Below are positions 1 through 64,000 of a stretch of DNA of 64,000 bases, piece by piece. Where the stretch lies: the IMG/VR virus record IMGVR_UViG_3300005613_000034. One strand, written 5' to 3'. The position numbers and the translations under genes are program-made. The number at the start of each line of letters is the position of its first letter. Positions within the stretch are counted from its first letter, which is position 1. The notes under the pieces were generated by a model. That model was not told the origin of the DNA, ran no database searches, and saw only the letters and a list, made by a program, of their open reading frames with translations. The DNA is from a virus. Its lineage: Duplodnaviria > Heunggongvirae > Uroviricota > Caudoviricetes.

Positions 1-131
1 TTTTTATTTAAATCTTTTAGATTTGAATAATAATCTAAAACCTCTTTTTGATTAGAATGTTTAGGACAAAACCCATTAATAAACGCTAAATTTTCACAAT
101 TACTCACAACACATTTTATACAACCACTCAT
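1..131 (-). CDS. small Cys-rich protein, 5'-truncated by window (MSGCIKCVVSNCEN...)
   Basis: ATG at 131-129 preceded by junction motif; CxxC..C..H pattern; continues past window start. Confidence 0.4.
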   Translation of the reverse strand, partial: MSGCIKCVVSNCENLAFINGFCPKHSNQKEVLDYYSNLKDLNK

Positions 132-149
132 TTCTATTTCAACTCCTTT
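129..149 (-). repeat. conserved gene-junction motif copy (AAAGGAGTTGAAATAGAAATG; SD + KELK-stop + start)
   Basis: plus strand catttctatttcaactccttt. Confidence 0.8.
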
Positions 150-265
150 CCTCTCTTTCTTTCTTTCCATTTTCTTTTCATAGCTTTGCTAATATTCTTT
201 CTCCAACCATTCCAATCCTTAAAATGTCTAACCATCATCATACCCCTTAATATATTCAGTAACCT

Positions 266-290
266 CACTCATTTCTATTTCAACTCCTTT
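266..290 (-). repeat. conserved gene-junction motif copy
   Basis: cactcatttctatttcaactccttt; TAG stop of 275..613 inside motif. Confidence 0.8.
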
Positions 291-613
291 ATTAATTCCT
301 TAACTCTATCCTCATCAATAGCAACACAATCCAAAAAATCCTGATTACATGAATGCATTAACTTTCCAATTTCAGCAAAAGCTTTCATTTGGTTAAATTC
401 AGTTATTCCTGCCTGTTTAAAAAAATCAACTGCCTTCTTTCCGCCTCTCTCCCACAAAAACTCAAACAAATCATCTAACAGACTACTTTTACCTTGAATA
501 GAACCTTCCCAATAACCTTTATAATACTCAGAATCCTCATTATACTTTCTTTCTTCAGCACCCATTCTATCTCTTTCATAATCTTTCAAAAACTCTCTCA
601 TACCCATTCTCAC
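275..613 (-). CDS. hypothetical protein, cassette family (paralog of 40630..40908)
   Basis: MRMGMREFL...DRVKELIKELK versus MGMREFLEK...ERVKELIKELK; same N- and C-termini and shared flanks. Confidence 0.6.
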   Translation of the reverse strand: MRMGMREFLKDYERDRMGAEERKYNEDSEYYKGYWEGSIQGKSSLLDDLFEFLWERGGKKAVDFFKQAGITEFNQMKAFAEIGKLMHSCNQDFLDCVAIDEDRVKELIKELK

Positions 614-624
614 TTCAACTCCTT
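605..624 (-). repeat. conserved gene-junction motif copy (TGA variant)
   Basis: cattctcacttcaactcctt immediately upstream of ATG at 613. Confidence 0.75.
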
Positions 625-804
625 CTCAATTTTATAACTTAACCAATTAGACCTTATTTGAAAATATATTGCTTTTATTGGATTCGTTGTTGTTTGATAT
701 TTCAATTTATTAATTAAACCTTGTCTAAAGTAATAATTAACTTTCTGTCTTTGTTTTGAATTTAATTCATAATACCATTTTGGAATTGCTTCACAATCAT
801 TCAT
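610..804 (-). CDS. hypothetical small basic protein (64 aa) ending KELK
   Basis: ATGA overlap with downstream gene; junction motif at 3' end. Confidence 0.45.
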   Translation of the reverse strand: MNDCEAIPKWYYELNSKQRQKVNYYFRQGLINKLKYQTTTNPIKAIYFQIRSNWLSYKIEKELK

Positions 805-966
805 AACTATTACCTCTATCTTTAATTAAAAAAATTATTATGATTATTAAAATTATCAACCCAGTAAAAAACAAAACAAAAACATTCATTGGCTCAACAA
901 CACTTGAAGCAACAACAGGAACATTAACAAAAAAATTACAATCAATCATTTCAAACCACCTTCCTT

Positions 967-988
967 CATTCTCATTTCAACTCCTTTT
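967..988 (-). repeat. conserved gene-junction motif copy
   Basis: cattctcatttcaactcctttt. Confidence 0.8.
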
Positions 989-1154
989 CTATTTGTGCTT
1001 TAAATTTCCAACAACCGATATCTTTATGCTCCATTTCAAAATTAATATCAAAATTATCAGCATTTACCAAAATAGCTTCTTTAATCATTCTTTTAGCCAA
1101 CCTTTCAGAATCTCTCAAAATACAAACATTCATTTTACATTTACTCATTCTCAT
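972..1154 (-). CDS. hypothetical small protein (60 aa) ending KELK
   Basis: flanked on both sides by junction motif. Confidence 0.4.
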   Translation of the reverse strand: MRMSKCKMNVCILRDSERLAKRMIKEAILVNADNFDINFEMEHKDIGCWKFKAQIEKELK

Positions 1155-1166
1155 TTCAACTCCTTT
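1146..1166 (-). repeat. conserved gene-junction motif copy
   Basis: cattctcatttcaactccttt at start of 972..1154. Confidence 0.8.
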
Positions 1167-1279
1167 CTTTTTTTCATTGCTTTCAAAATCTTTAATCTTG
1201 TTTCCTTATTTAATGAAGCCCAAACTAAAAGAACACCAACACCAAACATCAACACTAACTCATCATCAATTTCAATTTT

Positions 1280-1300
1280 CATTCTCATTTCAACTCCTTT
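1280..1300 (-). repeat. conserved gene-junction motif copy
   Basis: cattctcatttcaactccttt; gives KELK-stop to the methyltransferase. Confidence 0.8.
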
Positions 1301-2430
1301 ATTTTTTGTTGTCCATTCAAAATACGAGCCTTAGCAATCTCAAAATACTCATGCTCTTTCTCAATACCAACAAAACCAAAACCCAAATTCCTACAAGCCA
1401 AACCAGTAGTTCCACTACCCATAAAAGGGTCTAACACAACCCCACCCTTAGGCGTAACAAGCCTAACCAAATACTCCATTAACTTAACAGGTTTTATAGT
1501 TGGATGCGAATTTTTTCTTTTAACTTTTCTATTTAAACCAATAGAAGAATTATTATTATCATTTCCACTCATACTATAATTTGAATCTTTAAAACTTTCT
1601 AATCCTTTATTTCTTTCCTTCTTACTTGCTTTCGCACAATAAAAAAAACGAGAAGGTTCTCCCAACATTTTTCCAGCTTCTTCATCTAACAAAACATTCG
1701 CAGGAAAACGCCCTTCTTCACAAGCAATTCTATCTTTACCTTGAGAAGTAAAACCACCTTTAAACAAAGTTTTACCAGCATTAAAATCATTACCCCATTT
1801 AGCAAAATCTTTATCTTTTTCAGATTTATAATCAATCCTACTTGCATCAATATTCAAACCACCAACACCCCAACGCAAAACATTCTCAACAATACTTTTC
1901 TCACTCAAAGGCTTACGAGCCAAAACAATCGGCTCATTCGCAGGTTTCAAACCACTACCCCAACCCTCCCACTCACTACAACCTTTTGTATAATTATAAT
2001 CAGGATTTGCTTTTCCACCATCCATATTTAAATTATTCCCAAGAGAACTGGCAACTCTACCACCATTCACAACCTCTCTTTCATTACCTAACTTCTTATC
2101 AATACCTTTACCAATATTATAAGATTTAGGAAAACCACTACCATACAACCACTGCAAACAATCACGAACCTCAAAACCAGCATCCTCAATAGCACAAGCC
2201 ATCCTATGATAGGTCCGAGTTCCACCAAAAGCAAGTAAGTGCCCGCCTGGTTTAACAACTCTTAAAACCTCTTTCCACATTTCCTTATTATAAGCTATTC
2301 CAGAAGCATCCCACTTCTTACCCATAAAACCAAGTTCATAAGGCGGGTCACAAACAACACTATCAATACTATTATCTTCCAACCTTTTTAACTGCTCCAA
2401 ACAATCCCCCTCAAACAAATCAAACCTCAT
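1285..2430 (-). CDS. DNA methyltransferase, beta-class N6-adenine/N4-cytosine amino-MTase
   Basis: motif IV VCDPPY near N-term, motif I LDPFMGSGTTGLAC near C-term (beta permutation); ends KELK-stop in junction motif. Confidence 0.9.
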   Translation of the reverse strand: MRFDLFEGDCLEQLKRLEDNSIDSVVCDPPYELGFMGKKWDASGIAYNKEMWKEVLRVVKPGGHLLAFGGTRTYHRMACAIEDAGFEVRDCLQWLYGSGFPKSYNIGKGIDKKLGNEREVVNGGRVASSLGNNLNMDGGKANPDYNYTKGCSEWEGWGSGLKPANEPIVLARKPLSEKSIVENVLRWGVGGLNIDASRIDYKSEKDKDFAKWGNDFNAGKTLFKGGFTSQGKDRIACEEGRFPANVLLDEEAGKMLGEPSRFFYCAKASKKERNKGLESFKDSNYSMSGNDNNNSSIGLNRKVKRKNSHPTIKPVKLMEYLVRLVTPKGGVVLDPFMGSGTTGLACRNLGFGFVGIEKEHEYFEIAKARILNGQQKIKELK

Positions 2431-2576
2431 TCTACCACCGCAACCTCATTAGTTTCCAAAACCTCATCCACACACTTTGCTAAATGCTTACCACAACACC
2501 ACAAACCATTAACCTTATACTTAGCCATACTTTTCCCACCATTCAAATTATTACAAAATTCACACTTAAAAATCAT
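2427..2576 (-). CDS. small zinc-finger protein (49 aa, CxxC..CC)
   Basis: MIFKCEFCNN...WCCGKH; stop TGA overlaps methyltransferase ATG; starts in junction motif. Confidence 0.4.
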   Translation of the reverse strand: MIFKCEFCNNLNGGKSMAKYKVNGLWCCGKHLAKCVDEVLETNEVAVVE

Positions 2577-2595
2577 TTCTCATTTCAACTCCTTT
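2574..2595 (-). repeat. conserved gene-junction motif copy (TGA-overlap variant)
   Basis: catttctcatttcaactccttt. Confidence 0.8.
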
Positions 2596-2678
2596 CTTTG
2601 ACATTTATTACAAAGTTGTTTATCAATTTCATTAGCAAATTCTAAATACCTTTCACAAAACTGACACTTCCATTTACT

Positions 2679-2700
2679 CATATTCTATTTCAACTCCTTT
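2679..2700 (-). repeat. conserved gene-junction motif copy
   Basis: catattctatttcaactccttt; gives VKELK-stop to PAPS-reductase-like gene. Confidence 0.8.
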
Positions 2701-3467
2701 ACAATCTTTGCTTTCTCAAAACAATTCAATTTAGTTTGTTTTAACAAAAATGCTTTCTTCACACTTTCACAACCATTCCAACATTCATACTTAGGCAACT
2801 TCTTAGGAATAAAACCTTTAGCAAACTCTCTTTCATATTCTTTCATACTTTTTTGAAAAATAGGTTCTCCATTTCTTTTTTCCCAAACTTTAGTTTTCTT
2901 CCATAAATCAGGATAATTCTTCCATAAAACATAAATACTCTTTTCATTCTGCTTAGGGCAAAAATAACAACCTAATCTATCAAAATTAACATATAAAGGA
3001 TTAAACAAACCCTTTTCATTTAAATAATTAATACAATCCTGTTCAGTCCATTTCCAATTAACAAGAGGATAATGTAACCTTCCTTCACTTGAACATCTTT
3101 GCTTTTCATCATAAGCAATCCCAACAAACATTTCATCATATTCTCCACATAACTTTTGTAAAGGTTTAATCTTAGATTCCCTGCTCCAATAACAAGGATA
3201 AATCCTCAAAGGAAAACCTCTCCTCATTCCTTCATTCTTTCCTCTTGTAACCTTTCCTTCAAACCATTCTTCAAAACTCTTTTCAGGGTAAACAAACTCA
3301 ATCTCACGACCCAAATAATTCTCAATCCTTTTTATATATTCATAAAGTTCAGGAAACTCAAAACCAGTATCAGCAAAAACTATTTTATCAACAGGGATGC
3401 CCAATTCAATCATTCTCAAAAGCATAGCAGTTGAATCTTTACCCCCTGAAAAAGAAACAATATTCAT
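2685..3467 (-). CDS. PAPS reductase-like PP-loop ATP pyrophosphatase family protein
   Basis: N-terminal SFSGGKDS PP-loop; 260 aa; ends VKELK-stop. Confidence 0.85.
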   Translation of the reverse strand: MNIVSFSGGKDSTAMLLRMIELGIPVDKIVFADTGFEFPELYEYIKRIENYLGREIEFVYPEKSFEEWFEGKVTRGKNEGMRRGFPLRIYPCYWSRESKIKPLQKLCGEYDEMFVGIAYDEKQRCSSEGRLHYPLVNWKWTEQDCINYLNEKGLFNPLYVNFDRLGCYFCPKQNEKSIYVLWKNYPDLWKKTKVWEKRNGEPIFQKSMKEYEREFAKGFIPKKLPKYECWNGCESVKKAFLLKQTKLNCFEKAKIVKELK

Positions 3468-3536
3468 CTTAATAACTCTCCATTCTATTTAAATCAATTA
3501 ACAAATCTTTAGCAGTATTCCTCAAATACCTTTCTC

Positions 3537-3779
3537 TCATTTCTTTTCACACTCCTCTATTCTTTTATAAATAGAATATTCTATAAACAAAGCAATAATA
3601 AATGCAAACAAACCTATAAAAAATAACCTAAACCAAAAAACCGAAAATATTATTGCTAAAAACCAACTTATTATCCATACAAAAGACAAAATGTTTGATA
3701 AAATAAGATTCAATGAATTATCATATTTTATTTCCTTTATTTTTAAATATTTATATTCTTCTTCAGACAATCTAATCAT
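3537..3779 (-). CDS. small membrane protein (2 TM)
   Basis: hydrophobic stretches WIISWFLAIIFSVFWFRLFFIGLFAFIIALFI. Confidence 0.45.
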   Translation of the reverse strand: MIRLSEEEYKYLKIKEIKYDNSLNLILSNILSFVWIISWFLAIIFSVFWFRLFFIGLFAFIIALFIEYSIYKRIEECEKK

Positions 3780-3795
3780 TCTTTCAACTCCTTTT
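3777..3795 (-). repeat. conserved gene-junction motif copy (shortened)
   Basis: cattctttcaactcctttt at start of 3537..3779. Confidence 0.7.
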
Positions 3796-4128
3796 CTTCA
3801 CAATAATAACATAAATCTACCCAACTTTTAGGAATATTCATAACACGCCCACATCTTTTACATTTATTCATTTCGAACCAACCCTTTCTTTTGTAGAAAC
3901 AATTAAATATAAGTTATTACAATAATACTTCATGGTTAATAAAACATTTAGACTTTTTGAAATAAAAGCAAGTTCTTCAAAATCTGCTTTAAGAAAAGCA
4001 AGAATGGACAGAGAAAAAACAGGTGATGTTGTTTCTGCTGTTCGTTTAATTGGCGGACAAAGACGAAATGCACGAAACAAAAAATACATGGTGTTTGGTG
4101 GAAGAAGAGAAAGATTCTGAATAAATTT

Positions 4129-4149
4129 CATTCTCATTTCAACTCCTTT
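4129..4149 (-). repeat. conserved gene-junction motif copy
   Basis: cattctcatttcaactccttt at start of 3868..4137 (MRM...). Confidence 0.75.
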
Positions 4150-5006
4150 CCTTTCTTATCTTTAGCATCAGCAATCTTCCTCTCCAAAGAATCACACAAC
4201 TGAAACAAAACAAACGCATTATCCTTAATCGCCCTAATCTCATCCTTAATCTCCATTCAAAACACCATCCACAAACTCCTGCAACTTACTATTTAATTTA
4301 GAAAAAAACTCAATCATATAAACACCCCTGTTTCAATTTCTTCTTGAATCATCTTTGAAACTTCATGCCTTTTACCTTTATACTTTTCTTCCAAAGATTC
4401 TTCAATAATTGTTTGGAAAACTTCAGAACTTAGTTTATCTAAAACTTTTTGTTCCAAAAATTTATGATTTTTTAAGTTTAAATGTTTTGTTGAATCAAAC
4501 TCAACTGAAACATTTTCAGACAATCTAACTTTCACAATCATCTTCTCCAACTCCATCTAACATACAACGAGAACAAATAAATTTTAGTTTTAATTTACCT
4601 TTATCTTCTCCACAATAATAACAACCTTTCATTTTTCCAACTCCTTCATTTGTGATTCTACTATTTTTTGTAATTTTTGACTAAAATTTTCTCCTTCTTG
4701 TTCTTGAACAAAAGTGTATTGTTTTGTGTTCAAGTAAATTGTTTCATTAGGCATTATTTATTCCCTCCTTTTGTGTTTAGTAAGGTTCTTGGAGAACCAT
4801 AACAATATCCTTTTTGATTAACAAATTCTTCCCAATTCATTCAACCACCCCTCTTAAAGTAAATTGTATTTTTATGTTTTCTTTAAGCATACCTTCAAGA
4901 ACTTTTAATTCGTGTTTTTCACATTCTTTAATGTCTGCTCTTATACTTTTTTCTTCCCTTAATAGCAAATCCAACAAATATTGCTTTTGAAACCTTGTTA
5001 AATTTT

Positions 5007-5378
5007 TCATTCAACCACCTTCTTTTTTATTAAATAAACTTTACCTGTTGGTTTGTGTTTCACACAAAAAACTCCACCATCATATCCTTCATACTTTGCT
5101 TCTCTTTTACAAGCACGACCTTGCTCAACATCTAACGCACCACAAAATTCAATACCATTAACTGACTGATAAGGTTTATCAGAATCAGCTTGAACAAACC
5201 CACATTTAGAACATTTACCTTCAACCCAATCATGTTCACAAGGGTCGCCATCAGGATTATACTCTTTATAACTTGAGTTAGTTCCTATTTGCAATCTATC
5301 CTTACAGATAGGACAAGTTGTGGTAAAAGTTGGTTTTTCATCAAAATTTAACTTACATTTGTCACAACTAAAACTCAT
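5007..5378 (-). CDS. Cys-rich putative zinc-binding protein
   Basis: CDKCK..CPICK..CEH..CSKCG..C..C patterns. Confidence 0.5.
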   Translation of the reverse strand: MSFSCDKCKLNFDEKPTFTTTCPICKDRLQIGTNSSYKEYNPDGDPCEHDWVEGKCSKCGFVQADSDKPYQSVNGIEFCGALDVEQGRACKREAKYEGYDGGVFCVKHKPTGKVYLIKKKVVE

Positions 5379-5490
5379 TCAACCACCCACAATTCAATCT
5401 TTTCAGTATCAAACTTTGATTTACTTAAAATAACATTTCCAAAAGTTACCAAGTAATCAAGTTCGCTTTTAGTTATACGCAACTGATGAT

Positions 5491-5694
5491 TCATTCAACC
5501 ACCTCTCCTTTTTCATCAAACTTTTCAGCTCTATCTTTCTTAACCTGTTCAGCAAAAGCCAAAAACTCATCAACAGGCATTAAGAAATACTGAAACCTTG
5601 TTGTCTTTAAATAATTTCTATCTGCTTGTAGTTCAACTATTCCTTTTCTACACAATCTTATTTTTCTATTACTAAATTCTTCAACCATTTTCAT
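5491..5694 (-). CDS. hypothetical protein (67 aa)
   Basis: ORF with palindromic operator-like site and TATA-like box upstream. Confidence 0.4.
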   Translation of the reverse strand: MKMVEEFSNRKIRLCRKGIVELQADRNYLKTTRFQYFLMPVDEFLAFAEQVKKDRAEKFDEKGEVVE

Positions 5695-5722
5695 CTCATC
5701 TCCTTTGTAACTCTTTGGTTAC

Positions 5723-5740
5723 TACATTAACTAATGTAGT
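5723..5740. promoter_or_regulatory. perfect palindrome CTACATTAACTAATGTAG, candidate operator, next to TTTATAAA TATA-like box
   Basis: 8-bp inverted arms; ~30-50 nt upstream of ATG at 5694. Confidence 0.4.
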
Positions 5741-5799
5741 AATGTATTTATAAAGGTATATGTTAAAATGCAACATAAACAACAAAAAAAAAAGAAAAA

Positions 5800-5819
5800 T
5801 AAGGGTTTTCAAACCCTTA
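5800..5819 (-). terminator. hairpin TAAGGGTTT-tc-AAACCCTTA followed by T-tract on minus strand
   Basis: 9-bp perfect stem overlapping stop of 5817..6128; A-run 5781-5799 on plus strand. Confidence 0.55.
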
Positions 5820-6128
5820 CTCAACAGAAGTAGTAGTATATTTAGTATCTTCCTTAGTAGTTCCTTGACGAGTAATCCTAATGTAAGGCTCTGGCTTCTC
5901 CATACATTTCTTAATACCCCTAACAATAGAAATACCAACTTCAAACTCTTTTTGTTCATCTTTCTTATTCAAAAAAGATAAATTATACCGGTCTTTCATA
6001 ACCCCAGCAATCTCTTTAACTTCTTTAGATATTTCAAGAGATTCTTTCTTAATATAAGTATCTCCTTCTGGGATTTTTTCAAATTTTGCTTCTATTTCTT
6101 CATTTTCAAAAAATTCGTTTGCTTTCAT
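5817..6128 (-). CDS. hypothetical protein (103 aa)
   Basis: ORF with terminator hairpin at 3' end. Confidence 0.45.
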   Translation of the reverse strand: MKANEFFENEEIEAKFEKIPEGDTYIKKESLEISKEVKEIAGVMKDRYNLSFLNKKDEQKEFEVGISIVRGIKKCMEKPEPYIRITRQGTTKEDTKYTTTSVE

Positions 6129-6442
6129 ATTGATAAACCTCCTTGCTCTAAATAATGAGCTATTTATCGTTTAAATTATAGTAAATAGTGTTTTTAAGTG
6201 TTTCTAAGGTTCTGTGCCGGTGTAAAATTGTAAAAAAGGAAAAAGATTGTTTCTTTCATCAATACTTTATTCCATTTGGTTTGGATTTCAAACCATATTA
6301 AGAGTAAATGGTTTGAATAACTAAGAATTATGTATCAATATGACCAACTAACCCATATATATTCCCTCCTAAGATGATTACAGAAATAATATATTAAAAT
6401 AGAAATTTACTAAGGTTAATTAGTCTTTTTGGTTTATCCAAA

Positions 6443-6465
6443 GTCTTACTCCTTAAAAGTAAGAC
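6443..6465 (-). terminator. 8-bp stem hairpin GTCTTACT..AGTAAGAC overlapping stop of helicase gene
   Basis: seen in sequence. Confidence 0.35.
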
Positions 6466-7756
6466 CATGAATAAAATACTGACGAGAATCCCCAACCTTC
6501 TCTCTTTTCTTCCAAACATTATTAGGATAAAGCTTATACAAATGTCTGAAAAAATGAACTTCAGTTTGAGAAATAATATTCTTCAACTTACAATACTCTC
6601 TATACTTCTCATAAAGAATAGTTGTTTCAATCCTAAAGTCTGGGTCTAACTCTAACTCATTATAAATGAATGAAGTAGCAGAATTAGAAAAGTGCATATA
6701 CTTAGACCTTTTTTCCTCAATACATTCATTTCTAATAAAATTATTGTTATCCAAAGCTGTTTTGTAAGCATCAAGACAACTTAAAAAGAAATTAAACATA
6801 TTCTCCTTAGTAATTAGCTTCTCCAACAACTCCCTATCTGGATTTGCTTCAAAAGAGTTTGGAAAGTTAATTATTATTATTCTCCTATGAAAACCATCTG
6901 AATCATCTGGAGTTTCTGGAACTTCATTACAACTTGCTATAATCTTAGCATAGTTTTTGAATTGAAATCCTTTCTTGAACTTTTCTTCAGCGTATATGGT
7001 ATCTCCACCAGTAAGCTCTTTTAATATTCCAACATCACTTAACGCTTTTTTTGGTAAATCTCCAAATATGTTTGCGTTCTTGCAATATAGTTGGGAAGCT
7101 GCGAATCTGTTTTGTGTTAAACTTTGTAGAGATAGTCCTGATATGTTTTTTTCTCCAAGCATTTCTCTTATAATGTTTAGATATACGCTTTTTCCATTTC
7201 CTCCTGCTCCATATAGTAGGAATAGGTTTTGGAAAGGCATTTTTCTATGAAATGAGTATCCGACTATTTCTTTTAGAAGTAAATGGTCTGTTTGGTTTTC
7301 TGTTATTTGTTCTATGAATTTGTCTATTGGGTTTTCTGTTATTGTATCTTCTTCTAACCACTCTACATTGTGCTTTGATAAAAACACGAATTGTGGGTCA
7401 TAAGGCATTGTTTTTCCTGTTGAAAAGTCATATATAACATTTTTTAGTGGTATAAGGTTAGCGTTTTCTCCTACTACTTCTCTTTTCTTATAAGTTTGTC
7501 TGCGAATGCTACCTAAAACCTCACTAATTAAATGATTTGATGTTCTTGTTGTTGCAACAATCTGAACAATCTCTTTCAACTCATCCTCACAAGGCACATA
7601 AACGCCTTCATCCCAATCAAAAGAATAAATCTCATCAGTATCAGAAAAAGTAATAATATGCTCTCTTTCAAGAATCCTTTTAGAAACTTCATTAGGATTT
7701 AACTTCTCAAAATACTTTAGTTCCTCTTGGTCTAAATTATACTTATGCTTGTTCAT
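6446..7756 (-). CDS. SF3 helicase, D5/P4-primase C-terminal-like NTPase (replication initiator)
   Basis: Walker A LYGAGGNGKS; SF3-like downstream motifs GDLP...DDSDGFHRRIIIINF. Confidence 0.8.
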   Translation of the reverse strand: MNKHKYNLDQEELKYFEKLNPNEVSKRILEREHIITFSDTDEIYSFDWDEGVYVPCEDELKEIVQIVATTRTSNHLISEVLGSIRRQTYKKREVVGENANLIPLKNVIYDFSTGKTMPYDPQFVFLSKHNVEWLEEDTITENPIDKFIEQITENQTDHLLLKEIVGYSFHRKMPFQNLFLLYGAGGNGKSVYLNIIREMLGEKNISGLSLQSLTQNRFAASQLYCKNANIFGDLPKKALSDVGILKELTGGDTIYAEEKFKKGFQFKNYAKIIASCNEVPETPDDSDGFHRRIIIINFPNSFEANPDRELLEKLITKENMFNFFLSCLDAYKTALDNNNFIRNECIEEKRSKYMHFSNSATSFIYNELELDPDFRIETTILYEKYREYCKLKNIISQTEVHFFRHLYKLYPNNVWKKREKVGDSRQYFIHGLTFKE

Positions 7757-7930
7757 TGTTCCACCTTCTCAATGAAACAAGCATCATAAGGAAAGTTTTT
7801 AGGCTGTCCAAACTTGTCTAAAAAAAGTATTCTATTATTCCTTTCTTGAAAAGTGTTTGTAGTGAATTTTCTATGTTCGCCATCAGGCATTCTTACTTGT
7901 ATTATATATTTCGTCAAAATCTCATCTCCT

Positions 7931-7951
7931 TAGCAACTTTTTAAGTTGCTA
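7931..7951 (-). terminator. hairpin TAGCAACTT-ttt-AAGTTGCTA between structural and replication blocks
   Basis: 9-bp perfect stem downstream (minus) of 7996..9129. Confidence 0.45.
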
Positions 7952-7995
7952 TAATTAGTAGTGCTTTAGTTTATTTAAATGTTTAGTTTGAAATT

Positions 7996-9129
7996 CTAAC
8001 TACATTCAAAATTTCCAGCGTTAGTAACTCCACAATTCCAAGTTGTCCCATCTGGAGAGTTCATCAAAACATTACCATCAGTTTTAACAGTTGTTGCTCC
8101 AAGAGAAGTAATAACATTAAAATCAGCATTTAATTCTAAAGCATTATCAGTATCAATAGTTAAATCAGTTCCATCATAATAAATTGAAGCGTCATCTCCT
8201 GCCCCGAATACTATCTTAGAATTATCATTGATTAATTTTAATTCATTGTTACTTGTAAGTTTCATTACCGCATCATTAGTTGTTACACTTGATGAATTTG
8301 TAGTTTTGTTAATTGCCCATATGAAATCTCCTACTCCCCCACTACTTGTTCTTTCGTAAAACATACCACCTTTATAATATCCACCTGCAGTTGTTGCACT
8401 CCATCTTATCCCGGCTGGTGAATTAGGAGTAGTTGTAGTTCTTTTAATACCTATACCTGCATTATCTTCATCTACATTAACTTGTAAAACATTTCTACTT
8501 TCTATAGATGATGAAGCCCAAGTCCCAATCATTGCAAAATTATATACACTCAATAATCCAGTATCTCTATTAAGCTCCATCTTAGTATCCATACCAGTTC
8601 CACCATTAGTATTAAATTGTAAATTATTTGTTGTTGCTCCAGTAAATCTAATTTCAGCTCCCAAATCTGCTCTTTCTAATAATTGCAACGCCGCATCTGT
8701 ATTAACTGCAGTTGCTCTTAATCTTGCAACTGGTGCTGCTGATAACAAATCTAAGGCATAAGAGGGTGTTGTCCCTATTCCTAAATTTCCACCATCTACT
8801 ACCAAGTCACCAGTTCCTACTTCTTGAGGATTAACAATCATATTAGTTCCATCATAATAAATTGAAGCATTATCAGTATCGCCAAAGAAATGTTTAAGAT
8901 TGTCTCCAATACTTAAATCACCAGTTAAAGGGTCATTAATAGTGTCTAAACGCAAATAATTATTATCTAAAACATTTTGATTAATATCAATAAAAACAAA
9001 ATTATCTCCACCGGGAATCCCCGAACCAGTGCAACCGAAAGTCAATATCAAGGCGGCTAGCAACAAAAGTATTATAAAAGGTTTGTTCATACTATAAAAT
9101 AGATTTTTGTTAATTATAAAGCTTTCCAT
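7996..9129 (-). CDS. secreted/lipoprotein-like structural protein with internal repeats
   Basis: signal peptide MNKPFIILLLLAALILTFGC-TGS; repeated ASIYYDGT(N/D)..segments; likely real start at internal Met MNKPF. Confidence 0.6.
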   Translation of the reverse strand: MESFIINKNLFYSMNKPFIILLLLAALILTFGCTGSGIPGGDNFVFIDINQNVLDNNYLRLDTINDPLTGDLSIGDNLKHFFGDTDNASIYYDGTNMIVNPQEVGTGDLVVDGGNLGIGTTPSYALDLLSAAPVARLRATAVNTDAALQLLERADLGAEIRFTGATTNNLQFNTNGGTGMDTKMELNRDTGLLSVYNFAMIGTWASSSIESRNVLQVNVDEDNAGIGIKRTTTTPNSPAGIRWSATTAGGYYKGGMFYERTSSGGVGDFIWAINKTTNSSSVTTNDAVMKLTSNNELKLINDNSKIVFGAGDDASIYYDGTDLTIDTDNALELNADFNVITSLGATTVKTDGNVLMNSPDGTTWNCGVTNAGNFECS

Positions 9130-9180
9130 TATATTTTCACACCTTGTACAGGTTTATTTTTCTTTTGTAAAAAGAAAAAG

Positions 9181-9474
9181 TTATGGGCCTATATAACGTT
9201 GCCCGGTTTGGAAGTCTGAGATTACACTCATGAAGAACAGAAGAACCATTAGAATTCCGCTCATTCCAACTAAAAGATTAATTGTTCCTGAATTACTTAA
9301 CGCAGACATATTTCCTGTTGTAATTGTATGAACAATATCATTTACAACCGGTAAAAACGCGGCTAACATAATCAATCCCATTACCAATGCAAAAAAACTA
9401 TACATTGATCCTTGGCCTTTGTTATCTTTCAAAAATGTTTTCATAAATACACCATTTCTTAACATAATATACAA
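9181..9474 (-). CDS. small hydrophobic 2-TM protein, paralog of 9516..9746 (candidate virion/capsid membrane protein)
   Basis: shared LPVxN(E/D)I...T..G motif and TM topology. Confidence 0.5.
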   Translation of the reverse strand: MYIMLRNGVFMKTFLKDNKGQGSMYSFFALVMGLIMLAAFLPVVNDIVHTITTGNMSALSNSGTINLLVGMSGILMVLLFFMSVISDFQTGQRYIGP

Positions 9475-9515
9475 TTTTCTTATTTATAAACCTTTCTGTT
9501 TTTGTTTAAACTTTT

Positions 9516-9746
9516 TTAGTAATCATACGCCCCCGGAGGTAAATAATTATCATCGGCTTGACTCATCTGAACATACATTACAATAGCCGCGGCAATCAAA
9601 ACTAAAATCATTGATCCTAACATTAGTCCTACCGTTCCCCCCATCGTATTAGTAATTCCTGGAATTAATTCATTCGCAACAGGTAAAAGTACTACTAAAG
9701 AAATCAATCCAACTACAAACATTACTGTTGCTGCATAATAAGACAT
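9516..9746 (-). CDS. small hydrophobic 2-TM protein, paralog of 9181..9474
   Basis: MSYYAATVMFVVGLISLVVLLPVANELIPGITNTMGG... Confidence 0.5.
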   Translation of the reverse strand: MSYYAATVMFVVGLISLVVLLPVANELIPGITNTMGGTVGLMLGSMILVLIAAAIVMYVQMSQADDNYLPPGAYDY

Positions 9747-9806
9747 AATATCACTAATAATTATAGTTCTCTTTTATATATAAACATTACTTTTTTCTGA
9801 AAAAGC

Positions 9807-12800
9807 TTATATTTTCATTTTTAAAAGTTTTTCATTTTCTTTTCCTAATACCGTTCGTTCGAACATATCATTTTTTAAAGCTTTTGCTTGAGCTCTATTT
9901 AATTGTTCTTGAGTTGGAATTGCATCATACCCGAAAAAACTTCCTTTTTTACCAATTGTTTCTCTTACCAATCCAATATTTTCGGCACTTGTAATTAAAT
10001 CTTTTTCTCCGAACGCGAATTTTCTAAACAAACTTGATTTTAATTGAATTAACGGAACTTTTCTTCCAGATTTTTCTCCTTTTTTCTTTTCCGGGTCTTG
10101 TTTCCCCCATCCACTACCAGCACCAAAAATTGGGCTAGCATATAAAGGATATTTATTATATGGTGGAATATACGGTGTAGGATCATATGGATATGGATCA
10201 TACGGTGTAGGATCATATGGATATGGATCATACGGTGTAGGATCATATGGATATGGATCATACGGTGTAGGATCATAAGGAGGTGGTTCATATGGAGGTG
10301 GTTCATATGGAGGAGGTTCATAAGGTGGGGGGGTTTCATATTTACTTGGATAATTTGGTTCTACATAATTTGGATCATTATATAAATTTTTATAATCATC
10401 AATATTATTTACATATTTTGTTTCTTTTAAAATTTTATCATATTCAGTAGTATCTCTTTCGGGCATTAAAATATTCCATCCATCATCAATTTTTTTATAA
10501 TAATCTTCTTTTACATTTTTATTTATATAAGGTGATTTTACAGTATTAATTTCTTCATATAACTCCGCTTGAGTTGGAACAGTGTTATCATATATAATTT
10601 TTAAAGAATCTTTTTGTTTTGGTGTTTGAACTTCAACTTTTGCGGCTTTTATTCCATAAATATCTTCTTTTACATTTTTACCAAGTGAAATTTTTCCTTC
10701 ACTAGGAGTAAATGTGGTTGTTTCTAAAAATCCTTGTTTCTTAAAAAAGTCTGCTTGTTTTTGATTAGCGGAAACCAATGTTTCGTTTTTCCCACTAAGA
10801 GAAATAATTGCAGTATTAACTTTTGGAACTTCATATGGATTTAAAATAGTTGTTTTTTCAACTGAAAATACAGGGCGAACATTTCCAATTAAATCAAATG
10901 CTTCTAACTGATTTCTAGTTCCTGCAGCTAAATTATTTTTAATATATTTTCCTGTTTGTGTTGTTGGGTTTAAAACTTCTTTTGGAGCATATTCAGAAAA
11001 ATATGAAAGTGCTTCTTTGTTTGCACCCCCAATAGTTTTAGACGCTGTGTGGGTATTTATACGTCTTAAAAATTTATCAAATGTTTTCTCATCCATAATT
11101 TTTTTAGCATCGGCCATTATATCACTAGTTTCTAATCTTTTTCCAGATTGATCTAATCTTAAAAAATTATTTTGATTAGATGGTTTTGTTATATAAGGAT
11201 CTGTACTATGTTGAATTTCGTGTAATAATGTACTTGTTTTATTTTTAATACCTTGAAATGGTTTAACAGAAATTGTTCCATCACTAGGTCTATAATATCC
11301 TAAAGATTTTATATCAAAATTTTTCTCCCATTGTAATAAAGATTCATCGGCACCTGTTAATCTAATAGCATCTCTATATCTAGCTGCATCGGCTGCCGAC
11401 CCAGTCAATTCAACACTTGGTGACATTAAATCAGATAAAATTAATTTTTGTTGAGGAATAGTTAAACTTGTTAAACTAAAATCTTTTAATGAAGGAATTG
11501 GTCTTGGTGCATCTCCTAAAACATTAGAATAACCTTCATATGCAACATTTTTAAACCAGTCAATATCTTTAGGTCTCCCAGATTCATAACCACCCATTAA
11601 TTTTCTACGCGCCTGTAATGCGGGGTTTAAAACATTTATACCTTCATCTGTTTTAACCCAACTTGTTGTTCTAGAAAAATCTTGAATATCACTAACTTTA
11701 TTTAATTGTTCATAAAGACCAGTAGCTTTTATTCCATGAATCGATGCAAAATGTTCAGAACCAGCATTTGCTGTTTTTATACTGACTTCCCATCCACCTT
11801 GCCCGGGGTGAATAACAATATCTGTTCTTGGATTGTTAGTAAAATATGTTCCTAAATCAATTTCTCCTTTATGCACATCAACATTTAATCCTTTTGAAGT
11901 AAATTCTTTTGCTATTTTTCCAGCTTGAGAATTAGTTGATAACCCTTCACCAAATAATGTTTTTACTACAACATCAAAATCTTTAGATTTTAAATCTTTA
12001 TTTTTAAATATTTTTGCGGCTTTATCTTTTGCATAAGAAAATGTACTAGATGTACTTCCACCCAATCCAACATCAGAAGAATTTTTTTGTAAATAAGATT
12101 TCATAGCTTCCAATGCTTTTTTTACCCGAGTCCCATCTTTTCCTTTAACTTGTTTTAAATCACTCCATTGAGAATATTCAATAGCTTCATCAAATGTTCT
12201 TGTTTTTGTTGTTTGTGCTGCCTTTCGTAAATCTTTATCAAAAGCTAATTCAATATCTGATGTTGCTTCTATTAACGTTGGTCTTTTTCCAGGTGAATTA
12301 AGAATTCTAAATTCTTTTTTATTTGATTTATTTAAAACAAATTCAGATTCTGGAATAAATGGAGTACCAGGAGTATTTATAACACTTCCCTCTTGAATAA
12401 TTACTTTTGATTCTGGGTTTCTAGCTATTTGTTTTATAATATTTTTAGATGTTGCTTTAGTAACTGGACTAAAAATTTTCTCCCCAATATCAGTTCCTAC
12501 TGGAGCAGCTAACATCATACCAGCTAATTCACTTCTTGCTTTACTACGTTCTTTAACATAAGTATCATATCCTTTTTCTGATGCAATATTATACAAATCA
12601 ACATTTGATTTTAATAAAGATCCAGTAAAATAAGCAGGTAAAACATATTTTCCTACAGTTTCACCAGTTTTTTCAATAAAAGCGAGTTTTTTATTAGCAG
12701 CAAAATTTGTTGTTGTTGTTTTTAAAGGATCTAAGACCCCGGAAAACCCACTTTGTTTAAATTGTTTGGCTGCTTCTGCAGCATCTTTAACAGTATATGT

Positions 12801-15038
12801 TGTGGTTTGAGTTCTTAATCCACCACTAAGTTTTTCAACAGCTTTTACATCCGCTGCATTAACAACCGTTTCCACTCCTTTCATTGCTGTTCCCAAAATT
12901 ACTCCAGTTCTAAGATTATCAGCAATAGTTTGGGCGCTCTGATCTTCTACTAGCATATTATATAAAGTTCCTTTTTGTAAAATTTTAGCGGCCGTTCCAA
13001 CAGTACCAATTTTTGGAAGTGGAGTAAATAAAATTGCTGATTCTGTAACAATTTCACCAAATGCTTCATGTTCGCCTTCCTTCTTTTTAACACCAGATTT
13101 AGAAACAATAACATATTTTTTATCCCACTCTTCTTTAGATAATGTTGCTGAATCAGCAAACGCTTGAGCATATAATTTATTTCCTTTAGGAGTTAAAAAG
13201 TATCCTTTCCCATCAGTAGAGTTATAAATTTTATTAATAATTGTATTATCCCCACGTAAAAAATCTTCTCTAGCTTTTTCAGCTAATTCAGGATCATTAG
13301 TAGCTCTAGCACTTGGAAGCCCTCTTAATACTTCACCACCAACAAACCTAGGAATTGAAAATAAAGATAATGTATCTCTAGCAACAGTAGGTAAAGTTCT
13401 TACTTTATCTGGCATATTAGCAAGTTTAGTTTCCAACATTTTTATATTTTTTTCATGATTTTCTTTCATATAAGGTAAAATTGCATTATCTCTATCATAT
13501 TTTTCCTTTTCTATTTGACGTCTAACAATTTCTTTTGCCCCCTCAGAAGAAATTTCTCCTTTACCAAAATCAATTTTATAATCAGTATCGCTTGGGGTAA
13601 TACCAAAAGTCGTCTTTTCCCCAGATATTGTAGAAGCCGCAAACTCAAGTGGTAAAACACTAATATTATAAGGAATTACTGCAGTATCTCCCACAAATTT
13701 TCCAACATCTAACACATTATCAGCTTTTTTATTTTTATCTAATTGATTATAAAATTTTCTTTCAACATTTCCCCAAAGTTCTCCAACAGTTTCATTCTCT
13801 CTTCTCATATCTTTATAATAAACTAAGTCCTCTTTAGCTTCTTTTAATTGATTAGTATCTTCAGTTAATTTAGCTAAAATATTTCCAATCCCATATTGAT
13901 TTTTATATTCATCATATGTTAATGTTTTATTTGTAGAAGAATCAAAATAAGGGGTTTTTTCATATTTTGTTTGTAATAATTTTTCATATTGTCCTTTATC
14001 TTTTTCAGATAATTTATCATATACCTCTTTAAATGTATCCCCTTTAATTAAATTAGCTTCTTTTGTATATTTATTAAATACATCTTCTTCTCTTTTTTGT
14101 ATATTAAATTTTTGATCTATACTTTTTATTTTTTCAACGTTTTTATTAATTGTAAATAACAACAATTCTTTCTCTGCTTCACTTAATGTATTATTAGGAG
14201 ATTCATACTTTTCAATATCAGTATTTGTTTTATCAACTAATTCTCTATATCCACTATAATTAACATCTGGATTTAATACTATATCTTTTCTAAATCCTTT
14301 ATATTCTTTTCCGGCTTCTGTATCAGGAATTTTTGTTCCAAGGTTAATTTGTGGCGTAGATTCATCTATAATAGATTGATCTAAACTTCTTGATGCTATA
14401 ACATTTCTAAAATATTCATCTTTTTTAATATTAGAAACATCTTTACCAGCAACAACATCTTGTGCAATCTTTGTAGCTAAATTACCACTTTTCATAATAT
14501 CAGTAATAGATTCATTCTGTTCAACTGTATTAAGTATATTTTTTCTTTCGTCTTGTAATTTAGAAAATTTTTCTCTAACTTCCTGTGATTCAATTGGATA
14601 ATTTGGTTTAGATGTTTTATTAAGTTTTACCTCACTCTTTTGCACAATTTTTACATTTTCGTTTCCTGCAGTTTTAAGATATTTAGAAGGTGGGGGAGCA
14701 CTAAAATATTTAGAAGTTGGTTTAGATGTAATATAAGAGCCGCCTTTTTTAACTCTTGGGGGTTGAGTAGTTCCAGCTTTACTAATAACAAGTTTTTTTG
14801 GAGGAGTGCTTTTAGGTTTAATATATTTAGAAAGTGGAGGCTGCGCGATAGGCTTAAAATAACTTCTATTTTCAGTAACAGTTCTTAATTCAGTAGGTGC
14901 TGATTGGCGAGCCTCTTCATAAGAAACTTTTCTATACCCCGCGCCTGGATCAACCGTAGAAGACATTCCTTGCCCGGTTTTAACATTAATATATTGCCCT
15001 GCACCACGATTAGCAGAAGAATTTACTGTAATGGCCAT
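9807..15038 (-). CDS. giant (1743 aa) putative virion-associated protein with HExxH motif and C-terminal Pro/Tyr tandem repeats
   Basis: LLHEIQHS motif; EPPPY x4 + DPTPYDPYPY x3 repeats; Lys-rich N-terminus. Confidence 0.7.
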   Translation of the reverse strand: MAITVNSSANRGAGQYINVKTGQGMSSTVDPGAGYRKVSYEEARQSAPTELRTVTENRSYFKPIAQPPLSKYIKPKSTPPKKLVISKAGTTQPPRVKKGGSYITSKPTSKYFSAPPPSKYLKTAGNENVKIVQKSEVKLNKTSKPNYPIESQEVREKFSKLQDERKNILNTVEQNESITDIMKSGNLATKIAQDVVAGKDVSNIKKDEYFRNVIASRSLDQSIIDESTPQINLGTKIPDTEAGKEYKGFRKDIVLNPDVNYSGYRELVDKTNTDIEKYESPNNTLSEAEKELLLFTINKNVEKIKSIDQKFNIQKREEDVFNKYTKEANLIKGDTFKEVYDKLSEKDKGQYEKLLQTKYEKTPYFDSSTNKTLTYDEYKNQYGIGNILAKLTEDTNQLKEAKEDLVYYKDMRRENETVGELWGNVERKFYNQLDKNKKADNVLDVGKFVGDTAVIPYNISVLPLEFAASTISGEKTTFGITPSDTDYKIDFGKGEISSEGAKEIVRRQIEKEKYDRDNAILPYMKENHEKNIKMLETKLANMPDKVRTLPTVARDTLSLFSIPRFVGGEVLRGLPSARATNDPELAEKAREDFLRGDNTIINKIYNSTDGKGYFLTPKGNKLYAQAFADSATLSKEEWDKKYVIVSKSGVKKKEGEHEAFGEIVTESAILFTPLPKIGTVGTAAKILQKGTLYNMLVEDQSAQTIADNLRTGVILGTAMKGVETVVNAADVKAVEKLSGGLRTQTTTYTVKDAAEAAKQFKQSGFSGVLDPLKTTTTNFAANKKLAFIEKTGETVGKYVLPAYFTGSLLKSNVDLYNIASEKGYDTYVKERSKARSELAGMMLAAPVGTDIGEKIFSPVTKATSKNIIKQIARNPESKVIIQEGSVINTPGTPFIPESEFVLNKSNKKEFRILNSPGKRPTLIEATSDIELAFDKDLRKAAQTTKTRTFDEAIEYSQWSDLKQVKGKDGTRVKKALEAMKSYLQKNSSDVGLGGSTSSTFSYAKDKAAKIFKNKDLKSKDFDVVVKTLFGEGLSTNSQAGKIAKEFTSKGLNVDVHKGEIDLGTYFTNNPRTDIVIHPGQGGWEVSIKTANAGSEHFASIHGIKATGLYEQLNKVSDIQDFSRTTSWVKTDEGINVLNPALQARRKLMGGYESGRPKDIDWFKNVAYEGYSNVLGDAPRPIPSLKDFSLTSLTIPQQKLILSDLMSPSVELTGSAADAARYRDAIRLTGADESLLQWEKNFDIKSLGYYRPSDGTISVKPFQGIKNKTSTLLHEIQHSTDPYITKPSNQNNFLRLDQSGKRLETSDIMADAKKIMDEKTFDKFLRRINTHTASKTIGGANKEALSYFSEYAPKEVLNPTTQTGKYIKNNLAAGTRNQLEAFDLIGNVRPVFSVEKTTILNPYEVPKVNTAIISLSGKNETLVSANQKQADFFKKQGFLETTTFTPSEGKISLGKNVKEDIYGIKAAKVEVQTPKQKDSLKIIYDNTVPTQAELYEEINTVKSPYINKNVKEDYYKKIDDGWNILMPERDTTEYDKILKETKYVNNIDDYKNLYNDPNYVEPNYPSKYETPPPYEPPPYEPPPYEPPPYDPTPYDPYPYDPTPYDPYPYDPTPYDPYPYDPTPYIPPYNKYPLYASPIFGAGSGWGKQDPEKKKGEKSGRKVPLIQLKSSLFRKFAFGEKDLITSAENIGLVRETIGKKGSFFGYDAIPTQEQLNRAQAKALKNDMFERTVLGKENEKLLKMKI
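10171..10325. repeat. tandem repeats: 3 perfect 30-bp units (+partial) then 3x 15-bp units, encoding DP(T/Y)PY / EPPPY
   Basis: tacggtgtaggatcatatggatatggatca x3; aggtggttcatatgg x3. Confidence 0.9.
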
Positions 15039-15076
15039 ACATTATAATAGAGCATATTCATTTAAAAGCTTTTTGT

Positions 15077-16438
15077 TCAATCATTCAAAAAAACTTTTTT
15101 TCTAGTAGTAGTATTAACCATTCTTGAAGCTCTAATAGGAGCACCTTGTTCACCGGTAACATAAGATTTTGTAGCGCTTTCTCTAATTTTAGCAACATCT
15201 TTTTTAGTTTCGTCAACAAGTGATTTAAAACGAGACGGAGCTTCCTGCTCACCATACAAAGCCCCTCTAAGATTTTCTAAACTTTTATTAACCTGCTGAG
15301 CTTCAACATTTCTTTTATATTCACTTAAACTTGTTTTACCACGTGAAATAGTACTAGGCCCACCAAGAGAAGCTTTTCTTTTAAACTTTTTCTTCAAAGC
15401 TCTATCCAACGATTCAGATCTTTTATCAAACCTACTTTGTTCAGAAGCTAAAATACCACCATAAATTTTTTCAATCAATTCTGCGCGCTTAGCTTCATAT
15501 TCAGCTTCATCAGTATAAGTTCCATAAACGGGTTCATACCCAATAGTATATCTTTCTTCATAAGAAGTAGGAACATCATATTCTCCAATAACCGCTTTAC
15601 CTGTTTCAGGATCATAATAAAGAATAGGAGGAGCATCTTTAGTACTTTGAGATTCAGTAATTGATACTTCCGGAGTATCTTTTAATACACCAGCTAAAAA
15701 TGGAGAAGTTCCACTAATATCAAAATAATTTTTATATTTATTAGGATCGGGGGCATAAACTGTAGTCCCAGATGAAGACCCACTAAATCCTGTAAATCCA
15801 CCAGACCCAGAAGGTAAATATTTAGACGCATTTTGAATTACTCCGCCTTTAACATCTCCCGCAGCATAAGCTTTAGAATAAGCTTCGGCTTTAGCATAAT
15901 TAGCTGTACCAGGTTTATAAGGATTAGATTTTAAAGGTAATGCCCCAGAAGATTGAGGTTTAGGAGCACTATAACTTGAACTTCCTCCACCACTAGATGA
16001 CCCACCACCAGACCCATAAGTAGCACCACGCGCAATATTAGAAGCTCTATAACTTGCATAAGATTGCCCTCTTAATAATCTTTGTCTATCTTTGTCAAAC
16101 GGATAACAATCAATGTTATTAGGGACTCCATCCCCATCAAAATCAAAATCTTTATACAAACCACGTTCACCAGGGAAATCCGGCTTATTCATATATTTTT
16201 TAGAAAGATTTAAAGCTTTATTCGCATATTTCTTAGCTTTTTTAGCAGAATACCCGCGTCTCATCAAATCTTTTTGAAACCTTTTAACTTGCCCGGGAGT
16301 CAATGATTGAGTTTTTGCTGGCATTTCATGAGCAAAATTATTTATCATATCAGCATCAGACATTAAATTTCCAATAGGTAAAGGATCAACTCTAACGCGT
16401 CTAACCTTTCCTTGAGAAAGTTTATCTAACCAATTCAT
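15077..16438 (-). CDS. hypothetical structural-module protein with calcium-binding-like DxDxDG motif and Gly/Ser-rich linker
   Basis: DFDGDGVPNNIDCYPFD; GSGGGSSSGGGSSS. Confidence 0.5.
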   Translation of the reverse strand: MNWLDKLSQGKVRRVRVDPLPIGNLMSDADMINNFAHEMPAKTQSLTPGQVKRFQKDLMRRGYSAKKAKKYANKALNLSKKYMNKPDFPGERGLYKDFDFDGDGVPNNIDCYPFDKDRQRLLRGQSYASYRASNIARGATYGSGGGSSSGGGSSSYSAPKPQSSGALPLKSNPYKPGTANYAKAEAYSKAYAAGDVKGGVIQNASKYLPSGSGGFTGFSGSSSGTTVYAPDPNKYKNYFDISGTSPFLAGVLKDTPEVSITESQSTKDAPPILYYDPETGKAVIGEYDVPTSYEERYTIGYEPVYGTYTDEAEYEAKRAELIEKIYGGILASEQSRFDKRSESLDRALKKKFKRKASLGGPSTISRGKTSLSEYKRNVEAQQVNKSLENLRGALYGEQEAPSRFKSLVDETKKDVAKIRESATKSYVTGEQGAPIRASRMVNTTTRKKVFLND

Positions 16439-16478
16439 ATTATAAATAAGAAGTTATTTATTTATAAACCTTTTGTTT

Positions 16479-16853
16479 TTAAAAGGAAAATTCATATCCG
16501 CACGCCTGAATTGCTGAATAAATAATCCACCCACAAAACAAAACCCCAAAAATATTAGACAAAAATGCTAACCAAGGAACAAAACTACCGAAAAATGCCC
16601 CAATTAGTGCAATACCAGTAACTAAAAAGAAGGCCCCTCGAGAAATATTATGAGTTGCTAAACTAACAACAGATCCGGTATTAACAAAAGAATAAGATTT
16701 TGCTGCACTATCTTCCATCCGTTCGACAAAAGTTAACTCCCAATCTTTACCCACATTATGTATGCCCGTTAAAAAACCTAAGAAAAAACACGTAGCTAAA
16801 AACCAAAAAATAATATTAAATTTTTTAGGTTTATCTAACTTTATTAATTTCAT
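16479..16853 (-). CDS. membrane protein (4 TM)
   Basis: start taken at internal Met MKLIKLDK to avoid overlap with upstream gene. Confidence 0.45.
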   Translation of the reverse strand: MKLIKLDKPKKFNIIFWFLATCFFLGFLTGIHNVGKDWELTFVERMEDSAAKSYSFVNTGSVVSLATHNISRGAFFLVTGIALIGAFFGSFVPWLAFLSNIFGVLFCGWIIYSAIQACGYEFSF

Positions 16854-17109
16854 TTTTATCACATTTATTTTTTTCTTTCTCTTCTTTTTCGAGTTCACAC
16901 ATGGCATCATTAATAAGTTTAGCTTCGCGTTGAGTTACTTTAGGACCAGTATAATAATCAAAACAAGATTCAAGAGAATCAATCATGCGAGCTTTACGTT
17001 TTTCTTTACGGAGTTCGCGCCAACAAATAAGACATAAAACACCATCTTCTTTAGTTATACTAGTTTTTTTTCCGCATCGTTCACAAATTATTTCAGGAAT
17101 AATTAACAC
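16831..17109 (-). CDS. zinc-ribbon protein (92 aa)
   Basis: CERCG...CLICW. Confidence 0.45.
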   Translation of the reverse strand: MLIIPEIICERCGKKTSITKEDGVLCLICWRELRKEKRKARMIDSLESCFDYYTGPKVTQREAKLINDAMCELEKEEKEKNKCDKNEINKVR

Positions 17110-17112
17110 CTT

Positions 17113-17301
17113 CTAAAATTTAGAAATATCAACTTTAAATTCAGGATCATCAAATTTTGCCATCATTTTCTTAAAATCTTTACTTTCATATAAATATCCA
17201 CAATCTAAACAAACATAACTAAAAATTTTTTTCCCGTCAATTGTTTGAGTTACTAAAATGTTTTTTGATTTACAATCATGACACTCTTTTATTTTATTCA
17301 T
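17113..17301 (-). CDS. zinc-ribbon protein
   Basis: CHDCK...CLDCG; start taken at MNKIKECHDC. Confidence 0.4.
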   Translation of the reverse strand: MNKIKECHDCKSKNILVTQTIDGKKIFSYVCLDCGYLYESKDFKKMMAKFDDPEFKVDISKF

Positions 17302-18016
17302 TAATACACCCCTGAATTTTATATAATACTTCTTCAATATTTTTATTAATATCTGTTTCCCAAAATCGCAAAACAATATAATTTTGTTCTTCTAATTTTT
17401 TTGTTATAGAAGCATCATATTTCCATTTTTTTCGAGCTTCTTGTTTTTTACGACCTGTACATATAATATCAGTTGGTTTATATTTAATTGGGTTACCATG
17501 ATAAAAATCACCATCTGCGAATATACATATATTTGGTTCAATAAATAAATCTGGAATACCAATTATTGTTTTGTGGGTTTTATATTTAATATTTTTTTTA
17601 TCTAATTCTTTTTGTAATTTTATTTCTAATTTATTATTTTTATATTTGTTTTTATTAAACATTTTTTTTAAATATTTTTTTGTTTTCCATAACTTTTTCA
17701 TTTTTTCGCTAATATTTCTTTTTCGTTCTTCATTTTCCCATGATTTTTTAATATTTTCTTTATGAGTATCTGAAATAATCCTCTTCTTTCCACTTATAGA
17801 TAATTTTTCTATATGAGATTTTGAAAATATTCTATTTTTTAATTTTTCACTTCTTTTTTTATTACTTTCTTTCGTTTGTGTATATAAACCTTTTTTTCCT
17901 TTATTCCAAGGAATTTGCCCAGTATGAATACCTTTATTCCAAGGTATGTTACCTTTTTTTACACTCATAATATCACTAATATAACATACTATAATGATAT
18001 ATATAATACTTATCAT
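17294..18016 (-). CDS. free-standing homing-endonuclease-like protein: NUMOD3 repeats + Vsr/PD-(D/E)xK-like nuclease domain
   Basis: two IPWNKG NUMOD3 motifs; C-terminal IFADGDFYHG resembling the Vsr DGxFWHG motif. Confidence 0.7.
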   Translation of the reverse strand: MISIIYIIIVCYISDIMSVKKGNIPWNKGIHTGQIPWNKGKKGLYTQTKESNKKRSEKLKNRIFSKSHIEKLSISGKKRIISDTHKENIKKSWENEERKRNISEKMKKLWKTKKYLKKMFNKNKYKNNKLEIKLQKELDKKNIKYKTHKTIIGIPDLFIEPNICIFADGDFYHGNPIKYKPTDIICTGRKKQEARKKWKYDASITKKLEEQNYIVLRFWETDINKNIEEVLYKIQGCINE

Positions 18017-18663
18017 TTAGACATCATAGTATTATAATCGCTAACAGATACAGCATCACAAATAGCATGCTGAACTAATTCAATATCTAATGCGGGCAGA
18101 TTTAAGTCGGTTTCATTTTTACAGGCGTCATAATCATTTTGACAATTATTTGCCCAATAACAAGCTTTAAAATCATCACGTAAAATATTATAATCTTGTT
18201 TTACAACTAAAAGATTAGCGTCAAAATTATTTTGTAAAAAATTAAAATCTGTTTGCAACTGAATATAATTTGAATCTAAATTATTTAAATCAGTCATAAG
18301 TTTATTAATATCTTCTTCTTGAAGAAGCAACTGAATAATTTTGTTGTTTAAATCCTGTTGACCAATATCATAATTTGTCGAAAGAGTATAATTTTCTTTA
18401 GACATATCATCTAACTGAGTTTTTATCGCCGCAATAGAAGCATCACGAGAAGAAACTTCGTTATTTAATGCAGTAACCTGAGCATCAAGATTCAATGCTT
18501 GAGATTGCGCAACTAAAAATGCGGCATTTAAATCAGAAACATTTTGTTCCAGATTAGTTGTTTGGAAATAAAGCCCATAAGAGGCTACTCCTAAAATTAA
18601 AAATCCTACAATAAAAATTGCACTTATTACAAAAAAATCATTTACTTCTATTTCAATCACCAC
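18013..18663 (-). CDS. N-terminally TM-anchored coiled-coil protein
   Basis: TM helix then Q/N/L-rich heptad-like region. Confidence 0.45.
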   Translation of the reverse strand: MVIEIEVNDFFVISAIFIVGFLILGVASYGLYFQTTNLEQNVSDLNAAFLVAQSQALNLDAQVTALNNEVSSRDASIAAIKTQLDDMSKENYTLSTNYDIGQQDLNNKIIQLLLQEEDINKLMTDLNNLDSNYIQLQTDFNFLQNNFDANLLVVKQDYNILRDDFKACYWANNCQNDYDACKNETDLNLPALDIELVQHAICDAVSVSDYNTMMSK

Positions 18664-18686
18664 AAAAAGTTATTACTGTTATATAT

Positions 18687-19412
18687 TTAATGTACGAATA
18701 CATTTAAAAAGGTTTCGGTAGTCTTGCTTCCGATACCATCAACCTTAAAAGACCCGTCATTCAGTGCTTTACGAAGAGAAGAAAAATCCGGGTAAATTTT
18801 TTCAATTGATTTAGCTTTCTCTTCACTTATATTAGGTAAAGACATTAAAACATTTCGGTAAGTATTATCTTTATGTTTAGCATGTGTTATTGCCATACCT
18901 CTTATCTCTTTTCCATCTGTAAGCTTTTCGGCAACCATTAACAAAAAATCAATAAATTCATCGTCATTTTTAACAAAAATCATTTCTACATTAGTATATC
19001 GCGCGGCAACACTAGACATAATTCCAAGAAGCTGATTTCGAGAAAAAGTTTTTACATTTTGTACTATTCCCATAGCTTTTAGCTTCGCCCGTTCTTTGTA
19101 AATAGCATCGATGTCACCAACGACAATTAAAAAATTTTTAGAAAAACTATTATTCATCTTATAAAGCTCTGAAAATATTCTTCCATTATAAATTGATCCA
19201 ACTAAATCACTAAAAATCTTTCGCTCAACACAAAATTTATGTCCTGTTTCTTTATTTTCAACAATATAATCTCCAATTTTAAGTTGTTTCATTTCATATT
19301 TAACTCCAGCGGCATCAAATTTTGGAATAATATTTTTATCAATACTATTTTTATGTTCTTCTCTATGATCAATTGTTATATTAAAATTATCTTTATTTAC
19401 CATATTTATCAC
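18687..19412 (-). CDS. XPF/Mus81/Hef-family ERCC4 nuclease with C-terminal HhH
   Basis: IGDYIV...CVERK signature (GDxnERKxxD); C-terminal DGIGSKTTETF HhH. Confidence 0.75.
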   Translation of the reverse strand: MINMVNKDNFNITIDHREEHKNSIDKNIIPKFDAAGVKYEMKQLKIGDYIVENKETGHKFCVERKIFSDLVGSIYNGRIFSELYKMNNSFSKNFLIVVGDIDAIYKERAKLKAMGIVQNVKTFSRNQLLGIMSSVAARYTNVEMIFVKNDDEFIDFLLMVAEKLTDGKEIRGMAITHAKHKDNTYRNVLMSLPNISEEKAKSIEKIYPDFSSLRKALNDGSFKVDGIGSKTTETFLNVFVH

Positions 19413-20031
19413 CTTTCTTTAAATTATCTTCAGCCCATAAAGGTTGTAAATTTTTATAATTAAAACATTTTTTCTGTTCTTCTAGTTTACTTAAATCAAA
19501 ACTTACACAAGGTTTAATATGATCAATATGCCAACCAAATTTTCCATAATTATCCCAAGACATTCCGTCCTTAAATTGTTTTTCTAAATGTTGTTTACAT
19601 TCTTCAATAGAACAACCTAAAAGTTCTTTTGTACAATCAGATTTATAATTTCCTTTTAATGCATGAATTATTCTCATTCTTTGATTTGTAGCAATTCTAA
19701 AATTAATATTATTTTTACGTCTATTTTTTAAATATAAATTAATTTTTTTTCTATTATTAATAGAATATATTTTTTTATTGTTTGAAATTTTTTCTTTATT
19801 ATTTTCTCTATATTTTTTATCAGATATTCTTTTCTTTTCAATATTATTTTTTCTATATTTTTTCATTTTTTCTTTCATTATTTCTTTATTTAATTTATAA
19901 TAATTATTTGTTTGTGTTTTTATTTTTTCTTTATTTTTTTCATAATATAATTTATTATATTTATCTGTTTGAATTTTTATTTTTTCTTTATTTTTTAAAC
20001 GATAATTTTTCATATATTCTTCTTTAGTCAT
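19393..20031 (-). CDS. HNH endonuclease with Lys-rich repetitive N-terminus
   Basis: GWHIDHIKPC...N..LQPLW..N..K HNH core. Confidence 0.8.
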   Translation of the reverse strand: MTKEEYMKNYRLKNKEKIKIQTDKYNKLYYEKNKEKIKTQTNNYYKLNKEIMKEKMKKYRKNNIEKKRISDKKYRENNKEKISNNKKIYSINNRKKINLYLKNRRKNNINFRIATNQRMRIIHALKGNYKSDCTKELLGCSIEECKQHLEKQFKDGMSWDNYGKFGWHIDHIKPCVSFDLSKLEEQKKCFNYKNLQPLWAEDNLKKGDKYGK

Positions 20032-21211
20032 GTAAAAATTCCTCCATAGTTTCTTTAATATATATTATATCATCTTTAGAAACACCAGGATGAATCCCAG
20101 TCCAAAATAATTTATTTGTAATATTATTTGTATAATCTAAACTACCAGAAACTTTATACTTTGAATCTTTATAAGCTTTTTGAAGAGTAACATTACCACC
20201 AAATAAAAGACGAGTAGCAATATCTTTTTCATTTAAATAAAGCATTAATTCTTTTCTAGAAACTAAAGGGTTTTTAATAATCATAGGAAACCCAAACAAA
20301 ACGGGGTCCGCGTGTTTATTAATTTTAATAAAATCAATTTCATCTTTTAATGGAGACATGATTTTCATATAATTTTTAAAATTTCTTCTCCGTGAAGAAT
20401 TAAATTTTGGAAGACGTTTGATTTGTTCAAGACCAAAAGCGGCCTGCATCTCTGTAGGTTTTAAATTATAACCAATAGAAGAATACATATATTTATGATC
20501 ATATTCAATGTCACCAAGTTTGAAGTTGAAACGATTTTTACAACGATTATCTTGCCCGGCCATACAAGAACAATCTCTCCCCCAATCTCTAAAACTTTTA
20601 ATATATTTTAAAGTCAAAGGATCTGAAGTAGCAACTGCCCCACCCTCACCAGCTAAAGTAATATGATGGGCTGGGTAAAAACTAGCTGTAGAAACATTAC
20701 CAAAACTTCCACATGGTTTATTTTTATAAGTAGATCCATAAGCATCGCATGTATCTTCTAACAAAAATAATTTATTATCTTTACAAAACTTTCGAACTTT
20801 ATTAGCTTCAAAAGGATTACCTAAAGTATGTGCTAAAACAACACCAACAGTCTTTTTACTCAAAGCTGTTTGGAGTAGTTCAATTGGGGCATTTAAAGTA
20901 TTATCAATATCAACAAAAACCGGAGTAAAACCAAGTTGAATAATAGGGTTAATAGTAGTAGGAAAATTACATGCGGGAGTAATGATTTCTCCACCTTTCA
21001 AATTATAACGTTTTTTTATAGCTTCAAGTGCCAATAAACTTGCAGATGAACCAGAGTTAGTCAACGCGGAAAATTTCTGCCCCATAATACCAGCAAATTT
21101 ATTTTCAAATTTTTCACCAGTTTTATTCAAACCTAAACGCCCATCTTCCAAAACATCTACTGCTGCGCCAATTTCATTATAATCATAAATAGCTTTACCT
21201 GTTAAAATCAT
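20024..21211 (-). CDS. DegT/DnrJ/EryC1/StrS-family PLP-dependent sugar aminotransferase
   Basis: ALTNSGSSAS..; 395 aa; family-typical layout. Confidence 0.8.
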   Translation of the reverse strand: MILTGKAIYDYNEIGAAVDVLEDGRLGLNKTGEKFENKFAGIMGQKFSALTNSGSSASLLALEAIKKRYNLKGGEIITPACNFPTTINPIIQLGFTPVFVDIDNTLNAPIELLQTALSKKTVGVVLAHTLGNPFEANKVRKFCKDNKLFLLEDTCDAYGSTYKNKPCGSFGNVSTASFYPAHHITLAGEGGAVATSDPLTLKYIKSFRDWGRDCSCMAGQDNRCKNRFNFKLGDIEYDHKYMYSSIGYNLKPTEMQAAFGLEQIKRLPKFNSSRRRNFKNYMKIMSPLKDEIDFIKINKHADPVLFGFPMIIKNPLVSRKELMLYLNEKDIATRLLFGGNVTLQKAYKDSKYKVSGSLDYTNNITNKLFWTGIHPGVSKDDIIYIKETMEEFLHD

Positions 21212-22146
21212 TTTCTTCCCCTCTTATAATATTTAATAGTCCATTTTATACCTTGTTCTACAGAAACTTTTGGTTTCCACCCAATTTTTGTTAATTTAGA
21301 ATTATCACAAATAAAATTAACAATACCAACTCGTTTATGAAATTCTGGAGGTATTTTATTTTTAATTTTAACCCCAGTCTCTTTTGAAATTATTTTCATT
21401 AAATCAATAAATTTTATGAATTTAGAATTGCCAGCAAAATAAATTTCCCCAGGCTTTCCTCTTTTACCAACTGTTACACAAGCATTAATAATATCATCAA
21501 TATAAATATAATCACGGAAAAAATCCCCCATGTTATAAACTTGTAAATTCTTTCCTTGAACAGCATTTCTAATCATATAATTAAAAGCCGCCTTCTTTTT
21601 ATTTTTACCTGGTTCGCCAGGCCCATAAACATTACAAAATCTTATAATAGAAATATCCATATCATAAATATTTGAATAAATTTTACAAAAATTTTCAGCA
21701 CAAAGTTTTGTAGCCCCATATAAACCAAGAGGTTCACAAAGATCTTTTTCATCAACCGGAATTTTGTTTACAGCCCCACAAACAAAAAATGTACTAGCAT
21801 AAACAATTTTAGCTTTTGGATTATATTTTCGACACGCTTCTAATAAACTCAATGTTCCTGTACAATTTGCTTTAATATCTCTTAATGCATCATTATCTTC
21901 AACAGCATAATTATCTGTAGTACCAGCTAAATCAATAATTATATCAAAATTTTTTACTTCTGTTTTAATATCTACCAAATCTTTTGTTTTATATTTAATA
22001 CCTACAATTTTACTAGTTGGTTTTTTAATATCAAAAGAAGTTACATTAAAACCATTATCTAAATATTTTGCGCACAAATGAGTTCCTATAAACCCATTAC
22101 CACCAATAATCAATACTGATTTAGATTTAAAATTCATAACTTTCAC
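21208..22146 (-). CDS. NAD-dependent sugar epimerase/dehydratase (extended SDR)
   Basis: N-terminal IIGGNGFIG Rossmann motif; YGATK catalytic YxxxK. Confidence 0.85.
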   Translation of the reverse strand: MKVMNFKSKSVLIIGGNGFIGTHLCAKYLDNGFNVTSFDIKKPTSKIVGIKYKTKDLVDIKTEVKNFDIIIDLAGTTDNYAVEDNDALRDIKANCTGTLSLLEACRKYNPKAKIVYASTFFVCGAVNKIPVDEKDLCEPLGLYGATKLCAENFCKIYSNIYDMDISIIRFCNVYGPGEPGKNKKKAAFNYMIRNAVQGKNLQVYNMGDFFRDYIYIDDIINACVTVGKRGKPGEIYFAGNSKFIKFIDLMKIISKETGVKIKNKIPPEFHKRVGIVNFICDNSKLTKIGWKPKVSVEQGIKWTIKYYKRGRK

Positions 22147-22287
22147 TTTTTATTTTTAAAATAATATAATCTCTTTTGTATTCGTTCTTCTAAAGGAATA
22201 AGATCAGAATCAAAAACAAAACCATTATATGTTCCAAGTCTTTCAAATCTTTTCTTACGTAACAACAAACGTGTTTCTTTACTCAAT

Positions 22288-22632
22288 CTAAACGCCCCGC
22301 GCCCCTTTTAATATATAACTCAATATCCCAATGATACCAAGAATAATCGACCCTACTAAAATTAAAGGAAGAAGTCCTAACATATTAGAAACTGATTTCC
22401 CATAAACTTCTGTATTTAAAGCACTTGTAATCTCACTATATACATATATCCCAATCAAAAAATATAAAATAGTAAATATAATTGAAGTTGGTTTTATATT
22501 AAAATTTTTAAGTACAGATAAAATTGCATCTTCTTGAACAGAAACAACCTTGTTGGTTTTATCATTATATTTTAATTTATTAGTATGTTTAGAAAAATCT
22601 GGAATGGCAATTTTTAATTTCATAAATATCAC
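22288..22632 (-). CDS. membrane protein
   Basis: 3 predicted TM segments. Confidence 0.45.
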   Translation of the reverse strand: MIFMKLKIAIPDFSKHTNKLKYNDKTNKVVSVQEDAILSVLKNFNIKPTSIIFTILYFLIGIYVYSEITSALNTEVYGKSVSNMLGLLPLILVGSIILGIIGILSYILKGARGV

Positions 22633-22672
22633 AAAAATAAAAAATAAGGCCCTGTGCGGGCCTTAAAAAAAG

Positions 22673-22960
22673 TTACTTTTTCTTCTCGTTAAAAAGTTCA
22701 TCTGTTTCTTCGATATACATTTTAACTCTAGCTGTAGGATCAATAGATTTCATAAGTCTATTATCACTCATAAGAATGTTAACAACCTCTGAATCAATAT
22801 TTACCTTATTTTTATCAGCGTGCTGTCTTAATTTACCTATATAATATGCAGCTTTATAAACCTCTACCCTAATATAAGGTTTTACGAATTTATATCCTAC
22901 AATTATACATGCGCAAAAAAACGCCAACGCAGCAAGATCTGTGAATGGACTATACACCAT
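22673..22960 (-). CDS. small membrane protein
   Basis: N-terminal TM LAALAFFCACIIVGY. Confidence 0.45.
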   Translation of the reverse strand: MVYSPFTDLAALAFFCACIIVGYKFVKPYIRVEVYKAAYYIGKLRQHADKNKVNIDSEVVNILMSDNRLMKSIDPTARVKMYIEETDELFNEKKK

Positions 22961-22961
22961 A

Positions 22962-23840
22962 TTAATTACCTCCTGTCTGTAGATCTATGAATGGAACCAC
23001 TCCACCACCCAACATATACTGTGGAACTGATCCGTCCCAACGTTGAACCGCTTCATAATCAATCAATTTTGCATTTTGAGAAAGTTGTTCTCTTACAACT
23101 TGTAATGCATATGCTTCTGAATCAGCTTTCTGCCGAATTGCATATGCTTCAGCGTCGGCTTCAAGTTTTACTCTTTCGTTCTGAGCTTCGGCTTGAGTGA
23201 TAGCTTGTTCTTTTTCAACTTTAATACGAACAAGTTCTCTTTCAGCTTTAAGTGCATCCTGCTCAGCCTTTACTTTAGCTTCAATAGCAAGATTAAATTC
23301 GGGGCTGAAATCAAAGTTTGTGATACTCAAATTTTGAACAGTTAAAGAATACCCAGATAATCTATTTTTCAAATTTTCTTCAATAGTATTCTTTACTAAT
23401 GCACGTTGAGTAATCAATTCTTCGGCTGTGAACTGAGCTGTCGCAGCTTTAACTGATTCTTCGATTGCCGGATCAATAACTCTAGATCGGTAATCATATC
23501 CAATAGTTTGGAATAATACATGAGCTTGATCTGCATTTACTTTATAATTCAAAGCAACAATTGTTTTTACAACCTGCAAATCTTTAGACGCAGCACTTGC
23601 ATCCGCCGATATTTTTTGAGTTTTAACATCAATTAGATTAACACCTTGAATAACAGGCATTTTAAAGTGAATTCCTTCTCCTAAAGAGTATGGTTCCACA
23701 GATCCTAATGTAGTTAGAACTCCTCTTTCACCCGGACCAACGATCGCGAATGAACTCAATCCAACAATAGCAACAATTACCACTAACAAAATTATGATAA
23801 CTTTACCTGCTGGAAAATTTACTTCTACTTCCTTTACCAT
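22962..23840 (-). CDS. SPFH/band-7 (prohibitin/stomatin/HflKC-like) membrane protein
   Basis: N-terminal TM, then SPFH core and Ala/Glu-rich coiled coil. Confidence 0.8.
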   Translation of the reverse strand: MVKEVEVNFPAGKVIIILLVVIVAIVGLSSFAIVGPGERGVLTTLGSVEPYSLGEGIHFKMPVIQGVNLIDVKTQKISADASAASKDLQVVKTIVALNYKVNADQAHVLFQTIGYDYRSRVIDPAIEESVKAATAQFTAEELITQRALVKNTIEENLKNRLSGYSLTVQNLSITNFDFSPEFNLAIEAKVKAEQDALKAERELVRIKVEKEQAITQAEAQNERVKLEADAEAYAIRQKADSEAYALQVVREQLSQNAKLIDYEAVQRWDGSVPQYMLGGGVVPFIDLQTGGN

Positions 23841-23890
23841 TTATTACACCTCTGTAAATATAATTATAACAAAACATTTAAAAACCTTAC

Positions 23891-24624
23891 TCAAAAAATG
23901 CTGCTAATGTAGTTTGAGAATTCTTGATGTTTACCACTCTTTTTTAAATTATCTTTAGCCCATAAAGGTTGGAGATTAGTATAATTAAAACATTTCTTCT
24001 GTTCACTTTCTTTAGATAAATCAAACGAACAACAAGGTTTAATATGATCAATATGCCAACCAAATTTTCCATAATTATCCCAAGACATACCGGGTTTAAA
24101 CTGACTCTCCAAATGTTTCTTACATTCATCAACTGTACAACCAAGTAATTCTTTAATTGATACACTTTTTTCATTTGTTTTTAAAGAATTTTTAAATCGC
24201 TTTCTTAAATTATCTAATAATTTAAATTCCCAATCATTTTTTAATCTTTCTTTTTTATATTCAATACATTTTTTAATAATTTTTTCTTTATTTTTTAAAT
24301 AATATTCTCTTGATTTTTTTCTATATAATTCCTTATTTTTAATATATCTTATATGTTGTTTTTCTTTTATAATTTTTTTGTTTTTTTCTCTATATTCTTT
24401 TTTATATTTTTTAATTTTTTCTAATATTTTTTCCTTATTTTTATTAAAATATATTTTTTTCTTTTCATATAATTCATCTTTATGATATTCATAATATTTT
24501 TTCCATCTTTTTTACATTCTTCTTTATTTTTTTCTCTATATCTTTTCCATTTACAATATTTAGAACAATATAAAATACGTTTATTTTTTGAAATAAATGT
24601 TTTATTACATAATTTACATTTCAT
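23891..24624 (-). pseudogene. second HNH endonuclease copy, apparently disrupted
   Basis: 73-aa intact C-terminal ORF near-identical to C-terminus of 19393..20031; upstream Lys-rich part in a different frame (24421..24624). Confidence 0.5.
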
Positions 24625-26513
24625 TTATTCACCACAAAAAAATCTGTTAATAAACTTTGATTTGATTTTATAAAATATTTTAGTTCTTTCCACACATTAG
24701 TTAAATCAATATCATCGATAGATAAATTATGTTCTTTAAATTCTTCGATAGTACAATAATTTTTTTTCAACCCAACACCAATCCCGCGGGTATTAGGAAT
24801 TAAAAAATGAATTCCGGGGCCATATCGTCTTGAAATTTGAGCTTGAATTTGGGATTCACTTTTATAACTATCCGCTGGTTTAGCAGTATACCTAATTTCA
24901 GCTAAAGAAATATCGGTTTGCAATAATTCATTGATTAAATTTCTTAAATATGTTTCAGAAAATTTTACTTTACGTTCTTTAGAAATTCGGGGAACAAGAA
25001 TTTCCCAAAAAAGTTTACGAGTAATAGCCGACAAACTTTTCTTTCGTACACCGAGATTTTTAACTTTTATCTTTCCATCGATCGTTCTATAAATATAATT
25101 TTTTTTAATCAATTTTTTAGGTTTATTAATATAATCATATTTATCCATTTCACTATCTGTAACTTTATCTCCTGCATCACCTTTAAAAAACCACATATCT
25201 GTTATTTCATCATCAATACCCATATCAAAATGTTCATAAGGAAAAGGAACATTATCTTTAATTTCTTTAATTATTTCATCTTTAACCCCTAACATTTTTT
25301 CTTTATCATCAAATGGATCAACAAGATAACATGAATCAGTATCAGTATAAATAACATCATACCCTGCTTTCATAAATTTTTTTCTAGATAATTTAATCCA
25401 TTGGCGACCAATACGAGTTACATCCGCTGCTGAAGTACGATTATATAAATTAGCAAAACAAGGATTACCCAAAAGACCATAAGCCGCATTCAACTGAATT
25501 TTCAAAGAATATTCGCGGGCATCACCATTCTTTTTAAATACAACACGATCTTCATACATTGATTTAATCAATTTTTCAATGTCTCCTTGTTTTTCTTTAT
25601 TATATTTTCCTTCAACTTTAAATTTTCCATTACCATCCCACCCATTAGGATCAGGAGAAAAAATATTGCACTGATGCATAATACTTGGGTAAAGAGAATT
25701 AAAATCTAAACAATAAATTTTTCCGGTTGCGTGTTCTGTTGATGGAAATGAAACATACCCGCCACCATATGTAACTTTATCTTTAACATTAGAATATTCT
25801 TCTTTCCATCCCATTGCATTACAAATAGATTTATAAGTGAATACGGCAGTACTACAAGTTAAATAAGTTTTCTTTTCAACATCTTCAGATGGAACATAAT
25901 CACGAAAACTTTTAAAATAATCTTCGCACCACTCATACATTTTTTTAGTAACTTCAAGATCTCTCATAGTGTAATCTTCAATTAATATTTTTTCTTCGTC
26001 TGTCCATTCATTCGGTTCTTTTTTAAGAAGACTATAATCAAAATCATCAATTTTTGCTGTACTATCATCAACAACACCAATTGTTCGTGAAATAAAATCA
26101 AGAGAATACCGCATTAACAAATCATTAAGCATACCAGCTTTTACTTTCATTGCAGACGAGCGTTTTTTAAATAACATTAATAAATCAAAATTTACTTTAT
26201 TTTTAAAACGAAAAATTCCATCTTTATCTTTATTAATCATGTCAGAAAATCCATTATAATACATTACTTGAGTGTCATACCCATCCATTACATCCCCATG
26301 AAAAACACCACCAACACTATTAAACCCAACAAGATATTTATGACGATTAATCATATTTCGTATTTCATTTTTATCATATAACAAATAATATTTTTCATCA
26401 TCAAAACTATAACACCCAAAAACACGAAGTTTATGAGTACTAGTAGATTTACCAAGATCGGCGGCTGTCTCAAGATCCCAAATTAATACTCCATTAAATA
26501 TTTCATTTACCAT
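24621..26513 (-). CDS. family B DNA polymerase (compact, 630 aa)
   Basis: Exo I IWDLET; motif A DFNSLYPSI; motif C YTDTDS. Confidence 0.85.
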   Translation of the reverse strand: MVNEIFNGVLIWDLETAADLGKSTSTHKLRVFGCYSFDDEKYYLLYDKNEIRNMINRHKYLVGFNSVGGVFHGDVMDGYDTQVMYYNGFSDMINKDKDGIFRFKNKVNFDLLMLFKKRSSAMKVKAGMLNDLLMRYSLDFISRTIGVVDDSTAKIDDFDYSLLKKEPNEWTDEEKILIEDYTMRDLEVTKKMYEWCEDYFKSFRDYVPSEDVEKKTYLTCSTAVFTYKSICNAMGWKEEYSNVKDKVTYGGGYVSFPSTEHATGKIYCLDFNSLYPSIMHQCNIFSPDPNGWDGNGKFKVEGKYNKEKQGDIEKLIKSMYEDRVVFKKNGDAREYSLKIQLNAAYGLLGNPCFANLYNRTSAADVTRIGRQWIKLSRKKFMKAGYDVIYTDTDSCYLVDPFDDKEKMLGVKDEIIKEIKDNVPFPYEHFDMGIDDEITDMWFFKGDAGDKVTDSEMDKYDYINKPKKLIKKNYIYRTIDGKIKVKNLGVRKKSLSAITRKLFWEILVPRISKERKVKFSETYLRNLINELLQTDISLAEIRYTAKPADSYKSESQIQAQISRRYGPGIHFLIPNTRGIGVGLKKNYCTIEEFKEHNLSIDDIDLTNVWKELKYFIKSNQSLLTDFFVVNK

Positions 26514-26514
26514 A

Positions 26515-26736
26515 TTATAACCTCTTAATAATTAACTGATGTCTAAAATTTTCTTTAAAACATTCTAAACAAATAATAAATTTAGTATAATGCGGAAGTT
26601 GTTTATATAATTCCGGGCTTGATAACAAACTACCACCATTCTTATTTACACCTTTATTATAAACATCTTTGCCACACCATTCACATTTACCAATAGGAGG
26701 ATAATTTCCTGGAGGTCTTCCGCGTTTAGCTTTCAT
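26515..26736 (-). CDS. small zinc-finger protein
   Basis: CEWCG...CLEC; start taken at MKAKRGRPP. Confidence 0.4.
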   Translation of the reverse strand: MKAKRGRPPGNYPPIGKCEWCGKDVYNKGVNKNGGSLLSSPELYKQLPHYTKFIICLECFKENFRHQLIIKRL

Positions 26737-29554
26737 TAGAACCACCTTCAGTTGCAAAAAGATTATCTTTAGCAAAATCTCCAAAAATAATTTTTAAAGG
26801 TTTATCATTATTAACTAAAATAAATCTTTTACCATCAATTTCAGAAATTTCAATTGAATAAGATTGTGCCAACTTAGAAGAATGTTTCAACGCCCTATAA
26901 TTAATTTCCGGAGTCCCCCTATTTTCAGGTTTATAAGAATTATCTTCCAAAATATATTTTTCTAAGCCAACGAAAGGAATTTCCTTGTCACTCCCATTTC
27001 TTCTAACATAAGAATAAACAGCATATAAAAAACATTTAATTTCCGCGGCCTCATCATCAAACAAAGATTTAATATATCTTTCCATAATACTATTAGTAAT
27101 ATCCCCTTCAATCATTTCTTTAAAACTATTAATGTTAATACCTTGAATAATATGTAAATATTTTTTAGCAGAATCAATCAATTTTTTAAAATCAATATCA
27201 TCATTGATTAAATCATTCATATATTCAAGAGCCGCAAGACGAAGAGCCATACCATTCATGTGTTTATGACTTGAAACATTACCAACCAAAAATTCTTTAA
27301 AGCTTTGCATATCAGTGTGTTTAGCTAATTCAGTCAATGCATCTTGGTAATTTTTTTCGAAAGGAGCATCTAAAAATTTTAACACGCTTGGGTTTTTTAA
27401 TAATAATGAAAACTTTTTAGAAGTAATGAATCTTAAATACTCAAATTTTGCTTCTAAATCATTAACTTCATCTTCTGTAAGTTTACTATCTCCAGAAATT
27501 CTTTTAGTGTTTGGGTCGAAAACAACAAGAGCGATTCTTGACCCCAAAGCAGCATAATTATTAGTAATTAATTTTAATGTTGAATCAAACTGACTAACAA
27601 TTTTTATTTCGTTTATTCGTTCGCTCGCTAACAAATCATCTTTAGGATTTCCGAGAAAAGTTAAAGATGATAACCCGCGGCAAGTAATACTTTTTTTACC
27701 AACATCAATATTAACTTCACCGCTTTCCATAAAACTCAATAATTTACCATACATCATTTTAGATTCATCTTCTTGGATTTCATCAAGATAATAAGGATTA
27801 GTATTTTCGTGAAGAGTCCCACGATTAATTTCATCACTTGTAGAAAATCCTAAAAGATTTTTAACAGTAGTTCTAATTGCATTGTGCCCAAACCGACTAC
27901 TAATAGTTGATTTTCCAGCTTTAGTTCCAGTGAATAAAAATTTATGATTGTTATAATACTGATATTTTTTATAATCTGAAATAGACATATCCGGAACAAA
28001 GAAGTCAGATTCAAATGCTAATGATACTTTATCATCAACATTCATACCCATTCTAACATAATGTTCAACAATATCTTTTAAATCTTCATTAGATAAAGAT
28101 TTCATATCAGCCTCATCAATACCATGCCCAATAGTATAAAAAATACAATTAGTAGATTTAGCATCTTGTTCTATTAAATAATCAAAAACAGTTTTATTAT
28201 TATCATTCAATTTTTTAATGAACGTATCAACCCGTTTATTCTTTATACCTTGGGAAATAAGAATTTTTTCCAGAATGTGCTCTTCAGGGGGATTTTTTAA
28301 AAATATTGAATATAATCTTTTATTAGATTTAAGAGGAATAAGATAACGTTCGTTATCCCCTTCTTTCAAATCACTTTCATTTTCAGTAAAACAATAACTA
28401 GAAAAGTTACCAGCTAAAAATTTTATCTCGAATAAATTATAAACATATTCTTTACGAGTAGTATTATGAATACCACTTGTAACGATTCCATGCTGATAAA
28501 AAATTTTTTTAACTTCAAAAGACGCGCGGATTGCACGTTTAACACTTCTATTAGTTTTTTCATTATACCTAAAATTATTATACGGACATAAAGAACAAAC
28601 ATCTTTTAAATTATGTTCTTTACAATAATTACTAATCTCACCACAATTAAAAATACGAAACTCATCATTTTTAAATTTTTCATCCCAACCAACAAACTCC
28701 TGCTCATCCATCCCCTGAACTTTCAAAAAATTCTTTCTCAAATCTTTATTACCACTAAAATTAGTATAAACAGAAAGATTTTTAATCAATGTTGCATGAC
28801 GACTACCTTCTGGCATTTTTTCCTGTAAACAAATTTCATCAAAAAATTTACATTTCCTAGCACCCTCGATACTCGCGCTAGTTTTAATACCATTAACTTC
28901 TTTAACATTAGAAGATTCAGCAGACTTATTTTGTTTATAAAGCGCTTCAATAAAATCAATAAATTCATCATTATCATCATATCCAGTATAATCCATCCAA
29001 TAAGAAAGTTTTTCTGCAGAATTATTATAAGTTCCGATGACACGAGTAACACGAGAAAGATTAAATGTTTTACTATCAACCGCAAATTTATCAATCAAAA
29101 AATTTTTAAAATACTCAATTTTTTTCTTAATTGTTTCACGATTAGATTCATTAACTTTAATTCTTTTAAACGGTATTAAAATATGGTATCCTCGGCCACT
29201 AAACGCCAAAGAAGTTTTAATACCATTATCTTTAAGTTTATTATTCAATGAATAAACATCTTTTTGAAGTGCTTCATCGGAAATATGGTCTCCGTGAGCA
29301 TCAAAATCAATAAAAATAGTACTAAGATATTTTACATCTTCATCACGCTTACCAGATTCAATACGTTCATTGATTCCAGTATAAACATCTTTCCCCTCAT
29401 CTGATAATTCAATCACTTTATTGATATATTCAGTTTTTGTTTTAACAAATGAAGATTTTGCGGGATTGAATACCCGAATTTCTGTTTCTTTTTCATGATT
29501 TAGTATATTATAATACTTTTCAATGTCATCTCTATTATTTCTTTCCGATACCAT
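26726..29554 (-). CDS. primase-polymerase (AEP prim-pol) fused to C-terminal P-loop NTPase/helicase-like domain (pRN1 ORF904-like replicase)
   Basis: IFIDFDAHG and AFSGRGYHILIPF prim-pol motifs; later Walker A FTGTKAGKST. Confidence 0.8.
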   Translation of the reverse strand: MVSERNNRDDIEKYYNILNHEKETEIRVFNPAKSSFVKTKTEYINKVIELSDEGKDVYTGINERIESGKRDEDVKYLSTIFIDFDAHGDHISDEALQKDVYSLNNKLKDNGIKTSLAFSGRGYHILIPFKRIKVNESNRETIKKKIEYFKNFLIDKFAVDSKTFNLSRVTRVIGTYNNSAEKLSYWMDYTGYDDNDEFIDFIEALYKQNKSAESSNVKEVNGIKTSASIEGARKCKFFDEICLQEKMPEGSRHATLIKNLSVYTNFSGNKDLRKNFLKVQGMDEQEFVGWDEKFKNDEFRIFNCGEISNYCKEHNLKDVCSLCPYNNFRYNEKTNRSVKRAIRASFEVKKIFYQHGIVTSGIHNTTRKEYVYNLFEIKFLAGNFSSYCFTENESDLKEGDNERYLIPLKSNKRLYSIFLKNPPEEHILEKILISQGIKNKRVDTFIKKLNDNNKTVFDYLIEQDAKSTNCIFYTIGHGIDEADMKSLSNEDLKDIVEHYVRMGMNVDDKVSLAFESDFFVPDMSISDYKKYQYYNNHKFLFTGTKAGKSTISSRFGHNAIRTTVKNLLGFSTSDEINRGTLHENTNPYYLDEIQEDESKMMYGKLLSFMESGEVNIDVGKKSITCRGLSSLTFLGNPKDDLLASERINEIKIVSQFDSTLKLITNNYAALGSRIALVVFDPNTKRISGDSKLTEDEVNDLEAKFEYLRFITSKKFSLLLKNPSVLKFLDAPFEKNYQDALTELAKHTDMQSFKEFLVGNVSSHKHMNGMALRLAALEYMNDLINDDIDFKKLIDSAKKYLHIIQGININSFKEMIEGDITNSIMERYIKSLFDDEAAEIKCFLYAVYSYVRRNGSDKEIPFVGLEKYILEDNSYKPENRGTPEINYRALKHSSKLAQSYSIEISEIDGKRFILVNNDKPLKIIFGDFAKDNLFATEGGSNES

Positions 29555-29570
29555 TTATTCTTTCCTCCTA

Positions 29571-29771
29571 TCAGTTAATATCTTCTATCCAATCTAAAAT
29601 AAACTTTTTATTAATCCCCCTCCGTTTATTTTCAAGGTCTATACCAATTATAAAATTAGGTGTTTCGCGCTCGAAGTCAATTGTATAAACACTGTTCTTT
29701 TCAAACCCTTTGTTTATCATAATTTTATATTTAACTCCTTCTTCAAAACATCCTTCAAATGAATTTTCCAT
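29571..29771 (-). CDS. hypothetical protein (66 aa)
   Basis: first ORF downstream of origin-like region. Confidence 0.4.
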   Translation of the reverse strand: MENSFEGCFEEGVKYKIMINKGFEKNSVYTIDFERETPNFIIGIDLENKRRGINKKFILDWIEDIN

Positions 29772-29904
29772 AAAAATTTCCTCCTCTGTATAAATTATGA
29801 GTGAAACAATTTATAAAGCTTACCACAAATATAAACTTTATTTTTCATATAATTTATTCAATTTTTAAGTGATTTTTACGAAGTCCCGTTTTTGCCAATT
29901 TTCT

Positions 29905-30145
29905 GGCACCCTGGATACCTGAAATACCTTTGAGTTGTAGTGTATATATATATATATTTATGTTTTACTTACTACTAAACCTTGGGTATTTGAGGTATTT
30001 TGGGTATTTTATTCAAAAAAAATTTTCAAATTTGAATACCTATCCCCACTTTTCTACCCTTAAAACGCATTTAAACTTTTTCAATTGGCTAAATGTTAAA
30101 TTTCAATTTTTATAAATCTTATAAATCGTATAAATCTTATAAAAT
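29905..30145. promoter_or_regulatory. candidate replication origin / control region: (TA)8 tract flanked by GGTATTT boxes in both orientations plus CTTATAAATC direct repeats
   Basis: tatatatatatatat at 29943-29958; gggtatttgaggtattttgggtatttt at 29984-30009; inverted aaatacc copies 29911-29928 and 30033-30040; tataaatcttataaatcgtataaatcttataaaa 30111-30144. Confidence 0.5.
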
Positions 30146-30234
30146 TGGTACAATCATCGAATATAAAAAATTTTCACCCCTTTAAATCGGCGATTAGAGG
30201 CATTATATGAGTACCATTTTTTTGAGAAAAAGGG

Positions 30235-33200
30235 TTATTTTTTTGGTAAAATATCGCCCGCAGTTAGACACTTTGGACAAAATTTATGATTACCAGAAAT
30301 ATATCCGTGTAGTGGGCACACACTGAAAGTTGGGGTGATTGAGACATATGGTATTGAATAATTAGTAAAAATTTTCTTAATTAGATTTTTTACTGATTCA
30401 CCATTAGCTTTATGTTCACCTAAAAATATATGAAAAACCGTATTATGAACGAAAACCATACAATCATTACCAGCTAAATAATTATGGTTGTTTTTTGTTG
30501 TTAAATCATAAAACATATTATCTTTAACATTATGTTTATTTATAGATTTAACACGCGTTACAGGTAAAAATCTGGTATTTCTATTAGATTTTTGTGTTTT
30601 TATATAATTTTTATCTTTTGTTAAATTTAAGTTGTTTTTTTCTTGTGTTAAATAATAACTTGGTATTTGAAATATATAAATTAAAACTTCATTTATTTTT
30701 TTAGGTTGTCTTTTTCGTAATGAAAATGGAATTCCTGCTATAGAAAAAATTTCTTTTAAATCATTTTTAAGATTTTCTGATACAGTATAATATTCTCCTG
30801 TTCCTTGTTTTTTATTAATATGCCCATCTGAGTCTAATAATCCACTAATAAAGTGAAAAACATTATTTTTATTAAAATTATTTTTTATATAATTTGAAAC
30901 ACGAACATTATATGTTTTAGAACCAGGTTTAAATCCACATAATTTAAAAAAATTAATTATATTTTCTTTTGATGTTGGCAAAATCTTTAAATTTTTAGTC
31001 CTTTTATCTATATGTGACTTTGATATATTGGAATTGAAATTATTATTAAGAACATTTATAATTTTATTTATTGTTTTATCATTAGTTGAAAAAAATCTAA
31101 TTTTTTCTTTTTTAATATTATTATTCCCTCTATTATCATAATATGTACTCATACTACCATCCCCAATATAAAATCCTAACAACCACATTAAATCATTATT
31201 AATTTTTGAAGATTTATTTTTATATAAATTTGTTGATGTTTTTAAAATATAATCATTTTTTAATAATTCATCTGCTCGTTTTTCTATTATTTTTTTTGTT
31301 TTTTTATCATATACAAAAAATGGGTGCCAATTAGATGTAACAATATCTAAACCAAATTCACCAATTATTTTAATTTTATCTTTTTTAGAAACATCTATTT
31401 TCATTGCATCTATAACATCATCCCATTCACTAACATTTTTTTCTTTATTATAACTTAAAACTTTTAAATTTTTTAATTTTTTAAAATTATAAACTAAATC
31501 TTCAATTTTCATTAATCCTTTATTTGTTAAAATATCATTTCCTTTTTCTATACATCCACCGTTATAAATAGTTTGAATATCGTTCTGATTATCTAAAATA
31601 TTGAATAAATTCTTTTTAGAATCAACTTTTACTTGTGTTGAATTTGTGTAATATGGCGCCGCTTTATATTTTTCATAATTTTCGTTATTAGCGACTATTA
31701 TATCTGCATATTTTTTCTTGTCTTGTGCAGCAAATCTTCGGGTTACTCCTTCTGCTGGTGTAGCTTCCAAATTATATTCTTGCCCATCTTCTGCTTTATA
31801 TTGTTCTAATCTATTTTTCATATGATTCATTACTTTAATTGTAAATGCTTTACCTTCTTTAGATAATATATCCTTCCCTAAAAAGTTTTCGCATGATTCA
31901 TTCATACCATTCAATCCTATCGTGTTGAAATGGTTTGTCCAATATTGCCCTGTGTTTTGTTTGATATGGCGCATATAAAATTTTGTAAATGGAAAAAGTC
32001 CTTGTTCTGTCCATTTTTCAACAAACTTTCGTTTTTGTCTTAAAATTGTTGCTGACGCGTCCATTAATTCATCTAATCTATTAAAATAATCTCTTTCTGA
32101 ATGAGCAAGGTATCCTATTCTTGGCATATTTATAGTTACTACTCCCACCGAACCAGTTAACGGGTTTGCTGCAAACAACCCTCCTCCCCTTTTATTTAAT
32201 GTTTTTTTCTCTAACCGTAATCTGCAGCACATACTTACAGTATCTTCTGGGCTCATATCTGAATTAATATAATTTCCAAAATAAGGTATTCCATATTTTG
32301 CTGTAGCATCCCAAATTATTTTATGATTAGGATTATTCCAGTCAAAATTTTTATCAATATTTATTGTAGGAATTGGAAATGTAAAAACCTTTCCATTTTT
32401 ATCCCCTTCTAGATAAACTTCAAATAAAATTCTATTGAATAAATCAATTTCGGGTTGGAAATCTTTATAATTAACATTTTGAATTTTTCCACCTATAATA
32501 ACAGGAAGATTTTCCATATGTTTCGGGGGAGTTAAATCAAGCGTTATATTTGAGAAAGTTGATTGCCCACCAGATCTTGTGGTTACATTCATATTAAATA
32601 CAAATTCCTGTAGTGCTTGTTTAACTTCTTTTTCTGTTAATCCATCAAATCTAATAAAAGGGGCTAAATATGTATCAAAATTTGCAAATGCTTGGGCCCC
32701 AGAAAATTCATTTTGTGTTGTAAATAGAAAATTGACTATCTGCCCTAATGCACTTCTAAAATGTTTTGGGGGTGCTGATTCAATTTTTGATTCTACTCCT
32801 CCAAATCCTGTCAACAATAAATCTCTTAAATCCCATCCTTGACAATATGTACTTAAAGATCCTAAATCATGAATATGTAAATCTCCTTCAAAATGATATT
32901 TTGCAACTTCGGGGGCGAACACTTTATTCAACCAATATGTAGAACTAACTTTTTGTGCTATATTATGATTTAATCCTGATAATGAATATCGTGAATTTGA
33001 ATTTTCTTTTACTCTCCAATCAGCTTGGTTTAAATAATTATCTATTACAGCAGTATCTTCTACTATATTTTTAAAATTTCTTAAACTTTCGTGTTGGTGT
33101 CTATATAAAATATAAGATTTTGCAACTTTATCATGCCCGCGTTTAATAAGTGTCCTTTCGATAATGTCTTGAATTTCTTCAACAGACATCTCTTTTTTCT

Positions 33201-33360
33201 TTTCTTTTTTAATATTTTTTAAAATTTCATGTAGTAACACATCAAATTTTTCTTTATCATTGCCGCCTACACTTTTAACAGCATTCCATACGGCCCTTTC
33301 TATCTTTTCTTCATGAAATTTTTCCCTAGCTCCGTTTCTTTTTATAATAAATTCTATCAT
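30235..33360 (-). CDS. nrdD: anaerobic ribonucleoside-triphosphate reductase (class III, NrdD-like) with N-terminal ATP-cone, interrupted by an intein
   Basis: ATP-cone IIKRNGAREKFHEEKIERAV; SMCCRLRL resembling the NrdD thiyl-Cys region; C-terminal Cys cluster plus GY; extein ~670 aa. Confidence 0.75.
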   Translation of the reverse strand: MIEFIIKRNGAREKFHEEKIERAVWNAVKSVGGNDKEKFDVLLHEILKNIKKEKKKEMSVEEIQDIIERTLIKRGHDKVAKSYILYRHQHESLRNFKNIVEDTAVIDNYLNQADWRVKENSNSRYSLSGLNHNIAQKVSSTYWLNKVFAPEVAKYHFEGDLHIHDLGSLSTYCQGWDLRDLLLTGFGGVESKIESAPPKHFRSALGQIVNFLFTTQNEFSGAQAFANFDTYLAPFIRFDGLTEKEVKQALQEFVFNMNVTTRSGGQSTFSNITLDLTPPKHMENLPVIIGGKIQNVNYKDFQPEIDLFNRILFEVYLEGDKNGKVFTFPIPTINIDKNFDWNNPNHKIIWDATAKYGIPYFGNYINSDMSPEDTVSMCCRLRLEKKTLNKRGGGLFAANPLTGSVGVVTINMPRIGYLAHSERDYFNRLDELMDASATILRQKRKFVEKWTEQGLFPFTKFYMRHIKQNTGQYWTNHFNTIGLNGMNESCENFLGKDILSKEGKAFTIKVMNHMKNRLEQYKAEDGQEYNLEATPAEGVTRRFAAQDKKKYADIIVANNENYEKYKAAPYYTNSTQVKVDSKKNLFNILDNQNDIQTIYNGGCIEKGNDILTNKGLMKIEDLVYNFKKLKNLKVLSYNKEKNVSEWDDVIDAMKIDVSKKDKIKIIGEFGLDIVTSNWHPFFVYDKKTKKIIEKRADELLKNDYILKTSTNLYKNKSSKINNDLMWLLGFYIGDGSMSTYYDNRGNNNIKKEKIRFFSTNDKTINKIINVLNNNFNSNISKSHIDKRTKNLKILPTSKENIINFFKLCGFKPGSKTYNVRVSNYIKNNFNKNNVFHFISGLLDSDGHINKKQGTGEYYTVSENLKNDLKEIFSIAGIPFSLRKRQPKKINEVLIYIFQIPSYYLTQEKNNLNLTKDKNYIKTQKSNRNTRFLPVTRVKSINKHNVKDNMFYDLTTKNNHNYLAGNDCMVFVHNTVFHIFLGEHKANGESVKNLIKKIFTNYSIPYVSITPTFSVCPLHGYISGNHKFCPKCLTAGDILPKK
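30442..31554 (-). mobile_element. intein (371 aa) with LAGLIDADG homing endonuclease
   Basis: N-splice GG|CIEKGNDILT; LLGFYIGDGS and ISGLLDSDGHI LAGLIDADG motifs; C-splice VFVHN|T. Confidence 0.8.
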
Positions 33361-33416
33361 TTCATCACTTCCAAAAAAAGTATATAATTATACTATTTTA
33401 TAATATTTAAATCTTT

Positions 33417-33662
33417 CTAAACAATAGAAATAGGGGATTTTTCTGGTTGTTCAACAACATCTTCTTCGTTTACCCCATCATATTTTTTTACCATTTTTTT
33501 AAACTCTTTTAATAAAATTATTGATTTATTTAGAGACCCGATTTGCCCATAACGATATTCATTAGTATCGTTTGAACGAGTATTACATTGTTTAACTTCT
33601 TTTTTTAGAATGTCTATCATATAATCAATTTCATCCAAAACAAAAGATTTTAAATCACTCAT
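33417..33662 (-). CDS. hypothetical protein (81 aa)
   Basis: ORF in operon context. Confidence 0.35.
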   Translation of the reverse strand: MSDLKSFVLDEIDYMIDILKKEVKQCNTRSNDTNEYRYGQIGSLNKSIILLKEFKKMVKKYDGVNEEDVVEQPEKSPISIV

Positions 33663-33919
33663 TATATTTCTTCTCCATCTATTATATCTCGTAATTCTCT
33701 TCGAATAATATTTACAACTCTTGTTTTAACAAAATGATCTGCTTCATTTTTCTTGAATATTGAATATATTTCTTCTTTAATTTTTTCTATTTTTATTTGA
33801 GTTTTAGTGTTTTTTTCACCGATTTTTGTTTCACTTCGTAATTTATCTTCCATTCGATATTTTTTCTTTGGGGTATTTGGCATTGAATACATTTTAACAC
33901 ACCATACTCCTTGTTGCAT
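33662..33919 (-). CDS. hypothetical basic protein (85 aa)
   Basis: ORF, ATGA-type overlap. Confidence 0.35.
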   Translation of the reverse strand: MQQGVWCVKMYSMPNTPKKKYRMEDKLRSETKIGEKNTKTQIKIEKIKEEIYSIFKKNEADHFVKTRVVNIIRRELRDIIDGEEI

Positions 33920-34148
33920 TTGTTATTGGTTGTTCTTTTTCAGTTTCGATTTCACCATTTTCATCTGTAATAGCTACAATTAATTTTATTTTTTCTCCGT
34001 TGTTATTACTCATATCCATTATTATTTGCGAAGATTTTTTGTCCATCATTTCATATAGAACATAAAACATTACATCTTCAAATTTTATTCCATCTTTTTT
34101 CATTTGTTTTATTTTTTTTATCATATCTTTACTTTTTATTTGTTTCAA
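33894..34148 (-). CDS. hypothetical protein (84 aa)
   Basis: ORF. Confidence 0.35.
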   Translation of the reverse strand: MKQIKSKDMIKKIKQMKKDGIKFEDVMFYVLYEMMDKKSSQIIMDMSNNNGEKIKLIVAITDENGEIETEKEQPITNATRSMVC

Positions 34149-34612
34149 TCTATCACCACCACTTTATATCCTAAAATATAATCTTTAAAAAAATTTATTC
34201 TGTCTTCAGAAATACAATGTTCTCCTTTATTACATGCCATATAAAATGCATATTCTTCTGCAAAATTTTCTTCAACATTTGTTTTTGAATATTCAGTTAT
34301 AAAATAATTACTATCTTTAAATATATTAATATATTCTTTTCTTTGTATATCATTTAAATATTTAAACCAAACATGATGCCCGATTTCATGGTTTGCTATA
34401 TAATGTAATTCATCCGGGGAATAATTTTTTCCATAAAACATTACCATATCTGTTGGTGGAAAATAAATCCCCCCATGCCCAATATAAATATATACCAAAG
34501 ACCCAAATAATCCGATAAACATTGCCGATGTTGTTAAATAGAAAAGAAATGACGGAAATGTCAACATATATCTTCCATCTGGCGCTCTTTCAGCCGATTT
34601 AAACAGATTCAT
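34145..34612 (-). CDS. membrane-anchored putative zinc metalloprotease (HExxH)
   Basis: N-terminal TM helices; HEIGHH then EE ~35 aa downstream. Confidence 0.5.
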   Translation of the reverse strand: MNLFKSAERAPDGRYMLTFPSFLFYLTTSAMFIGLFGSLVYIYIGHGGIYFPPTDMVMFYGKNYSPDELHYIANHEIGHHVWFKYLNDIQRKEYINIFKDSNYFITEYSKTNVEENFAEEYAFYMACNKGEHCISEDRINFFKDYILGYKVVVID

Positions 34613-34734
34613 TTTTTCTTACTCTTTTTTGGTGGGTTATATTTATCATATATATAGTTATTCAATTTATTATTTATTCCTATAAACACTAATAATAATA
34701 GTATTCCTATCGTTTCCAATTCATTTCCCATAAA

Positions 34735-35487
34735 TTATCCCTCCCATTCTAAGTCAACTTGTGATTGTTTTTGTTTATTATCTAAAATCAACATTGGGCT
34801 TCCCATTTTAACCATTCTATATCCGTTTTGTTCTGCATAAGACTCATCCCATTTAAGATAAGCTCCTGTAAGAATATAGTGTTTAAAAATATCTTCAAAT
34901 TCTCCATTAACAACTTCTCTTTTTGGCATTGTTGTATCGAATAATTCGTGGACGTGCCCCATAGCATAAATATCTGCATCAAATGTTTCTGCTTGTCTTT
35001 GAATAATTTTAATTCTACCCGCAGTCATCTGAGAACTTCCATGACCATGCCATGTATAAATTCTATATTTTTGTTTACCAACTTCAACATCACATAAACA
35101 CATATTTCTAACATAAGGGACTCCTAAACTATCAGCCATTGTTTCCCCAATATCAAATCCATCAAATCTAAATGAACGTTCTTCATGATTACCTCTATGT
35201 GAATAAAGAATTTGTTTTTCAATTGGCTTTAATTTTGCAATAATATCCTTTACTTGTTTAGACGGATTCAATGTCTGTTCATAAACACCAGAACCAACTG
35301 AATTAGCAGAAGCGTTTTCAATTAAATCCCCCATTAAAATAACTTTTATATCTTTATTTTTTTTAATTTTTTCAATGGCAGCATCAAATGCTTTTGTGTC
35401 TGAATATACGCTTCCATGGTGAATATCACCAAGGAAAACAATTTTTACAGGTTTCTTTCCATTAAATTTATATTTCAAATACTTCAT
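34735..35487 (-). CDS. calcineurin-like metallophosphoesterase
   Basis: GDIHHG, GDLIEN, GNHE, GHVHE motif series. Confidence 0.85.
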   Translation of the reverse strand: MKYLKYKFNGKKPVKIVFLGDIHHGSVYSDTKAFDAAIEKIKKNKDIKVILMGDLIENASANSVGSGVYEQTLNPSKQVKDIIAKLKPIEKQILYSHRGNHEERSFRFDGFDIGETMADSLGVPYVRNMCLCDVEVGKQKYRIYTWHGHGSSQMTAGRIKIIQRQAETFDADIYAMGHVHELFDTTMPKREVVNGEFEDIFKHYILTGAYLKWDESYAEQNGYRMVKMGSPMLILDNKQKQSQVDLEWEG

Positions 35488-35714
35488 TTCGTTTCAACTC
35501 CATTTAGTTTTCTCTTTAACCTTTTTAAAGCGTTAATATAATTTTTGTGTTTTTCTTTATATCTTCGTTGAGTTATTCTTCTTTTTTCTCTATTATTTTC
35601 AACCCAAACTTGATAATCCCATTTTATTTCTTCTTTATGTTCTTCTCTCCAATTTTTCAAAAACTTTTTTTGTATTTCCTTATTCTTATAAGGCATTTTA
35701 TCACTCCTTATCAT
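35484..35714 (-). CDS. small basic protein (76 aa)
   Basis: Lys/Arg-rich; W-rich. Confidence 0.35.
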   Translation of the reverse strand: MIRSDKMPYKNKEIQKKFLKNWREEHKEEIKWDYQVWVENNREKRRITQRRYKEKHKNYINALKRLKRKLNGVETK

Positions 35715-35937
35715 TAATAAAATTTCCTATAACCGCAATAATAAAAATTGGAATTAAAACAATCCCAAGTAAAATTAAAAAAGGTAATGCAACTATCCAT
35801 GAAATTATTTCTAATATTTTACATTTTGTTGGTGAAAGACATGGAATATCGTGAGGATTATAACCTAAATCCATTCTTTCTATATTTTCTTGGCAGTTAG
35901 CACAAAAATGTGATTCATACCATTTAAAAATTCCCAT
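35701..35937 (-). CDS. small membrane protein
   Basis: C-terminal TM IISWIVALPFLILLGIVLIPIFIIAVI. Confidence 0.4.
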   Translation of the reverse strand: MGIFKWYESHFCANCQENIERMDLGYNPHDIPCLSPTKCKILEIISWIVALPFLILLGIVLIPIFIIAVIGNFINDKE

Positions 35938-36665
35938 TATTTATCTCTCCCCGCTTCTTTACATTTAACTTTATGTCTACAATATTTACAGTTTCCTCTT
36001 TCATCCATTAAAGGATAATCTACAGGGGGAACCGTTTCTGTTTCTAATGCTGTATCAAGTTGAATTGCAAAATTTACCATTTCATCAAAAGTTTCTTGAG
36101 AAAATTTTACTGTATGTTGTACAACTTCTAAATTTCTTTTATCAATGTAAACAACCATTCCATGGTCTGCTAATGTACATGCTAAATAATAATTAATTTG
36201 ATCAATATGCTCTTTTTTCGGCCCGTTTATTTTATTATAATAAGAGTTTGCAGTAGTTTTATAATCAACAATAATTGGTTTTTCATCCCCCTTCAAATAA
36301 AAAATTGTATCAAGTCTTCCAGAAATTAGAATTTGTTTTCCATTTGTTTTATCTAATGGTAACAAATAATGAAATGCTTTTTCATTTTCTATATGATCAA
36401 GTTTATCTCCAATAACATCCTTTACATTATCTTGTACAAGTTCATGTAAAACATTTCCAAGTAAAAAAACTCGCATAGTTCTATCGTCAAATTCTTCAGG
36501 ATAAAGTCTTGAGAAATAAGAATTACGGACACATCCACTTAATTCTGTAGGAGAATATTTATGTTCCATTTTTTTATGGAAACTACCATCTCCTTTTCTT
36601 GCAATTTTATTTAAAATTTCTTGGAAATCTAAAGTTTTTTCGAATTCAGTTAAATTATCACTCAT
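35937..36665 (-). CDS. Cas4/RecB-family PD-(D/E)xK nuclease with Cys cluster
   Basis: IVDYKTT D/ExK motif; one N-terminal Cys plus C-terminal CKYCRHKVKC. Confidence 0.65.
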   Translation of the reverse strand: MSDNLTEFEKTLDFQEILNKIARKGDGSFHKKMEHKYSPTELSGCVRNSYFSRLYPEEFDDRTMRVFLLGNVLHELVQDNVKDVIGDKLDHIENEKAFHYLLPLDKTNGKQILISGRLDTIFYLKGDEKPIIVDYKTTANSYYNKINGPKKEHIDQINYYLACTLADHGMVVYIDKRNLEVVQHTVKFSQETFDEMVNFAIQLDTALETETVPPVDYPLMDERGNCKYCRHKVKCKEAGRDK

Positions 36666-36735
36666 ATATATATCATCTATGTAAAGGTTTATAAATATAA
36701 TGTAGCCAGTTTATTCTGGCCACAAATCATTTAGT

Positions 36736-37014
36736 TTATTCAGAATTTTCTGAAACTACTGCTTTTTCGTATGTTTTTTGAAGTGCCAAAATTACTTTTG
36801 GTAAATCATTGATTCTATACGAATCAGTATTTTTCCAATCGTTTCCATCTTTATAAGATCTCTGGATTGAAACTGTGTAGAATGGAACTCCTTCTTTCGA
36901 CTTGTTTTCCCAAGTTGAAACTTTAATTCCTCCTACTTTTTCATTGTGAACTGGAGCGTTTTTCTTTTCTCCCTGTTCTTGATTTGCTGTATTTCCGAAT
37001 GCCATATAAATCAC
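36736..37014 (-). CDS. hypothetical protein (92 aa)
   Basis: ORF. Confidence 0.4.
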   Translation of the reverse strand: MIYMAFGNTANQEQGEKKNAPVHNEKVGGIKVSTWENKSKEGVPFYTVSIQRSYKDGNDWKNTDSYRINDLPKVILALQKTYEKAVVSENSE

Positions 37015-37465
37015 CTCTTTACGTTACGGCGTTCGTTTCTTTTCTAAAAAAGAAACTATTAGTATATATATTATGCACCGTTTAATTTATAAACCTTTTC
37101 ATAATATTGATTTTCGAATATCTTTTAAAGGATATGCGTCTTTATCAATACTTTCTTGTGCATCACGTTCTTCATAAAATTCGTTTATTACTTCGTTTAA
37201 TTCATCGTCAGATAAATATCTTTCGCTTATTGATTGGATTAAAATTAGTGTCATATTTATACCTCTATATAAATAGAGTATAGAAACATTTAAAAACCTT
37301 TCTATTATTTATGTTCATTCCAAAAAGCTATAAGCTTTTTTATAGCACCTTCATAAGTACCGGCTTTCATTTCATAATAAACTTTAGTCAGTGCTCTATG
37401 AGTGTCTTCATGAATTCCAACACTTTTTAATTTTTCTTTTTGTTTTTTAACTTCTTCTTCCATAT

Positions 37466-37768
37466 TTAATCCTCCTTGGATTTATCAAACATATCAAATA
37501 TTGAATCGTTTTTATCATTAACTATTTTAACTTTATTAATATATTTTTGAAGTTCTCGTTTATCAGTTACACCCATACCATAAACAATATCATTAGAAAC
37601 TTTATCATACATAATTCTATTTCCAACAATATTTTTTATAACAATTTTTTCGGGGGCTTTATCGGCATCAGTGGGCACACTAATCCAATAAGCCATCATA
37701 AGTTTACTGAACGCTTTTTCATTTTTTATTATACTTTCTAAATTCATCGAGTCAATTTTTTCATTCAT
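37466..37768 (-). CDS. hypothetical protein (100 aa)
   Basis: ORF. Confidence 0.4.
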   Translation of the reverse strand: MNEKIDSMNLESIIKNEKAFSKLMMAYWISVPTDADKAPEKIVIKNIVGNRIMYDKVSNDIVYGMGVTDKRELQKYINKVKIVNDKNDSIFDMFDKSKED

Positions 37769-37909
37769 AGTCAGTCCTCCTAACTTCCTTCATATTTTAT
37801 TTTAAAAAACAATGGGCGAATTGATTCATTAATGTTGGCGACTGGATCTTCATCCAGCGCCACAGATTCATCAAAGTCATCTTCTAATTCACTTTCTTTC
37901 ATTTTTATT

Positions 37910-38128
37910 TTATTCAACATATTGATATTCCTCCATATCATATCCTTCTAAAGAATCATCTGTTGTACCAAACTCATCTTCTTCCTCTTCTTCTTGTTCT
38001 GGCGAAACCAATAATGTCGCTTGAGCTAAAAGTGCGTCATCTTCAAAATATTCATCAACAGCAGCAGCTCCATCTTCTATTGTGTCATTATACTCGTTAT
38101 CATATCTATTCATATTAAATACCTCCAA
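37910..38128 (-). CDS. highly acidic small protein (72 aa)
   Basis: EQEEEEEDEFGTTDDSLEGYDMEEY; very high Asp/Glu content. Confidence 0.45.
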   Translation of the reverse strand: MEVFNMNRYDNEYNDTIEDGAAAVDEYFEDDALLAQATLLVSPEQEEEEEDEFGTTDDSLEGYDMEEYQYVE

Positions 38129-38338
38129 GTATTTATAAAATTTATATCACGAAATCTTTTTAAACCTTTCTATGGTTTGCGGTAGTTCACTCTTCTTCAA
38201 ATTCAGCATCGATGATTACATCATCAACATAAAACCATTTATCACAGGAATTACATATCCAAATCCCATCGGTTTCATTGGCACACTGAATATCGTTACT
38301 ATCACAATGTGGACATTCTTTTCCCATATTATCACCCC

Positions 38339-39292
38339 CTACATTTTTTCAATTACAAGGTATTTTTCAATTATTTCTAAAGCGATTTCATTAAATTTTT
38401 GGTGTTCTTTTGCCCATTTAAATTCGTTTCTTTTAAAATCATCTATTGCCTTTTTAAATTCTTCTTTATGATTATTTAAAAATATATATTCAAAAACACA
38501 AGAATTTTTTTCATTTGCTTCTTTGGGAAGACGATGCCACCTTGAATTAAAAATTGTTTTATCATTAAAATTTTTGTTTGTTACAAATATTCCAATCCCA
38601 CCTTCATAACAACTTAAACATATATATGCTCCATGTTTTATATTCAATATTTTTGTTTCATCTTCTGTGATATTGACTAACGGAACTTTTGTTTTTGAAT
38701 TTAAAATTTGGTATAATTCTCTATTTTTATATTCAGTTTTTAATTTTGAAAATACATCTTTACCATAATCATTTAAATATGTTTCAAATTTTTCATATAC
38801 ATCTGGGTAATCATATAGACATTCCATTAAAGATGTTCCTATTCCAGAATATCCATCTAAATTAGAAAAATGCATTATTCCATCATCCCATGTTCCTTTG
38901 TTACCCCGCGAAATTTCTAATGGATTATTTCTATTTGAAAGTAGTTGTGAAAGAGAAAGGTTTTTATTACTACCAACAGTTCTTTTTAAAAGAATATTAG
39001 TTGGTTTTCTTTGTGGCGCTGGGATAAATTCATTATTCATACTTGAATAATCTTTTCGTACAAAAATAGAAAATGGGGTTTTATCTTTATATAAATATTT
39101 CATAACTATTTTATAATAATTTTTTATTTCTCTATCATAAGAACAAACTTTTATAATTTCATTATTACATAAACCTATATCGGTTAATATTTTTTCTGTT
39201 TCTTCAGAATTAATTATATCATAAATTTCTTTTATATTAATCATAATATTCCTCCCGTTTATGGTTTTCTCTAATTTCTTCCCAAGCTTCAT
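38339..39292 (-). CDS. hypothetical protein (317 aa)
   Basis: long ORF, no motif recognised. Confidence 0.45.
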   Translation of the reverse strand: MKLGKKLEKTINGRNIMINIKEIYDIINSEETEKILTDIGLCNNEIIKVCSYDREIKNYYKIVMKYLYKDKTPFSIFVRKDYSSMNNEFIPAPQRKPTNILLKRTVGSNKNLSLSQLLSNRNNPLEISRGNKGTWDDGIMHFSNLDGYSGIGTSLMECLYDYPDVYEKFETYLNDYGKDVFSKLKTEYKNRELYQILNSKTKVPLVNITEDETKILNIKHGAYICLSCYEGGIGIFVTNKNFNDKTIFNSRWHRLPKEANEKNSCVFEYIFLNNHKEEFKKAIDDFKRNEFKWAKEHQKFNEIALEIIEKYLVIEKM

Positions 39293-39409
39293 CTATTAAA
39301 AATACATTTTTATACCATTCTTCAAATGGCATATCTATAGGTTCATCTCCTTGTGCTTCCAAATCTCGATTTAAACAATCATATTCCCATTTTCCAAGTT
39401 CTTTCATAT

Positions 39410-39619
39410 TCATTCGTTTACCTCCTTTAGGTATCTTTCAATTATACAACTATCGGACATTTCGCTAGGCCCAAAACTATCGTATCTTGTTCCTCCTTGT
39501 TCATCTAAATATTTTTCAGCATCTTCTTTTGTATTAAAATCTTTTTCTCTATAAATTACTCCGTATTTATTTCCATGTTCATCTATATAATAGGAATTAA
39601 AAACGACTACAAATTTCAT
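39410..39619 (-). CDS. hypothetical protein (69 aa)
   Basis: ORF. Confidence 0.35.
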   Translation of the reverse strand: MKFVVVFNSYYIDEHGNKYGVIYREKDFNTKEDAEKYLDEQGGTRYDSFGPSEMSDSCIIERYLKEVNE

Positions 39620-39837
39620 TACACCACCTCTTTTTTAAATATTTCTTGTAACTCTTCAAATTCAATGCTTTCACCGCATTCACTACAAGTTATTTCTAAA
39701 GTGCTTCCGTCACTATCTCTTTCAAGTGCATTAAAATCTAATCCTCCAGAACCATCATTTTCTACAGTTCCTTCTTCTATTACATCTTCTTTATAACAAA
39801 ACACTGTATCTTTTTTACATTTCGGGCATATACTCAT
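39619..39837 (-). CDS. zinc-ribbon protein
   Basis: CPKCK...CSECG. Confidence 0.45.
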   Translation of the reverse strand: MSICPKCKKDTVFCYKEDVIEEGTVENDGSGGLDFNALERDSDGSTLEITCSECGESIEFEELQEIFKKEVV

Positions 39838-39850
39838 TCTTCCATCTCCT

Positions 39851-40459
39851 TTATTTTATTTGTTCATAAATAATATTTTCACTATTAAGCTTATAACACT
39901 TTCGGCAAGTATTACAATTCAATGCCCCACAATTAATTTTATCTTTATGTTTATCTCGGCAAACATTGAATACTTTGTCAAATTTTTCCGGTACTTTTGT
40001 TATTGGTTTATCTACTATCGGGTTGCTATAAACTATAATCATATTATTTGGTTTTTCATTTTTTTCTAAAACATTAGTTACAATATCGTTCCTTTTAGTA
40101 TAAAGACTGAATGTTATTGTTTGATTTTTTTCTGCTATGTTCATAAGATTTTTCATGTGTTGTTCGTTTATGAGTTCCCCGTGAGCGTGAATACGAACAA
40201 TGTCGTTCTTCTTAAATGAAGGGATTTGTTCTTGGGATATTTCATTTTGAAGAATTTGTGTATTACGCTCAAACGCAGGAACACAATTCTTTCTATAAGC
40301 TTTAAGCATAGCACAACTATAACAATCTTTACATATAACATTTTTATTTCCGCTGTTATGCATTCTTTGACAGAACGCATTACTTAGTGGGTTTGTGTTA
40401 ATCGCTGGTATATCTTTCATTTTTCCACTCATTACACTTATTTTTATTTTATCAGTCAT
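39851..40459 (-). CDS. Cys-rich protein (202 aa)
   Basis: multiple CxxC pairs CKDCYSC, CNTCRKC. Confidence 0.45.
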   Translation of the reverse strand: MTDKIKISVMSGKMKDIPAINTNPLSNAFCQRMHNSGNKNVICKDCYSCAMLKAYRKNCVPAFERNTQILQNEISQEQIPSFKKNDIVRIHAHGELINEQHMKNLMNIAEKNQTITFSLYTKRNDIVTNVLEKNEKPNNMIIVYSNPIVDKPITKVPEKFDKVFNVCRDKHKDKINCGALNCNTCRKCYKLNSENIIYEQIK

Positions 40460-40627
40460 AATATTACCTCTTCAAAATTACAATCAAAATCATCTAAATT
40501 TCCACCTTTATATTTATTCTTACAAACAGGGCAAACAATCTTAATATCTTTATCACCATATTTAATAATATCTTTACTCAAAATAACATTACACTTTTCA
40601 CACTTCAACATATCCAATTCAATACTC

Positions 40628-40646
40628 ATCTATTTCAACTCCTTTA
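40628..40646 (-). repeat. conserved gene-junction motif copy (distant, 40 kb from array)
   Basis: catctatttcaactccttt followed by attaattccttaactc, as at 266-300. Confidence 0.8.
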
Positions 40647-40908
40647 TTAATTCCTTAACTCTTTCCTCATCAATCTCAACACAACGCAAAAAATCCCTTT
40701 TTCTTTTATCTCCATCTCCAATTCCAATAAAATTATTCTTTATTGCTTTATCCCAACAATCATTTAAATAAATAGAATAAGCCTTTGCAAATCCAATAGC
40801 ATTATCTTCCCACAAAAAATCAAACAAATCATCAACAAGAACAGCATCTTTACAATAACCTATTTGCCCACCAAAACTTTTCTTTTCCAAAAACTCTCTC
40901 ATACCCAT
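40630..40908 (-). CDS. hypothetical protein, cassette family (paralog of 275..613)
   Basis: shared MGMREFL start and RVKELIKELK end plus flanking junction motifs. Confidence 0.6.
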   Translation of the reverse strand: MGMREFLEKKSFGGQIGYCKDAVLVDDLFDFLWEDNAIGFAKAYSIYLNDCWDKAIKNNFIGIGDGDKRKRDFLRCVEIDEERVKELIKELK

Positions 40909-40925
40909 TCTATTTCAACTCCTTT
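40906..40925 (-). repeat. conserved gene-junction motif copy (distant)
   Basis: cattctatttcaactccttt at start of 40630..40908. Confidence 0.8.
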
Positions 40926-41121
40926 ATAATAATTTTTTTCTAATATATCCAACGCGGACATAATCTTCATAACTAATGTCTTTCATAAAATCTAAATCTT
41001 TAATTGTTCCCCCACCCCGCCTAACAATATCATGTAAATCCGCAACATTAATATATTGATTATCCGCTAAATGTTTTAAACTATGTTTTACAAATTTTTT
41101 ATTCTTCATATCCAACACCAA
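40924..41121 (-). CDS. hypothetical protein (65 aa)
   Basis: ORF upstream of junction motif. Confidence 0.35.
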   Translation of the reverse strand: MVLDMKNKKFVKHSLKHLADNQYINVADLHDIVRRGGGTIKDLDFMKDISYEDYVRVGYIRKKLL

Positions 41122-41282
41122 AAATAATTACATTTCCATTATCAGAATCTTGTTCAACATATGTTTCTTTATATATGTTATTCCATTCTTCATCTGATGC
41201 AACTTTCACTTCTTCGTTTTCATCTACTGATTTTAATAGTTTTATTAATTCTTTTACTTTCATTTATTTCACCTCGCTTTAG

Positions 41283-41344
41283 TGGATAGAGAAGGATTCG
41301 AACCCTCTAACGCGTAATGTTTAGCACCTCTAAACTATCTATCC
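41283..41344 (-). ncRNA. tRNA-like minihelix / degenerate tRNA (acceptor stem + T-arm intact; D and anticodon arms replaced by one short hairpin)
   Basis: 5' GGATAGA / 3' TCTATCC-A acceptor; T-arm GAGGG-TTCGAAT-CCTTC; 62 nt total, too short for a canonical tRNA; overlaps ligase stop. Confidence 0.45.
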
Positions 41345-42438
41345 ATCGGATTTATATTGATTGCTACTGGAAATCGCGGCACCCCGTCTTCCGAAAGGTT
41401 TTGGTATCGGATTGTTGCGAGCTTACCTATATATTTATCTTTGTCAATCAACAATTGTTTGTAGTATTCTTCGCCCCCTTTAATTCCTGCACCAAATTCT
41501 TTTCCATTTTTATCAATAACAATCAATTTTCCTGCCATCCCCGAACGATTACCACTACCCTCAACAATATCTTTTATAACAAATTCTTCATCCACAAACT
41601 CTTTATATTTCAAAAGATATTTACTTCTCTTATTTTCATATTCAGAATTTGGAATTCTAACCATAACTCCCTCATATCCTTGTCTTACATAATTATCGTG
41701 AGCCGCCTGAACTTCTAAATGATTATTAGCTTCTTCATTTTCAACAAATTTTAAATATTTCATATCCCCAAACTTATTGATTTCATCTTTAATTAAATTA
41801 AATCTATTTACAAAATTCCAAGTTTCATTTTTCATATCACCATCAAAAATCCAATACTTAATCAATTTTTCGCTATCGGCTAAATCTTGACTTGTTGGTT
41901 TTTGTTGTTTAACTAATGAAATAACTTTTTCAAATGTTTCATCGTGTGCATAAACTTCTCCGTCTATAATCCAGTCCGGATGTTCATCAAAGAACGGTTT
42001 TAATGCTTTGCTTATATGTGGGCATGACTTATATTCTTTCCCATTCCTTGTATATAATCCATCTTTAGTTGCAATCATTCGACACCCATCTATTTTTGGG
42101 CTTACCAAAACCGGAAACGGAACACTATCTTTGTATTGAGTATATTTATGTGCTAACATAGGGTCAAAATATTTCTTTGCCGTATCAATCGCGTTGATGT
42201 CTTCGGTGTATCCTTTATCAATTTTCTTCTGCCATTTTGCTTTGGCTTCAAGCTGTGCTTGTTCTTCGGGTGTCGTTTCATTACTTCGCCCAATATTTTT
42301 TCCTTCACAAATAGTAGGCTTTGATTGAATCAATTTTCCCCCAACTTGCCCAATTATTGTATAAAAGGTATTTCCTTTAACAACAATTTCGTATTGTTGT
42401 ATTGCACCCGTTGTTGTTCTTTTATATATCTTATTCAT
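41335..42438 (-). CDS. ATP-dependent DNA ligase
   Basis: motif I KIDGCR; motif III-like KYWIFDG; EGVMVR; LLKYK motif V. Confidence 0.85.
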   Translation of the reverse strand: MNKIYKRTTTGAIQQYEIVVKGNTFYTIIGQVGGKLIQSKPTICEGKNIGRSNETTPEEQAQLEAKAKWQKKIDKGYTEDINAIDTAKKYFDPMLAHKYTQYKDSVPFPVLVSPKIDGCRMIATKDGLYTRNGKEYKSCPHISKALKPFFDEHPDWIIDGEVYAHDETFEKVISLVKQQKPTSQDLADSEKLIKYWIFDGDMKNETWNFVNRFNLIKDEINKFGDMKYLKFVENEEANNHLEVQAAHDNYVRQGYEGVMVRIPNSEYENKRSKYLLKYKEFVDEEFVIKDIVEGSGNRSGMAGKLIVIDKNGKEFGAGIKGGEEYYKQLLIDKDKYIGKLATIRYQNLSEDGVPRFPVAININPMDR

Positions 42439-42637
42439 TTAAATCTTCTCCATATATTTCTTTTAAATTTTCAATATCTTCATCATCAAGTTCAATAATT
42501 TTAATAGTAACCCCACATTCTAAACAATGATATATTTCTTCACCCTGTCCAAAATATCCTTCTATCATTTTTTTATTACATTTTGTACAATTCATTTTTA
42601 TGCCCCCGCTAAAATTAATCCTGTTAATATTCCACAT
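42431..42637 (-). CDS. zinc-ribbon protein
   Basis: CTKCN...CLECG. Confidence 0.4.
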   Translation of the reverse strand: MWNINRINFSGGIKMNCTKCNKKMIEGYFGQGEEIYHCLECGVTIKIIELDDEDIENLKEIYGEDLNE

Positions 42638-42668
42638 CCGAATATCATTATATATGTCATATCTTCAC

Positions 42669-42899
42669 TCATTTTTTCATCTCCTTTTTAAACATACTAA
42701 AAGGATATTCCAAATTAGTATATTTCTCTGTTTTTCCATCCATTTGAAAAACTAATTCAACATCAGCATAAACTAATTCTTTCTCTTTATCTATTGTAAT
42801 ATTGTTTACATTAATATATCCACCATTACAATAATGTATTCCACTATGTCTTTCTTCATAAGTTTCAATTAATTCTTTAATTTCTTTTTTATTCATCAT
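42669..42899 (-). CDS. hypothetical protein (76 aa)
   Basis: ORF. Confidence 0.35.
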   Translation of the reverse strand: MMNKKEIKELIETYEERHSGIHYCNGGYINVNNITIDKEKELVYADVELVFQMDGKTEKYTNLEYPFSMFKKEMKK

Positions 42900-43394
42900 T
42901 TTAATCCTCCTCTAATACCAATTATTCCAATAACCATATTCTTTTTCAAATAAAGTTTTAAGATATTCAGCTTGTTCTAAATTACCTTCACAATATCTTG
43001 CATTATAACATTCATTTAAAAGCAATGCCTCTCCTTCATCTTCTATCTCTTGAATATCATTATACATATCTATATCATTAGCCATCTAAATTAACCTCCC
43101 GCTCTCCATTTAATTTATTTATAATAGATGTATAATCATTTACATCATTTTCCATTTCTATTTTTATATCTAATGCAGATAATAAAATATTTATTTCATT
43201 ATTATCTAATTCAATCATTTTTTCACCTCTTTATAGTTCTGCTACTATTTCTTCTTCAATTTCTTCTCCACATAAAGGGCATTTATAAACGGTAGTTTCT
43301 TCTTCATAATCATATTCAATACCATTATAATTTCCCTCAACAGAAAATTCAACATAAAAAATTTTCTCCCCACAATTAGGGCATTCAATACTCA

Positions 43395-43745
43395 TTAATA
43401 TTCACCTCCAATAATTTCAAAATCATTATTTGGTTCTGGTTCATAATCATATTCTGAACGAATTGAATACGCACCCAGATTTGAATTTATTATTTCACAT
43501 AATTTACCAAGATTTTCCATTGACGTTCCCATGTATCTTGTGAACCCATGCGCATTTCCTTTTTTATAAATATATAAATATGCATAATTACCATTTGAAG
43601 GAACCCCATTCTCATCAATATTTCTAATCCCCCAAGTTTTATAATTTTTATCATCGCTATATATAGTTGCGTATGGGGATAAAGATAATATTGTATCGAT
43701 TGTTTTATAAGGTAAATCCGATTTAAAATCATAATCTGTACTCAT
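43395..43745 (-). CDS. hypothetical protein (116 aa)
   Basis: ORF. Confidence 0.4.
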   Translation of the reverse strand: MSTDYDFKSDLPYKTIDTILSLSPYATIYSDDKNYKTWGIRNIDENGVPSNGNYAYLYIYKKGNAHGFTRYMGTSMENLGKLCEIINSNLGAYSIRSEYDYEPEPNNDFEIIGGEY

Positions 43746-43757
43746 ATTTTTATCCTC

Positions 43758-44036
43758 CTATAAAAAATCCGCTAATAATTTCCCGAAAAATTTTTCGTCA
43801 TTATTTTTTAGATAATGCATTATACAATTAAAATGAATTAGCGTTTTTTTATCTATTGTTTTTTTATCAAAAATACTTTTAGAGTTTTCAACTATAACAA
43901 AAACCGTTTCTTTATTTTTAATTTTGTTTTCACATACACTACAAACACAATCCCCAAATATACTTTTATCAAAATCTGGGGCTATTCCAAGATGGCTTCC
44001 ACTATTAAACTCATTTATTTTTTCTTTTCTTGGCAT
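43758..44036 (-). CDS. Cys-containing hypothetical protein (92 aa)
   Basis: CVCSVCEN... Confidence 0.35.
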   Translation of the reverse strand: MPRKEKINEFNSGSHLGIAPDFDKSIFGDCVCSVCENKIKNKETVFVIVENSKSIFDKKTIDKKTLIHFNCIMHYLKNNDEKFFGKLLADFL

Positions 44037-44221
44037 TTTTTATTCCTCCTTTTAACAGATATTTCTTTAAAAGTTTCAATACAATTTTCACATATATCAA
44101 GAACTTCTTCTGTATTGACTAAGAACCACCCGCGTTTCAATAAAGCATATTCATGAAATTCTTCTGGTTTTATTTCTTTATCACATAAATCACATATTAT
44201 TGTATGTTTTTTCATATTCAA
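44015..44221 (-). CDS. zinc-ribbon-like protein (68 aa)
   Basis: CDLCDK...CENC. Confidence 0.35.
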   Translation of the reverse strand: MNMKKHTIICDLCDKEIKPEEFHEYALLKRGWFLVNTEEVLDICENCIETFKEISVKRRNKKCQEKKK

Positions 44222-44547
44222 TCCTCCAAAAATGTTTTCAAATCTTTTTTAAAATCTTTTAAATCAGATTCTGAAAAATCATATAATTGCCCACGCCCAT
44301 CCACATCAGCTTCTTTAAACCACATATCAATAAATTCGTCTAAAGAAACTTTCTCTTCTTTATACCCTTCTATTTCACCAATAAATACTCCGGCGTCATC
44401 AAGTTTATATAACTCAATCATTTCGTTTGGAGTCATTCCAAATTCATTGGCTATTCCATATTGACTTTCGGGGGATAAATCTTCCCACTGAATTCCTATT
44501 TTAACTTTTTTTGTTTTTGTATATATTCCCATTTTAAATACCTCCAA
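44218..44547 (-). CDS. hypothetical acidic protein (109 aa)
   Basis: ORF, ATGA overlap. Confidence 0.4.
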   Translation of the reverse strand: MEVFKMGIYTKTKKVKIGIQWEDLSPESQYGIANEFGMTPNEMIELYKLDDAGVFIGEIEGYKEEKVSLDEFIDMWFKEADVDGRGQLYDFSESDLKDFKKDLKTFLED

Positions 44548-44551
44548 GTAT

Positions 44552-45457
44552 TTATATTTTGTTTAATAATATATATTTACCCGCAATCTTTTTAAGTTCT
44601 TCGTTTATATTTTCCATATGCTGTTTATGGGTTTTAATGTATTCAATATTTTCATTTATAAGAGAAATTATTTCATCTTTATAAAATATTGCAATTATTT
44701 TACTTTCTTTTCTATCCCAAGAAATTTTTTGATTATAATAATTAAATATATCTCTGGTTTGATATCCTTTATTTCTTCCAATAGATACTCCATTTCCAGT
44801 TAAATACAATTTATCTTGTTCATGTAATTCTTGGTAATAATATCCAAAAAATTTTGTATTAAAAGAGTCTTTTGTTATATTACTAATTTCATTTAGTTTT
44901 TCTTGTGGTATATTTATTTCAATATTTTTATAACAATCCATTTTATTATTTATTAATATTTTTTTTATTTTTTCTAAACAGATTTTTCCCTCGTCAGTCA
45001 TAACTTCTTTTATATCATTAAAAAGAATTTCGTTATTAAAAAATCCCCAAAAAGAATAATCTCCATCAAACAAAGAACCTAATGTTGTTATATTTCCATT
45101 TTGATTCCACGCATACCCTATTCCTTTTTTTGATATTTGAATATATCTTCCTGTATAATGTAATTGTCCTAAATGAGTTTTGGTTTGTTTTTTATAAAAA
45201 AATTTTATTATATTATTTATATCATTAGCTATTAAATGTTCTTTTGAATAATATTCTAAATATTTTAAATTATTAATATAAGTTGTTTCAATTTCTTTAA
45301 TAACATTAGAATTATTTATTAATATTTTATCAACTTTATTTTCTGCATTCTGTGAATTTTCATCTCTCATCTTTGTTATTATATTTTCAATTTTATCTTG
45401 TTCTTTTCTGTATGTTAAATTAATATTATTTATATCTTCTATTAATTTTTTATCCAT
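44552..45457 (-). CDS. tandem paralog A of unknown family (KFFYKKxTKT / ISK(K/R)GIG motifs)
   Basis: NNIIKFFYKKQTKT...IQISKKGIGY; C-terminal GKYILLNKI. Confidence 0.55.
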   Translation of the reverse strand: MDKKLIEDINNINLTYRKEQDKIENIITKMRDENSQNAENKVDKILINNSNVIKEIETTYINNLKYLEYYSKEHLIANDINNIIKFFYKKQTKTHLGQLHYTGRYIQISKKGIGYAWNQNGNITTLGSLFDGDYSFWGFFNNEILFNDIKEVMTDEGKICLEKIKKILINNKMDCYKNIEINIPQEKLNEISNITKDSFNTKFFGYYYQELHEQDKLYLTGNGVSIGRNKGYQTRDIFNYYNQKISWDRKESKIIAIFYKDEIISLINENIEYIKTHKQHMENINEELKKIAGKYILLNKI

Positions 45458-45475
45458 GCGCTTCCCTCCAGATAA

Positions 45476-46282
45476 TTATATTAGTTGTGTAGTAAAATAT
45501 TTTGCACCAAGTTGGTTAAAATCTTCTATAAATTTTTCAAAGGTTTTATTTTTATTTCTTGTGTCTTCTCCGTTTTCATTTACAAATTCTGTTATTTCAT
45601 TAATATAAATTCCAGTTAAAGTTTTAGATAAAAAAGAATCACTAAAGTTTATTGACTTATTTGAATAACAAAATAAATCTATAGTTGTTTCCCAAGTATC
45701 GGTAGCACTTGAAGACAATTGAATGTTTGGTTCATCTGTATCACATTCTAAATATAAATATTCAATTTCTTCTTCTTGGTTTCCTATTATTTTTTTAACA
45801 TTATCATCTAATACAATTTTCATTGACTTATCTTTTATTTCACCACTATCTAAATTTTTATTTTTTTCAATTAATTTTTTTAATTTTTCAAAAAAATCTT
45901 TACCTTCATCATTAAGATTTTTTATAAGATTTTTATATACAGATTTTGTTGTTAAAATGTATTCTAATGAATTATCTTTTCCAAATAAATCTTCTAAAAG
46001 TTTCATATTTCCAAATCCATAAACAAATCCTATTCCTCTTTTAGATATTTGATAATTAATGCTACTAAGATATTGAGTTGGTTTTTTATAAAATGTTGTT
46101 TTCGTTGGCTTTTTATAAAAAAATTTTATAATACTATTCAATTGTTTTAACATTTTTTCTTTATTTTCATTATTATAATAATGTCTTAATTTTATGCTTT
46201 CCAAATCATGTTTAAGTAATTCAGCATTCTTTTCGGCGTTATTATTAAATTCTATAATGTTTTCAACTTCTTTTGTATTCAT
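45476..46282 (-). CDS. tandem paralog B of same family
   Basis: LNSIIKFFYKKPTKT...YQISKRGIGF. Confidence 0.55.
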   Translation of the reverse strand: MNTKEVENIIEFNNNAEKNAELLKHDLESIKLRHYYNNENKEKMLKQLNSIIKFFYKKPTKTTFYKKPTQYLSSINYQISKRGIGFVYGFGNMKLLEDLFGKDNSLEYILTTKSVYKNLIKNLNDEGKDFFEKLKKLIEKNKNLDSGEIKDKSMKIVLDDNVKKIIGNQEEEIEYLYLECDTDEPNIQLSSSATDTWETTIDLFCYSNKSINFSDSFLSKTLTGIYINEITEFVNENGEDTRNKNKTFEKFIEDFNQLGAKYFTTQLI

Positions 46283-46296
46283 ATATTTCCCTCCAT

Positions 46297-47121
46297 TTAT
46301 AATGCTTTTATTAATAAATATTTTGAAGACAAATCATTAAATTCATTAATAAAGTTTTCCCATTTTTCATTTTCAACTTTCAATATTTTAGCGACATCGT
46401 TTGTAATCTTTTTTAATTCATCAAAATAAATTAATGTTATAATTTGACTATCAAAAGAGTTTGCATAATCAATACCTTTATAACCTTTCCCATATTGAAA
46501 CAACCTATATTCATTTCTAAAATAATCTTCTTTTTCATTACTATCAATCACATATAATTTAACTACCCCACGTTCGTTTACCATTTCAATTTTATTTATA
46601 TTTTCTGTGCCAGTAATTAAATTTACTAAACTATTTGATTCAATATCAAATACATCTTTTGTTGGTTTATATTTTAATTCATATTTTTTAATTAAATTTT
46701 TAAGTTCTTTAAAATATGTTTTTCCATTATCGTTTAATTTTTCATACACTTCATTAAACAACTCTTCGTTTTCAAAAACAATTGCCATAGGATAGTCTTC
46801 ATCAAAAAACTTATAAAATAATTCCATATTAGAACCCGAATAATACCCAGTTCCTATTCCTCGTTTTGAAAATTGAATGTGTCTTTCGGGATTGTATCCC
46901 CTATTATTATCATTTAATTTATATTTTTTAAGTTCTGTTTTTGTTTGTTTAGAATAAAAAAACTTCATAATATTATTTATATCAGAAGCTATTTTTTTAT
47001 TTGACTCATACCCATTATCAGAAAATAAAGTTATCGTATCTAAATCTTCTTTTAATTCATTAATTTTATCTCTGTTTTTTACTATATATTCTTCTGTTTG
47101 TTTAAATGTTGTGCAATCCAT
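46297..47121 (-). CDS. tandem paralog C of same family
   Basis: INNIMKFFYSKQTKT...IQFSKRGIGT. Confidence 0.55.
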   Translation of the reverse strand: MDCTTFKQTEEYIVKNRDKINELKEDLDTITLFSDNGYESNKKIASDINNIMKFFYSKQTKTELKKYKLNDNNRGYNPERHIQFSKRGIGTGYYSGSNMELFYKFFDEDYPMAIVFENEELFNEVYEKLNDNGKTYFKELKNLIKKYELKYKPTKDVFDIESNSLVNLITGTENINKIEMVNERGVVKLYVIDSNEKEDYFRNEYRLFQYGKGYKGIDYANSFDSQIITLIYFDELKKITNDVAKILKVENEKWENFINEFNDLSSKYLLIKAL

Positions 47122-47123
47122 TT

Positions 47124-48314
47124 TTAATCCTCCATTTCAAATAAAATTGATTTACCATATTTTGGGCGTTCACAATTATTATCTGTTAAAACAAAAATTG
47201 TTTTCCCAAATTTATAATCAACTTGATTAATATCACTATATCCATCTGTAAAACAAACCAAAACATTAGTTCTGTTTTTCTTTACATAATCCATTATAGG
47301 TTGATGACTTGTTCCACCACCACCAACCGGCTTAAGATTCTTTATATCACGCAAATTCATATTATTAAATGAATATTCTTTTTTTAATTCATCATCGTGA
47401 TATAACACTTTAACTTTAATATTATGGAATGAATTTACAATATTATATATTTGTCCTAAGAACATACTCAATTCTTTGTTTCTGATTGAGCCACTTGTGT
47501 CTATTGCTATTGTAATATCCATACTTTCTTTTTGAATATAAGGCATATAAACTCCCGTTGAAAAACTTCTTTTTGATGGGCGTGAATATGAATAGTTATG
47601 CCCGATTTCATTAGTCATATATCTTGCAAGAAGCGTTTTCCAATTTACTTTATTTGATAAAGTTAATTCAACCAATCTATCAAAATCAGCACTTCCTTTT
47701 CCTTGTGTTTTTGCAAACGCACTTGCTTCTGCTAATACCTGTTTCCAATCAGTTTCAATTTCAAGTCCTTCTGTTTGTCCTTGTTGCCCAACTTCATTTT
47801 TATTATCTTCATCTTCTGATATATGAATATCAAACCCTTTTAAAAGTTCTTTAAGTTTTTCTTTTTCATCTACCAAAGGTTGAAGTTCTTTATAAATCAT
47901 TTCTGCTGTTTTTTTATCTATATCATTTATTGTTATAGATAATATTTCTATTTGATTATTTCTTGGAACTAATCCTTTTGGTAATTGCATTTTTCCATTA
48001 CTTATCATATTATTTACAACAATATCAGTAGCCCAATTAAACATTTGTGCATCTCTTTTATCTCGTCTTTTAATATGTTCTAACGCACAATGCATTGCTT
48101 CATGGCAAAGAACCCCTTCAAGTTCTTCGTCAGATAATTTCATTACCCATTCAGTGTTGAAATAACAAGTTCCATATTGATTAACCCCCATAGTTGGAAC
48201 TCCTTTATTATCTTCTACAAAGCCCATATGATTTGTAATAAAAGAAAAGAACGGGGCTTTTTCATATAGTTGTATTTTTGCTCTTATTATTCTTTCTTTC
48301 GCCGTTAAACCCAT
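47124..48314 (-). CDS. VWA-domain protein with N-terminal HExxH metallopeptidase-like region (partner of MoxR ATPase)
   Basis: CHEAMHCALEH; MIDAS AIDTSGS; C-terminal VWA-like fold. Confidence 0.7.
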   Translation of the reverse strand: MGLTAKERIIRAKIQLYEKAPFFSFITNHMGFVEDNKGVPTMGVNQYGTCYFNTEWVMKLSDEELEGVLCHEAMHCALEHIKRRDKRDAQMFNWATDIVVNNMISNGKMQLPKGLVPRNNQIEILSITINDIDKKTAEMIYKELQPLVDEKEKLKELLKGFDIHISEDEDNKNEVGQQGQTEGLEIETDWKQVLAEASAFAKTQGKGSADFDRLVELTLSNKVNWKTLLARYMTNEIGHNYSYSRPSKRSFSTGVYMPYIQKESMDITIAIDTSGSIRNKELSMFLGQIYNIVNSFHNIKVKVLYHDDELKKEYSFNNMNLRDIKNLKPVGGGGTSHQPIMDYVKKNRTNVLVCFTDGYSDINQVDYKFGKTIFVLTDNNCERPKYGKSILFEMED

Positions 48315-48327
48315 TACATCACCTCCG

Positions 48328-49398
48328 TTATGCTAAATATTTTATATATTCTTTACTCAATGGTTCCCATTCTTTTAGTTTTAACAACTCTGTTCCAATT
48401 CTTGTTGGACGATATGCCTTACATAATTTCAATGTTATAGCAACAAATTCTGGGTCGAATTTATGACATATTTTAATTATTGATTTCAAACTATCTGGTT
48501 TTGATGCATACTTACTTGCAAATCCTCCAGCCAAAGCATATTTTGTATCAACCCTTTCTGGTGTCTTAAACTTTTCCGGTTCAGCAAGAATTTTATCAAT
48601 ATTCAATTTCTCTTGCATTTTTCTATATGCAATAAATTCTGTTGCTACACCATCTCCAACACACGAAGCCAATAACATTTTTTCTTCTTTTTCATTCAGA
48701 TTAAGTTTTACTTTCAAATTATTGCTTCCCATTTCCCAACTTCTTGGGGTTCCAAATGCATCTTGCGACTTTTCGGGGTCGAAGTTATGCAAATATTCTC
48801 CTTTGAAATTAATAAAACTGATTACATCTGGGTGAATATTGTTTTGTGTTGCCCACGCAATCCATTCATCTGGTGTTGGTTTTCTTAATGTTAGATGTGT
48901 AAATCTATTACATAGTGGGGCAGGCATATCAAAGATATTTGCTTTATCTTCTGTTCCATTTCCCGCTGATATAATTAACCAACCTTCTGGTATTTCTATA
49001 TCATCTATTTTTCTATCTCTGATTATTTGATAAGCCGCGGCTTGAACACTTGGGTTAGCCAAATTCAGTTCATCAAAGAACCATATGCCGTGTGAGTTTC
49101 CTCGTGGCATTGTAGTTGGTTTTAACCAATTAGTTGTTCCATTTTTTAAATCAGGAACGGGTATTCCTCTTAAGTCAGTTGGTTCATATTGACTTAATCT
49201 GCTGTCTATTAAACCGAATTTTCCTTCTTCCCAGCCGTTTTCAACAAATTCCATTTTCTTTTCTTCGGCAATGGTTTTTGCTACGGCTTTTATAATATCC
49301 GATTTTCCAATACCCATTGTTCCTTTAATGTGTAATGGTTGTTTTGTTTCGTAAGCAACTCTTATTGCTCGTTCTAATTCTTTATGGTTTACTTCCAA
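48328..49398 (-). CDS. MoxR-like AAA+ ATPase
   Basis: Walker A GTMGIGKS; Walker B IWFFDELN; 13-nt gap to VWA gene. Confidence 0.8.
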   Translation of the reverse strand: MEVNHKELERAIRVAYETKQPLHIKGTMGIGKSDIIKAVAKTIAEEKKMEFVENGWEEGKFGLIDSRLSQYEPTDLRGIPVPDLKNGTTNWLKPTTMPRGNSHGIWFFDELNLANPSVQAAAYQIIRDRKIDDIEIPEGWLIISAGNGTEDKANIFDMPAPLCNRFTHLTLRKPTPDEWIAWATQNNIHPDVISFINFKGEYLHNFDPEKSQDAFGTPRSWEMGSNNLKVKLNLNEKEEKMLLASCVGDGVATEFIAYRKMQEKLNIDKILAEPEKFKTPERVDTKYALAGGFASKYASKPDSLKSIIKICHKFDPEFVAITLKLCKAYRPTRIGTELLKLKEWEPLSKEYIKYLA

Positions 49399-49748
49399 AC
49401 AAATCCCTCCTTGTGTTTGTAAATATTATTCTTTTTGTGATACAGCTAATGCTGTTCCTACAAATATAATAATTGATGTTTCATCTATTGAAAATTGCCC
49501 ATTAGTTAGTGTTTGTATTATATAAGCAATTATAATTTGCATTATTAATACTATAAAATATGCTTTATTCATTTTACCACCCAATATTCTATGAATGCTG
49601 TATAACTAAGTCTTGTTTCAGTATATGTAATTCTTTTTACATCTTCTTTTGATAAAATCTTATTTACTTCATTTTCAAATTCTTCTGGAAATTCTCTTGT
49701 TATTATTTTTAATTTTAGTTTTCTATCTTTATATGGTAATCCAACCAT

Positions 49749-49931
49749 TTATTTCATCTCCTTATTTGCAAATTTTCTTGCGTCTTTAAAAATTCTTTTA
49801 GCACAATCTTTACATATACGGGCGTGTAATTCTTCCCCAAATATATCGTATACTAAAGATTTCAGCTCTTCTCCTTTCCAAAGTGAAGTTTTGTTTTCTT
49901 TTCCACAACTATCGCAGTATTCTTTTTTCAT
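49749..49931 (-). CDS. zinc-ribbon protein (60 aa)
   Basis: CDSCG...CKDC. Confidence 0.4.
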   Translation of the reverse strand: MKKEYCDSCGKENKTSLWKGEELKSLVYDIFGEELHARICKDCAKRIFKDARKFANKEMK

Positions 49932-49947
49932 AATTAAATCCCTCCAA

Positions 49948-50634
49948 TTATAATTTTGCTATTACCAAATATTTTGAACATTCATCTTCATATTCTTTTA
50001 TTATTTTTTCTAATTTAATTGATTTCTTTTTATGTTCAGATTTTAATTCTTTTAATAAAGGGGTTAATTCTTTTTTTAGTTCCCTCTGTAAAAAAAATCC
50101 TTGCATTTGATAAGTATAATATTGATAACAAAATTTTAATCTTAAATAATTACCATATTTTATTTTATTTTTTATATAAATATTTCCAGTTGTTCCAACA
50201 AACAATTCACATTTTACTTTTTGTTTAGAAAAATTATTATAAAAAAAAATACATTCTGCTAATCCTTTATTAATAATAATTTCGTGTCTATTGATTTTTT
50301 TAAAATTAATATCTGTTCTATTTGCTTTACCATAAAACAATAATGCTTTTTCTATAAATTCAATTTCGTGTTTTGGAATTTTTGTTTCATAATTATGTTT
50401 AATAAAATGATAACCCGTTTTATAATCCCTCATATACGCATTATACCAACGATTAATCAATCCCTTATTTCTCATTTCGGCAACTAAAACAGGGCAACAT
50501 ATTTTTATATCATTCGCAAGTCGTTCAATAAAATTTTCTGATATTGGGGTTTTAAGTCCTAAACAAAATGTTTCATCTTTTGTTAGCTTAATATGTTTTC
50601 GGTTTAACATTTTTACTATATTTTGATATTCCAT
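49948..50634 (-). CDS. fourth, diverged member of the 44552-47121 paralog family
   Basis: similar length and C-terminal SKYLVIAKL ending; weaker internal similarity. Confidence 0.4.
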   Translation of the reverse strand: MEYQNIVKMLNRKHIKLTKDETFCLGLKTPISENFIERLANDIKICCPVLVAEMRNKGLINRWYNAYMRDYKTGYHFIKHNYETKIPKHEIEFIEKALLFYGKANRTDINFKKINRHEIIINKGLAECIFFYNNFSKQKVKCELFVGTTGNIYIKNKIKYGNYLRLKFCYQYYTYQMQGFFLQRELKKELTPLLKELKSEHKKKSIKLEKIIKEYEDECSKYLVIAKL

Positions 50635-50803
50635 TTATTTCACCTCAACACTAACTTCAATATCTCCACCACAAAATTGGCAAAGACTTTTTCCTACCCC
50701 AGCAATAGATATTTTATCAGAAGATACATTATATTTTGTTTTTAATTTATTAATTAATTGTATCATTTCTGTTCCATTATATATTTCGTCTATTATTATT
50801 GTT

Positions 50804-51067
50804 TTATTCATTTTTTACCCCCTCCCCATTATTATATTCTATTGATAGTCCCCCACACCCACAATTATAATTTCTTAGAATTATATCTTTATCTTGTATA
50901 TTATATTTTTGAGCCATATGAATTACTTTATTTAAAAAATCAGTAAAATTTATTTCATCTTCTATTTCTATTGATATTTCTCCTTTGTTTATTTCAGTAT
51001 ATCCTATTTCATCTATGAATGTTTCCATTATTCTTCCACCCCCAAAATTACTCTTATTTTTCTCCAA
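50804..51067 (-). CDS. hypothetical protein (87 aa)
   Basis: ORF. Confidence 0.35.
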   Translation of the reverse strand: MEKNKSNFGGGRIMETFIDEIGYTEINKGEISIEIEDEINFTDFLNKVIHMAQKYNIQDKDIILRNYNCGCGGLSIEYNNGEGVKNE

Positions 51068-51177
51068 GTGGCTGGGCGTATATGTTCATATTTTTTATTT
51101 TTAGTTCCTTTCTTTTTTAAAAATGTTATAATATCTTTATGAACACCCGTTTGTTTCATTTCTTCCCATTCCATTAT

Positions 51178-51414
51178 TTATTCCCCCTCTAATGTTTCTA
51201 TATACATACTCAAGCTTTCAGTAATGTTTGTTTGTCCTTCTGGAATAACTTCGTCAGCCCCCCTAACAATTACTTTAACTTCAACAATCTTTTCAATTAT
51301 ATCCCCCAACAAATCCTGAACAAACGGATATGCTTCAGCCATTAATTCAGCATTAGCAACAAAGTCTTCAGCTTTATTAAGTTCATCTATTATCTGTTTT
51401 TTCCTACTTACCAT
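51178..51414 (-). CDS. hypothetical protein (78 aa)
   Basis: ORF. Confidence 0.35.
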   Translation of the reverse strand: MVSRKKQIIDELNKAEDFVANAELMAEAYPFVQDLLGDIIEKIVEVKVIVRGADEVIPEGQTNITESLSMYIETLEGE

Positions 51415-51478
51415 TAATCCACCTCTTTATAATGCATAAATAACAATTTCTTTAATAATATCATCAATACTTTCCATT

Positions 51479-51679
51479 TTAATCATTCCTATACAATTCC
51501 TTTTTACATTTACTACAAATTACTTTATAACTTTCTGAACCATAAATCTCTTCATCTCCCCACAATTCTCCTGTGGTGGCTTCAACATAAAACACTTTTT
51601 CCTGAACAACCATAAATTCAGTGCTTCCACACTCGCATTTATCATCTGTTTCAACATAAAACTCTCCTGCTTCGCCCAT
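51479..51679 (-). CDS. zinc-ribbon protein (66 aa)
   Basis: CECGS...CSKCK. Confidence 0.4.
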   Translation of the reverse strand: MGEAGEFYVETDDKCECGSTEFMVVQEKVFYVEATTGELWGDEEIYGSESYKVICSKCKKELYRND

Positions 51680-52316
51680 TTAATCCATCTCCTCTAATTC
51701 AACAATCTTTCCATACAACTCATCTATTTCAGTTGTATATTCTTTAACACTGCTTAATGCGTTTTTAATTATTTGTATCTCTTCTTTTGTAAAATCATAT
51801 ATCATTTAATCACTTCCTCGCCTTGTTTAACAACTTTTGTTCTACATTCAAACACTGACTTATAAGTTTTCGCCCATTCTTTCGCTACATCTTCTTTTTC
51901 AAAGTCAGTTGCTAATATTTCCCAATCGTTGTTTTGATAGTATAAAATATTATACATCGGTTTCACCTCCGTTTAATATAGCCACGCTTACTATTATTAT
52001 TCTTCATTTGTTTATAGTAAGCTAATTCCCACGAATGTATTTTTGTTTTATTTTTGTTCCTACAATTAATTAAACACATATTTTTTGTGTCTAAATAAAA
52101 CTTTCCTTCTTTCGTTTTTACAACTTCCAAATAAACCCCCCCTTAATCAGTTGTAGTAATCAATAGGGGATAGTTTCCATATTATTCAATACAATTTTCC
52201 AACCTAAAATCGTCATACTGACGACTACCTATATATTTAGTGCATACTTATAGCTACGCACAGATTGAATAATATTTCCGTGTCTATCCCCCGTATTTAC
52301 AAGAGATTAAGTGGAT

Positions 52317-52502
52317 TTATTTTTCTGTTGCAAATTTCTTGATTTCTTCAAGGTTTGCAAGGATAAGGTTTGCTTTTCCTTTTCCTATATGTAGGTTTCC
52401 AAAAGATTTTGTTTCATCTCTACCAATAGTCAATATTGGCTTACCTTTAAACTCGCTGTATGCAACGAATGGTTTTGGTTCAGGTTTTAATTTGATTTCC
52501 AT
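52317..52502 (-). CDS. small protein, N-terminal EIKLKP family
   Basis: MEIKLKPEPK.. similar to MVEIKLKPDK.. of 53002..53289. Confidence 0.4.
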   Translation of the reverse strand: MEIKLKPEPKPFVAYSEFKGKPILTIGRDETKSFGNLHIGKGKANLILANLEEIKKFATEK

Positions 52503-52727
52503 TTATTGAACACCCCCGTTTAGTAGTTCTTCAATTTTTGTTTTTTCTGATGGACATAGTGAAACATATTTGTCAAGAATTTCTGTCTTAACAAATGTAT
52601 CTACATCTGTCCTTTCGTTTATTTCTGCCTTTGACTTTACATAGTCAAGAGCAACTGCTACATTTTTAGACATTTTAAATGCCTTTCTTGTAGTATTCTC
52701 GTCCTTTTTTGCATTTACTTCTACCAT
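52503..52727 (-). CDS. hypothetical protein (74 aa) with structured 5' leader
   Basis: preceded by 21-nt repeat, GC hairpin and GGAGGGA SD. Confidence 0.4.
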   Translation of the reverse strand: MVEVNAKKDENTTRKAFKMSKNVAVALDYVKSKAEINERTDVDTFVKTEILDKYVSLCPSEKTKIEELLNGGVQ

Positions 52728-52759
52728 ATATATCCCTCCAATAGTAGTTTTTAGCCCGT

Positions 52760-52780
52760 GCTTTGATGAGTAATCTCTGC
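52760..52780. repeat. 21-nt repeat GCTTTGATGAGTAATCTCTGC, copy 1
   Basis: identical copies at 52922-52942 and 53312-53332. Confidence 0.85.
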
Positions 52781-52793
52781 TCGGACATATTAC

Positions 52794-52817
52794 GGGATAG
52801 TATCTCCATACTACCCC
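52794..52817. other. GC-rich hairpin GGGATAGTAT-ctcc-ATACTACCCC next to repeat copy 1
   Basis: 10-bp stem (1 mismatch) in AT-rich DNA. Confidence 0.5.
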
Positions 52818-52921
52818 TTTCTATATATTCATTCAATCTATTTCAACATTATCAGAGATGATACTTTTTACCTGACGCTGATATCTGCGTATATCACAGT
52901 CATCTTCAAATGTTGGCTCTC

Positions 52922-52942
52922 GCTTTGATGAGTAATCTCTGC
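52922..52942. repeat. 21-nt repeat, copy 2
   Basis: identical sequence. Confidence 0.85.
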
Positions 52943-52963
52943 AAGAACATTTAGGATAGGTTA

Positions 52964-52985
52964 GGGGGTAGATTTTACTACCCCC
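52964..52985. other. GC-rich hairpin GGGGGTAG-atttta-CTACCCCC next to repeat copy 2
   Basis: perfect 8-bp G/C stem. Confidence 0.5.
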
Positions 52986-53001
52986 AATAATAAAAGAAGA
53001 T

Positions 53002-53289
53002 TTATGCCCATCTATTACAGGTTTTATCTACATAATGGAAACCATAATAATAGTTCTTTCCTACTTTCAACTGATTTATAGTTCCGTTTTCTTTTCTTGT
53101 TTTATTCAGAATGCAATTTATGGCGTTCTGTTCTGCATTCAAACGGCTTTCAGTATCCCCTAAATTATAGCGTCTTTGTTCCATTAAGAACATTCTGCCC
53201 ATATTCTGAGTAGAAATATTTGCTACAACTCTTAAAGTTGATTTCCGTATGAATGTAGATTTGTCTGGTTTTAATTTTATTTCTACCAT
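53002..53289 (-). CDS. small protein, N-terminal EIKLKP family (start taken at MVEIK)
   Basis: annotated Met at 53340 lies inside the 21-nt repeat; MVEIKLKPDK follows the GAGGTGG SD. Confidence 0.45.
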   Translation of the reverse strand: MVEIKLKPDKSTFIRKSTLRVVANISTQNMGRMFLMEQRRYNLGDTESRLNAEQNAINCILNKTRKENGTINQLKVGKNYYYGFHYVDKTCNRWA

Positions 53290-53311
53290 TAATCCACCTC
53301 TTTTTTCATTT

Positions 53312-53332
53312 GCTTTGATGAGTAATCTCTGC
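53312..53332. repeat. 21-nt repeat, copy 3
   Basis: identical sequence ~20 nt upstream of GAGGTGG SD and ATG 53289. Confidence 0.85.
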
Positions 53333-54105
53333 AAACGCATAAAGAGTATAGGTAAATCTAATATCGTATCTTTCTATCGTTGGTTTCATAAACCGAACAT
53401 TCAATTAATCAATATTTAGATTAATAGATGTTAAAAATTAGAAAGAGAATTGAATTAAATTTACCCATAATTCTTTATTTCTCTATCTATTAGCTAATTG
53501 CGTTTTTTCACTAATAGAATTAGGACTTTCACCTGTTTTAAGTATTCATTAAATACTTACTTCCGACACTAACTTCATAAGTAGAAACTTTCAAAAACTA
53601 TATTTAGTTTTATCCCGTGTGCCTTATAGTTTAACCTTTTTACAAATAGAACGCTATTTGCAACTGATTAAACCTTTTGCGTTCCAAAAAGAAATTAATT
53701 CTTTTTAGTGAATAGGTTTTTTTGCCTATTCTTAAAGTGCATTACTTACATTTTTTTAAATCTTAAAATAAAACTTTTTTTCTCGTGTTAATCCACGAAA
53801 AGAAAAAATTTTAAGTTATTGGTTGCGACTTAAAAAAATTTCGTGCAATTTAATTTTTCTTGTGGAAATAAAAAATCTCATAACCACTCAACCAAAAATT
53901 TAATTTTTGGATTAAAGAAAAAGCCATTAAAAAAATGCTTCCTCTCTACAAATAGGAATAAAAAAAATCTCTCATTCTAATATATAAACTTTTGCTTAAA
54001 ATTTTCGGTGTGTTTCTCAAAAAGTGGGTTTAAGTGCATTATAACAATATACATAACGCACAAAATCCCTAAAACTTATACATAACTCATCTCCAAAATT
54101 TTTTT

Positions 54106-54130
54106 GAGAACGGGCTTAAAACCCGTTCTC
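54106..54130 (-). terminator. hairpin GAGAACGGG-cttaaaa-CCCGTTCTC overlapping stop of 54116..54451
   Basis: 9-bp perfect stem. Confidence 0.45.
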
Positions 54131-54451
54131 ATATTGTAAATAAGGCATATAATCTATTTTTTCTTTTATTAAAATTGGCTCAATCTCTCTTAATTGCCTT
54201 ACTTTATCTTTTTGTATTTCTCTATTATAAAGAGTTATTTCAGTTTTTTCTTTTTGTTTGCCTATTCTATAAGACATTTTCTTAATGGCGTTTGACGGAT
54301 AAAAAACCTTATATGCTACATTATTATTTGTTATTTGGTAATATCCGTTCGTTTTTCTTATTTGTTTTTGTAATAAGTCAGCATTTGCTTTTAACTTATT
54401 TATTTCTTCTTTATTTCTCTTTTCTTCTGTTCTTTTTCTTTCTTCTTTCAT
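54116..54451 (-). CDS. hypothetical Lys/Glu-rich protein (111 aa)
   Basis: first minus-strand gene after strand-switch region. Confidence 0.4.
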   Translation of the reverse strand: MKEERKRTEEKRNKEEINKLKANADLLQKQIRKTNGYYQITNNNVAYKVFYPSNAIKKMSYRIGKQKEKTEITLYNREIQKDKVRQLREIEPILIKEKIDYMPYLQYENGF

Positions 54452-54842
54452 TTAATCACCTATTTATATATATTTTCGGGAATAAAGCAACATAACGGAT
54501 TAAAGCGATTAATAAAGGCAGAAAAACCCCTTAAAAATAAAAAGAAGGTTAAACTGAACTTGGATTTTGAAACAAAGCCCAAAATGAGCTTTAAATCAAA
54601 AATAAACCTTAAAATTAGGTTTAAATCCAAAAACCAATATTTCACGCAAAAAAGCAGTTATGCTGAAATGCCCGAAAATGTTAATTTTATTAACAAATAT
54701 GATATACTAACGGAAAGAGAGTTTATATAGAATGTGTGAATTTTGCTGTAATATATGGACAGGAAAACAGGGTTTATATGTATCAAAATATACAGGAATA
54801 ACTAATTAACTGAACAAAATGAACATTAACTAAGCGTAGTGA

Positions 54843-54894
54843 ATGAGTGAATTGTTATGTAGAAGTGGCGAAAATGAGCTGTTATGTAGAAGTG
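54843..54894. repeat. two direct repeats AATGAG..TGTTATGTAGAAGTG (~23 bp) in strand-switch region
   Basis: 54843-54868 and 54871-54894. Confidence 0.8.
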
Positions 54895-54935
54895 AATATA
54901 GGTGAACTAGCGCAAACGGAGGGCTACATCCCCCT

Positions 54936-54990
54936 TAAATTATATAAATTATATAAATTATATAAATTTTATAAAGTTTATAAATTTTAT
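54936..54990. repeat. tandem TTATATAAA / TTTATAAA AT-rich repeats (iteron or DUE-like)
   Basis: aaattatataaattatataaattatataaattttataaagtttataaatttta; related copies 55075-55125. Confidence 0.8.
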
Positions 54991-55591
54991 ATGAGAGTGG
55001 TTTTCACCAAAAAATTCAATCCTCATAGAGCGCGAAATTAAAAAAAATTGAAAAAATGGCGAAGCACTATATCCATATAAATTTTATATGATATATAAAT
55101 TTTATAAATTTTATAAGAGATTTCTAGTACATCGATCACATCAAAAAGAAACAATCTTTTTCTTTTGTCTAAACTCTTTAAACAATTACAGTACTATATA
55201 AACAAAAAGCTTTGTGTGGCGGCATTCAAGACCAGCTGAAATTCCAAATTTTTGAGTTTTGGCTCGTAGTTAAAAATTAGGGTAAGGGTAGTAGTCGAAA
55301 AAGTGTTCAAAATAGCATGAAACAACACTTGTTTACCTTATTGCACTATTGTTAAATTTGGTTTCGGGGTGGCTTTAGACCCCCGTAGAATAAACGCAGA
55401 CCCCCAATACACCTATTTTACGGCACCCTGATATAGGTAGGGGCAAAAAACGATTTTTTGTGAGGGAGACTTTATCAAATTTTACAAAAATGTTTTGAGT
55501 TGATGCCCAGGAGACCCTTTTTAACAGTTGCCCAGGCCATTTCTGGACCAGAGTAAAAACATTTATATACTTTGATGCACTATAATATATA

Positions 55592-56644
55592 ATGACATCA
55601 AAAAAATCTGATATTGATAGAACAAATCTTTCTGACATACCTTCATATAGCAAAATGTTTGATAAAATAAAATCAATAGACATCAACGAATACAAAGGAT
55701 ATACCCGGAAAAGAATGATTTGGGTAAAGGCAGCCGCTACTATTCTACTATTAACGGGGTGTAGGGTTACTGAATTACTTTTACTTAGAAAAAAAGATAT
55801 TCGATTCTTTGGATTTAATAATAATGAATTGGTTGGGCAGTTTGATATTTCCCAGATTGCATCAATGCAATTTAATTTATATACCGAGAAGAACCGTAAA
55901 AACAAGTATAGAGTTGTTCCTGTTGTAAAAAACAGTTTTTTTATTGACATGATATCTATTGTATATGATTTTTATAAAACCTTTGATTATGATGAGACAT
56001 ATTTATTCCCACTCACAAGGCAGGGGGTATGGAATGGTATAAAGGCGGTTTTTGGAAATAATATGTTTCCACACTTCCTTAGACACATTTCAGTAACTAA
56101 TGATACTAAAGCTGGTATTTCTCCATCTATTATTAAATCTAAATATGGGTGGACGGATCTTAGACCACATTCAATTTATTCACACTTGAATTGGTTTGAT
56201 ATTCAAACCGCACAAACTTCTGCATGGGGGGAGGCCGCACCCGCTCCAAAAGCCATTATTATTGAACGCCCTAGTTGGATGAAAGGGTCTTATGCCCAAA
56301 TGACCAATTATAATAAAAAAGTTGAGCATGCATTACATAATAATCAAGATTTTGTTCCGCGAGATTTTGATACTATTGAAGAAGCACTTAAAAATAAAGT
56401 TGAAATGGGGGATTCAATAGATGGTAAAATTGTTGTTATTTTGTCTAGAGAGACCGATTTTGATAAAGCTAAAAAGAGGTTTGACGGGAATAAATATATA
56501 TTGATTTATGCTAAAAGTAAGGAAGCTATTAAAAAAATGGAAAGTGTTACTAATGCGTCCGCTCAAAAACGAAGCCCGAATCCAACCCCCCAACCTCCAA
56601 CAAAAACAGTTCCTAAAAATACTCCTCAATTAGCTATGGTGTAG
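55592..56644 (+). CDS. tyrosine recombinase / integrase
   Basis: box I-like LLLTGCRVTELLLLRKKDI (Arg); HFLRHISVT (H-x-x-R); HSIYSHL (Tyr); ~120-aa Pro-rich C-terminal extension. Confidence 0.75.
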   Translation: MTSKKSDIDRTNLSDIPSYSKMFDKIKSIDINEYKGYTRKRMIWVKAAATILLLTGCRVTELLLLRKKDIRFFGFNNNELVGQFDISQIASMQFNLYTEKNRKNKYRVVPVVKNSFFIDMISIVYDFYKTFDYDETYLFPLTRQGVWNGIKAVFGNNMFPHFLRHISVTNDTKAGISPSIIKSKYGWTDLRPHSIYSHLNWFDIQTAQTSAWGEAAPAPKAIIIERPSWMKGSYAQMTNYNKKVEHALHNNQDFVPRDFDTIEEALKNKVEMGDSIDGKIVVILSRETDFDKAKKRFDGNKYILIYAKSKEAIKKMESVTNASAQKRSPNPTPQPPTKTVPKNTPQLAMV

Positions 56645-56845
56645 ATATCTTTTTAAAGTCTTCTGTACATTAATATTATATGGTGACGCGTAAACCAATG
56701 CGAGAAATTGAATTAGATGCATTTGCATTGATTCGTGAATTTGACGATACTCTTGAATATATGGAGAAGAGAATTTTTTATATGAGGCGAAAAGTTGCTG
56801 AAATTAGAAAAGAATTAATAAAACAAAGACCTGATTTTGTAGGAG

Positions 56846-57172
56846 ATGATTGAATTGAGTAAAATTGTGTTGTTATCTAAAGTTAAATTTTCGTTAGGAA
56901 TTATCGGAATGATGTTTAGAAAGAAAAAATTGATTCCACACGTTTTTAAAAAACGGGGGTTTTTTACTGTAAATTCAATGCATGGGTGGTTTATGAGTTA
57001 TCCGATTGACATAATTTTTTTGAATGATAAAAATATTGTCGTAGACAAAGCTTGTTTTGGCCCTTTTGGTGGTTATACTTCTAAGGTTAAAGGAATTGTT
57101 TATGCTGTTGAGGCAATGGAAGGCGATTTTGATGAAATTGAATTGGGAGATACTGTTTTGTGGAATGGGTGA
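56846..57172 (+). CDS. DUF192-like small protein
   Basis: ...ACFGPFGGYTSKVKGIVYAVEAMEGDFDEIELGDTV pattern. Confidence 0.4.
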   Translation: MIELSKIVLLSKVKFSLGIIGMMFRKKKLIPHVFKKRGFFTVNSMHGWFMSYPIDIIFLNDKNIVVDKACFGPFGGYTSKVKGIVYAVEAMEGDFDEIELGDTVLWNG

Positions 57173-57178
57173 TTTTTT

Positions 57179-57544
57179 ATGAGTAAAATTTTATATGGTG
57201 GATTAATTATAATAGCAATAGTTGTAATTGTTATAGGTTGGGGGATTATTTCTGAACCGAAGGTTAATGTTGATAATTTAGCAGAATGTTTGACTGAAAA
57301 AGGTGTTATAATGGCAGGAACGGATACTTGTGCGGCATGTCAAGAACAAAAGCGCCAATTTGGGGATGCATTTGATAAAATCAATTACAAGAATTGTGAT
57401 TATGAAGGAGAGTGGTGTAAACAAAATAATATTACCGGGTTTCCAACATGGGTTTTTCCGGATAGAACCTATTATCGGGGGGTTCAAAATTTAGGGTTTT
57501 TACAACAAGTTTCTGGATGTGAATTATATGAAAAAGAAAAATAA
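57179..57544 (+). CDS. membrane-anchored thioredoxin-fold protein (CxxC)
   Basis: N-terminal TM; GTDTCAACQEQK. Confidence 0.55.
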   Translation: MSKILYGGLIIIAIVVIVIGWGIISEPKVNVDNLAECLTEKGVIMAGTDTCAACQEQKRQFGDAFDKINYKNCDYEGEWCKQNNITGFPTWVFPDRTYYRGVQNLGFLQQVSGCELYEKEK

Positions 57545-57801
57545 AGTAATTTTGTCACGTGAACAAGTTGCTTTGATGTCATTTGGTATTGGTGTTGGGG
57601 TGGGTATTTGTTTGACTTTACGTTGTCTGGAGTGATTGAATGTTTTTTCGGATCTCCGGCTTGTCAGGCTTCTACAGCGTGTGGTATTCCCGATTGTATG
57701 TTAGCTACGCTAAGTATTGTTATTTTGGTTATTGTTGTTGTGTTTGGTTGGCAGGCGTTTTCTAGTTAAGTTTTTAAACATGTCGCCACATATTTAATAT
57801 A

Positions 57802-58044
57802 TTGGTGGAGATGATAAAAATGAATAAGTTAATAATAATTGGAATAACTTTAATCCTAATAATTTCGTTATTTGGGTGTACTGAAAGTAAAAAAGAAGGA
57901 TTCAAGACCGAAGATTGTGAAAATGATTGTGAAAGTTTAGGGCAAAAATATTTTAAATATAATTATTCAATGGGTGGGTACGGCCCAAGTATTGTACAAT
58001 GTTGGTGTGTAAACGATGAAAATGTTGTACAACAGGTATGGTGA
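57802..58044 (+). CDS. small Cys-rich lipoprotein-like peptide (80 aa)
   Basis: signal plus SLFGC-TES lipobox-like site; 6 Cys in mature part. Confidence 0.5.
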   Translation: MVEMIKMNKLIIIGITLILIISLFGCTESKKEGFKTEDCENDCESLGQKYFKYNYSMGGYGPSIVQCWCVNDENVVQQVW

Positions 58045-58050
58045 TAAAAA

Positions 58051-58479
58051 ATGAGTAATAATGAAGATTTAGTTGAAAGAGTTGATTGGGAAAAAATTCA
58101 ACCAATGTCTAGATATGCCGGGGGGCATGATGATCAAATGGAAGGGTTATTAAAAAATTCTACTGTTTTAGCTCATTGGAATGAAGGGGATTATCAAGGA
58201 AGTGTTGCGACATGTGTCCAATTGAATGATACTAAAGAAATAGTGATTTTTTGTGATTATTATGGTTCTTGTAGTGGGTGTGATGCGTGGGAAGATGCTT
58301 CTGATGAAGAAGCTTTAAGAATGTGTAAAGGTCTTGCAGCTGGGGCAAAAATATTTAAGAATATTGAAGAATGTAAAGAATTTTTATCTCTAGAAAAATA
58401 TGAATCTAATGATTATGAATGGGACTGTTGTTCAAAAGAATTACTTGAAGAACTTGAAAATGGTGAAAAAGATGACTAA
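58051..58479 (+). CDS. hypothetical Cys-rich protein (142 aa)
   Basis: FCDYYGSCSGCDAW; stop overlaps next ATG. Confidence 0.45.
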   Translation: MSNNEDLVERVDWEKIQPMSRYAGGHDDQMEGLLKNSTVLAHWNEGDYQGSVATCVQLNDTKEIVIFCDYYGSCSGCDAWEDASDEEALRMCKGLAAGAKIFKNIEECKEFLSLEKYESNDYEWDCCSKELLEELENGEKDD

Positions 58480-59032
58480 AAAACTCAACATTGGATGTGG
58501 GAATCAATACGAAAAAGGTTGGGTTAACACCGAAATTGTTGAAGGGTGTAAAGCCGATTTTTATTTTGATGCTGGGAGAGATCCGTGGCCTTTTCCAGAT
58601 AATACTTTTGAACGCATGAAAGCTGAACATGTTTTTGAACATTTACCAGATTATGATGCAAGAATGCATTTTTTACGCGAAGCTCATAGAGTTTGTGAAC
58701 CAGGGGCAAAAATTTTCTTAGCAATGCCATATTCAAGCAGTGGTGGAACTTGGAATGACATGCAACATATTCGACCATTTGGGGCCGCAAGTTTTGATTA
58801 TGTTTCAGTCAATCCTTCTTCGAAGGTTTCTATTATGCATGACCAGGAAGTAGGTGATCTTGTGGGGGCATTCAAACAAAAGACTACGATAAAATTCGGG
58901 CGATTTTATACAAAATTCCTTTTCCTTGAATTTTTTGCAAATTGGTGGCACACTCGTCATATTTATGAGTTGTTATTTCAATATATTTTCCAAGCACAAG
59001 AATTACACGCTCATTTAGAGGTGGTAAAATAG
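58472..59032 (+). CDS. class I SAM-dependent methyltransferase
   Basis: LNIGCGNQ motif I; start taken at MTKKLNIGCG (ATGA overlap). Confidence 0.65.
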   Translation: MTKKLNIGCGNQYEKGWVNTEIVEGCKADFYFDAGRDPWPFPDNTFERMKAEHVFEHLPDYDARMHFLREAHRVCEPGAKIFLAMPYSSSGGTWNDMQHIRPFGAASFDYVSVNPSSKVSIMHDQEVGDLVGAFKQKTTIKFGRFYTKFLFLEFFANWWHTRHIYELLFQYIFQAQELHAHLEVVK

Positions 59033-59167
59033 AATTGTGCCCAGAATGCGGTAGTTGTAGATCGATGAAATTTTATGGAAAAGGAGCAAAAAAAGGATTA
59101 GGAATAAAAATGCTCGTTATACACTGCGAGTATTGTGGGGCAAAACAAATAAGTTGGGTGAAAACAG

Positions 59168-60208
59168 ATGACATATAAAAGAAAATTAAAAAAATTATTG
59201 AAAGTCGTTTCGACAGGAAATTTTTCATATTTATGGGCCCCCAAAAGAATTCAATTTATTCCTACACTAAAATGTAATCTTAATTGTAAAATGTGTCATC
59301 AGAAAGATATTAAACATGCTGGAGAACGCGAAATGTCTTTAGCGGAAATTAATAATAAATTACGAGAACTCAAAAATATGGGTATTCATCAAATTGCGTT
59401 TGTTGGTGGAGAAGTTTTTGTAAATAAAAGACGCGGGTTTGAGATCCTTGATTTGGCGGAACAACACAAATTTTTATTTAGTGTAGCTACAAATGGGTTT
59501 AGACTTGAAGATGAAGATATTGAAAAACTTGCAAAATATCGGGGGCTTGTAGAAGTTGATATTTCGGTTGATGGGCCACAAGAAGTGCACGATAAAATTC
59601 GCGGAGTTCCGGATGCTTATATGTGGGCTGAACATGCTATAATTAAATGTAAAGAGTTAGATATCCCGGTTGCAACAGTTACTGTTATTCAAAAAGATAA
59701 TATAAAATGGTTACCTTGGTTAGCAAGAAAACTTGCAATAAATGGAGTTGTACAAGCAACTTTTGTATATGAATATTCAGTATCCGAAAAAGAAATTGAA
59801 GATACAAAAAAGATTATTCACTCGTTAACTGGAAAAAGTTCTACGATTTTTGCTAGTCATAGTGTTGGTAAGAATACTTTTAAGTATTCGTTGAAAGATT
59901 TGGTGGATAAGTTTTCTCAGATGGAATTTTTTGCTAATTATCATGGGATGAAACTTAATTTACAGGCGCGGGATTTAGATGTGTTAAAATCTGTAAAAAA
60001 TAAGTCTATAACAAAAGATTTTGATTGTAGTTGTGAAAGTATTAGCGAATTGAATCAAGTTGATTGGACTGGGGCGTTTGATTTTTGTCCGTTTATTAGA
60101 ATTGATGGTGCGTCTAAAGAAGAAGTTTTAGAAGTTCAGAAAAAGATTAAAACGCTTCCAATTTGCGATCGTTGTTGTGGTTTGACTATAGGGGAGTTGA
60201 AAAAATGA
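59168..60208 (+). CDS. radical SAM protein with C-terminal SPASM/twitch-like Cys cluster
   Basis: CNLNCKMC CxxxCxxC; C-terminal CSCES..CPF..CDRCCG. Confidence 0.8.
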   Translation: MTYKRKLKKLLKVVSTGNFSYLWAPKRIQFIPTLKCNLNCKMCHQKDIKHAGEREMSLAEINNKLRELKNMGIHQIAFVGGEVFVNKRRGFEILDLAEQHKFLFSVATNGFRLEDEDIEKLAKYRGLVEVDISVDGPQEVHDKIRGVPDAYMWAEHAIIKCKELDIPVATVTVIQKDNIKWLPWLARKLAINGVVQATFVYEYSVSEKEIEDTKKIIHSLTGKSSTIFASHSVGKNTFKYSLKDLVDKFSQMEFFANYHGMKLNLQARDLDVLKSVKNKSITKDFDCSCESISELNQVDWTGAFDFCPFIRIDGASKEEVLEVQKKIKTLPICDRCCGLTIGELKK

Positions 60209-60390
60209 GTTTAAGAAGTTGGCATCAAGTAGTGGGGAGTTTTGGGTTTTTAATTTTAATAGCATTTTTGGGGCAATTACTTGAATCAAGGTCAATTTCA
60301 ATTTTTATATTAATGATAATGCTTTTTATTTGTGGAATGTTTTTTGGTTATGGAATACTCATTCCAGTAAAAGAGGATGTGAAAAAATGA
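60205..60390 (+). CDS. small membrane protein
   Basis: 2 TM; start taken at MSLRSW after GGAG. Confidence 0.4.
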   Translation: MSLRSWHQVVGSFGFLILIAFLGQLLESRSISIFILMIMLFICGMFFGYGILIPVKEDVKK

Positions 60391-60680
60391 CTTTAGATAT
60401 GTATGGAAATCCTGTTTTGCCGTGGTATGCTAAATTTGGGTTCATTCTTGGAGCAATAATTGCATTTATACAAATCCCACTTATAATATCACATTTTTTA
60501 CAAATAGAAAATGTTGAACAACCAATAAGGCCGATTGTAACTTCTTTGCCAGATGCAATTGATATTATATTAACTTCTTGGTGGATTATGTTATGGGTAT
60601 TAATTTTGGCTATATTAATAGGAATTATTTCAGCAGTAATAGAAATGTATGGGTTGCCGCGGGAGGATGAGATACATTGA
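60387..60680 (+). CDS. small membrane protein
   Basis: 2-3 TM; start taken at MTLDMYG. Confidence 0.4.
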   Translation: MTLDMYGNPVLPWYAKFGFILGAIIAFIQIPLIISHFLQIENVEQPIRPIVTSLPDAIDIILTSWWIMLWVLILAILIGIISAVIEMYGLPREDEIH

Positions 60681-61624
60681 ACCCCAAAAAAATTATAAAA
60701 GGAACAATATATAATTCAATGTTTCGCTTTGTGCGAACCCCATGCAAAGTATTGATTATTAATGACGGGGCTTTGGGAGATTTTATCCACGGGCTTCCTT
60801 TTGTTAATATTTTACAGGAAGAAGGGTATGATGTTACGATTTTGAGTAATGAAAATTATAAAAGTCGGCTTGGATATAAAATTACTAATGATTATAATGT
60901 TATTGATGATAAAGAATTTAAAATGATTTTTTTGATGAACGAAAAACCTCATGACAAAAAATTTTGGTTTAAAAATACATTTGATTTTAATGCCCGCAGA
61001 AGCATTTTAAAGGCACTTGGGCTTTGGAGAGAAAAACATTGGGCTGATTTTTATTTATTTTGGGCAGAAGATTTTTTAAAAAAGAAAATTGTTTATAAAC
61101 ATTTTTATAAATCTTCTAAAGAAGATATTGTTTTTCACGCGGGTTCTTCTAATCCGGCAAAAAATTGGGATATAAAAAATTTTATAACAGTTTATAAATC
61201 AATAAAATCTGATAACAAATATTTTATTGTGGGCCCAGATGATACACATTTAATTCCATATCTTGAATATTATAATTGTGAATATATTATAAGTAATTCA
61301 TTGAATCAATTGTTAGAAATTGCATCTAAAACAGCGGTTTTTATTGGTAATGATTCTGGGGTTGGGCATGTTTTTTCATTATTTGATGGAAAAATTGTAA
61401 GTATTTTTACTATAGGATGTGGATATACCCATTTCCCGTTTAATAAAAATACTTTATTTTATTTTGATTATCATGTATTTAAAAAATATTTAGTTGTAGA
61501 TAAAATAATCCCAATAAAACTCACCCCACAAACATTGATTAGTGCTATAAATCAATTTTTGAATGATGAATATGTATATTTTTATAATTTTTATTATGGA
61601 AAAGAGTCGGCAAAACATTTATAA
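60677..61624 (+). CDS. glycosyltransferase family 9 (heptosyltransferase-like)
   Basis: N-terminal LIINDGALGDFIHGLP; C-terminal GNDSGVGH. Confidence 0.65.
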   Translation: MNPKKIIKGTIYNSMFRFVRTPCKVLIINDGALGDFIHGLPFVNILQEEGYDVTILSNENYKSRLGYKITNDYNVIDDKEFKMIFLMNEKPHDKKFWFKNTFDFNARRSILKALGLWREKHWADFYLFWAEDFLKKKIVYKHFYKSSKEDIVFHAGSSNPAKNWDIKNFITVYKSIKSDNKYFIVGPDDTHLIPYLEYYNCEYIISNSLNQLLEIASKTAVFIGNDSGVGHVFSLFDGKIVSIFTIGCGYTHFPFNKNTLFYFDYHVFKKYLVVDKIIPIKLTPQTLISAINQFLNDEYVYFYNFYYGKESAKHL

Positions 61625-61662
61625 ATTGTTCGCTAGACTATATATATGGAGATGATAGTTAG

Positions 61663-62064
61663 ATGGCGTTTTTAGATAAAGTTTTTATTTTTGGATTCGT
61701 TTTTTTGTTGATTTTTGCATTTGTGGCAAACACAGCACAACACGAATTTGCGCACAAAACATTCAATGAAAAATATGGAATTGAGTCCGAATATTTTATG
61801 AATTTACCTTGGAGTGTTGGGGTTAGAAGTTATGGTGAACAACCTGCAGATTTAAAGTTGTTACATGGAATGAATGAGGTTGTAAATTATAATTTAGCTC
61901 CATTTTTAATGAGTATTATAGCTTTACTTGGAATGGGGTTTTGGTTTATAGGTAATAAAATCGATGAACATGTAAAAGATTTAAAACAACATGGAATAAC
62001 TATAGAAGCAATTTCTACTAATGCAAGAGAAGAAGTTATATTAGATGAGGTGAAAATAATATGA
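61663..62064 (+). CDS. membrane protein with HExxH motif
   Basis: TM helices; QHEFAHK. Confidence 0.45.
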   Translation: MAFLDKVFIFGFVFLLIFAFVANTAQHEFAHKTFNEKYGIESEYFMNLPWSVGVRSYGEQPADLKLLHGMNEVVNYNLAPFLMSIIALLGMGFWFIGNKIDEHVKDLKQHGITIEAISTNAREEVILDEVKII

Positions 62065-62336
62065 TAAAATTTTTTCCAAAGAAACCAAAAAAATGTAGTA
62101 TATGTCTTGAAGAGAAGATTATATATAAATCAATGAAAAAGGGGTTAACATCTTTTGATTATTGTAAAGATTGTTATGATGATTATTATAAAAAAATAGA
62201 AAGTCGGGTTACACAACAAGTTCAGGCCGCTGTAAAAGCAGGTAGGAAAATTGGAATGAAAGATGCTCTTGATATTACTAAAAAAGTAACAGCAGAAATT
62301 GAAGCAGAAAATGAGGCGGAAAAAAATGATAGTTGA
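62061..62336 (+). CDS. zinc-finger protein
   Basis: CSICL...CKDC. Confidence 0.4.
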   Translation: MIKFFPKKPKKCSICLEEKIIYKSMKKGLTSFDYCKDCYDDYYKKIESRVTQQVQAAVKAGRKIGMKDALDITKKVTAEIEAENEAEKNDS

Positions 62337-62727
62337 TTTTTTAAATTCTGTATTTACAGCTAATTGGCCAGCATATTTAAGTATATTAATAATATTTTTA
62401 ACAATTGAATGGTTTTATTTTAATAAAGATAGTGGTAAAGAAATAAAAGAAATGGGGTATTATTGTTATAAAATATTTTGTATTTTGACTGGGGTAGTTG
62501 TAGGACTTATTGCGTCAGTAGCTGTGTTGTTAATAATAGCAATGTCAGATATAGGATTAAAAACATTAAAAACATTTATTATTAATACACCAAATATATA
62601 TTTTATTTATTCTATAATTGGTATATTTGGGCTTATTGTGTTCATTATTATTAATGTTCAAATAAGAAAATATGTAGATAAAAGGAGGCGAAAAAATGGC
62701 AATAAAAAAGAAACAAGAAAAAATTAG
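62326..62727 (+). CDS. membrane protein (4 TM)
   Basis: start taken at MIVDFLNS. Confidence 0.4.
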   Translation: MIVDFLNSVFTANWPAYLSILIIFLTIEWFYFNKDSGKEIKEMGYYCYKIFCILTGVVVGLIASVAVLLIIAMSDIGLKTLKTFIINTPNIYFIYSIIGIFGLIVFIIINVQIRKYVDKRRRKNGNKKETRKN

Positions 62728-62986
62728 TATTCCTATGATTATATTAGGGGTTCTAATAATTTTTGGTATAGGATCTGTATTTGGGGCTGGGTTAATAATC
62801 TTAAATGAAAGTCCTACAGAATATCACCAAGAATTTGGATTGTCTGAAAGTGATTTCAATAAATTAATAGCACTTGAATATGAAGGCGGGTTTTGTGAAA
62901 GACTTGGATTAGAATCAAATGTTTTAGTTCAAGATTTAAATGGAACTCCATATGGTGTACCAATATGTGTGGCAGGTGAAAAATAA
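62696..62986 (+). CDS. N-terminally anchored/secreted small protein
   Basis: TM/signal then soluble domain with 2 Cys. Confidence 0.4.
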   Translation: MAIKKKQEKISIPMIILGVLIIFGIGSVFGAGLIILNESPTEYHQEFGLSESDFNKLIALEYEGGFCERLGLESNVLVQDLNGTPYGVPICVAGEK

Positions 62987-63052
62987 TGAAATGCCCAAAC
63001 TGTGGAAGTGAAGAATATAACTCTAATGGAAACTTGAATCAATGTTTGGAAT

Positions 63053-63268
63053 GTGGAATTTTTTTTCAAAACACTAATGAGGAAGATAAAAATGAGTAAA
63101 AAAAATTTAAACCCGGGTGGAGAAGATGCGGTGAAATGCGGGTGCACTTGCGCGGTTTTAGATAATGGTCGTGGGAATCCTGAACTTGGGAGAATTCGCG
63201 GGTTTTATATAACAAAAGGATGCCCATTACATGATAGAGAAGAAGATAAAATTAGGTGGGATGATTAG
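63053..63268 (+). CDS. hypothetical Cys-containing protein (71 aa)
   Basis: CGCTCAVL...GCPLH. Confidence 0.35.
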   Translation: MEFFFKTLMRKIKMSKKNLNPGGEDAVKCGCTCAVLDNGRGNPELGRIRGFYITKGCPLHDREEDKIRWDD

Positions 63269-63270
63269 AT

Positions 63271-63606
63271 ATGATAGAAGTTATATTAATATGTATTTTT
63301 GGGGTAATTTTTGGTGAAATAATTTATTTATTTGTTATTCCAAAAAAGGATTTAGAAAAAGATGGTTATTTTATTTCTAAATTATTTGCACTAACAATGG
63401 GGGTTTGTATTCCAACGATTGGATACATCGGGTTCTTAATGTTATCACAAATAGATGAAGTAATTAAACTGTTAATGAATACTGTTATGTCTCCTACAGT
63501 TTTAGGACTTTTGGGGGCAATTGGGGTGCTATTAATAGTGTTCGGATATTTCAAATTGAATGAAATGTTAAGAAGATATCTTGACAAGAGACGTGAAAAT
63601 CAATGA
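63271..63606 (+). CDS. membrane protein (3-4 TM)
   Basis: hydrophobic segments. Confidence 0.4.
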   Translation: MIEVILICIFGVIFGEIIYLFVIPKKDLEKDGYFISKLFALTMGVCIPTIGYIGFLMLSQIDEVIKLLMNTVMSPTVLGLLGAIGVLLIVFGYFKLNEMLRRYLDKRRENQ

Positions 63607-63875
63607 GAAAAATATGTGTAGATTTTGACAAAACACTATGCAGTGATGATAAATTTGGAAAACCAAATAAAAAAGTTGTAGCTTACCTGAAACGTGAACA
63701 ACGTTTTGGGGCGCAACTTTATATCAACACTTCCAGAACAAATTTACATCATCAAGAAATAATTAATTGGTTAAAAAAACACAAATTATTTGATATGTTT
63801 TTTAATATTTATTATAAAAAACCAGAAGCTGACGTTTATGTTGATGATAAGGCATTAAATGTTAATGATATATAG
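63603..63875 (+). CDS. small HAD-superfamily-like phosphatase domain protein
   Basis: motif I CVDFDKTLC (DxDxT). Confidence 0.5.
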   Translation: MRKICVDFDKTLCSDDKFGKPNKKVVAYLKREQRFGAQLYINTSRTNLHHQEIINWLKKHKLFDMFFNIYYKKPEADVYVDDKALNVNDI

Positions 63876-63948
63876 GGGCGGGTAGCTTAGTGGTTGGAGC
63901 ACTCGACTGATAATCGAGAGGTCGGGAGTTCAAGTCTCCCCCTGCCCA
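63876..63948 (+). tRNA. tRNA-Ile (anticodon GAU)
   Basis: GGGCGGG/CCTGCCC acceptor with one G-U pair; D stem GCTT/GAGC; anticodon arm CTCGA-CTGATAA-TCGAG; T-arm GGGAG-TTCAAGT-CTCCC; discriminator A. Confidence 0.85.
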
Positions 63949-63952
63949 TTCA

Positions 63953-64000
63953 AGCCCCGTAGTGTAGCGGCCAAGCATTCAGGACTTTGAATCCTGCGAC
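63953..64000 (+). tRNA. tRNA-Gln (anticodon UUG), truncated at window end
   Basis: A1-start AGCCCCG acceptor, archaeal-type; anticodon arm CAGGA-CTTTGAA-TCCTG; CGAC variable region. Confidence 0.7.

Follow-up and report, generated by a model that had tools for sequence, protein, structure and literature searches.

The window, which is the whole stretch of 64,000 nt analysed here, holds the replication module of a large uncultivated phage and is AT-rich (about 29% G+C). The module contains genes for a family-B DNA polymerase, an intein-bearing NrdD, a D5-type primase-helicase, a DNA methylase and a DNA ligase, and nearly all of its genes are carried on the minus strand, up to about 55 kb. Near-identical phage genomes were not found in INPHARED, and the best cultured or deposited relative of the window ligase shares 44% identity with it. 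The 3' end of the ligase gene, which lies in a tightly packed run of genes on one strand, is overlapped by a short tRNA-like element, and the features of the window that are used below are as follows.

41335..42438, minus strand: ATP-dependent DNA ligase, 367 aa (PF01068 and PF14743; PHROG 114)
41344..41283, minus strand: anticodon-arm-less tRNA-like element, 62 nt, GGAUAGAUAGUUUAGAGGUGCUAAACAUUACGCGUUAGAGGGUUCGAAUCCUUCUCUAUCCA
41338..41344, minus strand: 5' strand of the acceptor stem, GGAUAGA, which is the last base of the ligase Met codon plus the Asp and Arg codons
41337-41335, minus strand: ligase stop codon UAG, inside the element
41319..41337, minus strand: U8 and A9, then the D arm (covariance-model alignment)
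41308..41318, minus strand: single-stranded linker, 11 nt, AUUACGCGUUA (model alignment), the same in both known variants
41291..41307, minus strand: T arm GAGGG-UUCGAAU-CCUUC with one G.U pair, G51.U63 (sequence and model alignment)
41283..41290, minus strand: 3' strand of the acceptor stem, UCUAUCC, and discriminator A73 (sequence)
41278..41282, minus strand: 3' trailer CUAAA, the same in both known variants of the element
41099..41275, minus strand: Shine-Dalgarno sequence GAGGUG (41275-41270) and the next cistron, 54 aa, with its ATG at 41263
55592-56644, strand opposite to the element: integrase-family ORF, 14 kb away
63876-63948: complete tRNA-Ile(GAU), followed at the window end by the cut-off start of a tRNA-Gln(UUG)

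A first-pass annotation of the window had reported the element as a 62-nt tRNA-like minihelix on the minus strand, and its coordinates, strand and sequence were correct, as was the reported overlap with the 3' end of the ligase gene, which amounts to 10 nt of the ORF. The ligase ends in ...NPMDR-UAG, and positions 1-10 of the element comprise the final G of the Met codon, the codons for Asp and Arg, and the stop. The element thus spans the ligase stop and ends shortly before the Shine-Dalgarno sequence of the next cistron, with a gap of 7 nt after A73. Terminator-like sites were not detected in the 39.5-44.5 kb region, which also has no excess of promoter-like sites, so that the element should be transcribed within the operon.

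As judged from its sequence and its alignment to tRNA models, the element is a real tRNA look-alike in which only the anticodon arm is missing. First, the acceptor stem GGAUAGA/UCUAUCC has seven base pairs, all paired, with an unpaired discriminator A73, and the T arm has a 5-bp stem with a 7-nt loop of the UUCRANY type; the perfect acceptor stem and the canonical T arm of the first-pass annotation were thus confirmed from sequence and fold, with one G.U pair in the T stem. The base at -1 is U, and CCA is not encoded, the bases after A73 being CUA. Second, a D stem GUUU/AAAC (G10-U13/A22-C25) closes a 9-nt loop, AGAGGUGCU, and U8, N9, A14 and G18 G19 are all present, the last three within this loop. 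Compared with a tRNA, the core is odd in that A15:48 would be G:A and position 21 is U, not A. Third, the linker AUUACGCGUUA is made up of position 26 (A26), a stretch of about 5 nt where a tRNA has its 17-nt anticodon arm, and the variable loop. The 5-bp stem and 7-nt loop of an anticodon arm are not found, and 17 model positions are reduced to 5 nt, which bears out the earlier remark that the element is too short to decode.

The Rfam tRNA model (RF00005) matches the element over model positions 1-71 with 37.6 bits, compared with a gathering cut-off of 29; the E value is 8.7e-7 for a local slice and 2.5e-4 for the whole window searched with all 4227 families. This match needs permissive filters, and a default gathering run returns the tRNA-Ile without the element. 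In the 64 kb, the element and the true tRNA-Ile are the only matches of the tRNA model, and the resemblance exceeds chance. The hairpin GUUUAG-AGGUG-CUAAAC, which had been proposed to replace both the D and anticodon arms, does have the reported stem, but it is the D arm itself, as it is aligned to the D arm of the covariance model with high posterior probability. We also considered this hairpin as the anticodon arm of a D-armless tRNA (with 'anticodon' GGU) and rejected it, because the 2-nt connector, A14, G18G19 and the model alignment mark a D arm. The minimum-free-energy fold (-17.5 kcal/mol, z = -2.15) is the fold drawn in the first-pass annotation and adds two pairs to the D arm. The second variant of the element, found in the related L014 lineage, folds at -20.5 kcal/mol (z = -3.6).

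ARAGORN did not call the element in normal or relaxed (-ps) mode, its intron and pseudogene modes gave no consistent result, and its extreme and mitochondrial modes gave inconsistent calls only. The first-pass annotation had allowed that such searches might reveal an ordinary tRNA under another alignment; no consistent tRNA was returned, hence the element is not an ordinary tRNA aligned otherwise, and a canonical alternative fold does not exist. The two tRNAs at the window end, of which the tRNA-Gln had been suggested for comparison, are both unlike the element; the first base of the tRNA-Ile directly follows an ORF stop codon, and its CCA is not encoded. In addition, a recurrence of GGATAGA in the hairpins of the 52.1-53.0 kb region had been suspected. 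The motif has 9 matches compared with 6.8 expected, only 1 of them in that region, and its recurrence is due to chance. The repeats at 52.7-53.3 kb are the conserved 5' ends of small paralogous ORFs and not hairpins akin to the element, and the suspected link is not supported.

Relatives of the locus were collected by a protein search with the window ligase, at identities from 100% to below 50%, and their contigs were fetched for locus comparison. The presence of the element in them is listed here.

L012 and L027: same phage as the window; element identical
L014, L015, L026, L029 and L030: ligase 80% identical in protein, 81% in DNA and 65% at third codon positions; element present at the same place
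L013: ligase 83% identical; element absent
L028: ligase 81% identical; element absent
L016-18: ligase 76% identical; element absent
L019-25: ligase 64-69% identical; element absent

Between the window and the L014 lineage, only 3 differences are found in 67 nt at the element, for which the probability of 3 or fewer is 6e-4 at the overall divergence of the ligase and 2e-9 at its third-position divergence. The changes in the L014 lineage are at two variable D-loop positions and at U63, where U -> C turns G51.U63 into a G-C pair, and no pair is broken. This island of identity extends from about G1, with a collapse 9 nt upstream, to 5 nt past A73, and beyond the trailer CUAAA homology with the L014 lineage soon decays. 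Because this particular element is known in two distinct sequence variants only, no covariation is seen within it. A metagenome scan for the element returned the two known variants and nothing further. Likewise, the species-representative genomes held neither a relative of the ligase nor a match to the 3' half of the element, and a tRNA-like element was not seen downstream of the ligase at distant IMG/VR loci (33-44% identity). When 212 kb of related loci were searched with a model (R1) made from the two variants of the element, additional copies did not appear, and the short matches were ordinary tRNAs aligned in part.

The ligases without the element also end in ...P[IVM]DR, and the ribosome-binding site of the next gene follows directly, for example in L024 (ATGGATAGATGA), L016 (ATAGATAGATGA) and L028 (ATAGATAGATAG, then AGGAGG). 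For this reason, the last ligase codons within the element are ancestral. The ligase tree is ((L013, L014), window), L016. Downstream of the ligase, L013 and L014 are 91-95% identical except for a cassette swap that starts about 19 nt before the ligase stop, and the lack of the element in L013 is best explained by recombination that replaced the allele. The gene 3' of the ligase differs in all four lineages (window, L013, L014 and L016), which marks the ligase 3' end as a mosaic junction and indicates that the element travels with the ligase.

The same architecture recurs in other phages. In IMG/VR, we looked for places where the D-loop motif TAGNNNAGNGGT precedes a T-loop motif by 12-18 nt, a distance too short for an anticodon arm. 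With the T-loop motif GGTTCGAATCC, the entire collection gave 19 matches. Of these, 13 (12 distinct), with a length of 57-59 nt, show at least 6/7 acceptor, 5/5 T-stem and 4/4 D-stem pairs. In one other, L156, the acceptor is paired throughout but the 3' strand of the D stem is missing, and it is the sole such match; the remainder are ordinary tRNAs matched out of register. With the T-loop motif GGTTCGATTCC, 78 matches were found, and 67 have at least 6/7 acceptor pairs; nearly all of these 67 have full T and D stems, and they are 55-59 nt long and comprise about 40 distinct sequences. By chance, 0.25 and 1.0 matches with at least 6/7 acceptor pairs would be expected for GGTTCGAATCC and GGTTCGATTCC, respectively. 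Complete anticodon-arm-less cloverleaves of 55-65 nt are present on more than 80 viral contigs of IMG/VR, a census that is based on two exact T-loop motifs and one D-loop motif.

A member of this class is built of an acceptor stem of 7 bp, U8 and A9, a D stem of 4 bp whose loop contains GG, an unpaired bridge of 6-11 nt between the D and T stems, a 5-bp T arm and a discriminator. In the members other than the window element, the bridge is 6-10 nt long and usually ends in ...GUC, which is the kept variable loop, and in the 55-nt members position 26 runs straight into the variable loop. In a set of 11 members, pairing is intact in 98.9% of pair cells, and double changes occur at 12 of the 16 pairs; the scan filter included the acceptor helix but not the D and T helices. 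All seven members submitted to the Rfam tRNA model matched it (28.5-57.5 bits), in six cases from end to end apart from the deleted anticodon arm, and none of the members tested was called by ARAGORN. A covariance model (R2) was built from the 11 members, with the window and L014 left out. It scored the window element at 45.3 bits (E = 9e-12, full length), the L014 variant at 49.0 and the window tRNA-Ile at 39.8, and the window element is a member of this recurrent phage class. One further member, L085 8397-8455, is independent of the scan motifs, with another D loop and T loop and an encoded CCA. It is the one such case in about 375 tRNA-like matches in 829 kb, which suggests that the class makes up well under 1% of phage tRNA-like genes.

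With regard to location, some members lie within or beside phage tRNA arrays on the same strand. For example, L154 lies between tRNA-Val and tRNA-Gln, L159 is 1 nt before tRNA-Met, and L161 adjoins a UUA suppressor tRNA. Other members are solitary, with no tRNA in the fetched flanks. L153 and L160 form a syntenic pair, each 7 nt past the stop of a conserved Cys-rich small ORF (...CCVDYGTCMCS), and share about 71% identity; four pairs have changed in a fully compensatory way, and none is disrupted. In addition, dozens of contigs of 20-60 kb carry members of a large family (ATCCCCUUAGCUCAGUGGUAGAG...), with an intrinsic terminator hairpin on one side and the Shine-Dalgarno sequence of terS-terL-portal on the other. 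Retention at the same genomic position is therefore seen for the window and L014 lineage, for L153 and L160, and for the family upstream of terS. The stems of members contain G.U pairs, for example in the D stem GCUC/GAGU, which would be C.A mismatches on the other strand, and this indicates a structure that is read on one strand, most simply as RNA.

Several known systems resemble the element in part. The element is homologous to canonical phage tRNAs (RF00005), with which its acceptor stem, its D and T arms and its tertiary-pair nucleotides can all be aligned, whereas it has no anticodon arm, no decoding capacity and no ARAGORN call. The tRNA-like domain of tmRNA is an anticodon-less upper half of a tRNA that is matured by RNase P and charged without reading of an anticodon, and the element is likewise an upper half without an anticodon. 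However, tmRNA has G3:U70, a stemless D loop, a long mRNA-like domain and SmpB, whereas A3:U70 and a true D stem are found in the window element, which has no insert; an ARAGORN tmRNA search of the window was negative. The acceptor/T-arm minihelix is the minimal unit read by RNase P and the CCA-adding enzyme, and McClain, Guerrier-Takada and Altman reportedly found in 1987 that such minihelices are enough for RNase P. The 12-bp coaxial stack and T loop of these substrates are common to the element, but they are laboratory constructs, whereas the element is a natural gene that also has a D arm and an elbow. Minihelix substrates of both enzymes are cited in PMC5499578 and PMC6614837.

The closest documented parallel is given by the t-elements of plant mitochondria. 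These are degenerate tRNAs located at the ends of mRNAs, in which an acceptor stem is present and the T arm (GGTTCRANYCC) is conserved, and they are known from wheat, from Arabidopsis nad6, ccmC and cox1 and from Brassica orf138 (PMC1920247, PMC5499578). The nad6 t-element has no anticodon arm, and the nad6 and ccmC t-elements overlap the 3' ends of ORFs, where RNase P yields stop-less mRNAs (PMC1920247, PMC5499578). The cox1 t-element guides RNase Z cleavage and can gain CCA (PMC5499578, PMC1920247). The window element shares with them the degenerate cloverleaf with an acceptor stem and conserved T arm. It differs in that t-elements belong to organelles with protein-only RNase P, while the element is in a phage; in that their D arms are degenerate, while its D arm is canonical; and in that processing has been mapped experimentally for several of them, while its own processing is predicted. 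Moreover, the products of stop-less mRNAs are tagged through tmRNA in bacteria but not in plant mitochondria. The module of the bacterial Y RNA YrlA and mascRNA are also non-decoding mimics of the elbow and acceptor that are handled by tRNA enzymes (PMC4201824). The YrlA mimic is located inside a larger Ro60-binding RNA and mascRNA is eukaryotic with a short anticodon stem kept, and an Rfam search of the window gave no sequence-model match to either. The full-text literature searched, mostly outside subscription journals, did not describe anticodon-arm-less tRNA-like genes in phages.

To explain the element, we propose, with about an even chance of being right, that it is a non-decoding tRNA body matured by tRNA enzymes, which would cut the operon RNA at its borders and free a small RNA. 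A processing signal and a mimic read by RNase P or the CCA enzyme were among the alternatives offered by the first-pass annotation, and they are the best-fitting ones. The element RNA would be made as part of the ligase operon transcript and would fold into the L-shaped upper half of a tRNA when terminating ribosomes leave it wound. RNase P would then cut before G1, with U at -1, RNase Z or an equivalent would cut after A73, and the CCA-adding enzyme would complete the 3' end of the released element. Two outcomes are predicted, namely that the polycistronic RNA would be severed between the ligase and the downstream cistron, and that a stable tRNA-like RNA of roughly 62-65 nt would be freed. 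The element keeps what the maturation enzymes read, namely the 12-bp acceptor/T stack, the T loop, the D-loop GG of the elbow, U-1, A73 and a 3' trailer in which CCA is not encoded. Since a cut at G1 would deprive the ligase mRNA of its final codons and its stop, the products would be tagged by tmRNA in bacteria, and the conservation of ...P[IVM]DR in all relatives makes efficient G1 cleavage look costly. Processing may thus be partial, limited to untranslated transcripts, or mainly at the 3' border. In addition, ribosomes that terminate at the ligase stop would open the 5' strand of the element. As for the selected outcome, many members are located in tRNA arrays, where no extra signal is needed, so that the freed RNA may be the selected product, and the class distribution leans slightly to a trans role of this RNA. 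The closest ligase lineages (L013, L028 and L016) do without the element, which counts against this best explanation.

If the members are processing signals, they would represent 'tRNA punctuation' in phages, a logic so far known from organelles, and at this locus the integrity of the ligase mRNA would be tied to RNase P. Should the freed RNAs instead work in trans, phages would have a new type of small RNA in the current arms race over tRNA cleavage. The class is invisible in phage annotation, as tRNA finders discard such sequences, and it yields a testable hypothesis as well as a ready covariance model for a census.

A different account is that the element is a dead phage tRNA gene, from which a deletion removed the anticodon arm and which became joined to the ligase end by chance; it would have no function and would not yet have decayed. 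We consider this unlikely and keep it mainly because only two variants of this element were found and its nearest relatives are without it. The element is indeed unable to decode, and scattered real tRNAs occur near the ligase in relatives (in L025, a tRNA-Leu lies 600 nt downstream of the ligase). The class is also rare among phage tRNA-like genes, and 1 in about 375 is a rate that sporadic deletions could also reach. Decayed tRNA-like sequences with unpaired acceptors or anticodon-stem stumps are present in phage arrays, for example L073 1714-1770, L156 10870-10935 and L137, all three of which keep an anticodon-stem stump with a 4-5-nt loop cap. However, a dead gene is hard to reconcile with 3 differences in 67 nt, none pair-breaking, compared with 35% third-position divergence in the ligase, and with a conservation island whose borders are those of the element. 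In the complete GGTTCGAATCC scan, loss of the whole arm with intact stems exceeds loss of the D stem by 12 to 1, and the finding of just one match, L156, with a fully paired acceptor and a deficient D stem argues against random deletions. Syntenic pairs and families also retain the structure through compensatory changes. From the fixed gene boundaries, the compensatory change and the dominance of precise arm loss, we argue that the fold is kept by selection.

A trans-acting decoy seems to us distinctly unlikely. The freed, CCA-tailed and anticodon-less body would bind and titrate host or rival proteins that recognise the acceptor, T arm or elbow, and candidates are tRNA-targeting defence nucleases, acceptor-end-modifying toxins, RNase P or a synthetase. 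With the anticodon loop missing, such a body offers nothing to cut or read, and its D arm and G18G19/T-loop elbow exceed the needs of a bare cleavage signal. The many members in tRNA arrays, where added processing signals are superfluous, are also consistent with a decoy, as is the derivation of members from different isotypes with isotype-like acceptors (G3:U70 with A73 in L151, L153 and L160; Gly-like GCGGGUG with U73 in L123). Furthermore, phage tRNAs counter tRNA-cleaving defences (PMC11464382). On the other hand, the genes beside the element encode no candidate partner protein, and the solitary members at gene boundaries, upstream of terS or after an ORF, suit a cis role equally. A broader version, to which we give little credence, is that phages widely encode 'headless' tRNAs, which would be matured, uncleavable and undecodable mimics that inhibit or titrate tRNA-directed defences or are charged for use outside decoding. 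If this were true, the ligase-end copy and the terminase-operon family would belong to a new class of phage counter-defence or regulatory RNA. The suggested targets of such RNAs are tRNA-directed defence nucleases and acceptor-end toxins, and with respect to charging, the G3:U70 carried with A73 by several members is of the alanine type.

The processing reading, in which the RNA is the functional form, can also be compared with a role at the DNA level, where the element would be a scar of recombination at a module junction or an integration site and its RNA would have no role. The ligase 3' end is a mosaic junction with four downstream genes in four relatives, the L013/L014 cassette swap begins about 19 nt before the ligase stop, and an integrase-family ORF is encoded at 55592-56644. 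Nevertheless, a DNA-level role is very improbable, as a junction scar cannot explain the fit to the tRNA model and the G.U pairs in member stems point to reading of one strand. A degenerate att-site remnant, as suggested in the first-pass annotation, is not supported either. The tRNA fragments at att sites are 3' parts only and form direct repeats flanking an island (PMC9897764), and they resemble the element only as short tRNA-derived sequences in or near mobile elements. By contrast, the element retains a D arm as well as both strands of the acceptor stem; 14 kb separate it from the integrase ORF, and it has no repeat partner: a second copy of its 3' half was not found within 3 mismatches across the window. 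An att-site fragment was also rejected on the finding of the same element at the same ligase end in other metagenomic phage contigs. Lastly, read-through of UAG to give a 22-residue C-terminal ligase tail can practically be dismissed: 22 codons are open past UAG to UGA in both variants, but a 60-nt insert makes an open frame unsurprising, UAG is an ordinary stop that ends 7 of 33 long ORFs, 2 of the 3 substitutions would alter an amino acid, and the match to the tRNA model would be left unexplained.

With respect to its origin, the element was probably brought to its present site by microhomology capture. Illegitimate recombination at the ligase end would have occurred over 9-10 nt of microhomology between the ligase end, ...(A/G)GATAGATAG, and the 5' end of a tRNA-like sequence, GGATAGATAG. 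Such a capture would explain why the 5' acceptor strand consists of ancestral ligase codons, and the 3' strand need not have evolved complementarity to it. Searches for a full-length parent tRNA with patterns of the same acceptor, T arm or D arm returned unrelated phage tRNAs only. Among the phage loci compared, a tRNA-Phe(GAA) in L006, L007 and L011 has an acceptor stem exactly as in the element, which is probably a coincidence.

A large family of anticodon-arm-less tRNA-like elements, 55 and 58 nt long and running ATCCCCTTAGCTCAGTGGTAGAG...CCAGGTTCGATTCCTGGAGGGGATA, was found on IMG/VR contigs upstream of terS. These family elements are carried by contigs L200, L196, L214, L217, L223 and L181, as well as by about 40 more IMG/VR contigs (L163-L240). 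The following member of the large 55-/58-nt family serves as an example.

L200 6384-6440, (+) strand: anticodon-arm-less tRNA-like

Each terS-upstream element has an intrinsic-terminator hairpin immediately on its 5' side, and the Shine-Dalgarno sequence of terS lies about 20 nt to its 3' side. The genes 5' of the elements differ between contigs, and the order on the 3' side is terS, then terL, then an SPP1-type portal gene.

Two further elements of the class are syntenic with each other, and each lies 7 nt past the stop codon of a small, Cys-rich ORF that is conserved (...CCVDYGTCMCS).

L153 5474-5530: anticodon-arm-less element, syntenic with that of L160
L160 6221-6279: anticodon-arm-less element, syntenic with that of L153

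Four compensatory pair changes separate the two. In both of them, and likewise in the element at L151 5512-5569, the G3:U70 pair is of alanine type and is combined with A73. Additional anticodon-arm-less tRNA-likes differ in acceptor type, and several of them lie within phage tRNA arrays.

Additional anticodon-arm-less tRNA-likes on viral contigs
L036 9107..9051
L123 2839..2781: glycine-type acceptor, U73, CCA encoded
L058 117..60, the same as L159 8030-8087: in L159, tRNA-Met starts 1 nt further on
L039 4470..4413
L073 1383-1447 and 1939-1995: two elements
L154 4132-4188
L155 13871..13814
L157 1191..1134
L161 5321..5265: adjoins a tRNA whose anticodon, UUA, reads a stop codon
L085 8397-8455

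At the ligase 3' end, the insert measures 60 nt when compared with empty sites. In both variants, that of the window (41278-41337) and that of the L014 lineage (L014 1140-1212), the frame past the ligase UAG stays open for 22 codons, and the UGA that closes it falls within the next ribosome-binding site; this open frame is probably trivial. A ligase variant in the L013 cluster (protein P0122), in which the stop codon is changed from TGA to TGG, gains 11 extra residues that reach into the leader of the next gene, which shows that short extensions are tolerated at the ligase end. In a ligase relative of 64% identity (L025 2006-2691), the next gene after the ligase overlaps it and encodes a Vsr/DUF559-like endonuclease; beyond that comes tRNA-Leu(UAA). 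This is a genuine tRNA, so this phage group does carry tRNA genes a short way 3' of the ligase.

A phage tRNA cluster begins at the end of the window (63603-64000), and neither of its two tRNAs encodes CCA.

Window 63876-63948: tRNA-Ile(GAU), its first base directly after the TAG stop of ORF 63603-63875
5 nt past tRNA-Ile(GAU): start of tRNA-Gln(UUG), the rest cut off by the window edge

The reverse complements of tRNA-like sequences (window 41283-41344, + strand, and 63876-63949, - strand) gave sub-threshold matches to the Rfam families 'Plastid-ycf2 5'UTR' and 'Plastid-psbI-rps4 3'UTR', and these families thus seem to model antisense tRNA-like sequence.

Elsewhere in the window, NrdD, the anaerobic ribonucleotide reductase (1041 aa; 30235-33360, - strand), is interrupted by an intein with a LAGLIDADG homing-endonuclease domain inside. 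Two other features are as follows.

Window 52751-52788, 52913-52950 and 53303-53340: a direct repeat of 38 nt, present three times, the copies 74-100% identical
Window 55592-56644, (+) strand: weak tyrosine-recombinase (PF00589) ORF

The repeats (52751-53340) have no relation to the tRNA-like element. On the minus strand they form the 5' ends of small ORFs (ATG, then ..CAGAGATTACTCATCAAAGC), which points to a set of small genes that are paralogues of one another. Gene orientation and GC skew both switch at the recombinase ORF, near 55 kb. On its far side are genes of methyltransferase, radical-SAM and heptosyltransferase-like type, with the tRNAs after them. This strand switch may be the edge of a prophage; alternatively, it may reflect a divergent module within a large phage.

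Follow-up and report, generated by a model that had tools for sequence, protein, structure and literature searches.

The window analysed here, a 64,000-nt stretch of DNA from an uncultured, low-GC virus, carries on its minus strand (44218-50634) a locus with genes for a MoxR-like AAA+ ATPase and a metallopeptidase-vWA protein and, in tandem, for three paralogs (Table 1). All open reading frames described in an earlier reading made from the letters alone (the sequence-only reading) are present on this strand with the same coordinates, but the intergenic distances range from -16 to +27 nt instead of the 0-15 nt reported there; the ATPase and vWA genes are separated by 13 nt. Elsewhere in its surroundings the module has genes for a ligase, GP88, a nuclease, NrdD and PolB as well as many small zinc-ribbon genes, and no recognisable capsid, portal or terminase gene adjoins it. 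The window also encodes an integrase.

Table 1. Genes of the minus-strand module and the separate fifth family member.
Feature	Position	Strand	Characteristics
228-aa "upstream-type" tail-bearing protein	49948..50634	-	C-terminus ...SKYLVIAKL
60-aa CxxC...CxxC zinc-ribbon protein	49749..49931	-	strong GGAGG ribosome-binding site; weak Pfam matches only
59-aa ORF, no assigned function	49569..49748	-	open reading frame
Small hydrophobic protein, 48-52 aa	49426..49584	-	two hydrophobic stretches; 48-aa gene call in L005
MoxR-like (AAA_5) AAA+ ATPase, 356 aa, TTG start	48328..49398	-	phrog_1297, Pfam AAA_5
DUF2201_N zincin-like metallopeptidase with C-terminal vWA, 396 aa	47124..48314	-	PF13203, PF09967, phrog_1314
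Paralog 1, 274 aa (P0001)	46297..47121	-	C-terminus ...SKYLLIKAL
Paralog 2, 268 aa (P0004)	45476..46282	-	C-terminus ...AKYFTTQLI
Paralog 3, 301 aa (P0002)	44552..45457	-	C-terminus ...GKYILLNKI; longer N-terminal helix
109-aa conserved gene without tail motif	44218..44547	-	L002 ortholog at same position
Fifth family member, 317 aa	38339..39292	-	C-terminus ...EKYLVIEKM; beside GP88 gene

Not all of these genes belong to the core of the module. The zinc-ribbon gene and the two small ORFs that separate the 228-aa gene from that of the ATPase are missing from the sister virus L002, indicating that they are lineage-specific insertions; the small hydrophobic protein is, judging from its sequence, probably membrane-associated. 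The 109-aa gene has an L002 ortholog with 46% identity (E 2e-26) and matches neither Pfam nor the PHROGs, and its membership in the module is uncertain.

The ATPase carries a Walker A motif (GTMGIGKS) and a Walker B motif (FFDE) and matches phrog_1297 over its full length (E 6.6e-85) and Pfam AAA_5 just above threshold (23.1 bits; cutoff 22). Both motifs and the C-terminus KLKEW..LS.EY.KYL are invariant in the five lineages aligned, the Walker A motif begins at residue 26 without any N-terminal extension, and homologs occur in 811 phage records. Since the protein falls below the cutoff for MoxR proper (Pfam AAA_3, PF07726; 14.7 bits, cutoff 27) and matches no PDB sequence at E ≤0.1, the earlier designation as MoxR-like is valid only in the broad sense of phage annotation and of Iyer et al. 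The HExxH-vWA protein proposed from the letters is likewise real: it contains HEAMH and DTSGS and matches PF13203 DUF2201_N (E 3e-32; 112.7 bits, cutoff 23.2), PF09967 DUF2201 (E 3e-16; 59.9 bits, cutoff 26.4) and phrog_1314 (E 1.3e-80). Its vWA domain occupies the C-terminal part, and the chain stops ∼40 residues past the last MIDAS Asp. In an alignment of eight homologs, including N4-like and S-TIM5 sequences, the HExxH..H residues H71, E72, H75 and H80 and the MIDAS residues D272, S274, S276, T335 and D357 are invariant; both the catalytic and the MIDAS residues are intact.

These domain assignments effectively exclude that the pair is CobS/CobT. Cyanophages and haloviruses carry chelatase or metal-insertion modules of the CobS/CobT kind, and such a module is suggested here by a weak match of the ATPase to phrog_249 ("porphyrin biosynthesis", E 4.9e-4) and by CobS/CobT being an AAA+/vWA pair that occurs in archaeal tailed viruses. 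However, the phrog_1297 match is ∼80 orders of magnitude stronger, the vWA protein has a DUF2201_N and no CobT domain, and no CobN-like partner was seen, which leaves this explanation extremely improbable.

For the ATPase and vWA genes themselves, the proposal of a candidate novel system does not hold, as the pair is a widespread phage module that had already been described. It is phrog_1297/phrog_1314, the same kind as gp24/gp25 of N4, which are core genes in N4-like phages (PMC4193335). Iyer et al. 2021 described the MoxR/peptidase-vWA pair of phages and predicted that it combines a chaperone with peptidolytic processing (PMC7824862).

What sets the locus apart is the paralog family. The 274-, 268- and 301-aa proteins share 30-31% identity in pairwise BLASTP comparisons with E-values of 4e-21 to 1e-24, which shows that they are true paralogs rather than chance matches. 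Two motifs picked out by the sequence-only reading, KFFYxKxxK and QISKxGIG, were confirmed and extend throughout the family, and an alignment of 24 family sequences, the only representatives among 1.84 billion proteins, shows K61, G88 and G90 to be invariant. Paralog 1 has its ortholog in a 272-aa protein of L002 (37% identity) and paralog 3 in the 316-aa P0003 (40% identity); paralog 2 is an extra copy compared to this sister virus and is placed as sister to the 274/272 clade in a neighbour-joining tree. As the sequence-only reading had suspected, the paralogs fit no known family in Pfam, PHROGs, NCBIfam, PADLOC, PDB or BFVD. When the 24 members were searched, and in the case of Pfam also the 228-aa protein, no Pfam family was matched consistently and PADLOC gave just two isolated matches with E 0.02 or weaker; the family has no recognisable effector-like or enzyme domain. 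The AF2 model of paralog 1 (pLDDT 89, pTM 0.83) predicts a beta-rich middle between long N- and C-terminal helices, and a structure search with it against PDB and BFVD found no detectable relative. The family is thus new, with a confidently modelled fold that has no detectable relative in either database, and neither these nor the profile searches identify it as a known structural family such as tail or receptor-binding proteins, an outcome that would have counted against the original proposal.

Two further proteins of the window bear on the extent of the family. The 317-aa protein, ∼5 kb from the operon and beyond the region considered in the sequence-only reading, is a fifth member: it matches the family HMM with E 1.4e-18 (HMM positions 76-276) and reaches 97.8% probability (E 1e-12) in hhalign, sharing its C-terminal ∼180-200 residues with the paralogs. 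In L001 and L018, too, the ortholog is located near GP88. The 228-aa protein, which had been called a diverged member, is supported by its position, but its relation at the sequence level is marginal. BLASTP gives E 0.016 and hhalign against the family a probability of 34-43% (E 2.5e-4 to 4e-4) for the C-terminal part only, the likeness being confined to the last 70-140 aa; the best of these alignments (43%, E 2.5e-4) ends exactly at both C-termini. Orthologs lie immediately upstream of the ATPase gene in L002 (233 aa, 41% identity, E 5e-56) and in L018, the latter matching the family HMM at 1.3e-5. At the same position, the sister lineage L168 carries a clear family member (E 1.9e-15) and L009 and L015 carry fragments that also match the family, which supports a relationship of the 228-aa protein to it. 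We therefore regard it as probably a very diverged relative.

Common to all members is a C-terminal helical module ending in ...KY-h-h-x-x-x-[ILMF]-COOH, and the tail is present on five ORFs of the window. The strict pattern occurs in 4/293 window ORFs compared to 2/12,319 control ORFs (p = 4e-6), and an enrichment is likewise seen in independent loci that had no part in defining the pattern (p = 3.7e-6). In the model it forms the end of a long helix (pLDDT 87-95), and its conservation may reflect packing within the protein rather than docking to a partner.

The linkage between paralogs and pair noted from the letters is tight and consistent in every related contig with a visible neighbourhood. 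In all eight contexts with a visible upstream neighbour, the first downstream member comes immediately after the vWA gene or after another member, and a tail-bearing gene precedes the ATPase gene in 8/8 lineages where this position is visible, most members being located after the vWA gene. Per genome, a single member or diverged relative lies upstream of the ATPase gene and between one and three members follow the vWA gene immediately; in most cases another is located a few kb away. In the reverse direction, the metagenome loci with an ATPase at least ∼50% identical and usable flanks (L166, L168 and L169) all have members. Homologs of the pair without paralogs, which had been named as evidence against the association, exist among distant relatives: no family member was found in 147 loci with ATPase identity ≤41%. 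As these loci from other lineages lack the association, the family is a lineage-specific add-on that is not intrinsic to the pair.

Rapid diversification of the paralogs, also part of the sequence-only reading, is borne out by a divergence about twice that of the flanking genes and by copy numbers of 1-3. When the window is compared with L002, identities are 73.5% for the ATPase, 69% for the vWA protein, 76% for the ligase and 73% for GP88, but only 37-41% for family members. Duplications occurred independently in separate sublineages. Residues 41-61 and the tail (251-274) are the most conserved segments, residues 1-40 and 148-221 the most variable ones. The fast divergence could indicate weak constraint instead of conflict.

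The contexts of the family all belong to a single viral clade that keeps its gene order, ligase and GP88 included. Hence, the family and the pair could be conserved neighbours that are not directly coupled, i.e., independent early or accessory proteins linked by ancestry in a compact, collinear genome, with a tail that merely closes each protein's own helical hairpin. The member located 5 kb away, the position of the tail inside a confidently folded helix and the hundreds of phages whose pair works with no such family agree with this. In contrast, the flanking arrangement is kept down to ∼50% ATPase identity while other neighbours change, as seen for the inserted small ORFs and for an 82-aa gene between ATPase and vWA in L015. 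Moreover, the 317-aa and 228-aa types retain the tail although they lost the N-terminal helix against which it would pack, and in the sister lineage L173 the corresponding position is occupied by another, non-homologous pair of paralogs whose C-termini share a motif of their own. Taken with these observations, we consider an uncoupled neighbourhood rather unlikely.

Our preferred reading, which we hold tentatively and by analogy, is that the family represents dedicated clients or target-selecting adaptors of a chaperone-protease, possibly with a role inside the cell. The uncultured virus lineage would have attached a private, fast-evolving family to a widespread MoxR-ATPase/metallopeptidase-vWA pair; support for such a coupling comes from synteny. 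The putative mechanism is modelled on NorQD, CbbQO, RavA-ViaA and ATV p618/p892. NorQD depends on surface carboxylates of its target and on an intact vWA domain, which plugs the pore of the hexamer (PMC9976466); ATV p618 has several virion proteins and the vWA protein p892 as binding partners (PMC4124505). Accordingly modelled, the vWA protein would act as an adaptor that plugs into the ATPase hexamer, and its MIDAS site would grip a carboxylate of the partner, with the conserved Glu235 and the free carboxyl end of the tail as candidates. Driven by ATP hydrolysis, the machine would then remodel the tail-bearing partner, which might also be cut by the intact HExxH domain. The conserved base and tail could serve as a common handle, while the variable beta-rich subdomain (residues ∼148-221) would touch diverse targets. 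Several observations count against the client reading: the 317-aa member is located ∼5 kb from the pair, the 228-aa upstream protein has a marginal sequence relation to the family, effector-like or enzymatic domains are not recognisable in the family, and most pair-bearing phages have no family, indicating that the pair does not need it.

The main competitor of the client reading is a virion-morphogenesis module. The paralogs would then be structural, e.g., fibre, decoration or internal proteins built as a variable head on a helical stalk; MoxR/vWA would help to assemble them, the HExxH domain would mature them and the tail would serve as a signal for assembly or targeting. Exactly this role was put forward for the pair in jumbo phages by Iyer et al. 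2021 (PMC7824862), and it is partly demonstrated for the tails of the Acidianus two-tailed virus, where p618 binds three virion proteins as well as p892 (PMC4124505). The modelled long terminal helices around a beta-rich middle would suit such proteins, fast evolution and duplication are typical for virion proteins that contact the host, and in S-TIM5 the pair adjoins a virion structural gene. However, the paralogs show no likeness to known virion proteins in PDB or BFVD and no structural PHROG match. The module is located among ligase, GP88, nuclease, NrdD, PolB and zinc-ribbon genes and not next to capsid, portal or terminase genes, and the pair also lies in the replication/accessory region in Hardycor1 (PMC7911831) and in N4-like phages, in one of which it adjoins dUTPase and replication genes. 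Because the module is found among replication and early-type genes, an intracellular role in host takeover or counter-defence is favoured over virion assembly. This preference for a host-directed role is based on gene position, as in N4-like phages and haloviruses, and is the weakest step of our argument; we see morphogenesis as a serious, if less probable, explanation.

A bolder form of the adaptor idea, which we consider unlikely though worth stating, is that the tail-bearing proteins are interchangeable adaptors or pro-effectors of a new class, serving a viral AAA+/vWA/metallopeptidase machine. Here, the MIDAS site or the HExxH domain would recognise the tail as a tag for docking or cleavage, and the fast-evolving heads would steer the machine to different host targets. 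If true, this would be a viral counterpart of the cellular ternary MoxR-vWA conflict systems and a first clue to the function of N4 gp24/gp25-type pairs. The paralog pair of L173 hints that a pair plus private tagged clients could be a recurring design.

The sequence-only reading went further and saw a conflict system, which was inferred from the gene arrangement and finds no PADLOC match, with the VMAP-defining features missing. A virus-borne, VMAP-like defence or superinfection exclusion system, in which the paralogs are sensors or effectors triggered by a competing element, would fit the three components, the order [third component]-MoxR-vWA and the faster evolution of the third component relative to the ATPase, and the integrase makes a temperate lifestyle possible. 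In VMAP systems this gene order is strict, whereas most family members here are located after the vWA gene. Nevertheless, neither VMAP-C nor a toxic or effector domain is recognisable, the ATPase is devoid of the N-terminal WxhapG/PsWRxa region and the vWA protein of a C-terminal effector array. Unlike the vWA of VMAP systems, the latter protein also evolves slowly, being as conserved as the ligase. The missing VMAP-C, WxhapG/PsWRxa region and effector array led us to reject a VMAP-type conflict system, and a defence role in general seems improbable.

N4-like phages have only 14 core gene families, one of which is the MoxR-like ATPase/peptidase-vWA pair. Hundreds of phages, jumbo phages and archaeal viruses carry it, without an established substrate or function. 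A private, tagged and rapidly diversifying family that always flanks it in the present lineage supplies concrete candidate clients, with the C-terminal tail as a candidate recognition element, even if the link between family and pair is so far a genomic one. Both are open to in vitro biochemistry without culturing the virus.

Among known systems, NorQ/NorD, CbbQ/CbbO and RavA/ViaA provide the borrowed mechanism of a hexameric ATPase, a pore-plugging vWA protein and a MIDAS that binds target carboxylates, but they act on metabolic enzymes and have neither a peptidase domain nor a paralogous client family. The p618 (MoxR)/p892 (vWA) couple of ATV is similar in being viral and in contacting several virus-encoded partners (p387, p653 and p800); in contrast to our locus, its vWA protein has no peptidase domain and its clients are not tail-sharing paralogs. 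VMAP-MoxR-vWA systems (Kaur et al. 2020) share the ternary logic with a third component that is encoded upstream and evolves faster than the ATPase. However, they are cellular systems of multicellular bacteria, whereas the system described here is viral and has a conserved vWA protein with an N-terminal peptidase. The two central genes of the locus belong with the phrog_1297/phrog_1314 pairs of N4 (gp24/gp25) and of group 2.2 jumbo phages, which have the same domains, the same ATPase-then-vWA order and intact Walker, HExxH and MIDAS motifs, too. The tail-bearing family is missing from the cultured phages examined and from 80 IMG/VR and 67 genome loci. In the present lineage, by contrast, the pair is flanked by a dedicated family of tail-bearing proteins.

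All open reading frames that the sequence-only reading had described in this operon are present, with minor corrections and one extra family member. They carry strong GGAGG ribosome-binding sites and are separated by intergenic gaps of −16 to +27 nt. The 356-aa MoxR-like ATPase matches phrog_1297 (E = 6.6e-85) and, barely over threshold, Pfam AAA_5; the 396-aa protein consists of DUF2201_N, a putative metallopeptidase domain, and DUF2201/vWA (phrog_1314, E = 1.3e-80). The Walker A and B motifs, HExxH with a third histidine and the full MIDAS (DxSxS...T...D) are invariant lineage-wide; for HExxH and MIDAS this invariance extends to the homologs of N4-like phages and cyanophage S-TIM5. An IMG/VR locus search with the single ATPase sequence gave no close relative. 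A total of 811 phage records contain ATPase homologs, those of N4-like phages, S-TIM5 and Bacillus phage G among them; the ATPase and vWA genes of an N4-like Klebsiella phage adjoin in the same order. Moreover, the 14 core genes of N4-like phages include N4 gp24, listed as unknown, and gp25 (vWFA) (PMC4193335), and jumbo phages carry a MoxR AAA+ ATPase together with a vWA protein to which an N-terminal metallopeptidase is fused (Iyer et al. 2021; PMC7824862). The phrog matches, the phage records, the N4 core genes and the latter study indicate that the ATPase/vWA pair, previously put forward as part of a candidate novel system, is real but was known before.

The proteins encoded next to this pair have no such precedent. 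The three tandem paralogs share 30–31% identity (E ~1e-21 to 1e-24), and a tblastn search with one of them against 50,697 phage records gave no match. None of the family members matched Pfam or PADLOC, none of the representatives matched NCBIfam or PHROGs, and the family profile found nothing among PDB sequences. A word-indexed protein search returned a single outside relative, whereas an exhaustive HMMER scan of 1.84 billion cluster representatives recovered 24 proteins, all full-length (~265–300 aa), which were reachable only in this way. K61, G88 and G90 never vary in the family alignment, S85, I89 and K141 are almost fully conserved, and the conserved C-terminus reads ...AKYxxLxxI. AlphaFold2 gave an unusable model from a four-sequence alignment (pLDDT 48) and a confident one from the 24-sequence alignment (pLDDT 89, pTM 0.83). 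The latter comprises, in order, an N-terminal helix of ~50 residues, a beta-hairpin region with QISKxGIG, three short helices, a second beta-rich subdomain and a C-terminal helix of ~50 residues. Conservation along the model is highest at residues 41–61 and in the tail (251–274), and lowest in the distal N-helix and the second beta subdomain (148–221). The paralog family is real, rare and undescribed, and a known structural family, the outcome that would have spoken against the sequence-only reading, was not found for it.

Nine distinct family representatives could be placed in their genomic context. In every case with a visible upstream neighbour (the window and the related contigs L001/L002, L009, L011/L012, L014, L015 and L018), the first member lies directly after the vWA gene or another member; the neighbour in L014 was confirmed separately. 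In the reverse direction, among 80 metagenome loci drawn by the ATPase profile, members are present in every one whose ATPase is at least ~50% identical and whose flanks are usable (L166, L168 and L169). Behind the vWA gene lie three members in the window and L015, a pair in L002, L009 and L166, and a single one in L018. A rough neighbour-joining tree indicates separate duplications in different sublineages.

Two further proteins extend the family. A 317-aa protein encoded beside the GP88-family gene shares its C-terminal ~180–200 residues with the paralogs (HMM E = 1.4e-18; hhalign probability 97.8%, E = 1e-12) and has orthologs near GP88 in L001 and L018. The GP88 gene itself lies close to this member in three lineages, with a 4-nt overlap in L001. 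For the 228-aa protein encoded upstream of the ATPase, which had been read as a diverged member, the sequence likeness is marginal (hhalign probability 34–43%, E = 2.5e-4 to 4e-4). Its orthologs upstream of the ATPase are 41% identical in L002 and 30% in L018; the gene in the same slot of L168 encodes an unambiguous family member (E = 1.9e-15), and upstream fragments in L009 and L015 match the family too. Because upstream, downstream and 317-aa members are found across lineages, the layout is a conserved one, in which a tail protein precedes the ATPase and peptidase-vWA genes, one to three tail proteins follow them, and another member lies a few kb off. The zinc-ribbon gene and two small ORFs of the window are an insertion lacking from L002. 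Many very small CxxC...CxxC zinc-ribbon ORFs surround the module, and such ORFs have likewise been reported for accessory regions of haloarchaeal viruses.

The family members diverge about twice as fast as their neighbours. Between the window and its sister virus L002, identity is 73.5% for the ATPase, 69% for the vWA protein, 76% for the ligase and 73% for GP88, versus 37–41% for family members; in comparison with L018 the values are 62% (ATPase), 55% (vWA) and 72.5% (GP88) versus 22–30%. All family proteins share the ending [KSQP][YW]-h-h-x-x-x-[ILMF]-COOH, seen for instance as KYLLIKAL, KYILLNKI, KYLVIAKL and KYLVIEKM. Of the 293 ORFs of the window, 4 carry the strict pattern, against 2 of 12,319 control-locus ORFs (Fisher p = 4e-6), and among metagenome loci that had not been used to define it, five of nine occurrences fall in the few loci of the clade (p = 3.7e-6). 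The tail is also kept in the 317-aa and 228-aa subfamilies, both of which lack the N-terminal KFFY helix against which the tail helix would pack in the model, and this argues for, without proving, a role that goes beyond intramolecular packing. The ATPase of the window, L002, L009, L015, L018, L099 and L101 has an invariant end of its own, ...KLKEW..LS.EY.KYL(x). A related ...AKY(L/F) ending, spaced differently from the family tail, is kept in ATPase homologs at 40% identity and is therefore an old ATPase trait; the final KYL resembles the family tail, a likeness of uncertain meaning.

No member of the family was found in 80 IMG/VR loci with ATPase identity of at most 37% or in 67 GTDB genome loci with at most 41%. 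In the cultured phages examined, including N4-like phages and S-TIM5, the genes on either side of the pair have no terminal motif in common. The family is new and a lineage-specific add-on, and its link to the pair is genuine inside one viral clade. Paralog arrays beside the pair as a general theme were considered and rejected, as the IMG/VR loci gave only unrelated cases (lysozyme-like and radical-SAM-like pairs). L173 (2923-5524), whose ATPase shares 46% identity, has two proteins encoded behind its vWA gene, of 360 and 388 aa, that are paralogs of each other (28% identity, E = 1e-32). They have a common C-terminal motif of their own, ...LExLVxxxL, and no detectable relation to the window family; several smaller downstream ORFs of this locus have a similar ending. 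In L179 (2112-2909; ATPase 37% identical) a 265-aa protein encoded between the ATPase and vWA genes ends in ...KCAKYLILGEL followed by an acidic extension. Its alignment with the family profile runs from end to end but falls short of significance (E = 0.19), and it may be a very distant member. Together, the two loci give a thin hint that the pair may recur with private tagged partners.

The window is AT-rich (GC ~29%), and its minus strand carries a single run of viral-type genes between ~55 kb and 1 kb. Its PolB is at best 25% identical to polymerases of cultured phages, and the virus or provirus is deeply divergent and uncultured. The proteins of window positions 41–54 kb are also encoded on L005 (ENA ERZ27256772 k141_2039141), a public contig of 13 kb (checked directly for the 274-aa paralog), so that this region is present in an independent public assembly record. 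Host assignment through GTDB species genomes was unsuccessful, as these contain no member of the lineage; their best ATPase matches (35–40% identity) come from mixed bacterial and archaeal MAGs. A long C-terminal extension marks the integrase, which scores, weakly, better with archaeal XerA (3.6e-10) than with XerD (1.2e-3), and GC skew changes sign near 54–55 kb; together with the tRNA-Ile gene these are weak hints on lifestyle and host domain. The plus-strand block past the integrase could be viral or host DNA. Three large ORFs without Pfam or PHROG match may include unrecognised structural or entry proteins; NCBIfam gave one weak match among them, of the 1743-aa ORF to eIF-6 (E = 0.002, 17.5 bits versus a cut-off of 137.75). 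An SPFH-like lipoprotein is also encoded a few genes upstream of the pair in the N4-like Klebsiella phage, possibly by coincidence. Scanning for promoters and terminators yielded no informative signal (62 promoter-like sites versus 63.7 expected).

Features of the window discussed in the text
Feature	Position	Strand	Remark
D5-like primase-helicase		−	minus-strand run
1743-aa ORF	9807-15038	−	no recognisable domain
453-aa ORF	15077-16438	−
Sugar-modifying enzymes		−	minus-strand run
Auxiliary glycan/cofactor-type genes	20024-22146; 58400-61624	−; +	DegT-family aminotransferase, NAD-dependent epimerase/dehydratase, methyltransferase, radical-SAM protein, family-9 glycosyltransferase
SPFH/Band-7 protein	22962-23840	−
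942-aa ORF	26726-29554	−
Family B DNA polymerase		−	minus-strand run
NrdD (anaerobic ribonucleotide reductase)	30235-33360	−	ATP-cone; split by LAGLIDADG homing-endonuclease intein
Metallophosphatase; PD-(D/E)XK nuclease; ATP-dependent DNA ligase		−	minus-strand run
317-aa family member	38339-39292	−
GP88/DUF5131-like gene	39851-40459	−
Small zinc-ribbon ORFs	40456-44221; 50635-52727	−
Peptidase-vWA protein	47124-48314	−
MoxR-like ATPase	48328-49398	−	C-terminus at 48328-48375
Tyrosine integrase	55592-56644	+
tRNA-Ile(GAT)	63876-63948	+	7 kb from integrase

What we observe for the module is gene order, homology, intact motifs, the tail, relative rates and the lack of a known fold. Two characterized couples suggest how its parts could work together: the vWA domain of NorQD acts as a plug in the ATPase ring, and activation depends on surface carboxylates of the client (PMC9976466), and ATV p618 binds the vWA protein p892 as well as several virion proteins (PMC4124505). 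From these couples we infer that the family members may be dedicated clients or adaptors of the ATPase/vWA machine. The machine would grip them by their conserved base and tail, and its MIDAS site might hold on to Glu235 or to the terminal carboxylate. Remodelling of the gripped protein would follow, possibly with cleavage by the HExxH domain, which is intact. The weakest step concerns where this would happen. Iyer et al. (2021) proposed virion-assembly chaperoning and peptidolytic processing for the pair (PMC7824862), and a role in morphogenesis would fit that proposal; however, the module lies amid replication and accessory genes in the window, in an N4-like phage and in halovirus Hardycor1, and because of this gene position we favour an intracellular role in infection and consider assembly rather unlikely. 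As a client or adaptor family, the tail proteins supply testable candidate clients for a widespread module, on genomic evidence from uncultured viruses.

The sequence-only reading had seen in this operon a candidate conflict system. Its link between family and pair stood, and the conflict role stays hypothetical. PADLOC gave no match for the family members. VMAP ternary systems combine a VMAP-C protein, a MoxR ATPase with an N-terminal WxhapG/PsWRxa region and a fast-evolving vWA protein with C-terminal effector arrays, in the order VMAP-MoxR-vWA (PMC7159879). In contrast, the window locus has no VMAP-C protein, no WxhapG/PsWRxa region and no fast-evolving vWA protein with an effector array, its vWA protein being conserved, and the likeness is limited to a resemblance in gene order and a fast third component. 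The locus might work in a loosely VMAP-like way, but it is not a member of the VMAP family; rather, a known phage MoxR/peptidase-vWA module here has a new, dedicated third component.

Follow-up and report, generated by a model that had tools for sequence, protein, structure and literature searches.

A 21-mer that occurs three times in the window (the whole 64-kb stretch of phage DNA analyzed here) is the invariant top of a 31-nt co-varying stem-loop, rather than a linear site. Judging from comparative sequence data, this stem-loop most likely represents a new family of protein-binding RNA control elements.

The repeated 21-mer and its fold

The original prediction drew attention to three identical 21-mers beginning at 52760, 52922 and 53312, and these prove to be exactly as described. 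The sequence GCTTTGATGAGTAATCTCTGC occurs three times in the 64 kb, at + strand positions 52760-52780, 52922-52942 and 53312-53332, against an expectation of zero in 100 shuffles. The proposed search for the motif elsewhere yielded no fourth copy in the 64-kb window with up to 3 mismatches allowed, and the exact 21-mer is absent from the viral and genome collections searched. All three copies have the same orientation and lie within 590 bp at the start of a cluster of minus-strand genes, on which strand the motif reads GCAGAGATTACTCATCAAAGC. Scans with a degenerate 18-mer returned about 250 loci, but those outside the relatives of this phage are all chance matches, mostly inside coding genes; they score at most 34 bits and are unrelated by BLAST, as against 56-66 bits for the true copies.

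The 5-mers that flank the 21-mer differ between the copies and are mutually complementary. On the coding strand these five variable bases per side, together with the terminal GC pairs of the 21-mer, form a 7-bp stem of free sequence. This stem opens into a 3x3 internal loop of purines (AGA/AAA), beyond which an invariant helix of 3 bp (GAU/AUC) is capped by the pentaloop UA(C/U)U(C/U). The 17-nt apex above the stem, AGAGAUUACUCAUCAAA, is AT-rich, and an invariant single-stranded AUG abuts the 5' foot of the stem, its ATG lying 5 nt upstream of the 21-mer. Copy 1 (53307..53340, minus strand; 63.1 bits) comprises the AUG at 53340-53338, a 5' arm at 53337-53331, the 17-nt apical part at 53330-53314 and a 3' arm at 53313-53307, its stem ending 17 nt before the start codon of a gene for a 95-aa protein. 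Copy 2 (52917..52950, minus strand; AUG at 52950-52948; 62.1 bits) has the stem UUCUUGC/GCGAGAG and is not followed by any convincing gene. Copy 3 (52755..52788, minus strand; AUG at 52788-52786; 63.3 bits) has the stem UCCGAGC/GCACGGG with one A·A apposition, and ends 27 nt before the start codon of a gene for a 74-aa protein.

Across nine distinct copies, 97.8% of the cells in the outer stem are standard pairs, versus 26-44% when the 3' partners are shifted, and compensatory double changes are seen at four of the seven outer pairs. None of 500 shuffles reached the observed covariation score, although the shuffle statistics overstate independence, since the distinct stem types compared number about six and come from related copies. 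RNAalifold, unaided, predicts the same structure, and single-sequence minimum free energy folds that include the flanks adopt it in 9 of 10 copies; an extra lower stem of 5-6 bp is confined to the orthologues of copy 1. The structure search of the leaders that had been suggested thus recovers a co-varying stem without a matching Rfam family: Rfam 15, run over the whole window at the gathering threshold, reports only a tRNA, and E-value scans of 51800-53800, 53250-55300 and the loci of four relatives give nothing significant over the element. Where a linear 21-nt site beside hairpins had been pictured, the motif is instead the apex of this fold.

The outer stem contains 12 G·U cells and no A·C cells when read on the coding strand, which implies that this strand folds, most simply as RNA. 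The wobble pairs of the neighboring G/C hairpins likewise fall on the coding strand. A coding-strand DNA hairpin is also possible, since G·T pairs are tolerated in single-stranded DNA. A search of the 64 kb for a complementary partner of the 17-nt apex found as the best non-self duplex one of -15.5 kcal/mol, which lies in coding sequence, and none of the candidate partners is conserved.

Several known identities were considered and set aside. A self-cleaving ribozyme, brought to mind by the resemblance of TTGATGAG on the + strand to the hammerhead core, has no Rfam match, and the + strand pairs worse. For a linear T7/T3-like promoter (CTCATCAAAG compared with CTCACTAAAG) the flanks covary and no T7-like polymerase was found. 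Sigma-70, sigma-54, MotA-box and Bacteroidetes promoter patterns gave no consistent match by eye and none in a promoter scan. The preQ1-I-like hairpin with A-tail, box C/D K-turn, CRISPR-repeat mimic, integron attC and RAT antiterminator do not fit in sequence or strand and lack Rfam support.

Conservation and genomic setting

The element is kept in five related uncultured large-phage lineages, where it stands before the first two early gene units. In the four lineages other than that of the window it shows 0-4 changes, while the flanks and the neighboring proteins (65-85% identical across the five lineages) have diverged, and its placement is constant at two sites, 17-27 nt 5' of start codons. 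This independent conservation bears out the earlier proposal of a dedicated leader element, and is at odds with the motif being merely part of a recent tandem duplication, the outcome that had been named as fatal to that proposal. Among the copy-1 orthologues the AUG is 100% identical and the apex 93%, versus 59-64% for the stem arms and 55-72% for the flanks; variation in the apex is limited to two C/U sites, both in the pentaloop. By this comparison of sequences the 17-nt apex is evidently under selection. Where relatives have just one copy ahead of the 74-aa gene, a 5' arm UUCUU is paired with a 3' arm AAGGG, which is one base from the ACGGG of copy 3, a change that restores pairing with UUCUU. 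In L003 and L042 a chimeric stem has been repaired.

The third copy in the window is clearly a local duplication. The extra 162-bp unit (52760..52921, unstranded), one repeat period from copy 2 to copy 3 with copy 2 as its upstream boundary, is present in the window and in L001 and absent from L006 and L042, and contains a non-coding block found also in L264. The identical 21-mers probably act as homology patches through which small cassettes are gained and lost, as a side effect. An earlier suggestion of a modular promoter cassette therefore survives in part: a unit bounded by copies and lacking in relatives does exist, but no sigma-70-type promoter accompanies it. The promoter scan found no such site at any copy, and by eye only weak -10-like hexamers are seen, at variable distance and with no -35 element.

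This arrangement recalls the promoter-early stem-loop (PeSL) cassettes of T4-type phages (PMC2839356). Common to both are a composite intergenic motif 5' of small ORFans in a plastic early region, a GGGG...CCCC stem-loop adjoining a conserved element that is followed by a Shine-Dalgarno sequence and an ATG, and motif copies that bound indels between close relatives, here the 162-bp unit. PeSL cassettes, however, carry a sigma-70-type -35/-10 promoter and number about 50 per genome, whereas the conserved element described here has no such promoter, is itself a co-varying hairpin and occurs in only 2-3 copies.

The first gene behind copy 1 encodes a 95-aa ORFan (MVEIKLKP...; 53002..53289, minus strand), and that behind copy 3 a 74-aa ORFan (MVEVNAK...; 52503..52727, minus strand). 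A 61-aa ORFan (MEIKLKP...; 52317..52502, minus strand) has the 74-aa gene, rather than the motif, directly before it; with the start of the one abutting the stop of the other, the two genes make up one unit. A common EIKLKP N-terminus had been taken to link paralogous small genes: a similarity does exist, though a weak one (8/19 identical, E = 4e-4), and the link to the element is loose, as the two genes before which the element stands, those for the 95-aa and 74-aa proteins, are mutually unrelated. Searches with the three ORFans gave no match in Pfam, PHROG or PDB, no RNA-binding protein was identified, homologues of the downstream genes were found only within the lineage, and the AlphaFold models of the three are poor (pLDDT 60-64). 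A PC4/YdbC-like fold for the 61-aa protein and a ribbon-helix-helix for the 74-aa protein were rejected as products of low-confidence models for which Foldseek returned nothing, and P0013, proposed as a remote homologue of the 95-aa protein, is a spurious hit to a eukaryotic Ig-repeat protein. Adjoining these genes is a pair encoding an AAA-ATPase and a VWA/metallopeptidase protein, among whose best cultured-phage matches are N4-like phages.

The two G/C hairpins reported next to the repeats were both recovered, on the minus strand at 52985-52964 and 52817-52794. Hairpin A (52964..52985, minus strand), GGGGGTAG-TAAAAT-CTACCCCC in DNA and GGGGGUAG-UAAAAU-CUACCCCC in RNA, lies 16 nt past the stop of the 95-aa gene, has no U-tract and precedes copy 2; in relatives it is present with other loops or stems. 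Hairpin B (52794..52817, minus strand), GGGGTAGTAT-GGAG-ATACTATCCC in DNA and GGGGUAGUAU-GGAG-AUACUAUCCC in RNA, has one G·U pair on the coding strand and precedes copy 3, from whose AUG it is separated by 5 nt. Such hairpins are indeed rare: the minus strand of the 64 kb has only four whose stem reaches 7 bp and includes 5 or more G-C pairs, a cut-off below which hairpin B falls. Across copies and relatives, anything between 1 and 14 nt separates hairpin and motif; rather than being a fixed part of the element, the G/C hairpins are 3'-end hairpins in their own right. Of the predicted order of hairpin, repeat, Shine-Dalgarno sequence and ATG, copy 1 lacks the G/C hairpin and copy 2 the gene. 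Most of the local G/C hairpins are without a U-tract, though a canonical terminator exists elsewhere in the window, and in L006 one follows the 61-aa gene. The related motifs noted earlier at 52165 and 52284-52293 are present, but turn out to be the two arms, GGGGATAG (52292-52284) and CTATCCCC (52172-52165), of a single 128-nt hairpin located after the 61-aa gene (52165..52292, minus strand; minimum free energy -39.6 kcal/mol, z = -3.2). Its clamp, GGGGGAUAG/CUAUCCCC, is conserved in relatives around lineage-specific inserts of 6 to about 205 nt.

Upstream of copy 1 lies a conserved, ORF-free leader with conserved coding-strand helices (53341..53632, minus strand). Among these is a long-range helix of 10 bp, with the 'CTATAC' motif, GAUUUACCUAU, as its 3' arm. 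The leader's positions are 93% paired versus 35-47% when slid, with double changes at 16 pairs, figures that come from four sequences and from a fold derived from those same sequences. The conservation of this leader and its coding-strand fold point to a transcription start 5' of copy 1. From the upstream hairpin to the Shine-Dalgarno sequence the element is the only conserved sequence.

Candidate modes of action

We regard it as about an even proposition that the element is a protein-recognized RNA operator which co-regulates the two early units at the level of translation or processing. In each copy the coding strand forms the 31-nt stem-loop, most simply within the early mRNA, and the element stands just 5' of the Shine-Dalgarno sequences of the two leading early units, one being the 95-aa gene and the other the pair of 74-aa and 61-aa genes. 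A single sequence-specific factor, probably a phage protein, would read the invariant apex and the AUG, and both units would thereby be controlled together post-transcriptionally.

The likeliest mode would be a translational operator that blocks or permits ribosome entry. The E. coli thrS operator and the targets of T4 RegA are translational operators just 5' of the Shine-Dalgarno sequence, in which a structured site that a protein recognizes sequence-specifically, at about -17 to -50 relative to the start codon, can exclude the 30S subunit, and several early mRNAs can come under one repressor. The element is placed like these operators, and in particular like the thrS operator hairpin, but has no similarity to them in sequence or structure. 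Alternatively, the element might guide cleavage of the single-stranded stretch that joins the upstream 3' hairpin to the 5' stem-loop. The early genes of T7 have RNase III sites between cistrons, and RNase III requires about two helical turns of duplex (about 20 bp, which may be interrupted). Conserved RNase III sites between early genes have also been described for SP82, as cited in PMC4838370. With these sites the element shares the layout of repeated, similar stem-loops between the cistrons of an early polycistronic mRNA with hairpin-protected ends; it differs in offering only 7 + 3 = 10 bp, broken by the 3x3 loop. That copy 2 has no gene to regulate speaks against an operator, as does the consideration that the U-less G/C hairpins, if they were terminators, would call for a promoter exactly at the element.

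A less likely possibility is that a phage-specific transcription system, in a phage lineage unrelated to N4, recognizes the stem-loop as its signal. The stem-loop might then be a coding-strand hairpin promoter, with the polymerase delivered or made early, or a hairpin, formed by the non-template strand or by nascent RNA, at which a dedicated elongation factor would be loaded where each early unit begins.

It appears unlikely that the element is an antitermination recruitment site, from which the polymerase would read through the hairpins after each unit by the logic of lambda nut/boxB, LoaP and RfaH-ops. The boxB of lambda nutL/nutR is a small leader RNA hairpin that recruits an antiterminator. 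Here, too, near-identical small hairpins lead two units and a G/C hairpin follows the gene or genes of each; this may be compared with LoaP, which requires a small, near-identical hairpin with a conserved apex in the dfn and mln operon leaders, 5' of hairpin terminators (PMC12691694). RfaH reads a hairpin of the non-template strand (PMC5995543), the same strand as folds here, and the canonical terminator behind the 61-aa gene of L006 would also fit. However, a processive antiterminator needs one site per operon, not one per unit, and most local hairpins lack the U-tract seen in the window's canonical terminator. Moreover, any plausible promoter is about 300 nt or more from copy 1, and no NusG-like, N-like or NusG-paralogue domain was detected in the ORFs scanned in the 64 kb. 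Unlike nut and LoaP sites, the element stands directly before the Shine-Dalgarno sequence of each unit, with no boxA or cognate factor identified here, and it has an internal loop plus pentaloop in place of the GNRA-like pentaloop or UNCG loop of the boxB and LoaP hairpins.

Coliphage N4 has three early promoters, P1-P3, for its virion RNA polymerase (PMC4496689), and on that model the inverted repeat would extrude from DNA and a phage-specific polymerase would read the apex and ATG and start just downstream, each copy being an early promoter behind a terminator-like hairpin. Much of the layout is shared: three same-orientation copies head the early gene cluster, and a conserved core is borne on an inverted repeat whose non-conserved bases need only pair (PMC4496689). 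The lack of any other conserved sequence between upstream hairpin and Shine-Dalgarno, the lack of a visible sigma-70-type promoter at the element and the N4-like phage matches of the adjoining AAA-ATPase and VWA/metallopeptidase pair are also consistent with it. We nevertheless consider it a poor prospect. The N4 polymerase reads a template-strand hairpin, on which the 12 G·U cells here would become A·C and leave 5-6 of the 7 pairs, pairing being favored on the coding strand. In the N4 hairpins a stem of 5-7 bp closes a 3-nt loop and the core/heptamer is GC-rich, whereas here a 7-bp stem carries a 17-nt AT-rich apex, so much larger than the 3-nt loop that extrusion would be costly. The sequence 5' of copy 1 resembles transcribed, structured RNA, and the ORFs scanned in the 64 kb, the ones of 1743, 942 and 453 aa among them, revealed no RNA polymerase gene.

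A double-stranded DNA operator for a repressor or activator, for instance the 74-aa product acting on its own promoter, is very improbable. An identical 21-bp site directly 5' of small early genes is the classical layout of an autoregulated phage regulator, and the 74-aa protein is predicted to be helical; but a duplex site leaves unexplained the arms that change while staying complementary and the G·U/A·C asymmetry, the dyad symmetry of the core is weak, all copies have one orientation relative to the genes, and a search for a DNA-binding domain detected none.

The notion that the element has no function of its own, being a remnant of recent duplication like the window's third copy or part of a short leader peptide (M-x-x-QRLLIKA) for which most copies have an ATG and an open frame in which the two C-to-T changes are synonymous, retains hardly any likelihood and is already largely refuted by the conservation across five lineages with diverged flanks, the covarying stem, a TAG at codon 4 of copy 1 in L003, the missing Shine-Dalgarno sequence before the ATG, frames and lengths inconsistent relative to the downstream genes, and gene callers that extend through the motif in differing frames.

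Significance for the phage group

The stem-loop is a clean experimental candidate and a marker of the early region in this phage group, and opens no long-standing question by itself. Its identical 21-mers would double as recombination patches that shuffle small early cassettes. Should it prove to be a transcription signal, it would embody a new promoter or recruitment grammar, in which an invariant 17-nt apex and AUG are presented on a sequence-free stem. If it is the RNA operator that we favor, a compact, well-defined recognition module, in which a 7-bp stem of free sequence carries the invariant 17-nt apex and is flanked by an AUG, would allow one factor to control the very first genes expressed by a large uncultured phage, and the module would offer a handle for fishing out that factor and add a family to the few phage leader operators.

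A conserved stem-loop at the head of the early genes

The 21-mer that the original prediction placed at 52760, 52922 and 53312, GCTTTGATGAGTAATCTCTGC, is exact at all three positions; the window holds no further match even when 3 mismatches are allowed, and shuffles expect none. All genes of this part of the window lie on the minus strand, on which the motif reads GCAGAGATTACTCATCAAAGC, and the copies are numbered along it (copy 1 at 53312, copy 2 at 52922, copy 3 at 52760). Relatives were recovered via the ORFans of 95 aa, behind copy 1, and 74 aa, behind copy 3: a contig 99.9% identical to the window (L001), and four further lineages (L002/L042/L261-263, L003-005, L006/L035 and L264/265), whose orthologous proteins show 65-85% identity to those of the window. 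The motif is present with 0-4 changes in every lineage covering the site, in front of both the 95-aa and the 74-aa gene, and all copies share an invariant ATG exactly 5 nt ahead of the 21-mer. Hence it is not merely a local duplication, the origin that the original prediction had set against a regulatory role, and is independently conserved across lineages. Identity among the copy-1 orthologues is 100% for the AUG, 93% for the apex, 59-64% for the stem arms and 55-72% for the flanks.

The five variable bases flanking the 21-mer on each side are mutually complementary in every copy, giving the arms CGUUUGC/GCAAAUG, CAUUUGU/GCAAAUG, UUCUUGC/GCGAGAG, UUCUUGC/GCAAGGG, UCCGAGC/GCACGGG and UCCUUAC/GUAGGGA. 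In an alignment of the nine distinct copies standard pairs fill 97.8% of pair cells, as against 26-44% with partners shifted by 1-3 columns; of the seven outer stem pairs, four have changed on both sides, and none of 500 shuffles reached the observed covariation score. RNAalifold, unaided, returned the same fold: a 7-bp stem topped by a 3x3 internal loop (AGA/AAA), then three invariant base pairs (GAU/AUC) and a pentaloop, UA(C/U)U(C/U), to whose two C/U sites the apex variation is confined. Single-sequence folds with 45-nt flanks gave this stem-loop for 9 of 10 copies. The outer stem has G·U in 12 cells and A·C in none, and the neighbouring G/C hairpins likewise place their wobble pairs on the coding strand; it is therefore this strand that folds, most simply as RNA.

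A covariance model built on ten copies, with which the window was scanned with filters off, recovers only the three known copies (62-63 bits; next best 13.8) and scores the relatives at 56-66 bits, while chance 18-mer matches elsewhere reach at most 34 bits. Neither the viral nor the genome collections contain the exact 21-mer, and when three collections were scanned with a degenerate 18-mer, everything besides the relatives was a chance match. The element and its surroundings match no Rfam family. The element is a real, independently conserved and structurally supported stem-loop and, by these comparisons, of no described family.

Flanking hairpins, leader and cassette turnover

The two G/C hairpins of the original prediction are present (52985-52964 and 52817-52794) and such hairpins are indeed rare, with four on the minus strand of the 64 kb under the criteria used; they do not, however, belong to the motif layout as had been proposed. 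A G/C hairpin follows the 95-aa stop codon in all lineages with differing loops, has a different stem in L264 (GAGGGCAG/CUGCUCUC), takes the form GGCAU/AUGCC behind an additional 35-aa gene in L003, and stands 1 to 14 nt from the AUG. Because loops, stems and spacing vary, it is a 3'-end element distinct from the motif. It is without a U-tract; a canonical intrinsic terminator is intergenic at 22665-22645 (-), with an 8-bp G/C stem and then a T-run, and another follows the 61-aa gene in L006. The supposedly related motifs GGGGATAG and CTATCCCC (52292/52165) are present, but form the feet of a single hairpin of 128 nt that follows the 61-aa gene. This G/C-clamped hairpin (52165-52292 (-)) has the same feet in all lineages and apical inserts of 6 to ~205 nt (L264, 955-978; L261, 1490-1640; L003, 7410-7625), the last two contigs having in common the inner segment GGUGGUUAGCAYUAUAUAGCGAACCCAC. 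A further hairpin, GAGAACGGG...CCCGUUCUC at 54105-54131 (-), overlaps the stop codon of a 111-aa gene, is kept in L003 and L006 with other stem sequences, and has A7U4 behind it in place of a U-tract.

Copies number three in the window and L001, and two or one in relatives. L006 and L042 are without the 162-bp unit that separates copy 2 from copy 3; within this unit is a non-coding block also present in L264, ahead of the only copy there. In L003 and L042 the copy-2 5' arm is joined to a 3' arm one base off that of copy 3, with pairing restored, which deletion between two 21-mers followed by compensation would produce. Such cassette behaviour resembles that of the PeSL (promoter-early stem-loop) cassettes of T4-type phages (PMC2839356).

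The previously noticed 'CTATAC' forms the 3' arm of a long-range helix of 10 bp within a conserved structured leader upstream of copy 1, which in an alignment of only four sequences is 93% paired versus 35-47% when slid, with double changes at 16 pairs. In the copy-1 orthologues a pyrimidine run ahead of the AUG is predicted to be able to pair with the SD region around the hairpin. The ~750 nt without ORF at 53341-54104 (-) are 74-77% conserved among lineages, and their coding-strand helices keep pairing, including a 125-nt multi-helix domain directly 5' of copy 1; this region, possibly a long structured 5' leader or ncRNA, has no Rfam match. A short motif, GGU(G/U)(N)AAAGUCC(U/G)A with a hairpin behind it, occurs once in the copy-1 leader (53519-53533 (-)) and twice in an intergenic region of L264 (260-275 and 381-396), and is a second recurrent leader module.

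Genomic setting

The window, a piece of a large phage-like genome of ~30% GC, matches no cultured phage at the DNA level. The repeats lie at the very start, behind the ORF-less region, of a minus-strand cluster extending from ~54.4 kb to the left end and encoding an AAA ATPase with a VWA/metallopeptidase, DNA ligase, NrdD, family-B DNA polymerase, D5-type primase-helicase and a methylase; on the plus strand, the divergent arm has an integrase-like gene, genes of the radical-SAM and transferase kinds, and tRNAs. Between the arms, at a sign change of the GC skew, 9-bp tandem repeats (TATAAATTT-like) form two inverted arrays (54933-54996 and 55075-55129). The minus strand has overlapping promoter-like TTTATA-N16-TATAAT sites here, and the region is a candidate for an origin or for a divergent early promoter region.

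Elsewhere, the anaerobic ribonucleotide reductase NrdD (30235-33360 (-)) is interrupted by an intein bearing a LAGLIDADG endonuclease domain. A 1743-aa ORF (9807-15038 (-)) has no family or PDB match; its 15-nt tandem repeat at 10134-10342 encodes a Gly/Tyr-rich repeat. Three adjoining ORFs of 268-301 aa (44552-47121 (-)), none with a family match, share repeated DNA segments, which suggests paralogy. A recurrent gene-start block, AAAGGAGTTGAAATG(A), is found at 131-165, 965-1002, 1144-1181, 1278-1315, 2682-2716, 4127-4164 and 40907-40941. A 68-nt repeat (93% identical; 274-341 and 40629-40696) lies at two gene ends 40 kb apart, and the independent contig L001 breaks at one of its copies. A tRNA-Ile(GAU) and, 5 nt on, the beginning of another tRNA-like sequence, truncated where the window ends (63876-64000 (+)), look like a phage tRNA cluster.

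A putative RNA operator

At the head of each of the first two early units, the element precedes the start codon by 17-27 nt and the SD by 5-14 nt. An invariant apex carried by a stem of free sequence is the hallmark of recognition by a specific factor, and this, with the position before the SD, suggests a putative protein-binding RNA operator co-regulating both units post-transcriptionally.

A rival is an antitermination recruitment hairpin, kin of nut, LoaP (PMC12691694) or RfaH-ops (PMC5995543). A hairpin promoter is another: the three early promoters of coliphage N4, with a conserved core and a stem required only to pair, offer a striking parallel, but they use the template strand with a 3-nt loop (PMC4496689), and here that strand would bear A·C mismatches. 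Moreover, no polymerase gene for such promoters was found in the window, and the leader upstream of copy 1 looks transcribed. That a phage-specific transcription system uses the element as its signal instead is, on balance, unlikely. A duplex operator leaves the stem covariation unexplained, a leader peptide is ruled out by a stop codon in L003 and inconsistent frames, and a search of the window found no complementary RNA partner.

As a protein-binding operator, the element could plausibly control ribosome entry or act through a cut in the linker joining the upstream 3' hairpin to this 5' hairpin. No fold assignment was obtained for the three adjacent ORFans (95, 74 and 61 aa). For control of ribosome entry, operators directly 5' of the SD are known, such as that of thrS, and the element has the same geometry; as a leader hairpin operator it would be of a familiar kind.
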